Below, piece by piece: positions 1 to 64,000 of a stretch of DNA of 64,000 nt. Location: contig NIVC01002683.1 in assembly GCA_002269645.1 (NCBI GenBank), positions 62,001 to 126,000 on the forward strand. The letters are read 5' to 3'. The position numbers and the translations under genes are program-made. Each line of letters opens with the position of its first letter. Positions within the stretch are counted from its first letter, which is position 1. This DNA comes from Macrostomum lignano (lineage: Eukaryota). Under the pieces are notes generated by a model. The model was not told the origin of the DNA. It worked only from the letters and a program-made list of their open reading frames with translations, and did no database searches.

Positions 1-3000
1 TCAGGGTTGTTTAAAGGCGATTCTCAGGCTTGTTTAAAGGCGATTCTCAGGGTTGTTTAATGGCGATTCTCAGGGTTGTTTAAGGGCGATTCTCAGGCTT
101 GTTTAAAGGCGATTCTCAGGGTTGTTTAATGGCGATTCTCAGGTTGTTTAAGGGCGACTCTTAGGGTTGTTTAATGGCGATTCTCAGGGTTGTTTAAGGG
201 CGATTCTCAGGCTTGTTTAAAGGCGATTCTCAGGGTTGTTTAATGGCGATTCTCAGGTTGTTTAAGGGCGATTCTCAGGCTTGTTTAAAGGCGATTCTCA
301 GGGTTGTTTAATGGCGATTCTCAGGTTGTTTAAGGGCGACTCAGGGTTGTTTAATGGCGATTCTCAGGGTTGTTTAAGGGCGATTCTCAGGGTTGTTTAA
401 TGGCGATTCTCAGGGTTGTTTAAGGGCGATTCTCAGGCTTGTTTAAAGGCGATTCTCAGGGTTGTTTAATGGCGATTCTCAGGTTGTTTAAGGGCGACTC
501 TTAGGGTTGTTTAATGGCGATTCTCAGGGTTGTTTAAGGGCGATTCTCAGGCTTGTTTAAAGGCGATTCTCAGGGTTGTTTAATGGCGATTCTCAGGGTT
601 GTTTAAAGGCGATTCTCAGGCTTGTTTAAAGGCGATTCTCAGGGTTGTTTAATGGCGATTCTCAGGGTTGTTTAAAGGCGATTCTCAGGCTTGTTTAAAG
701 GCGATTCTCAGGTTGTTTAAGGCGATTCTCAGGGTTGTTTAATGGCGATTCTCAGGGTTGTTTAAAGGCGATTCTCAGGCTTGTTTAAAGGCGATTCTCA
801 GGGTTGTTTAATGGCGATTCTCAGGGTTGTTTAAGGCGATTCTCAGGCTTGTTTAAAGGCGATTCTCAGGGTTGTTTAATGGCGATTCTCAGGGTTGTTT
901 AAGGCGATTCTCAGGCTTGTTTAAAGGCGATTCTCAGGGTTGTTTAATGGCGATTCTCAGGTTGTTTAAGGGCGACTCTTAGGGTTGTTTAATGGCGATT
1001 CTCAGGGTTGTTTAAGGGCGATTCTCAGGCTTGTTTAAAGGCGATTCTCAGGGTTGTTTAATGGCGATTCTCAGGTTGTTTAAGGGCGATCTCAGGCTTG
1101 TTTAAAGGCGATTCTCAGGGTTGTTTAATGGCGATTCTCAGGTTGTTTAAGGGCGACTCTTAGGGTTGTTTAATGGCGATTCTCAGGGTTGTTTAAGGGC
1201 GATTCTCAGGGTTGTTTAATGGCGATTCTCAGGGTTGTTTAAGGGCGATTCTCAGGCTTGTTTAAAGGCGATTCTCAGGGTTGTTTAATGGCGATTCTCA
1301 GGTTGTTTAAGGGCGACTCTTAGGGTTGTTTAATGGCGATTCTCAGGGTTGTTTAAGGGCGATTCTCAGGTTGTTTAAAGGCGATTCTCAGGCTTGTTTA
1401 AAGGCGATTCTCAGGGTTGTTTAAGGCGATTCTCAGGTTGTTTAAGGGCGATTCTCAGGGTTGTTTAATGGCGATTCTCAGGGTTGTTTAAGGGCGATTC
1501 TCAGGCTTGTTTAAAGGCGATTCTCAGGGTTGTTTAATGGCGATTCTCAGGTTGTTTAAGGCGACTCTTAGGGTTGTTTAATGGCGATTCTCAGGGTTGT
1601 TTAAGGCGATTCTCAGGCTTGTTTAAAGGCGATTCTCAGGGTTGTTTAATGGCGATTCTCAGGTTGTTTAAGGGCGATCTCAGGCTTGTTTAAAGGCGAT
1701 TCTCAGGGTTGTTTAATGGCGATTCTCAGGTTGTTTAAGGGCGACTCTTAGGGTTGTTTAATGGCGATTCTCAGGGTTGTTTAAGGGCGATTCTCAGGCT
1801 TGTTTAAAGGCGATTCTCAGGGTTGTTTAATGGCGATTCTCAGGGTTGTTTAAGGCGATTCTCAGGCTTGTTTAAAGGCGATTCTCAGGGTTGTTTAATG
1901 GCGATTCTCAGGGTTGTTTAAAGGCGATTCTCAGGGTTGTTTAAGGCGATTCTCAGGTTGTTTAAGGGCGATTCTCAGGGTTGTTTAATGGCGATTCTCA
2001 GGGTTGTTTAAGGCGATTCTCAGGCTTGTTTAAAGGCGATTCTCAGGGTTGTTTAATGGCGATTCTCAGGTTGTTTAAGGCGACTCTTAGGGTTGTTTAA
2101 TGGCGATTCTCAGGGTTGTTTAAGGCGATTCTCAGGCTTGTTTAAAGGCGATTCTCAGGGTTGTTTAATGGCGATTCTCAGGTTGTTTAAGGGCGATTCT
2201 CAGGCTTGTTTAAAGGCGATTCTCAGGGTTGTTTAATGGCGATTCTCAGGTTGTTTAAGGCGACTCAGGGTTGTTTAATGGCGATTCTCAGGTTGTTTAA
2301 GGGCGATTCTCAGGGTTGTTTAATGGCGATTCTCAGGGTTGTTTAAGGGCGATTCTCAGGCTTGTTTAAAGGCGATTCTCAGGGTTGTTTAATGGCGATT
2401 CTCAGGTTGTTTAAGGGCGACTCTTAGGGTTGTTTAATGGCGATTCTCAGGGTTGTTTAAGGGCGATTCTCAGGCTTGTTTAAAGGCGATTCTCAGGGTT
2501 GTTTAATGGCGATTCTCAGGTTGTTTAAGGGCGATTCTCAGGGTTGTTTAATGGCGATTCTCAGGGTTGTTTAAGGGCGATTCTCAGGTTGTTTAAGGCG
2601 ATTCTCAGGGTTGTTTAATGGCGATTCTCAGGTTGTTTAAGGGCGACTCTTAGGGTTGTTTAATGGCGATTCTCAGGGTTGTTTAAGGGCGATTCTCAGG
2701 CTTGTTTAAAGGCGATTCTCAGGGTTGTTTAATGGCGATTCTCAGGTTGTTTAAGGGCGACTCTCAGGCTTGTTTAAAGGCGATTCTCAGGGTTGTTTAA
2801 TGGCGATTCTCAGGTTGTTTAAGGCGACTCTTAGGGTTGTTTAATGGCGATTCTCAGGGTTGTTTAAGGGCGATTCTCAGGGTTGTTTAATGGCGATTCT
2901 CAGGGTTGTTTAAGGCGATTCTCAGGCTTGTTTAAAGGCGATTCTCAGGGTTGTTTAATGGCGATTCTCAGGTTGTTTAAGGGCGACTCTTAGGGTTGTT

Positions 3001-6000
3001 TAATGGCGATTCTCAGGGTTGTTTAAGGCGATTCTCAGGCTTGTTTAAAGGCGATTCTCAGGGTTGTTTAATGGCGATTCTCAGGGTTGTTTAAGGCGAT
3101 TCTCAGGCTTGTTTAAAGGCGATTCTCAGGGTTGTTTAATGGCGATTCTCAGGGTTGTTTAAGGCGATTCTCAGGCTTGTTTAAAGGCGATTCTCAGGGT
3201 TGTTTAATGGCGATTCTCAGGGTTGTTTAAGGCGATTCTCAGGGTTGTTTAAAGGCGATTCTCAGGGTTGTTTAAGGCGATTCTCAGGCTTGTTTAAAGG
3301 CGATTCTCAGGGTTGTTTAATGGCGATTCTCAGGTTGTTTAAGGGCGATCTCAGGCTTGTTTAAAGGCGATTCTCAGGGTTGTTTAATGGCGATTCTCAG
3401 GTTGTTTAAGGCGACTCAGGGTTGTTTAATGGCGATTCTCAGGGTTGTTTAAGGCGATTCTCAGGGTTGTTTAATGGCGATTCTCAGGGTTGTTTAAGGC
3501 GATTCTCAGGCTTGTTTAAAGGCGATTCTCAGGGTTGTTTAATGGCGATTCTCAGGTTGTTTAAGGGCGACTCTTAGGGTTGTTTAATGGCGATTCTCAG
3601 GGTTGTTTAATGGCGATTCTCAGGTTGTTTAAGGGCGACTCTTAGGGTTGTTTAATGGCGATTCTCAGGGTTGTTTAAGGCGATTCTCAGGCTTGTTTAA
3701 AGGCGATTCTCAGGGTTGTTTAATGGCGATTCTCAGGGTTGTTTAAAGGCGATTCTCAGGCTTGTTTAAAGGCGATTCTCAGGGTTGTTTAATGGCGATT
3801 CTCAGGGTTGTTTAATGGCGATTCTCAGGGTTGTTTAAAGGCGATTCTCAGGCTTGTTTAAAGGCGATTCTCAGGGTTGTTTAATGGCGATTCTCAGGGT
3901 TGTTTAAAGGCGATTCTCAGGCTTGTTTAAAGGCGATTCTCAGGGTTGTTTAATGGCGATTCTCAGGGTTGTTTAAAGGCGATTCTCAGGGTTGTTTAAT
4001 GGCGATTCTCAGGTTGTTTAAGGGCGACTCTTAGGGTTGTTTAATGGCGATTCTCAGGGTTGTTTAAGGGCGATTCTCAGGCTTGTTTAAAGGCGATTCT
4101 CAGGGTTGTTTAATGGCGATTCTCAGGTTGTTTAAGGGCGACTCTTAGGGTTGTTTAATGGCGATTCTCAGGGTTGTTTAAGGGCGATTCTCAGGTTGTT
4201 TAAAGGCGATTCTCAGGCTTGTTTAATGGCGATTCTCAGGCTTGTTTAAAGGCGATTCTCAGGGTTGTTTAATGGCGATTCTCAGGTTGTTTAAGGGCGA
4301 CTCAGGGTTGTTTAATGGCGATTCTCAGGGTTGTTTAATGGCGATTCTCAGGTTGTTTAAGGGCGACTCAGGGTTGTTTAATGGCGATTCTCAGGGTTGT
4401 TTAAGGCGATTCTCAGGCTTGTTTAAAGGCGATTCTCAGGGTTGTTTAATGGCGATTCTCAGGGTTGTTTAAGGCGATTCTCAGGCTTGTTTAAAGGCGA
4501 TTCTCAGGGTTGTTTAATGGCGATTCTCAGGGTTGTTTAAGGCGATTCTCAGGCTTGTTTAAAGGCGATTCTCAGGGTTGTTTAATGGCGATTCTCAGGG
4601 TTGTTTAAGGGCGATTCTCAGGCTTGTTTAAAGGCGATTCTCAGGGTTGTTTAATGGCGATTCTCAGGTTGTTTAAGGGCGACTCTTAGGGTTGTTTAAT
4701 GGCGATTCTCAGGGTTGTTTAAGGGCGATTCTCAGGCTTGTTTAAAGGCGATTCTCAGGGTTGTTTAATGGCGATTCTCAGGTTGTTTAAGGGCGATTCT
4801 CAGGCTTGTTTAAAGGCGATTCTCAGGGTTGTTTAATGGCGATTCTCAGGTTGTTTAAGGGCGACTCAGGGTTGTTTAATGGCGATTCTCAGGGTTGTTT
4901 AAGGGCGATTCTCAGGGTTGTTTAATGGCGATTCTCAGGGTTGTTTAAGGGCGATTCTCAGGCTTGTTTAAAGGCGATTCTCAGGGTTGTTTAATGGCGA
5001 TTCTCAGGTTGTTTAAGGGCGACTCTTAGGGTTGTTTAATGGCGATTCTCAGGGTTGTTTAAGGCGATTCTCAGGCTTGTTTAAAGGCGATTCTCAGGGT
5101 TGTTTAATGGCGATTCTCAGGGTTGTTTAAGGCGATTCTCAGGCTTGTTTAAAGGCGATTCTCAGGGTTGTTTAATGGCGATTCTCAGGGTTGTTTAAGG
5201 CGATTCTCAGGCTTGTTTAAAGGCGATTCTCAGGTTGTTTAAGGCGATTCTCAGGGTTGTTTAATGGCGATTCTCAGGGTTGTTTAAAGGCGATTCTCAG
5301 GCTTGTTTAAAGGCGATTCTCAGGGTTGTTTAATGGCGATTCTCAGGGTTGTTTAAGGCGATTCTCAGGCTTGTTTAAAGGCGATTCTCAGGGTTGTTTA
5401 ATGGCGATTCTCAGGGTTGTTTAAGGGCGATTCTCAGGCTTGTTTAAAGGCGATTCTCAGGGTTGTTTAATGGCGATTCTCAGGTTGTTTAAGGGCGACT
5501 CAGGGTTGTTTAATGGCGATTCTCAGGGTTGTTTAAGGGCGATTCTCAGGCTTGTTTAAAGGCGATTCTCAGGGTTGTTTAATGGCGATTCTCAGGTTGT
5601 TTAAGGGCGACTCTCAGGCTTGTTTAAAGGCGATTCTCAGGGTTGTTTAATGGCGATTCTCAGGTTGTTTAAGGCGACTCAGGGTTGTTTAATGGCGATT
5701 CTCAGGGTTGTTTAAGGGCGATTCTCAGGGTTGTTTAATGGCGATTCTCAGGGTTGTTTAAGGGCGATTCTCAGGCTTGTTTAAAGGCGATTCTCAGGGT
5801 TGTTTAATGGCGATTCTCAGGTTGTTTAAGGGCAATTCTTAGGGTTGTTTAATGGCGATTCTCAGGGTTGTTTAAGGCGATTCTCAGGTTGTTTAAGGCG
5901 ATTCTCAGGGTTGTTTAAAGGCGATTCTCAGGTTGTTTAAGGCGATTCTCAGGTTGTTTAAGGCGATTCTCAGGGTTGTTTAATGGCGATTCTCAGGTTG

Positions 6001-9000
6001 TTTAAAGGCGATTCTCAGGCTTGTTTAAAGGCGATTCTCAGGGTTGTTTAATGGCGATTCTCAGGTTGTTTAAGGGCGACTCTTAGGGTTGTTTAATGGC
6101 GATTCTCAGGGTTGTTTAAGGGCGATTCTCAGGCTTGTTTAAAGGCGATTCTCAGGGTTGTTTAATGGCGATTCTCAGGTTGTTTAAGGGCGATCTCAGG
6201 CTTGTTTAAAGGCGATTCTCAGGGTTGTTTAATGGCGATTCTCAGGTTGTTTAAGGCGACTCTTAGGGTTGTTTAATGGCGATTCTCAGGGTTGTTTAAG
6301 GGCGATTCTCAGGCTTGTTTAAAGGCGATTCTCAGGGTTGTTTAATGGCGATTCTCAGGTTGTTTAAGGCGATTCTCAGGCTTGTTTAAAGGCGATTCTC
6401 AGGGTTGTTTAATGGCGATTCTCAGGGTTGTTTAAAGGCGATTCTCAGGGTTGTTTAAAGGCGATTCTCAGGCTTGTTTAAGGGCGATTCTCAGGGTTGT
6501 TTAATGGCGATTCTCAGGGTTGTTTAAGGCGATTCTCAGGCTTGTTTAAAGGCGATTCTCAGGGTTGTTTAATGGCGATTCTCAGGTTGTTTAAGGGCGA
6601 CTCTTAGGGTTGTTTAATGGCGATTCTCAGGGTTGCTTAATGGCGATTCTCAGGCTTGTTTAAAGGCGATTCTCAGGGTTGTTTAATGGCGATTCTCAGG
6701 TTGTTTAAGGGCGATTCTCAGGCTTGTTTAAAGGCGATTCTCAGGGTTGTTTAATGGCGATTCTCAGGTTGTTTAAGGGCGACTCTTAGGGTTGTTTAAT
6801 GGCGATTCTCAGGGTTGTTTAAGGGCGATTCTCAGGGTTGTTTAATGGCGATTCTCAGGGTTGTTTAAGGCGATTCTCAGGCTTGTTTAAAGGCGATTCT
6901 CAGGGTTGTTTAATGGCGATTCTCAGGTTGTTTAAGGGCGACTCTTAGGGTTGTTTAATGGCGATTCTCAGGGTTGTTTAAGGGCGATTCTCAGGCTTGT
7001 TTAAAGGCGATTCTCAGGGTTGTTTAATGGCGATTCTCAGGTTGTTTAAGGGCAATTCTTAGGGTTGTTTAATAACGATTCTCAGGGTTGTTTAAGGGCG
7101 ACTCTTAGGGTTGTTTAATGGCGATTCTCAGGGTTGTTTAAGGGCGATTCTCAGGCTTGTTTAAAGGCGATTCTCAGGGTTGTTTAATGGCGATTCTCAG
7201 GTTGTTTAAGGGCAATTCTTAGGGTTGTTTAATAACGATTCTCAGGGTTGTTTAAGGGCGACTCTTAGGGTTGTTTAATGGCGATTCTCAGGGTTGTTTA
7301 AGGGCGATTCTCAGGTTGTTTAAGGCGATTCTCAGGGTTGTTTAATGGCGATTCTCAGGGTTGTTTAAGGGCGATTCTCAGGTTGTTTAAGGGCAATTCT
7401 GAGGGTTGTTTAATGGCGATTCTCAGGGTTGTTTAAGGGCGATTCTCAGGTTGTTTAAAGGCGATTCTCAGGCTTGTTTAAAGGCGATTCTCAGGCTTGT
7501 TTAAAGGCGATTCTCAGGGTTGTTAAATGGCGATTCTCAGGGTTGTTTAATGGCGATTCTCAGGTTGTTTAAGGGCAATTCTTAGGGTTGTTTAATTACG
7601 ATTCTCAGGGTTGTTTAAGGGCGACTCTTAGGGTTGTTTAATGGCGATTCTCAGGGTTGTTTAAGGGCGATTCTGAGGGTTGTTTAATGGCGATTCTGAG
7701 GGTTGTTTAATGGCGATTCTGAGGGTTATTTAAGGGCGATTCTCAGGTTGTTTAAGGGCAATTCTAAGGGTTGTTTAATGGCGATTCTCAGGGTTGTTTA
7801 ATGGCGATTCTCAGGTTGTTTAAGGGCAATTCTTAGGGTTGTTTAATGACGATTCTCAGGGTTGTTTAAGGGCGATTCTGAGGGTTGTTTAATGGCGATT
7901 CTCAGGGTTGTTTAAGGGCGATTCTCAGGGTTGTTTAAGGCGATTCTCAGGCTTGTTTAAAGGCGATTCTCAGGGTTGTTTAATGGCGATTCTCAGGTTG
8001 TTTAAGGGCAATTCTTAGGGTTGTTTAATTACGATTCTCAGGGTTGTTTAAGGGCGACTCTTAGGGTTGTTTAATGGCGATTCTCAGGGTTGTTTAAGGG
8101 CGATTCTGAGGGTTGTTTAATGGCGATTCTGAGGGTTGTTTAATGGCGATTCTGAGGGTTATTTAAGGGCGATTCTCAGGTTGTTTAAGGGAAATTCTGA
8201 GGGTTGTTTAATGGCGATTCTGAGGGTTGTTTAAGGGCGATTCTGAGGGTTGTTTAGTGGCGATTCTCAGGTTGTTTAAGGGCAATTCTTAGGTTGTTTA
8301 ATGACGATTCTCAGGGTTGTTTAAGGGCGATTCTGAGGGTTGTTTAATGGCGATTCTGAGGGTTGTTTAAGGGCGACTCTCAGGGTTGTTTAAGGGCGAT
8401 TCTCAGGCTTGTTTAAAGGCGATTCTCAGGGTTGTTTAATGGCGATTCTCAGGTTGTTTAAGGGCGACTCTTAGGGTTGTTTAATGGCGATTCTCAGGGT
8501 TGTTTAAGGGCGATTCTGAGGGTTGTTTAATGGCGATTCTGAGGGTTGTTTAATGGCGATTCTGAGGGTTATTTAAGGGCGATTCTCAGGTTGTTTAAGG
8601 GCAATTCTGAGGGTTGTTTAATGGCGATTCTGAGGGTTGTTTAGTGGCGATTCTCAGGCTTGTTTAAGGGCGATTCTTAGGTTGTTTAATGACGATTCTC
8701 AGGGTTGTTTAAGGGCGATTCTGAGGGTTGTTTAATGGCGATTCTGAGGGTTGTTTAAGGGCGACTCTCAGGGTTGTTTAAGGGCGATTCTCAGGCTTGT
8801 TTAAAGGCGATTCTCAGGGTTGTTTAATGGCGATTCTCAGGTTGTTTAAGGGCGACTCTTAGGGTTGTTTAATGGCGATTCTCAGGGTTGTTTAAGGGCG
8901 ATTCTGAGGTTGTTTAATGGCGATTCTGAGGGTTGTTTAAGGGCGATTCTCAGGGTTGTTTAAGGGCGATTCTGAGGGTTGTTTAATGGCGATTCTCAGG

Positions 9001-10070
9001 TTGTTTAAGGGCAATTCTTAGGTTGTTTAATGACGATTCTCAGGGTTGTTTAAGGGCGATTCTGAGGGTTGTTTAATGGCGATTCTGAGGGTTGTTTAAG
9101 GGCGACTCTCAGGGTTGTTTAAGGGCGATTCTCAGGCTTGTTTAAAGGCGATTCTCAGGGTTGTTTAATGGCGATTCTCAGGTTGTTTAAGGGCGACTCT
9201 TAGGGTTGTTTAATGGCGATTCTCAGGGTTGTTTAAGGGCGATTCTGAGAGTTGTTTAATGGCGATTCTGAGGGTTGTTTAAGGGCGATTCTCAGGGTTG
9301 TTTAAGGGCGATTCTGAGGGTTGTTTAATGGCGATTCTCAGGCTTGTTTAAGGGCAATTCTTAGGTTGTTTAATGGCGATTCTCAGGGTTGTTTAAAGGG
9401 CGATTCTGAGGGTTGTTTAATGGCGATTCTGAGGGTTGTTTAAGGGCGACTCTCAGGGTTGTTTAAGGGCGATTCTCAGGCTTGTTTAAAGGCGATTCTC
9501 AGGGTTGTTTAATGGCGATTCTCAGGTTGTTTAAGGGCGACTCTTAGGGTTGTTTAATGGCGATTCTCAGGGTTGTTTAAGGGCGATTCTGAGAGTTGTT
9601 TAATGGCGATTCTGAGGGTTGTTTAAGGGCGATTCTCAGGGTTGTTTAAGGGCGATTCTGAGAATTGTTTAATGGCGATTCTGAGGGTTGTTTAAGGGCG
9701 ATTCTCAGGGTTGTTTAAGGGCGATTCTGAGGGTTGTTTAGTGGCGATTCTCAGGCTTGTTTAAGGGCAATTCTTAGGTTGTTTAATGACGATTCTCAGG
9801 GTTGTTTAAGGGCGATTCTGAGGGTTGTTTAATGGCGATTCTGAGGGTTGTTTAAGGGCGACTCTCAGGGTTGTTTAAGGGCGATTCTCAGGCTTGTTTA
9901 AAGGCGATTCTCAGGGTTGTTTAATGGCGATTCTCAGGTTGTTTAAGGGCGACTCTTAGGGTTGTTTAATGGCGATTCTCAGGGTTGTTTAAGGGCGATT
10001 CTGAGAATTGTTTAATGGCGATTCTGAGGGTTGTTTAAGGGCGATTCTCAGGGTTGTTTAAGGGCGATTC
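1..10070. repeat. Satellite array of 22-23 bp units (GGCGATTCTCAGGGTTGTTTAAN) with an irregular ~5-unit higher-order repeat; continues beyond the left edge
   Basis: Unit repeated without interruption through 1-10070. Recurring variants include CTCAGGCTT, CTCAGGTT and GACTCTTAGGG, and new variants (CTGAGGG, GCAATTC) appear after ~7000. Confidence 0.98.
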
Positions 10071-10819
10071 TTGAAAAAAATCCGAATAACAACACGCAAA
10101 TTAAAAGTAGCCTCAAGTGAAATATTCAATTTCGAGTTATTCAACATTTCTAACAGAAAAAGAAACATTACGAGCCTTGTAACACACTGGTGTATTAAAT
10201 GATAACTGTCACTGTTACTAGCGCACATAAATTTTCAGACCCTTATAAGACAGACTACTGAAGTCAGTAGACGGAACAGAAATAATAACATTAATTTTAT
10301 AAATTTAATTACTAAATTCTGCTAACGAAGAATATACGTCACAGGCACTAGAAGCTAAAATTAAAATAATTTGTGCAATTATATTTAGTTAAAAAATTTA
10401 TTGGAATAGAATAATTCTTTTGCAGCCTAAATAAAGGGGTGCGCGTTTCCACTTTTAACTATATCAGCTATTCTAAACAGGGCCGGACTCGGAAGTCAGA
10501 ATGACGTCATAAAACAGAAAAATGAGCTCTGATGGTATTTAGAAATTCTTTAAAGCCAACGAAAGAAGCTAGACATTCCTTAACAAGTTATCCTCCTATG
10601 ATGCCATTATGTCACTATAATGAAAACTATATACTATTGTATAATTGTATAATTATATAACACAGGGTGTGTCACCGTAGCATATAATAAATAATTTTAA
10701 CTCAAAAAATTAAATTTTACTAAGCTACTAACCCGAGGACGTCACTAAGAAACAAAGGACTTCACTAAACTACTAGTATTATGCTGATGTCGTCATCAGA
10801 ACCCAATTTGTCATCACTA

Positions 10820-11240
10820 TAACCATGACGTCACTAGAAAACTACTGATGGCACTATAACTATGAAAACAGTAAAACCAAAATGACGTCACTAGAACCCT
10901 AATGGCGTCACTTAAACCATAATGACGTCACTAGAACCCGAATGACGTCACTAGAACTATAATGGCATCACTAAAACCATAATGACGTCACTAGAATCCG
11001 AATGACGTCACAATAACACACTAATGACGTCCCTAGAACCCTAATGACGTCACTATAACCCTAATGAAGTCACTGGAACCATAATGACGTCACTACAACC
11101 ATAATGACGTCACTAGAACCCTAATGACGTAACTAGAACTCTAATGACGTCAGTAGAACCCTAATGATATCACTAGTACCTCAATGACATCACTAGAACC
11201 TCAATGGCACACTAGAAGCATAATGACGTCACTACAACCT
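10820..11240. repeat. 20-bp minisatellite AATGACGTCACTAGAACCCT, with a palindromic TGACGTCA core
   Basis: 20-bp period is directly visible. I count 11 perfect TGACGTCA copies in 10826-11231. Confidence 0.9.
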
Positions 11241-11495
11241 TAGTGACGCAACACTAGTACAAATGACCTCACACAAAAGCACCGATTACATTATTGGAGC
11301 TCTCTAAATACGTCATTAAAAAAATCCAACGTCGCCATGACGTCGTTGAGATACGAAATTAATGCCCCAATTAGAATTCCAACAATGTGACAAAAGATGA
11401 TAACTTATATACTATTAGCAGGGCCTAGGATTTCAAGATATTTATCATTTTGATAAAAATAATCAATTAATTAGAGCGCCTAATAATGACAGCTA

Positions 11496-14400
11496 CTAAT
11501 CAGAGTCAGCTAGTCCCGGCAGTCGATGCTGAGTAGCCGCATCCAAGCCCATGGCGGCGGCCAGTGAGCACAGCGCCGAGGCGGTCTGTCGAGCCTCCAG
11601 ATGGGCTCGCGCGTCTCGGATCCAGTCGTCAGCCAGCAGGCGAGCCATGCCAGGCAGACGGGCCATCGCTCTGACGGCCGTCTCCAGATCGCCCCGATCG
11701 TTCAGAGCGGCCTCGGCCGTGTCCAACCAATCGAACAAGCTGGGCGGGTTTTGAGGATCAACCGGGTCTTCGGGTTTTAGAGGCTTAGCCGCTCGGCGAA
11801 GCATGAGCGAGGCCTGACAGTTGGGATGGGATTGAGTAATTATTTTACTGCACTACTTTTAGTAAAAATATAAGAAAATTGTAAATGATGAAAAAAAGAA
11901 ATAAATTTATCGAATACACTACTAATAGTAAATGAAGTTCAAGTCTTTTTGCATAAATAAATAGACATTTTAGGAATGTAGGTTTACAGATTAGGATGAT
12001 TTAGGAGTATGGGATTTAGGATGGAGATTATCTAGGAGTATGGGATTTAGGATGGGGATTATCTAGGAGTATGGGATTTAGGATGGAGATTATCTAGGAG
12101 AATGGGATTTAGGATGGGGATTATCTAGGAGTATGGGATTTAGGAGGGAGATGATCTGGGATTATGAGTTTTAGAATGGAGATTATCTAGGAGAATGGGA
12201 TTTAGGATGGGGATTATCCAGGAGTATGGGATTTAGGATGGGGATTATCTAGGAGTATGGGATTTAGGATGGGGATTATCTAGGAGTATGGGATTTAGGA
12301 GGGAGATGATCTGGGATTATGAGTTTTAGAATGGAGATTATCTAGGAGTATGGGATTTAGGATGGGGATTATCTAGGAGTATGGGATTTAGGATGGGGAT
12401 TATCTAGGAGTATGGGATTTAGGAGGGAGATGATCTGGGATTATGAGTTTTAGAATGGGGATTATCTAGGAGTATGGGATTTAGGATGGGGATTATCTAT
12501 GTTAGGAGTATGGGATTTAGGTTTTAGGATGGGGATTATCTAGGAGTATGGAATTTAGGATGAGGATTATCTAGGAGTATGGGATTTAGGATGGGGATTA
12601 TCTGGGATTATGAGTTTTAGAATGGGGATTATCTAGGAGTATGGGATTTAGGATGGGGATTATCTAGGAGTATGGGATTTAGGTTGGGGATTATCGGGGA
12701 TGAGATCGACTTTGACCTCCTCATCTCTTAATCCTCACCTGCAAGCGGCTAACCAGATGAAGCCACAGGCTGCCGCCAGTCTCAGGTATCAGCGCCACCT
12801 GCGCACAGGCCCTCCGGACACGGGCGAATCGAGTTACGAGGGCCTCGTCGCTGGCGACGGTGCAACGGGTCGGCAGGGCTGCGGTCAGGGCGCTGGCGGC
12901 GTCGTCCTGACCAAGGCGAGACGCCAGCGCCACGACGGCTTCCATTGGGGCGCGGAAATTCCTGCCAGAAGTCACGGCGTCTCGAAGACTGTGAGCGGCT
13001 AGCCAGAGTTGCTGGGCGCGTTGGGCGCTCTCCAGTGCCTCGGCCCGGCCTTCGACGGCTGACTCGACACCGCGTACTCGAGCGGTCCAACCCTTGCGGT
13101 TTGGAAGATTAGTTGATGAAATATGTAATCAGATTAGGTGTAATATGTAATCAGATTGGGTGTAATATGTAATCAGATTAGGTGTAATAAGTAATCAGAT
13201 TATGTGTGTAATATGTAATCAGATTGGGTGTAATATGTAATCAGATTAGGTGTAATATGTAATCAGATTCGGTGTAATATGTAATCAGATTAGGTGTAAT
13301 ATGTAATCAGATTGGGTGTAATATGTAATCAGATTAGGTGTAATATGTAATCAGATTCGGTGTAATATGTAATCAGATTAGGTGTAATATGTAATCAGAT
13401 TAGGTGTAATATGTAATCAGATTGGGTGTAATATGTAATCAGATTAGGTGTAATAAGTAATCAGATTATGTGTGTAATATGTAATCAGATTGGGTGTAAT
13501 ATGTAATCAGATTAGGTGTAATATGTAATCAGATTCGGTGTAATATGTAATCAGATTAGGTGTAATATGTAATCAGATTGGGTGTAATATGTAATCAGAT
13601 TAGGTGTAATAAGTAATCAGATTATGTGTGTAATATGTAATCAGATTGGGTGCAATATGTAATCAGATTAGGTGTAATATGTAATCAGATTGGGTGTAAT
13701 ATGTAATCAGATTAGGTGTAATATGTAATCAGATTCGGTGTAATATGTAATCAGATTAGGTGTAATATGTAATCAGATTAGGTGTAATATGTAATCAGAT
13801 TAGGTGTAATATGTAATCAGATTAGGTGTAATATGTAATCAGATTAGGTGTAAACTGTAATCAGATTAGGTGCAATGTGTAATCAGCTTACGTAATACGA
13901 ATGAGAATAGAAATTATTTCTACCTGCAGAGCGGCCTCAAACTCCTCGTGCTCCTTGAGCAGGGCGGCCCGCAGCTCCGCCTGGTGCTCCCTAGTCAGCT
14001 GATCCCGCAGAGTCCTGGTCAGCTGGGTCACGTGATTTGTGTGAGCCGCCGCCTGCCTGCTCAACTCCTGCTGCAATTCCACTTCCCAAGATTCGCGCAG
14101 CTGTTGAGTCTGTAAATTAGAAAAAATAGGCAGGATGGAGCAAATGGGCGTAAATCTTCTATATAACTCTCAAAATATTATACCTAATCTCTGAAATTCA
14201 TGTGCGTATACTTTCCCCGAAACGATTCCCCAATTAACAGTAATCACAAAATCCCTAACTCTAGAAAGAACCAGAAAGTAAAGCCACAACCTCAAATTTT
14301 CCTATTCGAAGACAGAAATCCCAAAATCTCCCAGCTAGAGGATAGAAATCCCAAAATCTCCCAACTCTGGAGTGAAATCCCAAAATCTCCCAACTCGAGG

Positions 14401-17400
14401 AGAGAATCCCAAAATCTCCCAACTCGAGGAGAGAATCCCAAAATCTCCGAACTAAGGAGAGAAATCCCAAAATCTCCCTATTCAGGAGAGAAATCCCAAA
14501 ATCGCCTTACTTGAGGATAAAAATCCCAAAATCTCGCAACTGAAGGTTAGAAATCGCAAAAATCTCAACTCAGGAGAGAAATCCCCAAATCTCCCAACTC
14601 AGGAGAGAAATCCCAAAATCTCTCAACTCAGGAGTGAAATCCCAAAATCTCCCAACTCGAGGAGAGAATCCCAAAATCTCCGAACTAAGGAGAGAAATCC
14701 CAAAATCGCCTTACTTGAGGATAAAAATCCCAAAATCTCCCAACTCGAGGAGAGAATCCCAAAATCTCTTAACTCGAGGAGAGAATCCCAAAATCTCCCA
14801 ACTCGAGGAGAGAATCCCAAAATCTCCCAACTCGAGGAGAGAAATCCCAAAATCTCCCAACTCAGGAGAGAAATCCCAAAATCTCCCAACTCGAGGAGAG
14901 AAATCCCAAAATCTCCCAACTCAGGAGAGAAATCCCAAAATCTCCCAACTCGAGGAGAGAAATCCCAAAATCTCCTAACTCAGGAGAGAAATCCCAAAAT
15001 CTCCCAACTGGAGGATAGAAAATCCCAAAATCTCCCAACTGGAGGATAGAAATAACAAAATCTCCCAAATCGAGGATAGAAATCCCAAAATCTCCCAACC
15101 GGAGGATAGAAATCCCAAAATCTCCCAAATCGAGGATAGAAATCCCTAAATCTCCCAACCGGAGGATAGAAATCCCAAAATCTCCCAAATCGAGGATAGA
15201 AATCCCTAAATCTCCCAACCGGAGGATAGAAATCCCAAAATCTTCCAACCGGAGGATAGAAATCCCAAAATCTCCCAAATCGAGGATAGAAATTCCCCAA
15301 GCATACTAGATAATTAGCAATGAAAAATAAACTCACAAGTCTCTTCTTCTCTTCCTCCCATTGCAGCATCTGCTGTTTGAGTTCCCGCTCAACCGCAGCC
15401 TCAGTCATCGCGGTCCCGGCAGCTGCACTTTTATCAACAGCCTGTTGCACCAGGTGACGCTCGCGCTGTTCAAATTCTTCCACTTGCTTTTGTAGTGCCA
15501 GAATCTTTGAATGCGCGTGAGCGATCAACAACTGGAGGTCCTCGCGACTGAGATCGGCATCTAAAAAAATTATATAGGTGAAAAAACTAATTAGATGACG
15601 AGGCATTTGGCAGTCATAGAGATGTATAGTTACTCCTTCTATGTACTTTTCTAAGAACTGAATGTTAAGGCGATTTTCTAATGGTACAAGCGTAGCTATA
15701 AACACAGGAGATTCTAAAAGTATATTAGGGGCGATTTTCTAATGGTAGCTAAACACAGAAATTTCTAAAAGTACATTAGGGGCAATATTCCAATGGTAGC
15801 TAACCACAGAAGAATCTAAAAGTACATTAGGAGCAATATTCCAATTGTAGCTAACCACAGAAGAATCTAAAAGTACATTAGGAGCAATATACCAATGGTA
15901 GCTAACCACAGAATAATCTAGAAGTACGAGCATTAGGGGCAATATTGCAATGGCAGCCAAACCAGAAGAATATAAAAGTACATTAGAGGCAATATTGCAA
16001 TGTTAGCTAACCATAGAAGAATATAAAAGTACATTAGGGGCAATATTGCAATGTTAGCTAACCATAGAAGAATCTAAAAGTACATTAGGGGCAATATTGC
16101 AATGGCAGCCAAACCAGAAGAATATAAAAGTACATTAGGGTTACTTTTCTAATGGCAGCTAAACACAGAAGATTCTATAAGTACATCAGGCACTAAATAA
16201 AATATCTAAAATCTCACCTGGACTGCGCTTATCTAAAGGCAGCAGATTTTCAACTTCCGAGCGCAGCATTTGCTGTTGCTGTTTGTCTGCTTCAACTTTG
16301 TACTCGGATAGAATTCGAGTTTCTGCTTCCGCTCGATCAGTCTAATGGTTATATTTTTGAATTTTGTATTAATATTGATACCCCAGCTATTCATTTATTT
16401 ACAAATTACTTACATTGGCCCTGATGCTGTCCAACTCAAATAGGAAAGTTTTGTACTCGGCCAGACCAGATTTTGCCGCCGAGTTGCTTTGCACTTTAGG
16501 ATCGTCTAGGACTGATTTGAACTGGGATAGCAGCTTCCTGCAGGTGGCCGGGTTCGCGTCATGAGTTGACTGGGGAGCTGGTAGGCTGGTCCAGCAACTG
16601 AGGATCTGGGAGGCTGGCCCAGCAACTGAGGATCTGGGAGGCTGGCCCAGCAACTGAGGATCTGGGAGGCTGGCTCAGCAACTGAGGATCTGGGAGGCTG
16701 GCCCAGCAACTGAGGATCTGGGAGGCTGGCCCAGCAACTGAGGATCTGGGAGGCTGGAAAAGCAACTGAGGATCTGGGAGACTGCCCCAGCAACTGAGGA
16801 TCTGGGAGGCTGGTCCAGCAACTGAGGATCTGGGAGGCTGGCCCAGCAACTGGGGATCTGGGAGGCTGGCTCAGCAACTGAGGATCTGGGAGGCTGCCCC
16901 AGAAACTGAGGATCTGGGAGGCTGGCCCAGCAACTGAGGATCTGGGAGGCTGGCCCAGCAACTGAGGATCCGGAACGTTGTCAGAACTAAGGGGCTATAA
17001 TAAAAGAGCCCTAAAAGTACGAAAATGCGGTGAGCAGCTTACTCAGCCTTCTGATTAGCATCGCCAGCCAATTTCAAAGCTTCATCTTTAGCAGCCTCAG
17101 CAGCTTTAACCTGAGCCCAATCCGAGTCAGCCTTACTCGCCATGGCCTGCTTCAACTGCTGCCCATGTTGGCGAGCTTTAGTCTCGGCTGCGATGCCCTT
17201 AGCAACAGCTTCTTCCATAGCGTCGCTAACGGATTTCTTGAGACTGGCCAGTCTAGCCAGCTGCTCCGCATTGCTAGTCGATGACTTTTTGGCTGGCTGA
17301 GCAGCTGGAGTCTGCGGCTGCTGTTGTTGCTTCTTCTCGGCGGCGGGTTCTGAGAGTGGAGAAATAGCAAAAGGAAAATGAAATTTCTTTTTTTAAACTG

Positions 17401-17701
17401 CTGAGATGCGTCTGACTGACTGTCGCATCACGACTTCCTGGTTTGATTGCGTGAAATTCACAGCCATGAGGGCCAACCCCACCCCCCCCCCCAGTCACAG
17501 AGTGTGCGTGCCTGACGATTAGAAAGTCAGGGCTGCTGTGCCCCCTGTGTGAGCGTGTGTAGGGGTGCTGTGCCTGCGTACAGCATTGGCGCGCTTGTGT
17601 GTGCTCAGCAGTCTGCGGAAGACGGATAGACTGACGCAGACAGACAGACAGACAGACAGGCAGACAGACAGACAGACAGACAGGCAGACAGACTGACAGG
17701 C

Positions 17702-17742
<41 letters not shown>

Positions 17743-17817
17743 GGCAGACACTAAGACAGACAGGCAGACAGACAGTCAGACACTAAGACAGACAGGCAGA
17801 CAGACAGACTGACAGGC

Positions 17818-17858
<41 letters not shown>

Positions 17859-17949
17859 CTAAGACAGACAGACTGACAGGCAGACAGACAGACAGACAGA
17901 CAGACAGGCAGACACTAAGACAGACAGGCAGACAGACAGACTGACAGGC

Positions 17950-17994
<45 letters not shown>

Positions 17995-18117
17995 CTAAGA
18001 CAGACAGACTGACAGGCAGACAGACAGACAGACAGACAGACAGGCAGACACTAAGACAGACAGGCAGACAGACAGTCAGACACTAAGACAGACAGGCAGA
18101 CAGACAGACTGACAGGC

Positions 18118-18158
<41 letters not shown>

Positions 18159-19999
18159 GGCAGACATACATGAAGACAGACGGGCAGGCAGACATACATG
18201 AAGACAGACGGGCAGGCAAACAGACAGACATACATGAAGACAGACGGGCAGGCAGACAGACAGACATACATGAAGACAGACAGTCAGGCAGACAGACACA
18301 TACATGAAGACAGACGGGCAGACAGGCAGACAGACATACATGAAGACAGACGGGCAGACAGACATTCATGAAGACAGACAGGATGTGGGGTTGCTGAGAA
18401 ACCCAATCAATTAGTCACTTTTACAAGCTCAAAACTTCGCAAGCTGGAAATTTCACATTGCCGCCGAAAATTCTGCTCGGTCTGAATCGGTCACTATCGT
18501 AAGATGTCGAGAACAAAAAAATCAGAAAAAAGTCCACGAGTCATTTGCGTCCCCAGAGTCGTTTCAGTCATTTCTTAAGTTAACAGATAAAGTAGAAAAG
18601 AAGTGACTCTAGACGACTCTAAAACTACCAGATGTCATGCAGTACAAGTCGCCAAAAAGTCGTCAAAGAAACGCCTACGAGTTAATTTAGGGCGTTTTAT
18701 TTTCTGAGACTCTGAGGCCGTGGAGTCTTAAGCGCATCTGATTCACTCCCTCCCCCAGTTAATCTGCTCAACCAATGAAATCAGACAGCTTAGGCTTAAT
18801 CTAGATCAGCTCACTTAATCCAGGCAAACCAGCTGGTTTAGCGTCCTCCATAGCCAGAGACCCAGATGAAGATGTTGGCAGAGCTGGCGGAGCTGGACGC
18901 GATCTGAATTTTCGTGAGTTGTAAACATGCAAATTGTAACTGGCTTTGATAAATACTAACTGAATGAGTAGTAAGTAATGGCAAATTTAGAGTGCTGAAT
19001 AATGTGTCTATATCTCGTTTATTATGCAATCCTCTATTCTACAATCACTCGTCTCTATTCTACCCTCTCTCTTCTCGATTCTACGCCGTCTCTCGTCTCT
19101 ATTCTACCCTCTCCCCTCTATTCTACCCTCTCTCTTCTCGATTCTACCCTCTCTCTTCTCGATTCTACCCTCTCTCTCGTCTCTATTCTACCCTCTCTCG
19201 TCTCTATTCTACCCTCTCTCTCGTCTCTATTCTACCCTCTCTCTCGTCTCTATTCTACCCTCTCTCGTCTCTATTCTACCCTCTCTCTCGTCTCTATTCT
19301 ACCCTCTCTCGTCTCTATTCTACCCTTTTTCTCTGTATTCTACCCGCTCTACTCTCTTTTCTACTCTCTCCTCTTTTCTATTCTATTCCTTCTCGCTCTC
19401 TATCCTCTATCCTTTATTAAACCTTTCTCTTCTTTATTCTAGCCTTATTATTCTTCAATCTATCAATCTATCCTCTCCTCTCCCTTCTGATTTCCAATTG
19501 TAAAATTAACAATGAGTAACTGACACACATAATTTTACTCACAGTTGCCCCGAAGCTGCAGAGTCGCCAGCTAAAAACGGCAAATAAGCTTCGGCAGATT
19601 TCTTTCCAGCCCGTAGAAATCCCAAATTCAGACCCGTAGCAGTCTCCAATTTGTCTAGAAATTTTTTATCATAAAACCCGTAGGCTACCGCGCCGCCAAC
19701 CAATCCTGTGACGCCAACTAAAGTGACAGCGATTGCTTTGCCATAGCCAGATGACTGCCGCTTTGGCCTACAGAGATGTTGATAATTTATTTTGATTAAA
19801 TTGATTTTCCATGGTTTTTAGTTTGGCATCCTAAATTCTGGTCAATCATATACTACTGCTATCATTGACTACAGAACGTGAATACGCAGGCTTACATCTC
19901 AGAGGTAGAATTGCCAGAGCTTTCACTGCTGCATAGTTGGCGAGTCTGTTGAATTCTTGAAGCAGATGCAGAACGTCTCTGTTTGAAAAAGATAGGATT
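11496..19999 (-). CDS. IMMT: MICOS complex subunit MIC60 / mitofilin, spliced, 5' end incomplete
   Basis: Phase-compatible GT-AG exons: ~19999-19896 (presequence-like RRSASASRIQQTRQLCSS), 19767-19543 (TM segment GKAIAVTLVGVTGLVGGAVAYGFYDKKF), 18903-18815, 17349-17043, 16537-16414, 16341-16218, 15560-15337 (DLQLLIAHAHSKI), 14109-13924 (ELSRQAAAHTNHV), 13092-12739 (QQLWLAAHSL...LVTRFARV...SRLQ), 11813-11496 (GDLETAVRAMARLPGMARLLADDWIRDARAHLEARQ). These motifs match the mitofilin family. The start-codon exon was not located. Confidence 0.92.
11990..12697. repeat. Intronic minisatellite, ~31 bp (GGAGTATGGGATTTAGGATGGGGATTATCTA)
   Basis: Tandem units fill the last MIC60 intron. Confidence 0.93.
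13122..13886. repeat. Intronic minisatellite, 22 bp (AATATGTAATCAGATTAGGTGT)
   Basis: Tandem units fill a MIC60 intron. Confidence 0.95.
14310..15300. repeat. Intronic minisatellite, ~30-31 bp (AAATCCCAAAATCTCCCAACTCGAGGAGAG)
   Basis: Tandem units. They explain the repetitive ORFs 14200-15278. Confidence 0.93.
15660..16190. repeat. Intronic minisatellite, ~51 bp (CTAAAAGTACATTAGGGGCAATATTCCAATGGTAGCTAACCACAGAAGAAT)
   Basis: About 10 diverged tandem units. Confidence 0.85.
16573..16970. repeat. Intronic minisatellite, 28 bp (CAGCAACTGAGGATCTGGGAGGCTGGCC)
   Basis: About 14 tandem units just upstream (on the minus strand) of the 16537 acceptor. Confidence 0.95.
17633..18382. repeat. (GACA)n compound microsatellite
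   Basis: GACA/GGCA runs with CTAA and CATGAA interruptions. Confidence 0.95.
19030..19330. repeat. CT-rich minisatellite (TCTATTCTACCCTCTCTCTCG)
   Basis: Tandem ~20-22 bp units in a MIC60 intron. Confidence 0.9.
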
Positions 20000-21119
20000 C
20001 TGTTGTATTTCTCATTAAAATAAATGGCATATGCAGAATTCAATAAATTAGCATTATCAAACATGTCATCTATATACATATGCAAATGCAACTGCTGCCT
20101 CAGGCCTAGGGGTTGTAGCCTAATATGGGGTTCTAGCCCTAGGGGAGGTTGGTAGGTTTGATTCTAAATCCATTAGACATTTAACTCTACATAGCTTTAG
20201 TTCACTTGGCTATAAAATGAGTACTAGCATTAGCTGGGGTAATTAACTAGTATGTGTGGCAAACCCTTAGTCCTTTGACTAAATAGCCATATAGCCTTTT
20301 GATACATTGTGCAATAGCTATGGCTGAGCTATCAGTTGCATATCTGCCTATTATTATTAAAGGCTAGCCAACCTGGCTAATCTAGCTAGTTTCAATTGTA
20401 ATAGACCAAAAAAGGGAAAGTTGTAACAGTAAACTTTTCCACAAACTTTGGCAATAAATTGAATATTTTTACTTTTTTAAAGTGAATTAGGGGGCCTATA
20501 AAACTTGTATTTTTAATAAAAAATCAAGTTAATAATTTTAAAGGTTGCTCACAGATCATTTATGCTATAAATCTTTTAAAATTTATGTTAATTTTATTAT
20601 TAAAATAAACAAAGTATTTGTGAATAGAAAATGTAATAATTTATATAAATTTAAAAACACTAGGCTTAATAAATATCAATTCAGTGAACTGCCTATATAA
20701 TAGAGTATTTTCCTTTTGAGACTTCAATGTTATATATGCCCAACACCCATCCAACCTATCTGAACCGGATAGGTAAAATGGCTACTAGCCGAGGTAAGCT
20801 GCAAAATTGAAAATGCAAAAAATGATTAAGTTGCAATTGGGAGAAACTAAGTTGCAATCAAAAGGAACTAAGTCACAAATCTGGACAAAACTAAGTTGCA
20901 TTGAATGGGTAAAATTTTGAGGTTGGGCATATACATACATGCGCAACTGCTGGCCGACCTGGCCGATCCGGCCACCGTAAATCGTGGCTGACCAGGGGTA
21001 AGTCGCAAAATTGAGTCAACCAAAAACAGAAAAACACAAGAACCAAGAAAGGCAAGAGGAAAGCGAAAGAAAGAGCAGTTCAGGGAAAATGGTGAAGCAA
21101 AAGAAAACAATTCGCAAAA

Positions 21120-21640
21120 GAAGCAAACTAAGTTGTAAAAATATTCAGGTAAGTTGCAAAAAGGATCAGGTAAGTCGCAAAAGAAGCAAACTAAGTTGCA
21201 AAAAGGATCAGGTAAGTTGCAACAGGAATCAGGTAAGTCGCAAAAGAAGCAAACTAAGTCGCAAAAAGGATCAGGTAAGTTGCAAATGGGTTAGGTAAGT
21301 CGCAAAAAGGATTAGGTAAGTCCCAAAAAGGATTAGGTAAGTTGCAAAAAGGATTAGGTAAGTCGCAAAAAGAATCAGGTAAGTTGCAAAAGGATCAGCT
21401 AAGTCGCAAAAGGATTAGGTAAGTCGCAAAAGGGTTAGGTAAGTTGCAAAAGGATTAGGTAAGTCGCAAAAGGGTTAGGTAAGTCGCAAAAAGGATTAGG
21501 TAAGTCGCAAAAAGGATTAGGTAAGTCGCAAAAAGGATTAGGTAAGTCGCAAAAGGATTAGGTAAGTCGCAAAAAGGATTAAGTAAGTTGCAAAAAGGAT
21601 TAGGTAAGTCGCAAAAAGGATTAGATAAGTCGCAAAAAGA
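21120..21640. repeat. 20-21 bp minisatellite TAGGTAAGTCGCAAAAAGGAT
   Basis: Tandem units, with more diverged copies extending left to ~20860. Confidence 0.9.
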
Positions 21641-21721
21641 AGCAACTAAGTTGCAATAAGAGGGAAGTAAGTCACAATCAGAGGCAATCAAGGGGTAGTA
21701 GGTGCAAGTGTGGCAGGAGAG

Positions 21722-22462
21722 TAGTGATGGATTGAAATAATTTTTCAAATCGAAATCGAAATTTTTGGTTCTTTAGAATTGAAATTGAAATTGAAATTGA
21801 AATTGAAATCGAAATCGAACTCGAAATTTTTGAGCTTAACAAATTTTTACTTTTTCGCTAATCATGCAAAAAGGTTAATACCTTGCCTCTGCATGTATGA
21901 GCTTACATGTTTTATAAAAAGTATCTTTGATATGTTTAAACCAGAATACTTAAGATTTAACTTACTTTAAAAATACGAAATAGAAAATGCTGGTGTATTA
22001 TGTATTATACACTTGTACATAGAAATATAGTAGAAGTTCTATTATACTTCACCACTGTTTAAGCTGAAGATCTAGATACGAGTAGCCTATATCCATTTCA
22101 TTAAGGCTTTAAGTCTTTAGCCAATTAAAATCCACGCCAATAAGTTCAGCCAGTGGGCTTGTGGAGGTTGAGGTGGGTGCAGCACAAGGCCTGGAACAGT
22201 GTGTGCCCCGCACAATCTTTCTTGTAGAAAAGGCAATTCTCACCTCCCCACTGAGTCTTTGAACCGCACTTCCTTTCACTTCCTATAGATTTTCTTTCCT
22301 GTATAGCATGATCAACAATGTCTAAATTGTTAAAATATAACCAAAATTTCGAAATGATTTTCGAAGAATGGTGTCGAAATTCGAAATCGAAATTATTTCG
22401 ATGCAAAATTAGTTTCGAAATTCGGAATATCGAAATCAAAATCGAATTTCGATCCATCACTA
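21722..22462. mobile_element. Non-autonomous hAT-type element (MITE)
   Basis: Terminal inverted repeat (TIR) TAGTGATGG / CCATCACTA, GAAATC/GAAATT subterminal repeats at both ends, and a perfect 8-bp target-site duplication (TSD) CAGGAGAG at 21714-21721 and 22463-22470. An 8-bp TSD is characteristic of hAT. Confidence 0.88.
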
Positions 22463-22564
22463 CAGGAGAGCAAAAACAGAATAGAAGCCTTCAACAACAG
22501 ACAAGATCTTTGAAATCAGAAGCCCGCGTCAACAGTTTCCCATTGATTTCTTAAACTCTGGAGC

Positions 22565-23420
22565 AGGGGTTGGCCAACTCCAGCTTGCGAAGCCCCTCTA
22601 TCTGGCCCTCGCCCCTCGGGTTCTTTGAAACTTCCTAACTCGTAGCAAGGTTGGTGTCTCTTCAACTCTCATCTCTCTCTTCTTCTCTACCTTGCCTCCC
22701 CTCTTCTCTCTCTCCCCCCTTTTCTCTCTTCTCTCATTTTTACTCTCCTCTCTTCTCCCCCTTTCTCTCTACCCTTTCTCCTCAATGCCCTCTTCTCTCT
22801 TCTTATCTTCAGCAAAAATATGTGCATATTTTCTTACTTTAAAGTAGAGGGAATAGAAGATTAGAGATAAGCAAACAGAGGAGAGGCGAGCGATGCGATG
22901 GGAGAAAAGATGGAAGAGGAGAGAAAAGCTGAGGGAGGAAAAAGAGATAAGAGAGAGGAGGAGATGAGAGGAAAGAGGAAAGAAAAGATGATGGATGAGA
23001 TCAGAAGAGAGGAAAGAGGAAAGAGGAGAGAGTAGATGAGAGAAGAGAGGATAAAGAGGAGATGAGAGGAGAGTGAAGAGAGGAGAGATGAGAGAGTAGA
23101 AAAGAGAGGAGAGATAAGATGAGAGAGTAGAGTGGAGAAAGACGAGAGGGAAGATAAGATGAGAGAGTAGAGTGGAATGGAGAGAGACGAGAGGAGAGAT
23201 AAGAATATAGAGAGGAGACAGAAGAGATAGGAGAGGAGAGGAAAGAGAGGAGAGAGGAGAGGAAAGAGAGGAGAGAGGAGAGGAAAGAGAGGAGAGAGGA
23301 GAGGAAAGAGAGGAGAGAGGAGAGGAAAGAGAGGAGAGAGGAGAGGAAAGAGAGAAAGGATAAGGGATGAGAAAGAAAAGAAAAAGAGGATGAGAAGATT
23401 GAGGAATGGAGAGAATTTGC
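22565..23420. mobile_element. One end of a CAGGGG-type hAT MITE followed by CT- and GA-rich low-complexity sequence
   Basis: 22565-22635 (CAGGGGTTGGCCAACTCC...CTCTATCTGGCCC) resembles the reverse complement of 53640-53721. The other TIR was not found. Confidence 0.55.
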
Positions 23421-25095
23421 AAAGGCCTCAAATCTTAGTTTAACATGCATTACTCCCATCTTTGCCTTTTTCCTAACTGTTAACAAGTTTTTGTTTGAGC
23501 ATGACTTCAAATTTAGAATCTATGCAAAAATAGTTCCGGGAATTAGAATTCAGTGGTTTAAAAATCTGTGGGTTTTCACAGCTTGTATCTCTACTGGATT
23601 CGTATTCTGCATCTGATGAGCCATCTGAATCAGGGCTCTCATCTTCCATGCCAAATCGTCTAGCAAATCGTTCTTGAGCTATAGGTCACACTGTATTCAC
23701 TTCACTTACTTCTGGACATTCATGAATCATGAATTTTGTAGTATGCTCACTACACTGTACTGACAATTTACTAATTGCTTCATGCCGCCACTAGATGACA
23801 TACTAATTAGCTGTTATAAAAACGCGGAATCTGCATGCAGCACTAATTAGCTGGCGAGGCATTTAGCTTTAAAAATATGGTCATAGTTACTCCTGCCGTT
23901 TACCTAAAGTTTTAGCTTGGCTCTTTCATAGGTAAGTCGCATTTTTTATCGAAAACTAAGTCACACGGCTAGCATAATTTCAGAAGTTGCATATGTATGG
24001 GCATATATGTTCAAGGTGAAATTTATCTATTTAGCATTTTGTACAAAAAGTAAAAAAATGTGCATACATGCAAAACTTCATTAAAAATTTAGGCCCTAAG
24101 GAAGTTCAAATAAATTAGGCCTAATTTTGGCACTAATGTTACCATTGTTAAATTTATATATAATAATATGTATACTTTTCTTTTCTGGCAAAAAATCCAT
24201 TATTCTATATGCCTTTCTTGGTAATTTTTTTTTGTTTTGCATGCTTGATGTATGAACATGATTGATGTACACCTTGGCTAAGATTTAGAGCCTACTTGCT
24301 AAGATTTACTTGCAATGCATTTTGCCCCTAAGCTTGTCACTTTTTGATTGAATTGCCTACCAAGCTTTTTCACTTAGGTTTGCCTACAAGGCCGTAGAAC
24401 ATTTAGCCATAGATTTAGGTTACAAATATACCCCTGACCCTATATGGTCTGTAGGCTTATGTATGTACCTATTATTCTATTTTTAAGAGTAAAATTTACT
24501 CTCGTTTAAAAAGTTTTTAATAAAAAAGGCATGCTTCAAAAAGAACATTGTTAAAATTTTGCTTTTTGTTTTCCCACGGAGGGATGCATTCTCCTAAAAA
24601 CTTCCTTAAACTCAGTCCTTAGTGGCACTGAGTTCGAGTGACTGAGTGAGTCTAAACTTACCATCAATTGAAAAGTTGACGCATTCCTTAGAATATTCAT
24701 GGCGAAATACCAGGCTAGTGAGTCCTGTCTGAAGACTAAGAATTTTTAGGTTTAGCTATTTAGCTAAGACTATTTTAGCTATTTTAGCTAAGACTAAGAA
24801 TATTATCACTAATTATTTATAAATGATGCTATAACCCTAAACCCACGAATATTATCGAACAAGACAGTTAACTTGGAAGCAAAAGTTATATTTCCTGGAA
24901 AAAGCGGATACAAATAGTAGAATAAATTAAATAAAAAAGTTAAAAATTATAAAAAATGTTTTAAGTACCACTTTTCATTTAAATAGTAAATTTTATATTT
25001 AATTATTTAAAAAATACTTTTAAAATGGCTTTTTTAGTAGTCAGGGTATTTTGTTCGGTTTTTTTCAAAAAATGCTGAAACACCACACTACTTTA

Positions 25096-25513
25096 GGTCA
25101 CTGGTCAGATTGTCACATTCCATTTCGTCATATCGGATGACGAAGTGACCAGAAGCAAAGTAGCTTGAAAAATAATATGACGAAGTGACCAAATATTTAG
25201 TTATGCTGGATACTTCGTCATCAACCAATCAATCTGTGCGTTATTCGAGTTAGTGTAAACTATTTTTTGTTTAATAACTATAAGCTGCGGCAAGCAGAAC
25301 CGATCGATCGACAGGTTTTATCAATCGAGATGACAAAATGACTGGGCAATATTTAATTGCCACAATAATTCACTCGAAGTTGGAACTAATATGATTGGTG
25401 GATGACGAAATGACTCTCTTCAGGTAGGCCTAGTGCATGTTAATTAAGATGACGAAGTGACCATAGTCGAGGTGAGCACCCCAGACACTCAGATGACGAA
25501 ATGACTAAGAACC
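25096..25513. mobile_element. Candidate degenerate MITE with repeated GATGACGAARTGAC motifs
   Basis: Flanked by direct CTACTTTA (25088-25095 and 25514-25521). The TIR is weak (8/12 match), and several internal motif copies occur in both orientations. Confidence 0.4.
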
Positions 25514-26177
25514 CTACTTTAATATGAAGTGCATGCATGCATATGCACAGTCTATGGTTGTTCTCATTGTCACGCTGCACGACGCACATATGGATGTCAC
25601 TCGTCATTTCTTAAACTTTTAAACATTGTCAGCGTTGTCAGCATCGAGTCTAGAGTCTGGAAAAACAGAAACACCTAGCTTTATGTTCGATTTTTAGTGC
25701 ATAGGCCTATGCTATGCATTGCCATTATACACAAGCATAATGTATGTGTACAGTCAAACAGATGCAAAGCGGCAAAATGTGTTATTATTCTATCTATTCT
25801 TGTTGAACCACAGATACTATAGGCCTAGCCCCCCCCCCCTACTAGAATAACTAATTGGACCCCCAGGCCACTCAGGCATATATACTAAGCAAAGCAGCTT
25901 CCTACTTTCAATTCAGTAGGCCTTAGCAATGAAGACTAAAGATTATCATATGGTATCAGGTAGAGGTCGGATGGGATTGAAATCTTTGGGCAGGATCGGG
26001 ATCGGGAATAATTTTTTTCTCGGGATTGGGATCGGGATTCGGGAATTGGGATCAGGTCTTTTTGTGTATTGTTCATGTAAAGTTAAACAAAATTGAGAAA
26101 AGATTATCAAGATCAAAAAGTAAAACACAATGAAATTGTAGATAAATAAAGGTAAATATCAACATGAAGTATTATTT

Positions 26178-26227
26178 GAGTTGCCGATGCATTTCGTCCA
26201 TTTGCATTAGGACATCGTCAGGGTCTT
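26178..26227 (-). ncRNA. Candidate minimal hammerhead ribozyme, inverted copy
   Basis: Exact reverse complement of the 27731-27780 motif, with the core at 26221-26186. Confidence 0.65.
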
Positions 26228-26409
26228 TTTATTGAGAAACAATTTGAACAAATATTCAGTATATATAGATAGTTGAGAGTAACAAGAGTAGTTGACTTGA
26301 GTTTTTAATTGATGGTTTAAAACTTGTACATAGTAAACAATTTTTGATACAGTATTGGTTGGGTAAAGTGCATATCAGTTTCAAGCCAGTCCGGTCATTG
26401 ACAAATCAG

Positions 26410-27014
26410 CTAAAAAATTCTGAGTTGACGGCTAGCCCCACCCATCGCAAGTTGGTTATTTAACGTGGGCTGTTTGGTCTTAATGTACAGGGCTTCTAAT
26501 AGGCAGAGCATGTGATCTCTATTACAAAAATCAATAGCCTTAATCATTTCGTGTGGTTCAGCCTCACAACAAGAATTGCAGGTTAGCAGGTGTTCGTTAA
26601 TAGCAGAGTTTTTTAGCCAGTGCTCTCTGACCCTCGTGTATAAGTGTCGTTTAGTTTTTCCTATGTAGGAGATGCTCTGGTCCTCAGAGCAAACAAATTT
26701 ATACACGACACCAGCCGCGAGAGGACGTGGAACACTGGATTTCAACTTGCAGACAAACTTAGCAATCTTTTCGGTACGAAACACAACACGGATTTGAGTG
26801 TTTAAGTCTTTACGGAGCAGCTTTTCTAACTTCTTTTTAAACTCTATAGAACAAACACCAAAGTAAGGCAAAGTGATCAAGGGACATTCAGAGGTGGAAT
26901 CACGAACTTTCATCCGATTAGGTTCAGTCAGTTTGTCATTGAGAAAAGAGTTGACAATTTTCATCACAAAGTTCTTAGGATAGCCATTGTAGCTGAGCAG
27001 ATTGGTGAGGATTT
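26410..27014 (-). pseudogene. Truncated Penelope-like ORF C-terminus (GIY-YIG endonuclease)
   Basis: ORF 26410..26967 plus its upstream open frame. It is 5'-truncated at the inversion junction. Confidence 0.85.
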
Positions 27015-27548
27015 CTCAATGACAAACTGACTGAACCTAATCGGATGAAAGTTCGTGATTCCACCTCTGAATGTCCCTTGATCACTTTGCCTTACTTTGG
27101 TGTTTGTTCTATAGAGTTTAAAAAGAAGTTAGAAAAGCTGCTCCGTAAAGACTTAAACACTCAAATCCGTGTTGTGTTTCGTACCGAAAAGATTGCTAAG
27201 TTTGTCTGCAAGTTGAAATCCAGTGTTCCACGTCCTCTCGCGGCTGGTGTCGTGTATAAATTTGTTTGCTCTGAGGACCAGAGCATCTCCTACATAGGAA
27301 AAACTAAACGACACTTATACACGAGGGTCAGAGAGCACTGGCTAAAAAACTCTGCTATTAACGAACACCTGCTAACCTGCAATTCTTGTTGTGAGGCTGA
27401 ACCACACGAAATGATTAAGGCTATTGATTTTTGTAATAGAGATCACATGCTCTGCCTATTAGAAGCCCTGTACATTAAGACCAAACAGCCCACGTTAAAT
27501 AACCAACTTGCGATGGGTGGGGCTAGCCGTCAACTCAGAATTTTTTAG
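27012..27548 (+). pseudogene. Truncated Penelope-like ORF C-terminus (GIY-YIG endonuclease), second copy
   Basis: ORF 27045..27548 has the same translated sequence as the corresponding part of the minus copy. Confidence 0.85.
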
Positions 27549-27730
27549 CTGATTTGTCAATGACCGGACTGGCTTGAAACTGATATGCACTTTACCCAAC
27601 CAATACTGTATCAAAAATTGTTTACTATGTACAAGTTTTAAACCATCAATTAAAAACTCAAGTCAACTACTCTTGTTACTCTCAACTATCTATATATACT
27701 GAATATTCGTTCAAATTGTTTCTCAATAAA

Positions 27731-27780
27731 AAGACCCTGACGATGTCCTAATGCAAATGGACGAAATGCATCGGCAACTC
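27731..27780 (+). ncRNA. Candidate minimal type I hammerhead ribozyme in the Penelope 3' region
   Basis: CTGACGA (27737-43), T, stem II GTCC/GGAC, GAAA (27763-66), palindromic ATGCAT, then ATC with a predicted cleavage after 27772. Minimal hammerheads are established features of Penelope-like elements. Helix I looks weak (CC/GG only). Confidence 0.65.
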
Positions 27781-30018
27781 AAATAATACTTCATGTTGAT
27801 ATTTACCTTTATTTATCTACTCTTCATCAAGCGAGCCACTTTACCTGATTACAATGAAATTGATATGAAGTTTTGTAACCAACAAAGTAAATAATGTAAC
27901 AAGTACAAGTTAAAGCAAAATACCTTCAAGTAATCACTAATTCTATAAATTATTAATCAAAAGACCTGTTCCCGAATCTCGAGTTTTTTAGGGTCGGAAT
28001 TCTGGTCCCGCAGGAATTCAATTTTCCTCGGGATCCTAAGATTTCGGGATCGGGATCAGGATCCCGTCCGACCTCTAGTATCAGGCCTATTTTACTATTT
28101 AAGAATAAAGTAATAACATTATATTATGATGGTTATGAGTCATGACTATTTTATGAATGGCATCTATCTAATCAAGTTTAAATTAAACTAGGCCTATGGG
28201 TTATCTTGTCTAGGCCTAGTGCAATTTTAGACCTTGGGTATAAATGTCTATAGTGTCTATTGTATAGGCCTATTTATAATATTGTAATACTAGGCCTAAT
28301 AAACAGTGTTAGGCAGGCACCAGCCTAGTAAAAAGCATTAAAAAGCATTAAAGATCTTTCATTAACACTAATAGATTGAAGATTGCCATTTTTACATTTT
28401 TACATTAATTTGCATTAGACGCTAATAATTTTGTGAGTTAATGACAAATTTATTATTGACATTAATGGCAATGTCAATGACAAAGATTCAAAGAAAGAAC
28501 AAAAACATAAGTCTGACAATAAGTCACAGCATTAAAGATAGGCCTATATTTGAATTTATCTAAATGCCCAATTAATCTTTGTTTATAACAATATAATAAG
28601 TTTTAGATAAATAAGTTATTTCCCTATTGGAATAAGTGTAGAAAACTTAAGGATGCGCAATGGGGTCTAAAATTGTAGTTTAAAAATTTGGCTTGACGTA
28701 GAAAATATTAACTTTTTTACCAAATACAGGTGTACTAATTAGATAATGAGGCATTTAGCCTTAATAAGATAGACATAGTTACTTTTACCATTTAGCCAAA
28801 ATGGCACCATACTGCAACACTATCTGCCTTGACTCTAGTCTAGTCCTTCTAGAAAGTGTGAAAAGTGGAGAGAGAAGAGAGAAAAGGGTGAAAAAAGTGA
28901 GAGGAGAAGGGGAGGAGAAGAAAGAGGAAAGATGGGATTGAGAAAAGATGGGATAGTAGATGAGTCAAGGTAAGGTACATTGTTTGAGGAAAGCCAGGAA
29001 AACAAAAGCAAAAATGAACATTAGCATTTTTTTCTTTAATAATAGGAAATTACAATTTATATAATTTATAAATTACTAATTTATATATTAATTATAAATT
29101 ACAATTTATATACAAAACATGTTTGGCAAAATATTTTGCACAAAGATTAATAAATTGTAATTTTGTATTATTAAATAAAAAATGCAAATAGTAGATGAGA
29201 TGAGAAGATAAAGCAGAGAAAAGAAAAAAGAGTAAAGAGGAGACAGAAAAGAAAGGAGAAGAGCTGAGATAAGTTTCAATAACCTCAAATCCTAATTTGA
29301 CACAATTTTACTCTATTTTTTGCTTACCTAAAGTATTATACCTCCAGTATTCCTAAGTAATTAACAATTTCTGTTTGAGTATGATTTTAGATTTAAGAAT
29401 GCATGTAAAATAGTTCCCAGGATTAGAATTTGGTTGGTTCAAAATCTGCAGTTAAGAGTCAGAGATCCTTGAGTTGAAATTATTGATAATCTGATGCAAT
29501 AAAAGTGAAAACTTCCTATGTTTCTTATTATAGTAAAGGTTTAATAGAATCTATTTTTCCAGATAAAGTGTGATTCTGATTCTAATTTTTGCTAGCATCC
29601 TAGAATTTTAAGATTATGGAATATATATATAAGTTAAATGGGATCAATTTTTGGGATTCTTTCTACCCTTAGCCAATCAGTGGAGTAGTTCAATTGTAAA
29701 TGCATTTGAATTTCACCACAACCCCAGGTATAATTCTTTTCGAGACCACATTTATTTGGGGCTTGTGTGTGAAAATTGACTGGATAGTATTGTGTGATTC
29801 ATATACATGTGGGGAGGGGCAATTCCTTCAGACACAAAAAGTGTACATGCCTGTTTATTAGAAAGTCAGGGCCGACAGCATTATGTAGGGTGTTTACAGC
29901 TCCCTACATAACTTGCTAAGTGTACTTTTGTTTATTGTTATTACTGTAGCATTTCATTTTCGCAGTCATAATATCAACTTTCAGAAATTTTAAACACCTA
30001 TCAACAAAACGGCGCACA

Positions 30019-30354
30019 ATGTCTTCTGGTACAAGCAAACCTGATCAGCAGAAAAAAGACGATAAAAGCAACAACAAAGACAAGGACAAAGAATCATCAT
30101 CCGCTGGAGCCAATGCCAGCCCAAAGAAAGACGTTGGCATGCTTGAGGACGATGACGAGTTTGAAGAATTCCCAACTGAAGACTGGGGCCCAGCCGATGA
30201 GGAAGGATCCGACGATCCTGACGCGGTGAACGTCTGGGAGGACAACTGGGACGATGATGATGTTGAAGATGATTTTAGTAAGCAGCTTCGCGCGGAACTG
30301 GCTAAACAGGGCTTCACGGCTGCTCAAGTGCCTGTTATCAAACAGGATAATTAG
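30019..30354 (+). CDS. SEM1: 26S proteasome complex subunit SEM1/DSS1 (intronless CDS)
   Basis: [15 protein letters not shown]...[24 protein letters not shown] is the DSS1/SEM1 signature. Confidence 0.97.
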
Positions 30355-30479
30355 ATTGTCAGAAACGGTCACTTTGAAAACTTTTGTACCTGTTAATTTA
30401 CTTAGGTTAGAAGTATATCGTCTAAATAAATTATCCGACAATGTTTGACAATAAATTAGTTTACACATTGTGTCTGACA

Positions 30480-30785
30480 ATATATTAGCTGGCATATTTT
30501 GTCAGACATTTTATCAGCTGACACATTTTGTTAGACAATATATTAGCTGACACATTTTGTCTGACAATATCAGCTGACACATTTTGTCTAACAATATATT
30601 AGCTGACACATTTTGTCTGACAATATATTAGCTGACACATTTTGTCTGACAATATATCAGCTGACACTTTTTGTCTAACAATATATTAGCTGACACATTT
30701 TCTCTGACAATATATTAGCTGACACATTTTGTCTGACAATATCAGCTGACACATTTTGTCTGACAGTGTTTTGATCTGACACATT
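30480..30785. repeat. ~26-29 bp minisatellite (TATTAGCTGACACATTTTGTCTGACAATA)
   Basis: About 10 tandem units downstream of SEM1. Confidence 0.9.
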
Positions 30786-31320
30786 GTAAGCTGAGAATAG
30801 ATTAGCAAACACTAACTTGTCAGATTATCATATTAACTGATATAACTAATTGCAACTATACATCAGGATAATCTATTGTAGTTGATGTCTTGCAGAGGTG
30901 GGCTGGTAATTAATTCTTTTACTCAGAAACACCGTAAGCCGGCATGTGTGCATATTTATTCAATTTAAAATCCTAGCTACTGACCATTAACTCAATAAGT
31001 AACAAAGTATGCAAATTCTGCTTTGAAAGGATTTGTTTTTGTGTGGACTTAAAAAAGCATTTTAAAATTATTGTGCACCTAAACCCTACCCGTGTTTTGG
31101 AACTGAACACAATTCAACATTGTTGCTAATTCAACCGCTTGTTTACTAATAGTAGTTGTAATTCAATAATAAAAGTATATTTCTGCATTCGGTGAACAAA
31201 ATACGCTTTGTTTTCTGGCTGACTTTTCACTTTGATAAAGTACCTGTTGTACTTGTGTTATTTCAGTTTATTTAGGTACTTTGTATTTTTATTGTAAGCA
31301 AACATTTGTAGTTTAATTGC

Positions 31321-34130
31321 TCAAGTTGTCAATCTCCTAATCAAGATGTCATTCTTCTAATCAAGATGTCATTCTTCTAATCAAGATGTCATTCTCCTAA
31401 TAAAGATGTCATTCTCCTAATAAAGATGTCATTCTCTAATCAATATGTCATTCTCCTAATCAAGATGTCATTCTCTAATCAATATGTCATTCTCCTAATC
31501 CAGATGTCATTCTCTAATCAATATGTCATTCTTCTAATCAATATGTCATTCTCCTAATCAAGATGTCATTCCCCTAATCAAGATGTCATTCTCCTAATCA
31601 ATATGTCATTCTCCTAATCAATATGTCATTCTCCTAATCAAGATGTCATTCTCTAATCAATATGTCATTCTCCTAATCAAGATGTCATTCTCTAATCAAT
31701 ATGTCATTCTCCTAATAAAGATGTCATTCTCTAATCAATATGTCATTCTCCTAATCAAGATGTCATTCTTCTAATCAAGATGTCATTCTTCTAATCAAGA
31801 TGTCATTCTCCTAATAAAGATGTCATTCTCCTAATAAAGATGTCATTCTCTAATCAATATGTCATTCTCCTAATCAAGATGTCATTCTCTAATCAATATG
31901 TCATTCTCCTAATCAAGATGTCATTCTTCTAATCAAGATGTCATTCTTCTAATCAAGATGTCATTCTCCTAATAAAGATGTCATTCTCTAATCAATATGT
32001 CATTCTCCTAATCAAGATGTCATTCTTCTAATCAAGATGTCATTCTTCTAATCAAGATGTCATTCTCCTAATAAAGATGTCATTCTCCTAATAAAGATGT
32101 CATTCTCTAATCAATATGTCATTCTCCTAATCAAGATGTCATTCTCTAATCAATATGTCATTCTCCTAATCCAGATGTCATTCTCTAATCAATATGTCAT
32201 TCTCCTAATCAATATGTCATTCTCCTAATCAAGATGTCATTCCCCTAATCAAGATGTCATTCTCCTAATCAATATGTCATTCTCCTAATCAATATGTCAT
32301 TCTCCTAATCAAGATGTCATTCTCTAATCAATATGTCATTCTCCTAATCAATATGTCATTCTCCTAATCCAGATGTCATTCTCTAATCAATATGTCATTC
32401 TCCTAATCAATATGTCATTCTCCTAATCAAGATGTCATTCTCCTAATCAATATGTCATTCTCCTAATCAAGATGTCATTCTCTAATCAATATGTCATTCT
32501 CCTAATCCAGATGTCATTCTCTAATCAATATGTCATTCTCCTAATCAATATGTCATTCTCCTAATCAAGATGTCATTCTCTAATCAATATGTCATTCTCC
32601 TAATCAAGATGTCATTCTCCTAATCAATATGTCATTCTCCTAATCAATATGTCATTCTCTAATCAATATGTCATTCTCCTAATCAATATGTCATTCTCCT
32701 AATCAATATGTCATTCTCCTAATCAATATGTCATTCTCCTAATCAATATGTCATTCTCCTAATCAATATGTCATTCTCCTAATCCAGATGTCATTCTCTA
32801 ATCAATATGTCATTCTCCTAATCAATATGTCATTCTCCTAATCCAGATGTCATTCTCTAATCAATATGTCATTCTCCTAATCAATATGTCATTCTCCTAA
32901 TCAAGATGTCATTCTCTAATCAATATGTCATTCTCCTAATCAATATGTCATTCTCCTAATCAATATGTCATTCTCTAATCAATATGTCATTCTCCTAATC
33001 AATATGTCATTCTCCTAATCCAGATGTCATTCTCTAATCAATATGTCATTCTCCTAATCAATATGTCATTCTCCTAATCAAGATGTCATTCTCTAATCAA
33101 TATGTCATTCTCCTAATCAATATGTCATTCTCCTAATCAATATGTCATTCTCTAATCAATATGTCATTCTCCTAATCAAGATGTCATTCTCCTAATCAAG
33201 ATGTCATTCCCCTAATCAAGATGTCATTCTCCTAATCAGTGTGTCATTCACTCTCCTAATCAAGATGTCATTTCCCTAATCAATGTCATTCTCCTAATCA
33301 AGACGTCATTCTCTAATCAATATGTCATTCTCCTAATCAAGACGTCATTCTCTAATCAAGATGTCATTCTCCTAATCAAGATGTCATTCCCCTAATCAAG
33401 ATGTCATTCTCCTAATCAAGATTTCACTCTCCTAATCAGGGTGTCATTCACTCTCCTAATCAGGGTGTCATTCACTCCTAATCAGGGTGTCATTCACTCT
33501 CCTAATCAGGGTGTCATTCACTCCTAATCAGGGTGTCATTCACTCTCCTAATCAGGGTGTCATTCACTCCTAATCAAGATGTCATTCTCGTAATTAAGAC
33601 GTCATCATTCTCCTAATCAAGATGTTATTCTCCTAATCAAGATGTCATTCTCCTAATCAAGATTTTATTATCCTAACCAGGGTGTCATGCACTCTCCTAA
33701 TTAAAATGCCACTCTCCTAATCAGGGTGTCATTCACTCTCCTAATCAGGATTTCACTCTCCTAATCAGGGTGTCACTCTCCTAATCAGGATATCACTCTC
33801 CTAATCAGGGTGTCAGTCTCCTAATCAGGATGTCACTCTCCTAATCAGCGTGTCACTCTCCTAATCAGGATGTCACTCTCCAAATCAGCGTGTCACTCTC
33901 CTAATCAGGATGTCACTCTCCTAATCAGCGTGTCACTCTCCTAATCAGGATGTCACTCTCCAAATCAGCGTGTCACTCTCCTAATCAGGATGTCACTCTC
34001 CTAATCAGCGTGTCACTCTCCTAATCAGGATGTCACTCTCCTAATCAGCGTGTCACTCTCCTAATCAGGTTATCACTCGCCTAATCAGGTTATCACTCGC
34101 CTAATCAGGTTGTCACTCTCCTAATCAAGG
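31321..34130. repeat. Satellite of 20-21 bp units (CTAATCAAGATGTCATTCTC)
   Basis: 2.8 kb tandem array. Variants (AATCAGGATGTCACTCTCCT / AATCAGCGTGTCACTCTCCT) replace the unit toward the right end. Confidence 0.97.
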
Positions 34131-34246
34131 TATTAATTTGTCTCAATAGTCATAATGTCAATCTGTAATAGGAAACAAGACTTAAAGACAGCAGACAATC
34201 AAACTGCAGTACAGACTAATTGCTTTAAAATTGCTAAACTTGCTTC

Positions 34247-35098
34247 ATGCTGACCTGGATCAAATCTAGGCTACCAGTTAAAACTGGAGCCAACAGCACA
34301 GTAAGCAAAACTACTAATAGTAGCAACAGTCATGAAGAAAGCACTGCTGACGCTGCACAGGAAAGTGCATCCGTTGCTGACGCAAATTCTGAATCTCTAA
34401 CAGCCATCTCCGTACAGCCATCGATTACGTCATCAGCTTCGTCAATAATCAGTTTTCATAAACAGAAGCCTGCAAAAAATGCTACGGTTGATACTGAGCA
34501 AGGTGTTAACCAACAACAAGACAATGCTTCAGACTCTGATGAAGCAGCAGATGACGGAGACACGGCCGAATCGTCGGCGCTACTGTCCAATTGGTTTAAA
34601 AATTCCAGTGTACTCTCAGGTGCATCCAGCACTAAAGATCCAATTTTACACTGTCTTGGCCTGTCTAGAAAGCAGCGAGTCCTGGTATTTGTCTGCCTGT
34701 TGTTACTAGGCAGTTTGTTTCTCAGTCTTAGTTTCGTCTTTCTTCTCATGCTGCTATTGAAAGCGAGAAAATTTGCCATCTTGTATTCAATGGGCTCTTT
34801 CTGTTTAATATTGTCCTTCTCTGCGCTGTGGGGTCCGGTGGCGCACTTCAAGCATCTTGTCTCCGGGCCTAGGATTACATTTTCGGCCGCTTATTTCAGC
34901 AGTTTGATTGGCACTTTGTATTGCGCTATTGGGCTGCACTCTGCCCTAGCCGCTCTGGTTTGTTGCGCCTGTCAAATTGGCTGTTTAGTCTGGTATTTGG
35001 TTTCCTACATTCCTGGTGGAGTTAAGGGACTTCAAGTTTTTGCTAAAATGTTCTACTCGGCTTCCGTTCGAACAGTGAAGTCTTGCGCTCCGGCTTAG
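34247..35098 (+). CDS. SFT2D3: Got1/Sft2-family vesicle transport protein (SFT2D3-like), intronless
   Basis: LSRKQRVLVF...KARKFAILYSMGS...LWGPVAHFKHLVSGPR...WYLVSYIPGG matches the Sft2 domain. The long low-complexity N-terminus is as in SFT2D3/SFT2C. Paralogue assignment is by recall. Confidence 0.88.
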   Translation: MLTWIKSRLPVKTGANSTVSKTTNSSNSHEESTADAAQESASVADANSESLTAISVQPSITSSASSIISFHKQKPAKNATVDTEQGVNQQQDNASDSDEAADDGDTAESSALLSNWFKNSSVLSGASSTKDPILHCLGLSRKQRVLVFVCLLLLGSLFLSLSFVFLLMLLLKARKFAILYSMGSFCLILSFSALWGPVAHFKHLVSGPRITFSAAYFSSLIGTLYCAIGLHSALAALVCCACQIGCLVWYLVSYIPGGVKGLQVFAKMFYSASVRTVKSCAPA

Positions 35099-35206
35099 GA
35101 TTCATCAAAAACTTGGGAGTATTGGTCTTCCGAATTTTTGTTGCCGTGTCAAGATCAACATTCGGATATGCAGTGAAGCTATGATATAAACCTACCGCTT
35201 TTGATG

Positions 35207-35960
35207 ATCTAAATGGGAATTCGGACAATCAAAACGGGACGCCATAGACATTCAAGCCAGGCCACAGATCGCACCCTAGTCATGAACTTTAGCAGTTTAG
35301 CGAAGTCTAACTGAGGCAGGCTTGGCCATAGACTATAACTTTGGACATTCAATATGGGAAAAAGCCATTCAAAACGAGAATCGGACTGAGATTTTATGGC
35401 TCTCTGTCCCTTCCTCCTCCCCGGTTTGCTCGTCTTTGGCCTGAAAGCGACCCCATTCAGTGGCGCCAGCAATTCCTGTAGCAGATCGCCAGCGGCTGAT
35501 TGATGCGATTGAACAAGGGCCATCTATCGCTGGCGCTGCAAGAATCTTGCAAATCAAGAAAACAACCGCATTCTGAATCGCTGCCAACTTTCGACTCGAT
35601 GGAATCCCTTCTTCGCGGTGGTCGAAAAGAAGGATTGTGCAAGGCCGATCAGGAAATCGGAGAATTCTTGAAGTTTAGAAGTTGAGAAACTCGATGAAAA
35701 CCCTTTGCTGACGCTCAATAAGTTCTGAGTTACACTCTGAGGATACTTTGTTCACTTTTAAATATTCCAGTGGCCCTGAGATATAAAAAAATACATTAAA
35801 TTAGGCGAATTTCCGTTTTGAATGGCTTTTTCCCATTTTAACTGTCCAATGTCCATTTCACATTCTATGATTGTGTATTCCCAAGCAGCCCGAGTCTGTG
35901 GCCTGCATGGCTTGAATGTCTATGGCATCCCGTTTTGATTGTCCAAATTCCCATGTAGAT
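35207..35960. mobile_element. Inverted-repeat (MITE/foldback) element about 110 bp downstream of the SFT2 stop
   Basis: ATCTAAATGGGAATTCGGACAATCAAAACGGGACGCCATAGACATTCAAGCCA at 35207 matches the reverse complement of ~35907-35960. A second matching block is 35343-35395 versus 35810-35865. Superfamily not determined. Confidence 0.75.
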
Positions 35961-36643
35961 TAAGGTATATTAATATCAATATCATTGTTACCATATCCAT
36001 GCTTCAGTAATGCCTTGTCTGGCTTGTTTTATGCTGGTATTTTAAGAATTAAAACCCACTGGGTTCTTACTTAACATGTATACATACTTTTTTCAAGCTA
36101 ATTAATTGATACTATGAGCAAGAGTCCTTAGGCGGTATCGAGCTATCGAAGACTGACTTTTCATTGTCTATAGCCCAAATTTGGGACCATTTTGTAGAAT
36201 ATTTTTTGCTCTAGTAGGTGGGCTTGGTCCGTGTTTTACTTTGTTTTACTTAATTGCATTTTTCAAAGTTTGGTATCCTATAGTTATAGTTCGATATGTT
36301 ACTGTTGCAATATGCAGATGGATTAGTATATAAACTACTGATTTCTGACGATAGATACTATTGATTAATTGATTGATTTCAAATTTGCTTACCATACTAA
36401 ATTATGCATGAATTTTTGTTTTTGGTTTAATTAATAGATACCAGAAATAGCATAGATAATTTACTCGCAATTTAAGTTGCAAAAAAGCAGAGCGTCTACT
36501 ACTTTTTAGTAGTTTGTGTCTGTGCTGCGTCGCTTAAATTTAATGTGAAAAAAATATTTTGGGGGGAGGGTTGCGGCTTCAATTGACAAACGAACACTAG
36601 ATGTGCTCATATAAATTTGAACACAAGTTAACGCAAGACAGAT

Positions 36644-36864
36644 GAAACTCAGCCTAGTGGGCAGGCCCAATCTGACTCAGCCAATGAGAGAGCAGTTAGG
36701 AAAGAGGGTCAAAGTCAGACGGACGAAACTGAGCCTAGGGGGGGCAGGCCCAATCTAGCTCAGCCAATGAGAGAGCAGTTAGGAAAGAGCGTCAAAGTCA
36801 GACGGACGAAACTGAGCCTAGGGGGGGCAGGCCCAATCTAGCTCAGCCAATGAGAGAGCAGCAA
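36644..36864. repeat. ~83-bp tandem repeat, about 2.7 copies, with two CCAAT motifs per unit
   Basis: GAAACTGAGCCTAGGG...GGCCCAATCTAGCTCAGCCAATGAGAGAGCAG starts at 36644, ~36726 and ~36809. Confidence 0.85.
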
Positions 36865-38039
36865 AGAAGAGAGGTCAGTCAAGCGGGCAAAAGAAAAGCC
36901 AAACTTTTTATCGGTCTGGTAGTGGCTGGGGCGCCACTTTTTGTTTGCCTACCTTTAGTCCGTCATCAATAAATTTATTTCAAATGCGACCAATTTTAAG
37001 TGGAGTTGGTAAAACAGGGCAAGGATGCCAACTTAACGGGGCTGCTTGTAAGAAGCTAGAGGTTATTTTTGCGGCTTCAAACACTTTCAATATCTTGTAA
37101 AATTTATTACATTTTTATTAGATTAATATCAAAAAGGAAAATATGTCATTTTTGCTACTGAAAATAGTAGATGTGCGCATTTTTGCATGACATGTCTAGC
37201 TATTCTATTAATTAACTGTGGTTCAAACAATAAATACCTTCTAAAAACAATAAGAATTCTTGTGATTGTATTAAAGTTTAAAAATCCAATAATTTTTTAC
37301 ATTTTTATGATTTCGTTCAATTTCACTTTTAAACAGAAAAAGATATTGGTAACTGGTCAGTCTGTTACAATCTGACTAACAAGATCCTAAATTTGCATGT
37401 ATTTTTGACACTATATTCTCGTTTAATTTAGCCTGATAACGTGTGAAGAGTTCATATTGTACGAGTATCTGCATGCAGAAGAGTGTTCAATATGTACATA
37501 TGAGCTATAACTGTACAGTTAATCTGGTGGCCGCATACAGTATTCTAAAAGCATTTTGCATGGAGCTAAGATATCAAACGACAATAAATATCGAACGTAC
37601 ACATTAAAATTGAAATTTATAGTACATTTACTTCTACATGTAAATGATTTTACTGTGTACATGTCTATCAATAGTGGCCTTGGTTCAAGTACAAGTCACA
37701 AATTATGTACAGTTACATGCAAATCATTTTTCTCCAATGCATTATGGGGATTAGTGCAGCCTTTTACAGCTCGTTACAATCCCTCAAAAAGCTCGCTTAC
37801 ATGTACAAGGTACAGCATAGTAGCTCTCCTACAATTAATATCTCTATTCAGCACCCTGTTTTATTATTTAAAGGTGCCTGTAAATTAGTCTTGTCCCACG
37901 ACCCACAGTTACGAGCTATTCCAACGACGTAATCCTTTCCCTTGCGTACCGCTGACTAATTCTTAGGTCAAGCTTGCCTATAAGTAGTTTGAGAAAGTTT
38001 CTCCTATATAGCTCTCTTATTGATATAGCTCGTAGGTCT

Positions 38040-41000
38040 CAACTCCCTTACAAGTTTAAGCTATCTCCCTCACAGCTCACTCCCTTGCAGCTCTCCCCTA
38101 CAGCTGTCTCCCTCACAGCTCACTCCCTTGCAGCTCTCCCCTACAGCTGTCTCCCTCACAGCTCACTCCCTTGCAGCTCTCCCCTACAGCTGTCTCCCTC
38201 ACAGCTCACTCCCTTGCAGCTCTCCCCTACAGCTGTCTCCCTCACAGCTCACTCCCTTGCAGCTCTCCCCTACAGCTGTCTCCCTCACAGCTCACTCCCT
38301 TGCAGCTCTCCCCTACAGCTGTCTCCCTCACAGCTCACTCCCTTGCAGCTCTCCCCTACAGCTGTCTCCCTCACAGCTCACTCCCTTGCAGCTCTCCCCT
38401 ACAGCTGTCTCCCTCACAGCTCACTCCCTTGCAGCTCTCCCCTACAGCTGTCTCCCTCACAGCTCTCCCCTACAGCTGTCTCCCTTACAGCTCACTCCCT
38501 TGCAGCTCTCCCCTACAGCTGTCTCCCTCACAGCTCTCCCCAACAGCTGTCTCCTTCACAGCTGTCTCCCTCACAGCTCTCCCCTACAGCTGTCTCCCTC
38601 ACAGCTCACTCCCTTGCAGCTCTCCCCTACAGCTGTCTCCCTCACAGCTCACTCCCTTGCAGCTCTCCCCTACAGCTGTCTCCCTCACAGCTCTCTCCCT
38701 CACAGCTCTCTCCCTTACAGCTCTCTCCTACAGCTGTCTCCCTTACAGCTCTCTCCTACAGCTGTCTCCCTTACAGCTCTCTCCCTTACAGCTGTCTCCC
38801 TTACAGCTGTCTCCCTTACAGCTCACTCCCTTGCAGCTCTCCCCTACAGCTGTCTCCCTCACAGCTCACTCCCTTGCAGCTCTCCCCTACAGCTGTCTCC
38901 CTCACAGCTCTCCCCTACAGCTGTCTCCTTCACAGCTCTCTCCCTTGCAGCTCTCCCCTACAGCTGTCTCCCTCACAGCTCACTCCCTTGCAGCTCTCCC
39001 CTACAGCTGTCTCCCTCACAGCTCTCCCCAACAGCTGTCTCCTTCACAGCTCTCTCCCTTGCAGCTCTCCCCTACAGCTGTCTCCCTCACAGCTCACTCC
39101 CTTGCAGCTCTCCCCTACAGCTGTCTCCCTCACAGCTCACTCCCTTGCAGCTCTCCCCTACAGCTGTCTCCCTCACAGCTCTCTCCCTCACAGCTCTCTC
39201 CCTTACAGCTCTCTCCTACAGCTGTCTCCCTTACAGCTCTCTCCCTTACAGCTGTCTCCCTTACAGCTGTCTCCCTTACAGCTCACTCCCTTGCAGCTCT
39301 CCCCTACAGCTGTCTCCCTCACAGCTCACTCCCTTGCAGCTCTCCCCTACAGCTGTCTCCCTCATAGCTCTCCCCTACAGCTGTCTCCCTCACAGCTCTC
39401 TCCCTCACAGCTCTCTCCCTTACAGCTCTCTCCTACAGCTGTCTCCCTTACAGCTCTCTCCCTTACAGCTGTCTCCCTTACAGCTGTCTCCCTTACAGCT
39501 CACTCCCTTGCAGCTCTCCCCTACAGCTGTCTCCCTCACAGCTCACTCCCTTGCAGCTCTCCCTACAGCTGTCTCCCTCACAGCTCTCTCCCTCACAGCT
39601 CTCTCCCTTACAGCTCTCTCCTACAGCTGTCTCCCTCACAGCTCACTCCCTTGCAGCTCTCCCCTACAGCTGTCTCCCTCACAGCTCTCCCCTACAGCTG
39701 TCTCCCTTACAGCTCACTCCCTTGCAGCTCTCCCCTACAGCTGTCTCCCTCACAGCTCTCCCCAACAGCTGTCTCCTTCACAGCTCTCTCCCTTGCAGCT
39801 CTCCCCTACAGCTGTCTCCCTCACAGCTCACTCCCTTGCAGCTCTCCCCTACAGCTGTCTCCCTCACAGCTCTCCCCTACAGCTGTCTCCCTTACAGCTC
39901 ACTCCCTTGCAGCTCTCCCCTACAGCTGTCTCCCTCACAGCTCTCCCCAACAGCTGTCTCCTTCACAGCTCTCTCCCTTGCAGCTCTCCCCTACAGCTGT
40001 CTCCCTCACAGCTCACTCCCTTGCAGCTCTCCCCTACAGCTGTCTCCCTCACAGCTCTCTCCCTCACAGCTCTCTCCCTTACAGCTCTCTCCCTTACAGC
40101 TCTCTCCCTTACAGCTGTCTCCCTTACAGCTCACTCCCTTGCAGCTCTCCCCTACAGCTGTCTCCCTCACAGCTCACTCCCTTGCAGCTCTCCCCTACAG
40201 CTGTCTCCCTCACAGCTCTCCCCTACAGCTGTCTCCCTTACAGCTCACTCCCTTGCAGCTCTCCCCTACAGCTGTCTCCCTCACAGCTCTCCCCAACAGA
40301 TGTCTCCTTCACAGCTCTCTCCCTTGCAGCTCTCCCTACAGCTGTATCCCTCACAGCTCACTCCCTTGCAGCTCTCCCCTACAGCTGTCTCCCTCACAGC
40401 TCACTCCCTTGCAGCTCTCCCCTACAGCTGTCTCCCTCACAGCTCACTCCCTTGCAGCTCTCCCCTACAGCTGTCTCCCTCACAGCTCTCTCCCTCACAG
40501 CTCTCTCCCTTACAGCTCTCTCCTACAGCTGTCTCCCTTACAGCTCTCTCCCTTACAGCTGTCTCCCTTACAGCTGTCTCCCTTACAGCTCACTCCCTTG
40601 CAGCTCTCCCCTACAGCTGTCTCCCTCACAGCTCACTCCCTTGCAGCTCTCCCCTACAGCTGTCTCCCTCACAGCTCTCCCCTACAGCTGTCTCCCTTAC
40701 AGCTCACTCCCTTGCAGCTCTCCCCTACAGCTGTCTCCCTCACAGCTCTCCCCAACAGCTGTCTCCTTCACAGCTCTCTCCCTTGCAGCTCTCCCCTACA
40801 GCTGTCTCCCTCACAGCTCACTCCCTTGCAGCTCTCCCCTACAGCTGTCTCCCTCACAGCTCTCCCCTACAGCTGTCTCCCTTACAGCTCACTCCCTTGC
40901 AGCTCTCCCCTACAGCTGTCTCCCTCACAGCTCTCCCCAACAGCTGTCTCCTTCACAGCTCTCTCCCTTGCAGCTCTCCCCTACAGCTGTCTCCCTCACA

Positions 41001-41830
41001 GCTCACTCCCTTGCAGCTCTCCCCTACAGCTGTCTCCCTCACAGCTCTCTCCCTCACAGCTCTCTCCCTTACAGCTCTCTCCCTTACAGCTCTCTCCTAC
41101 AGCTGTCTCCCTTACAGCTCTCTCCCTTACAGCTGTCTCCCTTACAGCTCACTCCCTTGCAGCTCTCCCCTACAGCTGTCTCCCTCACAGCTCACTCCCT
41201 TGCAGCTCTCCCCTACAGCTGTCTCCCTCACAGCTCTCCCCTACAGCTGTCTCCCTTACAGCTCACTCCCTTGCAGCTCTCCCCTACAGCTGTCTCCCTC
41301 ACAGCTCTCCCCAACAGATGTCTCCTTCACAGCTCTCTCCCTTGCAGCTCTCCCCTACAGCTGTATCCCTCACAGCTCACTCCCTTGCAGCTCTCCCCTA
41401 CAGCTGTCTCCCTCACAGCTCACTCCCTTGCAGCTCTCCCCTACAGCTGTCTCCCTCACAGCTCACTCCCTTGCAGCTCTCCCCTACAGCTGTCTCCCTC
41501 ACAGCTCTCTCCCTCACAGCTCTCTCCCTTACAGCTCTCTCCTACAGCTGTCTCCCTTACAGCTCTCTCCCTTACAGCTGTCTCCCTTACAGCTGTCTCC
41601 CTTACAGCTCACTCCCTTGCAGCTCTCCCCTACAGCTGTCTCCCTCACAGCTCACTCCCTTGCAGCTCTCCCCTACAGCTGTCTCCCTCACAGCTCTCCC
41701 CTACAGCTGTCTCCCTTACAGCTCACTCCCTTGCAGCTCTCCCCTACAGCTCTCTCCCTTACAGTTCTCTCCCTCACAGCTCTCTCCCATACAGCTCTCT
41801 CCTACGGACCTCTCCTACAGCTGCCTCTCC
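38040..41830. repeat. C-rich satellite: 43-bp trimer (CAGCTCTCCCCTA-CAGCTGTCTCCCTCA-CAGCTCACTCCCTTG) of 13-15 bp monomers
   Basis: Directly visible period. The 43-aa periodicity of the ORFs on all three plus frames shows those ORFs are repeat artefacts. Confidence 0.98.
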
Positions 41831-42102
41831 TTTACAGCTCTCCGGGCTACAGGTACCAGTACTTTCGCACTACAGTCGTACAGTCACAGTTGACTCTCAC
41901 ACCACCAATTATACGCTTCGTATACAAACGAGCGAACAAAATCACAACAAAACAACAAAATCACAAGTATAATACATTATGCTTTAATATCGTTCGATCT
42001 GTCAACCTTAAAATTTCAGCTCAAATCGTATTCATTTTTCCTCGAAAATAATCTACATTACTTATCTAAACCTATACTAATTCTAAAGTAAAAACACAAA
42101 TA

Positions 42103-46666
<4,564 letters not shown>

Positions 46667-47514
46667 GAAGGTATACTAGGATCGGCAAGGGGGGGGGGTT
46701 CATTTCATAGGGGGTTTCTTCGAAGTCTATTTTTAGAAAAGTATCGATTGCCTACAAAGAAGCCGATCAAAGTGGAGAATGTTCTGTGGCTGTCACAGAA
46801 CAGCACTCGGCCATTGACTATAAAATCAAATAGGCAACTATATGTAGGTGCTCTGCAGAAAGAAAAGTCCCAAAAAACAACTGCTTTACCTTAATGTACG
46901 TTTGCACTACTCACCGTAAGTAGCTACTAGTAGGTCAAAAATTTGAATGGGAACTGAATCAAAAAGAAATAAACTGGACATATTTCATTGATTTTTTTTC
47001 ACTAAATACGTTATTTGATGAGCTACTCAAGTTTCTTATGTAGTTTTTGTTTTAATTAGAAGCACTCCACGCTTGCAATACCGTTTGGTGCAATAATTAC
47101 ATATCCTTGGAAATCGCAGCCAAATTTTTATTCAATTGACTTTTTTGAATCTTCCATACTTTTTATGACGAATTTTTTTCAAGTTTTTGACACTGTTTGC
47201 TATTTTCATAACGCATTAAAAATTCAAGATTTTTATACGATTTTTGAGAAGCTCAATCGCTCAATACTGTTTTTATGCTCGTAGAAATTTTCTGCAATAA
47301 TTTTTTTCTATATTACAAAATGCAGCCCGCATTAGTTATAATCATTTATATTCCAGATTTTTCATGAAGTTTTAATGATGCAATATATTTTAAGCTTTTA
47401 ACTAGCAGCTCTAGATAACTTATGCGATATTAACTATTTTAAACAGCATGATTTAGAAAGATTTATCTGGATATTGGAGTTACATAATTCATTTTACTCT
47501 CAAATATATTCGGA

Positions 47515-48015
47515 CCCAAACTTATTCCGGACACAAACTTATTCCGGACACAAACTTATTCCGGACACAAACTTTTTCCGGACATAAACTTATTCCGGAC
47601 ACAAAATTTTTCCGGACACAAACTTATTCTGGACACAAACTTATTCCGGACACAAACCTACTACGGACAAAAACCTATTCCGGACACAACCATATTCAGA
47701 ATCAGACACAAATCTATTCGGACACAAATCTATTCGGACACAAATCTATTCGGACACAAAACTATTTCGGACACAATTCAGTTCAGATACAAAGCTTTTT
47801 GGACGCAAAGCTTGTCGGACACGAACCTATTCTGGACACAAACCTTTTCGGACACAAACCTATTCGGACACAGTTTTTTCGGACACAAAGATATTCGAAT
47901 AGAAACCTATTTAAACAGAAGGCCAGTAGGGCACAAAGCTATTCGGACACAAAGCTATTCGGACACAAAACTCGGACACAAAAATCTTGGAACTGAAACC
48001 TATTCGGATACAAAA
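47515..48015. repeat. ~17-bp minisatellite TTATTCCGGACACAAAC between the convergent ILK and RASL10 3' ends
   Basis: Tandem units that degenerate toward the right. Confidence 0.88.
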
Positions 48016-48193
48016 TAATCAATCAAAGAGCCGTTCGGAAAAATCAACCAATGCGGACAGTTGAACGCATTCGGCCAAAAAAGGACTTGTGTTAACCTCA
48101 ACAGCGTTGGTATATCTTGCACTGCAGAACGCTGCACACAGTCTCTCGCAGGGCCGCTTGCATTCTGGCCGCCGTGCCCAAGTGCACAGCCTC

Positions 48194-48886
48194 TCACAGC
48201 TCCATCGCTCGAAACAATTCTCTAAAAGCGTTCCAGACTCGCCAATTAAACTTGGCCGAACAATCGGCGTAGTGACATTTCCAGCGCTTGCGGACGGCGT
48301 AGCCGGGCGATCCGTTGCGACCCTGCAGTTCGCCTCCGTCAGCAAGGATCAAGTCGACCTTGTTGCCAAGCACCAATACTGGAGCCGATATGCCGCGTTC
48401 CAGCATTTGAAAACGAATTCGCCGGGCCTTGTGGAAGCTCGACTCGTCGTTGAGGTCGAACACCAGCAGGTATGCGTTGGCTGAGCACAAGCCGAAGCCG
48501 CTCAGTTGGCTTGAGAATTCGTTGGACCTATCGACTGGAAAGTCGTCAATGGGCGGACAATCAACCAAGCAGGTGTCGAATGCTCTCTCATTCACTACAA
48601 TCGTTGGATAATGAATATTTGGACGAACTGTTGAAGTGTACACCTCGGGTGATGCGTAGTTGACGAATTGTTCAACTAGAGTTGTCTTGCCAACTCCGCG
48701 AGGTCCCAGCACAACCAGAAGAATGCGTTGCACCACCCGAGCTCGAAGTCTGGCCCGATTGTCGATTACCGAATACGCGGTGTTTGCGACTGATGATGCA
48801 ACTCCCGACACGGTGACAGGGGCGTGTTGCTGGGGCTGCCCAGCACCCCACAGTCGGTAATTGCCAAATGGTAGCGTTCTTTGCAT
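48194..48886 (-). CDS. RASL10B: Ras-like protein family member 10 (RASL10-like small GTPase); probable ATG at 48886; homology continues past the TGA at 48194-48196
   Basis: GPRGVGKTTLVEQF (G1), DCPPIDDFP (RASL10-type DxPP at G3), AYLLVFD, VLGNKVDL (G4) and VRKRWKCHYADCSAKFNW closely follow RASL10 motifs. Orthology to the vertebrate A or B paralogue cannot be resolved. Confidence 0.88.
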   Translation of the reverse strand: MQRTLPFGNYRLWGAGQPQQHAPVTVSGVASSVANTAYSVIDNRARLRARVVQRILLVVLGPRGVGKTTLVEQFVNYASPEVYTSTVRPNIHYPTIVVNERAFDTCLVDCPPIDDFPVDRSNEFSSQLSGFGLCSANAYLLVFDLNDESSFHKARRIRFQMLERGISAPVLVLGNKVDLILADGGELQGRNGSPGYAVRKRWKCHYADCSAKFNWRVWNAFRELFRAMEL

Positions 48887-49074
48887 TGTGTTGCATGAAG
48901 TTTTATGCGTATGAGATGCAAAATAGAGACAGCAATTGAGCATGGCGCTACTATATAATACTTTTGCAGAGTCAATAAAAATTTATGAGACCTTATTTCC
49001 AGCCAATAATTTTGAAGGCAACAAAACTCCAATTTTTGAGGTCTTCAAATTTCTCTAGCTCGCAGGATACTCTA

Positions 49075-49465
49075 GCTTTCCAGCCAGACATTTACCAGCC
49101 TTTTTCTAGCCAGACATTTAACAGCTTTATCCAGCCAGACATTTACCAGCCTTTTTCTAGCCAGACATTTACCAGCCTTTTTCTAGCCAGACATTTACCA
49201 GCCTTTTTCCAGCCAGACATTTACCAGCCTTTTTCCAGCCAGACATTTACCAGCCTTTTTCTAGCCAGACATTTACCAGCCTTTTTCTAGCCAGACATTT
49301 ACCAGCCTTTTTCCAGCCAGACATTTACCAGCCTTTTTCCAGCCAGACATTTACCAGCCATTTTCCAGCCAGACATTTACCAGCCTTTTTCCAGCCAGAC
49401 ATTTACCAGCCTTTTTCCAGCCAGACATTTACCAGCCTTTATCCAGCCAGACATTTACCAGCCAG
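49075..49465. repeat. ~26-bp minisatellite CCAGCCAGACATTTACCAGCCTTTTT upstream of RASL10
   Basis: About 15 tandem units. Confidence 0.93.
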
Positions 49466-49664
49466 CCCCTTGTCAGACAGCTAGCCATTTGCCAGCGATA
49501 TCCCCTAGATTCACAAGAATGTAGAGTTCAATAGAGTTCAACACATGTACAGCTGCATGTACATCTTATTACACATTAACATCTACGGTGACATTTCTAT
49601 GTACTTTACATCAATTTACATGTATGTAGAGCATGCGATATGTACATGAACACGTGTACGGTGT

Positions 49665-49666
49665 AG

Positions 49667-49701
<35 letters not shown>

Positions 49702-52252
49702 AGTACGCAGCCCCGCATGCAAAGTCACAATTAGAGCAGGGCGCGTCAGATGGCGCGCCGCAAAGCCTGAGAGCGGACGAAGTCCGCCCCGTTAGCTGAG
49801 TCGGGCGCCCCAGCGTCGCAAAGAAGGCAGTCCACCTATCGACGGGTTCGGGCCAGACCCCGCCTGAACGGGCCCTGCAAGGTGAGCAGCAGGACGTCCT
49901 GAACAGGTTGGAGGTAATAGCCCTCGGCCCGGATCACGTGAAGTCGCCGCCAGCGCAGGATGAGGGACAGGCGCTGCAGCTTGGCCCGATCGTACAGCGC
50001 CTCGGTCTCTCGTAAGCTCGAAAGGCCGCACGGAGCAGCCCTGAGTCCAGCTACCGCTCCAGCGTAGCTGTCAACGTCTACGTCTCGGCGTTGCATAGCA
50101 GGACGGTTTCGACCACCGCCTGCCACAGCCGAGCCCTCTGGCGGTCGGGCAGCGCTTCGGACTGGAAGACGGTTCGGATCAAACGGAAGGCCGCCCAGGC
50201 AAATCCTCTGCGCCGTCGGAGGCCACGTCGGGCACTAGACCGCCGAGGTGGGCGAACCGCTAGCAGCGTGCGAACCTGGTCGTCTGCCCATCTAGGCCGC
50301 TGAGATGTTGGCCGGCTCAGTCAGCACCTCGGTCTTTAGCGTGTTGACAACCAGACCGACGGACATCAGCGAGATCCCGCGGTGGTCTTCTTTCCGCGTT
50401 GTCTCTGCCCTCTTTGGTATCGGCCCGATGTGCGCAACGGTCTACGCGGTGGACGCAGGAGCGCCGGCGAGCACGCGGTTCATGGCGCTTGTCAGCTGAG
50501 AGGCCACACAGCAAAGCCGCAGCGCCTTGACCGGCACTTCGTCGGCGCCTAGCGCCTTGCCGCCTGGTAATTTCCGAGAAAACAGCACAACGTCCTCTGT
50601 GGTGACTGGGCTGGTGCAGAAGTCCTCCTCAGCTGGGAGCGGCGTATCCAGTGGGAGCGCAAAACTGGCAGGCAGCGGTGACGCGGGCGCGTTCACGATG
50701 CCGGCGAAGAAGTCGCGCAATTCGTTCCTGCGCTCCTCCGGGGTGTCGCCGGCCAGGTTCAGCACCACACGCTTTCTACACCCCGTCAGAGTCAGGACGG
50801 CCGTCCACACTGCGCGGCTCTTCACGTCGGGGCCGGCTGCAGTGATGGTCCGAACGGAGTCGTCGACAGCGGCCTGCTGCCGCTCGTCTAGAAGGCGCTC
50901 AAAGCGTATTCAGCGTCGCCCGTGGGCCGCCGGTTTCTGCGGAGTCGCTCGATGTTGAACCGCGCCTGCCTGATGGTCGGGTCGCTCTGCCAGACAGGCA
51001 GCGATTTCTGCGCTCTGCAGCGGCTCTAGCGGAGGTGCTGATGTCGGAATACTCCGCCTCCCGCTGGTCTCTAAGCGCGCCGACGAAGGCGCCCGCAAAT
51101 TGACACTTCAAGTAGGTGTCCAACAGTGCACGATAGTAGCGCGGTGGCCGCTGCTTTGGCGGTCGGTAGAGCTGGTCGTGGAACCGCAAGTCGCAGAGCA
51201 GAAGTCGATGGTCTGACCAGAGAGCCAGTGGAGCCCACGGTGTCGCAGTTGGTGATGCGGCGGCGCTCGCGAGTGCGCGAACCAGTGCATGATCGAGTTG
51301 CGCCAGTCCCCTTGTGGCGTTCTACCCGCGTGCGTTCCATCGCCTTCTCTTGCAGCCCGCGTAGGTGACCAGGCAGGCAGGGGGGCTTGCGGAACTGGGT
51401 ATTCGCGGACACCAGGTCCAACCGGTCAAGCAGATCCTCCAGCACATCGGTGTTGGCGTTCTCGCATCCCGCGACAAAGGGCGAGCGCTCGTACCTCCGC
51501 GGAACTGCGTTAAGGTCTCCGAGCACTGCCAGCATATCGCGGTTTGGCACCTCTTCCAGCTGCCCAGCCCGGAAGTCGAAGAAGGCACGAGCCTCCTCGT
51601 GAGGTGAGCAGCGATGGGTGCATACGCGCAGAACAGCCGGATGCAGCGGGCGCGCAGGCGCAGGTCGACCCGCATCAGACGCGGGGACAGCGAAGCGCAG
51701 TGCACGCTCTGCCGAAGGTGCCGTCCGATCAGCACGCCGACACCGCCCCGGCCGCGGTCGTCTGCCGACGTGTACAGGAGGCTCCAGCCGGCTCCCAGGT
51801 CCTCAGAGTGTAGCCCAGGCTCAGCCACGATAGAAACCTCCTGTAGCGTGATGGGGTCCAGCTGAAGGTCGTGGGCCAACTGGACGAGAATGATGCGACG
51901 CCAAGGGGCCTTCAGAGTTCGGCGATTCATCGTGCCGAGTCTGAGGCGGCCACCTGGTACCGCTGGGGCCAGATGGAGGTTGGCCTCGTGGTCCCCGGCG
52001 CCACCCGGTGGATCTATAGTTGGAATAGAAACAGGCGCCTGGCCACGCCACGGATTCGCCCTCGCCAGTTGAGCTCGTGCCGCCACTCAGTGCGACTTTG
52101 GGCGCTGCGCCGACCTCTGCGTGTCCCTGGTGTGCTGAGCTTTGCTGCCGCAGCCGAGGTGCGACCGTCCGAGCCAACCGAGGTGATCCAGCCGCGATGA
52201 CAGGTCAGGTGTCAGCACTACTTGCACGGTTGTGAAAATATAATGGCTCAGA
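49665..52252 (-). mobile_element. Degenerate non-LTR retrotransposon (RTE-like): APE endonuclease, internally deleted RT and (GTT)n tail
   Basis: APE motifs LGTMNRRTL, TLQEV, RGGVGVL, CAYAP and VLGDLNA. RT-flanking motifs GGKALGADEV, GPIPK..DHRGISLMS, GLVVNTLKTEV and VLLCNAET*TLT. It carries frameshifts and stops, an (AAC)n run at ~49667-49700 on the plus strand, and a possible TSD TACGGTGT (49657-64, 52253-60). Confidence 0.85.
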
Positions 52253-52601
52253 TACGGTGTGTAACACATTAAAACATAATAAAATAAGATTTTTATTTTT
52301 TTACTTTAAAAATCTCTATACTGCTTTAAGCAACCACCTCAAGATATATGCAACTTTTTTTTAACAAATCACCGTTTCACTCGTCAGAAAGCATTTAACA
52401 ATAAAACGGGTATACTTTATGATTAAAAAACTTAATTTGGTGGCATCTTTTAAAAGACCTATAACTAGCAGCTAATCTTCTTGTACATGCTCGATCAGAA
52501 TGCCTTCAGCAGCAGTTCAGCGTGCGTCCCGTGTGCTGCATCAGACTGAATGCTATACATACATGTAGTTCAGTCGAGTTACATGTATAGACGATCGACA
52601 T

Positions 52602-54198
52602 CAGGGGTGTCGGAACCGCGGAGGGGGGATGGGGTGCTGGTGCCCCCCCCCACTTTTTAGCATGATCTTGCAAGTGCCCTTTTTGAATTTCAAGCCAGTG
52701 TCGGCCGGTTTTCGGCTTTGGCTTTTCTGAGTCTTGGAAGCTAAGGGTACCAGCTGATATAATAGTTCATGTTGTTCTCAATCCCATTCCATTACAGTTT
52801 TCATCTAATGTGCCTAAGCCTAGTGCTTTTAGTGCAGGGGTCAGCAAAATTTTTACCTCAAGGGCCAGATTGAGAACAGCGCATGACTGCCCTTCTGGGT
52901 CCGCTTCGATGGGCCCCCTAAGCGAAACGCGCGCCCGGGAGTCCCTGATGGCTGCGGGCTATAGGGAGAGAGGATAGGGAATAGAGAAGAGAAATACGAG
53001 CGCAGGAGAAAGGAGAGGCGAAGGAATAAAGGAGAAGAGAGTAGACGAGAAGAGAGATAAAATACGAGAGGAGAGAGAGGAGAGGGGAGATGAATGAGGA
53101 CAGGAGAGTCGAAATATAAGAGAGGGGAAATAAGGAGAGGAGAGAGGTGAAATGAGAGGAGAGGAAATGATACGAAAGGAGAAGAGGGAGGTGAGGAGAG
53201 GAAAGAAGTGAGGAGAGGTGAGGAGATGAGAGGAAAGCAGAGAGGAAGAGGAGAGGAGAGGAGAGAGGTGAGGATATGAGAGGAGAGGAGAGGAGAGAGG
53301 TGAGGAGATGAGAGGAGAGGAGAGGAGAGAGGTGAGGAGATGAGAGGAGAGGAGAGGAGATGAGAGGAGAGAGGTGAGGAGATGAGAGAAGAGGAGAGAG
53401 GTGAGGAAATGAGAGGAGAGGAGAGAGGAGAGGAGAGGAAAGGAGAGAGGAGAGAAGAGGATAGGAAAGGAGAGGAGAGAGGTGAGGAGATGAGAAGAGA
53501 GCTAGAGGTGAAGAGAGGTGAGGAGATGAGAGGAAAGGAGAGAGGAGAGGAGAGGAGAGGACAGGAGAATATGAGAAGAGAAAGATGAGGGAAGAGAGCT
53601 GAGAAGAGACAAACATCAAGCGGGCCGGATTGCTATTCTGAAGATTCAAAGGACCCAAGGGCCGGATAGAGAGGCTTTGCAGGCAACATTTGGCCCTCAG
53701 GCCGGAGTTCGCCAACCCCTGTTTTTTCGTAGCTCGTATTCAGCCCCTTTACTTTGGCATCTCTGATCGGGATTCCGAGTCCGCCGCAATCCTAAGACTT
53801 AAACCGCTTCTGGCGCTGCAACTAAAAGCACTAAAATGCCGTCAGATAAAAGAATAGAGACGGCGCCAAGAGGAACTGAAGGAAGCAGCCAAGAGATCCA
53901 GAAAATTACTGGTCTTGCCCTGGCAAATTTCATTCATTTGAGATATTTACTAAATAAATTGATAGTGCAGTGCAGTTGCGCAATGTTTGGATTAGTTGAA
54001 AATTCGAACATTTTTCTGAATTTTGGCCACTTCCAACACAGAATTGAATATTGGCCTGGTTGTCACAATTAGTGTCGCAAACTGACATAACAGCAAGAGT
54101 TAGGGTACCCTTAGATAAAAAATCATGTGCAATGTGCGCCCTCCTCCCACCAATAGTATATAGCCACCCCCACTTTAAAATATTTTCCGACACCGCTG
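52602..54198. mobile_element. hAT-type MITE (outer element)
   Basis: TIR CAGGGGTGTCGGAA / TTCCGACACCGCTG. ATCGACAT is duplicated at 52594-52601 and 54201-54208, with a 2-nt offset on the right. Confidence 0.8.
52835..53721. mobile_element. hAT-type MITE nested in the 52602-54198 element, with a GA-rich interior
   Basis: TIR CAGGGGTCAGCAAA / TTCGCCAACCCCTG, GGCCAG/GGCCGG subterminal motifs, and a degenerate TSD (TTTTAGTG versus TTTTTTCG). Confidence 0.72.
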
Positions 54199-54369
54199 AT
54201 ATCGACATCAGCAGACTACCTCAGTCTACCTCAAGAGACGTGCAGTGACACCCACCTAAAGAGACAGTATAAGTGGCACTGCACCTCCACCTGAAGAGAC
54301 TGCGATCGCCCACCTGCTGCTGAGGAGATCGACTGCATGCAGCTATAGTGATGCCCATGCACCTGAAAA

Positions 54370-54620
54370 GAGAAACCTGGAAAAACCATGGAATTGAAAT
54401 AACTGGAGATACCTGTGGTGGAGATACTGGGAGAAACCTGGAGAAACTTGAAGGGAACTGGAGAAACACCTTAAGAAACTTAAAGAAACAATTGGAGAAA
54501 CCTGGAGAACTTGGAGAACGTCAAAGATAAACCTGGAGAATTAACTTTATAGAAATTTAGAGTACTTGGAGAAACCTGGAGAAACCTAAAGAAACATGGA
54601 GAAACATGGGAGAAACCTTG
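54370..54620. repeat. Degenerate GGAGAAACCT repeat
   Basis: Multiple short imperfect copies. Confidence 0.6.
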
Positions 54621-56659
54621 GGAGGACATCGTAAATGTAATTCTGAGCTGTCGAAAAGGCTAGGTTAGAAGGCTCGGCTCAATAAATCAAGCAAGGGAGC
54701 AGAAATAACTAAGAAAGCTTTCTTTGATCACGATATTCCATCCGAATTTATTTCACAAACAAAGTATGAATTTGTCGACAAATAAAGCAATAATTTAGTC
54801 TATTTAGTCTAGAATATAAGTATATAAATATAAATATATATCCTATATACTAAAATCTAGTTTTAGTCTAAGAATTTAGTCACGATATTTCGTAGAATGA
54901 TCGTTATAGATAAAACAGCGTGAATTTAAACTGCTTCAAATAAGTGAGGATTTCTTTTTTAATGTAACTAAGTACGGAATTCACCCACCAAAAATACACC
55001 CCCCTAAATGTTGTAAAAAAATATCGATTGAAAAAATACTTAAACTGTCGCGCAGAAGAGCGCAATTCTTGCGCGTCTAATTATACTTATTAATTTGGTC
55101 TATGTTTGATGAAAAAAAATTTTTTCTGTTATTATAGGGGGTGTAATATAGGGTGTGTCGAATAACTTCTTTATGCAGCTTGCGCATGCCACTTTATTTT
55201 CAGCATACATTCTTTAATAAGTAACTCATCTTGCGCGGGGGTTAATTTTCTAAACTGCTGCCTGCGCAAGCTAAAATCACTGGTGAAAATGTGCAAGAAT
55301 AAACAAAATTGGCGTGAATTTAATTTTATCGCACGTTTCTGTTACCGTATAGTGAAATGGTGTAGCAAAGCACTGAAGGGACCGTAAAAATATATATTGG
55401 CTTATATACTGAACTGAAAATGAACCAAAATAGCATTTAAATACTCTAAAGAAGTTTACCTTATTCCCCCAAGTGGCCCCAACTCAGGCACGTGGATATG
55501 GATAGCCCATAGTGTGGTGTTTTCTTTTTTACAACATCTTGCAAGTATTTGAGGCTACGCTACGAGTATGGCGTGTCAGATGATATTATTTGTAGCTTTA
55601 AGAAGTTTAGAAAGGCGCAAACTGTTTCTTGTATATACTTATGCATTCTATAAAATTTGTCATGGACAAAACCTCTTGTATAGGCCTACAATATGGTACG
55701 AGCGTAGCCTCATTTGGACATAAAATTTCTATCTCTTAATAATAGTTAAATGTTAAAATTAGACCTGATTTTTATTTAAAATAAGCTATGAAAATGCAAT
55801 AGAAGCATGTTCATATATAAAATTTGGTAGATCCAAAGTCTTAAATAATGCAACTTTTCAAAGCTAAATATATCTATACAATATATTTGCAAAATATTTT
55901 AGTACTATAAATCTTACTATATACTAATAACATTCTTAGTATGTACCTTCTAGGTCTACTATTGACCTAGAATTTTTATATGTATTTCTTAGATTAACTG
56001 CTAAGAAATTTATAAGAAGAGCCATTCAAATTCAACTATCTAGTTATCAGGCAATTCCCAAGATTAGAGAGTCAAAAAAGCCTTCTTAGTATTTATTGTA
56101 TTCCTAAGATCTACCTTGTTTCACTTTCATCTCTTTGGTATTCCATGTATATTTGTATATATGATATAATTTGTTTCTACTTTACTCTTTTGAAAATTTA
56201 CTAAGATTTCTAAATTTATTAGATTAACAAGTTTAGAAAAAGGTTGAGCCAAGTTTGAAACAGGTTAGGCCTAAAAATAGGCTATTTGGCTTGTTAGATA
56301 GCTCCTTTTTAAAATCTTTTTAATTTTAATATTAACATTGCCTTTCTTTTTTCACTTATATATAATTGATATTGCTTAGTATTATGTCTAATTATTTATA
56401 ATATATATGTGTTGAAGTATATTACATTAGCAGTCTTTCTATTGTATTAGTAGGCTTTTACTATTGTCTACTGAAACTCTTTTAAGTTGATCAATAACTT
56501 AACAATGTTAATTATTATTGAATTCATTTACCAACTCTCTTGCTAACTTCCAATTGAAAGAGGGTTCAGTTAAATGTGTACATATACAAAAACTTTTTAT
56601 TTTGCAAATTTTAGTTAGGTATAATTAATCTCATATCTAGAGTAATAATACAGATTTGC

Positions 56660-57470
56660 TAGCATCTCTTGAAGGGATGCTGATTAAAGAGATGCTAACA
56701 CCTCTTGAAGGGATGCTGATTGAAGAGATGCTGACACCTCTTGAAGGGGCATTGGTACTGATTGAAGAGATGCTGACACCTCTTGAAGGGGTGCTGCTGA
56801 TTGAAGAGACCCTATGACTATTGATATTGATAGTGATCAACACATTTATTAGAAACAGAGAAATAATGTCTCTATAACAACATTTTGTGATCAATGATAG
56901 GATAAAATATAATATCCTTACAAATGCAAAAGACTAAGTAAAACTTTGTGTCAGAATGGGGATATATTTAAGAGACTAGGTAAAAGCCTAGTTAGGAGGT
57001 ATTTGACCTATACCTTTTTAAGAGGTACACTTGAGTAATTATTCATAAAAATGAGATACTCTTGGCTTTTTAATTATCTATACCCCGTTAAACTTTTAGC
57101 TATTAAATTATCCATACCCATTTAAAGGGTCACTTTTGTCTATTGAAATATCTCCACCCTTTCGTCTATTCAACTTCAAGGTAAATATTCATGCCCCCCT
57201 TTAAGACGGACTTTTGGCTTCTAGAACTATTGGTACCCCTTCAAGAGATACTTTTGTCTTTGCATTCATAGCCTTTCAAGGGGTACTCTTAGCTATTGAA
57301 TTATCACTACCCCTTCAAGAGGTACATTTGAATATTTAATTATCAATACCTCTTTAAAAGGTATATTTGGCTATCGAATTGTCCGTACCCCTTTAAGAGG
57401 TACACTTTCGATATTCAATTATCAATACCTCTTTAAGAGGTACTTTTGTCTACTGAATTATTCATTCCTT
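56660..57470. repeat. Two adjacent degenerate minisatellites (~36 bp CCTCTTGAAGGGATGCTGATTGAAGAGATGCTGACA and ~38 bp units with a near-palindromic TACCTCTTTAAGAGGTA core)
   Basis: Direct repeats at 56660-56810. Recurring CCCTTCAAGAG/CCTCTTTAAGAGG units at 56980-57470. Confidence 0.6.
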
Positions 57471-59444
57471 ATGCTCGTCATTTAATTGAATGACGTTTTC
57501 TACTTTGCAGTGGCACACTGTTGCGTTGAAGTCGCCGACGTTTAAGATTGGGCGAGAGGTCAATTGTCCGCATGCAGAAGTGGCTTTGCGGCTGGAATAT
57601 CATGAGGCTACCCAGCTAGCGTCTTTGGCCGACAGTTATGCCCCTGCTTTTGAGGCTTGAAAGTGAGCATTAAGACACGGGAGGCCAATTCTGTTTCACC
57701 TAAGGCAACGACGTTGAGGGGAAGGTTGGCCTTTGTAGGCCACTCACATGGCTGTGCTTGGGTACTGTTTACGCATGGCATTCCCAACACACGCAGTGTA
57801 AAACAGCAGCACTTCGAGGCTGGTGTACGGTTTATGCGATTTATCATCGCTGAGCAGATAGGCATTGTTCAAGATGAACATGTAGCTCAGGTCGGTTTTG
57901 AAGATGTTCTGCGATGCTCTGACATGCCCTCTACACACCTGATGTTGGTAGCCACGCAGGCCATTTCTGTACTACACAGCCGTGGAGAGCCTGAATTGCT
58001 TAACGCTGTAGCTGCAGAAATTGCTTCGGATGCAATATCCTCCGCCGGCTCTTCGGACACGGAATCTGTGGAACCTGGAGAATCGGTAAATGCGTCAGTT
58101 GATTTATAGACATTAGTGGTTGGCGCTGACAACCACTAATGTGCTGATCGATCATCTTTTGTAACGCCAATCAATGTGGAGTCTCGTCGCTGAGGGCGTC
58201 AGCAGCATATGTTGGCCGGGTGAAACGCATCAGACGCAAGAGCCAACAAATGGAGCGTCACCCGATACTACAAAAGTGCTTGAAGCAAGACACAGGTTTC
58301 TATGCGATGGAACTCCGCCGCAGCAACCGGCGCCATCAGCAGGTCACGTAGCTGTTTATTCTTCTAGAACTAGCTTTTCTGGTCACATTAGGCTACATTA
58401 TCTTCCGATAGCGTGTGCAATTTACGGATAGGCATGTTGACTCATGAGTTAATGATCCGTTTTTGTCATCCTAATCCATGCATACTCAACTCTCAAGCTA
58501 GTATGTTGTCACATTCGCTTGGAATCTCGTAATTCTTCCAATCGGATCAATCCGTTGTGTACATTATGTTTTATGTTTATCCCAGAAAAAAACAGTAAAA
58601 TTCAGAAGTAGCTTCAGATAAAGAATAATTTTGCGCAGAGGGCCGCGCTCCATAAACGGAAGAGACAGTTTATTAAGTTTTACCAGAATATTTTACTTAA
58701 GCTAGACTGCTAAAATAACTTTTTTGTTGTGTAGACTTAAACGAATTCACGCATCGATTCGCTGTGCACAGGAGTTTTTGGACATACTCGTATTTATTCT
58801 TCAAAAAGGTGACGAGTGACAACGGCGCGCAGAAAAATGATTTTCGAATAAACTAAGATTACTCGTATAGGCGTCCAGCAGAGAAAAATGGAAAAATCAT
58901 CCTAATAAAACAAGAGCACCAAATGGGCAAAAATGCCGTACAAATTTTGTTATTTTTCAAAAAAGAAGAATGTCGTTTTTGTTATGATCAACCTATGTTC
59001 ACATCAATTGTCGCTAATCCATCTTTTTGCCAAAAGCAAATATACGAGCGTAAATTACTTTGTAAAAAAGTTTGACGAGCTGAACAGACTCCAGGCTAGT
59101 TTGCGATAACAAGAAACAGTGTAAAATATGCAATATAATTGAAATTCTCCTTGTTTTGGTATTGATACTTTTCAAATACTAGCTTTTGTTGTAAAAACGT
59201 TTTGGTCGTGGGATCATGTGGGGAAATTTTTCGAAATATCCCCGATCCACTCTGACCCCTGGGTGCTATCTCTGTTCCGTCTCCCACTCAGCCTCAATTG
59301 CCTTTCCGGAGCCCTCTTTTTGTGCACCACGCCTGCCTCCCCATTTCTCATTCTCATGCGCCCCATCCCATTTATCATATATTTCTCGTTTCTCATCTTC
59401 TTATCATATTTTCTTGCGCTGTCCCCTCCTCATTCGCATCGCCG

Positions 59445-59485
<41 letters not shown>

Positions 59486-59764
59486 CTCTCTGTGCAGCTG
59501 CCGGTGAGTTCCTGTACTGATTTGTGCTCTAATTGCCTTTGCTTATCCTGGGTTTGCTTATTTCCCATTGCTTGATTAGAGAACTGAGCCAATTGTGTAC
59601 CGTACCTTGCTGTATTTTACTCAATAGTGAAGTCGCCTAATTGCCTGCTTATTTCGCCTAAGGGTAACTAAACACCTCATTTTTCACACCCCATCACTTC
59701 TCTCATGAATTAATGCAAGTCAGTTGAAGTAACATTTGCGTTTTGTTACTCGATTAAGGAAAGC

Positions 59765-62700
59765 TTACAAGCAGTTGGGACAAAAGAATAGTTGCTTCCT
59801 TTGGGAAGCACGCTGGACATCAGAGTGGCTCATGGAAATGCACGAAGGATGGTACCACTCTTCGCAGCCATCACATTGAACCATGAACTCGCCACGAAAG
59901 TAAGGTGCGCGGCATCGGCAGAAAAGCTTAAACTGAAGGGAAAAAATAACGCTGCGTCTGAAGCTTCGCCAACTGGTAACCGGGAAGGGGCGCATCTTCC
60001 TTTGCTCTAAACACTCCAGTAAGTGTGGTCGCATTTGCTCCGCGGCGAAATTGCACATCATCGGATCGATGTTGTTGGCTAGCGACACTGCGAAGGCGAT
60101 CGTGTAGAGCCCGCAGTCCAGTGCCCGCTTCTGTCGGGCGACGTTCGCAAAATCCAGCCTTAATGTCGCTTTTCTGTCCGCCACAAAAGCTGCGATTTGG
60201 CGGACTACGTCATCATCCAACTCCTGGGATGGGGGGTTCGAGTCGTAGATAACTAGCGATTGAGTCAAGTTGGACATCAGGAACCAGTGACCGCGTTGAA
60301 TGTCGTGAACAGCCTGAATGAACTTCTTTCCTAGGGAAAATACATGTATGCGATGTCTAAATGTAGTCCGAATAATTGCTGTACAAAGCGATTGATGGCA
60401 GAAGTCATTTGAACAAGCTTTAAAATCATGATGTACGAGCGTATGACAAAATTTCGCGCAACAAGTGGTAATCAATTGCAAAATCTTGTATCGTAGAAAT
60501 CGCTATGATAGAAGTTACCTTCTTCAACGTGTACATCCTTGTGATGAAGAATAGCTGGGTTAGCTAGCCCAGCAATGTCGGGAGTTGCTGTGCGTAAAAG
60601 CACGAATACCGCGGTCAATACTTCACCAGTGAGCTGGCCGTGCGTCGCTTCAATGCTTGCTCTGAAACATTACGAGTAGGCGACATAGCAATCTGTGTTT
60701 TCGTATACTCGTATCTATACATAAAACATCAAAGCATTCTATTTCACATCCACAGTAGCGGACAAAAGAAAGTAAAAAGGGCTTAGCCTAATATCGATAC
60801 TTAGTGCTAAAATTACACACAGACGAGACGGGAGTTGAGATCGATTAAGGAATTTTTTACCCTGGTTCATTTTTTCTTCGGTATGTGAGAGCAATTTGAG
60901 CTCCAATGGAATACAGCAGGGTGAATTTAGGAGAAGCGCGGCTACCAAAATGCAAATTTGGTAGGGAGGGTACCACCGCTGGAGGGAGGGTACCACCCTC
61001 CAGCGGTGCCGGCTAATGCTCGTCGGCCACTGCCTCCGCAGCTACGGCAGAGGGGAGCAAAACCCGCTGGCGCTCACCGTGCTACATCAGCCAACCGAGC
61101 GTCTCCGATGGGGCCAAGGCCGGACCGCCACGCTGACCGCCACGCTAGAGTCTGACCTGCAAGCCATTAACCTGACCCCACAATCTGTCACAAACTGTTC
61201 TTCTCGTCTCTTCTGCGAGCGCGTGCGCGCAAGACGCCAACATAATCTTTGCGTCCTTATATATATATATATAAGTCGAAAGAGGAAGAATACAAATACA
61301 TTTACATTACATGACATTATTTGTCGTTAAAACTCCCGCCCCTTTCTTTATTGGTAAGAGGCAACACGCCACATCCAAAAAAACTCCTGAATCCGCCACT
61401 AGATAAAAACGATTAATGATTGGTTTTCCCCTGGTACACACTGTTTCAGAAGCTCAGACGTACACTTTTACTCACTTGTCAGCTGTGCTCAGCCCTAGCT
61501 CTGAAATCCATGAGCTCGACTCGACACATGCCTGCAGGTCGGGCACAACCAGTGCCTTGCCGCTGCAGTCGTAAAGATCCCGAGGCACTTGAAGCAAAGA
61601 ATTATTTCCGTGGCCTTCATGTCCGACCTCGCCCACATGGGTGTCTTCAGAAATATTGACATGGCCGGCTACTTGCTCGTCGTCTTGAGCATCGCGATCG
61701 TCATGGATGCCTTCTATGCCGTCATATCTGTCCCCACCTAGGGCGTCGCTAAGACCATCGAATTGGACATCACAAATACGGCCTCTTCTGCCGCTGCTAC
61801 TACGGCCACGTCCTCTGTAACCACGGCTTCTACCACAACAGTCGCCCTCTCGTTTTTCGTCACGTGTACCAATTCGCGTGCAGCCTCTTTGTTCGTTTCC
61901 TGATACGTTCCGATGACCAGCTCTTCTCCCATGTCTTCGGAAGTACTTGGCCACTGGAAAGTACTTCGGAGCGGTACTGTGGCTCGCTTTTTTGTTTACA
62001 ACGAGAGCTTCTGAAGCTTCAACTGCACTGTCATCAAACGAGTGCTGAATCGGTGTCAATACCGACTCTGTACCTTGCTCTGCTTCTGGCACAGGTGACT
62101 CGATTGTACGTTGTCTTTTGTTCATACATGTAGGAACGGAGTCTTCCTCGGAATTCTCGCCGTCGAAATCCAAGTCTATCAATTCTCGTCGTCGGAAGCT
62201 GTGAACTGCTGCGGAAGTAATCACCCGATGCTGCAGGCGGCCTCTAGAGTGCTCTTCCAAAAGTGATATAAATTCCAATAGCGGTTGCGATCGGCCATGC
62301 ATCACATCTCTTCTGACAGTTCTGTGGTACACTTCCACAGATCCTTCGCTGTTGCGGAATTCTTGCACTGTGCTCTGTCCAGTAAAGAATCGTTGGCAGT
62401 CAATCATGAGGCCACTGAAGAGCGGAAAGTATGCGTACAAATTGACGACCTTCTGCGCCAATTTTTCGTTAAGGTACGCATTGATCATCGGCAGCTGCGA
62501 TTCACTTGCTTGGCGGCAAGCTGCATTGATTCGCTCGAAGATCTGTTGTGCCTGACTAAAAAAGCGGGACGATGAGCGAATCGTTTCCCGACTCATAATG
62601 TTTTCCGGAGCGTTCATTTCAACGCCTAGCATGGGCTCGTTGTCACCAACATCAGACGCCTCAATCAACAGTGTTTCGACTCGCGGCATGGCTCTTCTTG

Positions 62701-64000
62701 CGTCGCGCTCGAGCAGAACATGCAGCATGTTCTGAAGATTGGCTAGGCCTTCCGCTGAAGTGGTGCTTGCAACAATCCGCGCAAACGCCCGAAGGTACAG
62801 TGTCCTTACCTGAGGACTTGCGCTGCGCACTTCTTGCCAATTCCGAACCTCATTGATGATGTGACTTCTACCAAGAACAATAGCGGTGCGCCGACGTGCC
62901 TGCTGCAAAGTTGCTTGCATAAACTTTGGAATTCCACTCTGTCCATTTTCTGATTGCAGCGCGATCAGAAAGCACCAATCGAGATATTCGCGAATTCCTA
63001 ATCCATTGAAGACCTGTATGAGGGCATGTAGTGTCGGCCAGTTAAAATCCGTCGTAATCTTTGCTATTTTCACAGTGCTGTGGCCCATTTTTTGTTCCTT
63101 TATCTTCTGAAGCCACTTTGCTAACATGCTAGTCAATTGCACGGTATCATGATTACAAGTCAGAACGTCGAATAGAGAAACTTGGGTCATTCCAATAGTT
63201 TGCTCGGCTGCCATCACTAAGGCGTAATGGTATACTGGCTTCAGTGGCATTCCACCTGGCCAGCTGCAAACTGACGCTCCTGTCGAGTCGATAACTAGGT
63301 TGATTGGCATCTTTAACTGTTTCATAAGAGATAGAGCCTCTGCAGCCATCTCCGGGTGATATGCTCCAATAGCCGTAAGCGAAATATCGCCCGCAAACTC
63401 AAAGTAATGCACGTACGCCTTTAGTTTCGGCGAATTGCTGACGCTCAACAGAAAGTTATGCACAGGGATGTCTGGGCACAGTTTTTTTTTCTCTTTGTTG
63501 TACTGGCGAATTCCTTGAAGCATCCTTTGCGATGGAATGTTGCGCAGATCGTCATTTGTTGCAGCAACTGAGGCCTGCAGTACGGCAGCTCCCTCAGTAT
63601 CAGCTCTTGCTTTTAAGCCTGCATCTCGAACCTTTGTAGGTCTAAGGGGGTGCTGCAATGGCTTATGGGTCTGCTCCAGACGCACTTCGCAGCCCTTCAC
63701 CTTTAACTTCCATCGCCCAGGACACGAAGACGGTTTTGGGTCGCCAGCCAGTCGCGCCGAGCATTTCAATGAGTACTTAGCAGACTCAGGGCCATCAAAA
63801 GAACTGCGAGCAATTGAGAGGCTGCAGTGCTCCACCCAGCAGTTCTGCACTTCACGCAACAAAACGCCGTTAAATTGCTCTCTCTGCGCTCGCCGAGTTA
63901 CTTCTTGCATGGTATTGTTAACTTCGTGCCATTTCTCTTTGAGACACCCAAATGTCCCGACAAAACGTTGAACTTCAGCTTCAGAAGGCGACGAAGGCGT
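59765..64000 (-). CDS. MULE/NOF-FB-type DDE transposase fused by splicing to a Ulp1-like cysteine peptidase and a PHD finger; 5' end lies beyond the window
   Basis: The frame is open from 64000 to 61476, with VIDSTG (D1), YHYALV, TTDFNWPTLHALIQVFN (D2), GRSH and SVEVYHRTVRRD (E). Phase-matched GT-AG introns at 61475-60662 and 60518-60331 join GQLTGEVLTAVFVLL..., GKKFIQAVHDIQRGHWF, IYDS, QKRALDCGLYTIAFA and CRC...MVQCDGCEEWYHPSC...FFCPNC. Confidence 0.8.

Follow-up and report, generated by a model that had tools for sequence, protein, structure and literature searches.

The window, that is, the whole 64-kb stretch of DNA that we analyzed, carries on its reverse strand a gene for a small GTPase of the RASL10B type whose coding sequence is a single exon with no intron. 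This gene spans ~1.1 kb of unique DNA with tandem arrays on both sides, and no second copy of it was found within the 64-kb window. It is convergent with an ILK-like gene (42103-46666, forward strand) composed of an ankyrin-repeat first exon (42103-~42610), further exons near 43292-43471, ~43906-44080, 45410-45526 and 46196-46666, and four GT-AG introns. The ILK-like protein is 33-41% identical to human ILK and its gene has a TGA stop where human ILK ends. The GTPase ORF starts with an ATG at 48943 (reverse strand), has a second ATG at 48886, ends with the C-terminus ...NWRVWNAFRELFRAMEL and is closed by a TGA at 48196-48194; the frame of the body comprises 262 stop-free codons. The same frame reads, in order, FRELFRAMEL, the TGA (48196-48194), EAVHLGTAARMQAALRETVCSVL (48193-48125), CAG (48124-48122), CKIYQRC and a second TGA (48100-48098). 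The coordinates and translations around both TGAs given in a preliminary description of this DNA, including those of a 33-nt GT..AG pair (48197-48165), proved exact in every case. The features of the locus are the following:

49077-49463: 26-nt tandem array, ~135 nt 5' of the first ATG, bounding the gene
48197-48943, reverse strand: main ORF, 249 codons, ending ...FRELFRAMEL (ORF list and translation)
48203-48718, reverse strand: Ras G domain, residues 57-228 of the 230-aa form (Pfam match, Rap2A alignment and family alignment)
48194-48196, reverse strand: in-frame TGA where the G domain gives way to the hypervariable region (translation, alignments)
48165-48197, reverse strand: GT..AG pair of 33 nt, judged to be a chance pair inside former coding sequence
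48125-48193, reverse strand: probable relic of the hypervariable tail, 23 codons, EAVHLGTAARMQAALRETVCSVL (matrix rank, alignments, coding-like GC)
48125-48136, reverse strand: CSVL, in the register of the CAAX box of relatives (alignments)
48122-48124, reverse strand: CAG where complete relatives have a stop, one transition from TAG
48098-48121, reverse strand: seven extra codons (CKIYQRC) and the second TGA, without family homology (composition nearing that of the flanks)
47507-48014: 16-17-nt tandem array, starting ~85 nt 3' of the second TGA, bounding the gene

The gene belongs to the RASL10B family of Ras-like GTPases and encodes a complete G domain. The RASL10 affiliation had been advanced in the preliminary description and our searches confirmed it: the Pfam Ras domain (PF00071) matched the ORF with E=1.3e-17 over residues 57-228 of the 230-aa form, and the named matches in an exhaustive HMMER search against 1.84 billion representatives (119 matches at E<=1e-10) were all 'ras-like protein family member 10B' or '10A', from molluscs, nemerteans, annelids, insects, lampreys and other vertebrates. 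The family alignment showed that G1 (GPRGVGKT), G4 (NKVD), G5 (CSAK) and the switch-I Thr are all intact, together with the subfamily hallmarks VDCPP (DCPP for DxxG), DCSAKFNW and FREL. The G domain also aligned over its full length to solved structures of the Ras family; in the case of Rap2A, the alignment reached residue 164 of the 167-residue construct, so that the TGA falls where the last G-domain helix ends. Since the body ORF and all G motifs are intact, this gene is not an old pseudogene. It shares with RASL10B and RASL10A (RRP22) the DxPP in place of DxxG, the xCSAK(F/Y)NW motif, the FRELxxA last helix, and an R.Q.AL.R...CaaX tail in register, and with the Tubulanus and Pecten genes the single-exon coding sequence. 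In contrast with them, its ORF stops 23 codons early, its CAAX box is non-terminal, and the GHKP and RRNR motifs have been lost.

Our database searches recovered only distant relatives of this protein. Neither the 249-aa nor the 230-aa ORF was on record as an exact match, a word-indexed search with the GTPase body gave no match, and the relatives recovered by a profile search were all <=42% identical. The best relatives came from the exhaustive search of representatives (53% and 50% identity) and were chimeric gene models present only in UniParc. With a mean identity of ~39% to canonical lophotrochozoan members and 50-53% to its nearest matches, the body is among the most divergent of the RASL10B family. 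A partial match of 49% identity, P0059, is a Macrostomum lignano protein that resembles P0001. The nearest relatives, P0001, P0002 and P0059, appear to come from Macrostomum (as named for P0059 and deduced for the other two), which appears to have several RASL10B-like paralogues, so that the loss of the tail in one copy would be cheap. Both the abundance of tandem repeats in the window and its intron sizes are in line with published Macrostomum data, which is suggestive of the same affinity. P0001 (1,897 aa) and P0002 (1,398 aa) are models in which the RASL10B domain is followed by long junk-like sequence, and both are probably mis-predicted; the P0002 model runs on past CSLM, and the tail of P0001 departs after GHKAASAR and may carry an independent lesion. 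The RASL10B genes of Tubulanus and Pecten, the relatives for which we read the DNA, are single-exon and have a TGA directly after the CAAX box. We had also considered a retrocopy, given an intronless gene among repeats, and dropped this reading because the Tubulanus and Pecten relatives are likewise single-exon.

The homology downstream of the TGA is real and above chance. We built a weighted position matrix from the last 24 residues of 53 distinct CaaX-ending C-termini of the family, taken from the matches, and scored with it all stop-free 24-mers of the six-frame translation of the window (n=38,937). The tail obtained 15.9 bits, ranking 1 of 38,937 (null mean -13.7, sd 5.7); when the four CAAX columns were left out, its rank was 41 of 38,937. 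Real tails of the family scored between 13.6 and 40 (median 27.6), with the window tail at the low end of this range. The stretch EAVHLGTAARMQAALRETVCSVL is homologous to a family consensus ..GHKPxxxRxQDALRRNxCxxL, and in MAFFT alignments it was gap-free against the closest relatives (e.g., DYRDFGHKPAAMRMQDAFRRNRCHVM in P0003), and H, R, Q, A, L, R and the Cys of the CAAX box all kept their register. The in-register continuation through the TGA noticed in the preliminary description is thus borne out by the matrix rank and the gap-free alignment, and the RASL10B C-terminus that it had quoted occurs verbatim in sperm whale RASL10B (P0129). Across these 23 codons there is neither indel nor frameshift, and the replaced conserved residues include GHKP, now VHLG, and RRNR/Q, now RETV. 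Tail and body had mean identities of 0.40 and 0.39, respectively, to 31 canonical relatives, a comparison for which 23 codons give low power; strongly conserved columns were kept in 8 of 17 cases in the tail and 53 of 89 in the body (Fisher p=0.42, underpowered). A tail with no measurable extra decay relative to the body means either that the truncation is recent for this lineage or that the tail is still somewhat constrained.

Two separate departures from the family architecture occur inside 75 nt, namely the TGA before the tail and the missing stop after CSVL. At the column of the TGA, the closest relatives (P0001, P0003 and P0014) have Arg and others have K, Q, I, W or V. With Arg in the closest relatives, a single CpG transition from CGA to TGA is the simplest origin, and a plausible one judging from the aligned residues; the CpG observed/expected ratio across the window is 0.69, i.e., the DNA is CpG-depleted. 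On the other side of the tail, all 53 of the distinct family tails used end at the CAAX box, and CSVL in the window is followed by CAG and lies 8 residues from the end of the extended frame, in agreement with the preliminary description, which had pointed out that CSVL is non-terminal, with CAG and then seven codons behind it. With the ORF stopping at MEL-TGA, the translated protein does not end in the CAAX box. GC content by codon position (1/2/3) was as follows:

Body: 0.59/0.44/0.57
23-codon tail: 0.70/0.52/0.74
8 post-CAAX codons: 0.38/0.38/0.62
Flanks: 0.36-0.39/0.30-0.50/0.37-0.41

Composition is therefore coding-like through CSVL and flank-like directly beyond, and this break is consistent with CSVL having been the end of the ancestral coding sequence.

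We lean towards a recent nonsense truncation with a relic tail, the remainder being either a young pseudogene or a gene for a soluble G-domain protein. The hypervariable region and the CAAX box would have been cut off from the G domain by a nonsense mutation, for which CGA (Arg) to TGA is the simplest change, and the 23 codons past the TGA would be a relic of the ancestral tail and not an extension in use. The terminal stop after the CAAX box would then have been lost (now CAG) when the tail was already irrelevant. The reverse order is also possible, with the loss of the stop coming first and ending prenylation, and the nonsense mutation being tolerated afterwards. The change from stop to CAG would be harmless only if the tail was no longer functional, and a non-functional tail provides the most economical explanation of both anomalies. 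If expressed, the product would be a complete G domain without lipid anchor, i.e., a soluble or mislocalized GTPase. We infer the direction and the order of both mutations, and likewise that the tail is untranslated. The locus carries the disabling lesions by which pseudogenes are recognized (the premature TGA and the missing post-CAAX stop), and according to Jungreis et al. 2016 (PMC5100048) the sequence behind a recent nonsense substitution still looks coding although no true read-through takes place. Several observations weigh against a recent truncation: the tail is no more decayed than the body (0.40 versus 0.39 identity; p=0.42), its 23 codons are free of frameshifts, the body ORF and the G motifs are intact, and the recency required sits uneasily with a second hit on a stop codon of just 3 nt. 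Among the four options offered in the preliminary description, a young nonsense allele or pseudogene is nonetheless the one that we judge most likely, whereas a switch by read-through or micro-intron is not supported.

A programmed read-through of the TGA, with a fraction of ribosomes making a form 31 residues longer and, hence, two GTPase isoforms, seems unlikely to us. It would account for a homology that carries on in frame and without indel for 23 codons, in a tail as conserved as the body and of coding-like composition. However, an in-frame coding signal past the TGA is equally expected of a recent nonsense mutation and does not discriminate between the two. TGA is the leakiest stop and a single-exon gene would evade exon-junction-dependent decay; the addition of a targeting signal by read-through is, moreover, a known principle (e.g., for peroxisomal signals). 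However, the extended product would end ...CSVLQCKIYQRC, with an internal CAAX box that cannot be prenylated, so that the only known function of the tail would not be delivered. The leaky stop contexts are TGA-C and UGA-CUAG, and both are absent here, where the context is CTG TGA GAG (TGA-G). The importance of this context for read-through is documented (Jungreis et al. 2016, PMC5100048). Likewise, a 116-nt segment that includes the stop and the sequence after it showed no exceptional structure, its MFE of -36 kcal/mol being no improvement on shuffled sequence (mean -39.7 kcal/mol, z=+1.1). The stop is not conserved at the family level, since the available relatives (<=53% identity) have a sense codon at this position, and our literature search found no report or precedent of RASL10B read-through nor of any CAAX box that arises naturally in this way. 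We also doubt that the TGA is usefully decoded in any way, by read-through or other recoding, to provide a bare G domain alongside a form with a remodelled, non-prenylated tail ending ...CSVLQCKIYQRC; if true, TGA decoding would represent a lineage-specific rewiring of the localization of a RASL10B GTPase.

The remaining ways around the TGA encounter similar difficulties. The products of read-through, of the 33-nt GT..AG option and of a 66-nt GT..AG option all terminate ...CSVLQCKIYQRC (the 66-nt in-frame option yielding ...MELVLQCKIYQRC). As every in-frame bypass ends in this manner, CSVL stays internal and provides no prenylation signal. The preliminary description had proposed that read-through or splicing would make membrane targeting switchable; with CSVL never terminal and the CAAX box left inside ...CSVLQCKIYQRC by each in-frame bypass, switchable prenylation fails as it was written. 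The 40-nt and 76-nt GT..AG options were discarded, being out of frame and giving ends without a CAAX box, and the window contains no alternative 3' exon with a family-like tail (CAAX) and a stop. Splicing of the 33-nt micro-intron (48197-48165), which would remove the TGA and join ...MEL to MQAALRETVCSVL..., is very unlikely. Its length is divisible by three, its donor (CT|GTGAGA) resembles that of ILK exon 1 (TTG|GTGAGG), and very short introns occur in some parasitic flatworms. Nevertheless, its excision would delete the residues aligned to the conserved H and R of the family and would still keep CSVL non-terminal; its 3' end is not clearly pyrimidine-rich (pyrimidine fraction 0.47, versus 0.53 and 0.73 in two ILK acceptors); and RASL10B is intronless in Tubulanus and Pecten. 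At 33 nt, it would also have less than a tenth of the length of any of the four ILK introns (~400-1300 nt) and would lie far below the mean intron lengths of published Macrostomum genomes (0.56-1.4 kb).

An error of the assembly or consensus at the TGA and/or the CAG, or a null allele of a heterozygous locus, would turn the real gene into an ordinary CAAX-terminated RASL10B. This explanation, which we regard as distinctly improbable, benefits from the fact that a single transition separates each lesion from what would be expected there (CGA and TAG, respectively) and that the rest of the gene looks intact and in frame. However, unique, non-homopolymer sequence is unlikely to carry two independent substitution errors within 75 nt, the common errors of long reads are indels that break the frame, which here is unbroken, and the tail has many more substitutions at conserved positions. 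Even less probable, and indeed hardly credible, is that the TGA is recoded as selenocysteine or that A-to-I RNA editing turns UGA into UGG (Trp). Sec is indeed encoded by TGA and the editing is chemically possible, but the residue aligned with the TGA in relatives is R, K, Q or I and never Cys, and the region has neither a SECIS element nor an unusually stable duplex. In fact, an Rfam scan of the window detected no SECIS or other family at the gathering score, and a search of 46800-48300 gave no SECIS-like element at E<=10. In addition, the A of UGA follows a G, the 5' neighbour that ADAR favours least. A reassigned TGA was considered separately and ruled out: the ILK gene stops at a TGA at its expected C-terminus and the long ORFs of the window have no internal TGA.

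Compared with described systems, this locus resembles the recent nonsense substitutions that read-through screens deliberately filter out (Jungreis et al. 2016, PMC5100048), in which a stop stands where relatives have a sense codon and a protein-like frame lies behind it; it differs in having a second lesion, the lost terminal stop. It also shares with the functional read-through of animals, abundant in Drosophila and Anopheles, a TGA as first stop, an in-frame extension and a second stop 31 codons further on, but lacks a leaky four-base context, RNA structure, a stop conserved among the available relatives and a usable end signal. In-frame homology past a stop is, by itself, no indication of read-through. 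In terms of annotation, caution is needed with this divergent RASL10B-like protein, whose model should end at MEL or be flagged as disrupted. If close relatives kept the TGA, this would become a rare Ras-family GTPase that sheds or toggles its membrane-targeting region by translational recoding; such toggling is not supported by sequence alone.

The rest of the window is rich in repeats. A 10-kb array (1-10071), in which G and T are strongly biased by strand, repeats a 23-nt unit (TCAGGGTTGTTTAATGGCGATTC) ~444 times, and the region 10875-45384 has an exceptional density of mini- and microsatellites, including a 15/43-nt array (38059-41842), a 20-nt array (31321-34129), (CAGA)n (17637-18381), (TGTC)n (44194-44811) and (ACTA)n (45050-45384), with several arrays placed within the ILK introns. 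These repeats yield long spurious ORFs, such as one of 1,332 aa (37974-41972). A single-ORF gene of 283-286 codons (34238-35098, forward strand, TAG stop) encodes a protein with a Got1/Sft2-like domain (PF04178, E=3e-28) and a Ser/Asp-rich N-terminal extension. In 26413-27545, two ORFs on opposite strands have a common peptide (..NDKLTEPNRMKVRDSTSECPLITLPYFGVCSIEFKKKLEKLL..) and one of them contains a GIY-YIG nuclease domain (PF01541); the arrangement resembles two Penelope-like element ends in inverted orientation. Close to the end of the window, an intact 812-aa ORF (61472-63910, reverse strand; open to the window end as 842 codons) had no Pfam match and no database relative, and a 238-aa ORF ending in a PHD finger lies downstream of it on the same strand; possible readings of the whole region (59765-64000) are an unclassified mobile element and a lineage-specific gene. 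A combined query of the 812-aa ORF, the Sft2-like ORF and an ILK exon likewise gave no match. Finally, just upstream of the GTPase gene lies a GC-rich block (49800-52200, up to 65% GC) with many overlapping ORFs, one of which encodes a retrotransposon-like peptide (..KLPGGKALGADEVPVKALRL..) with no Pfam match; this block probably represents a decayed non-LTR element.
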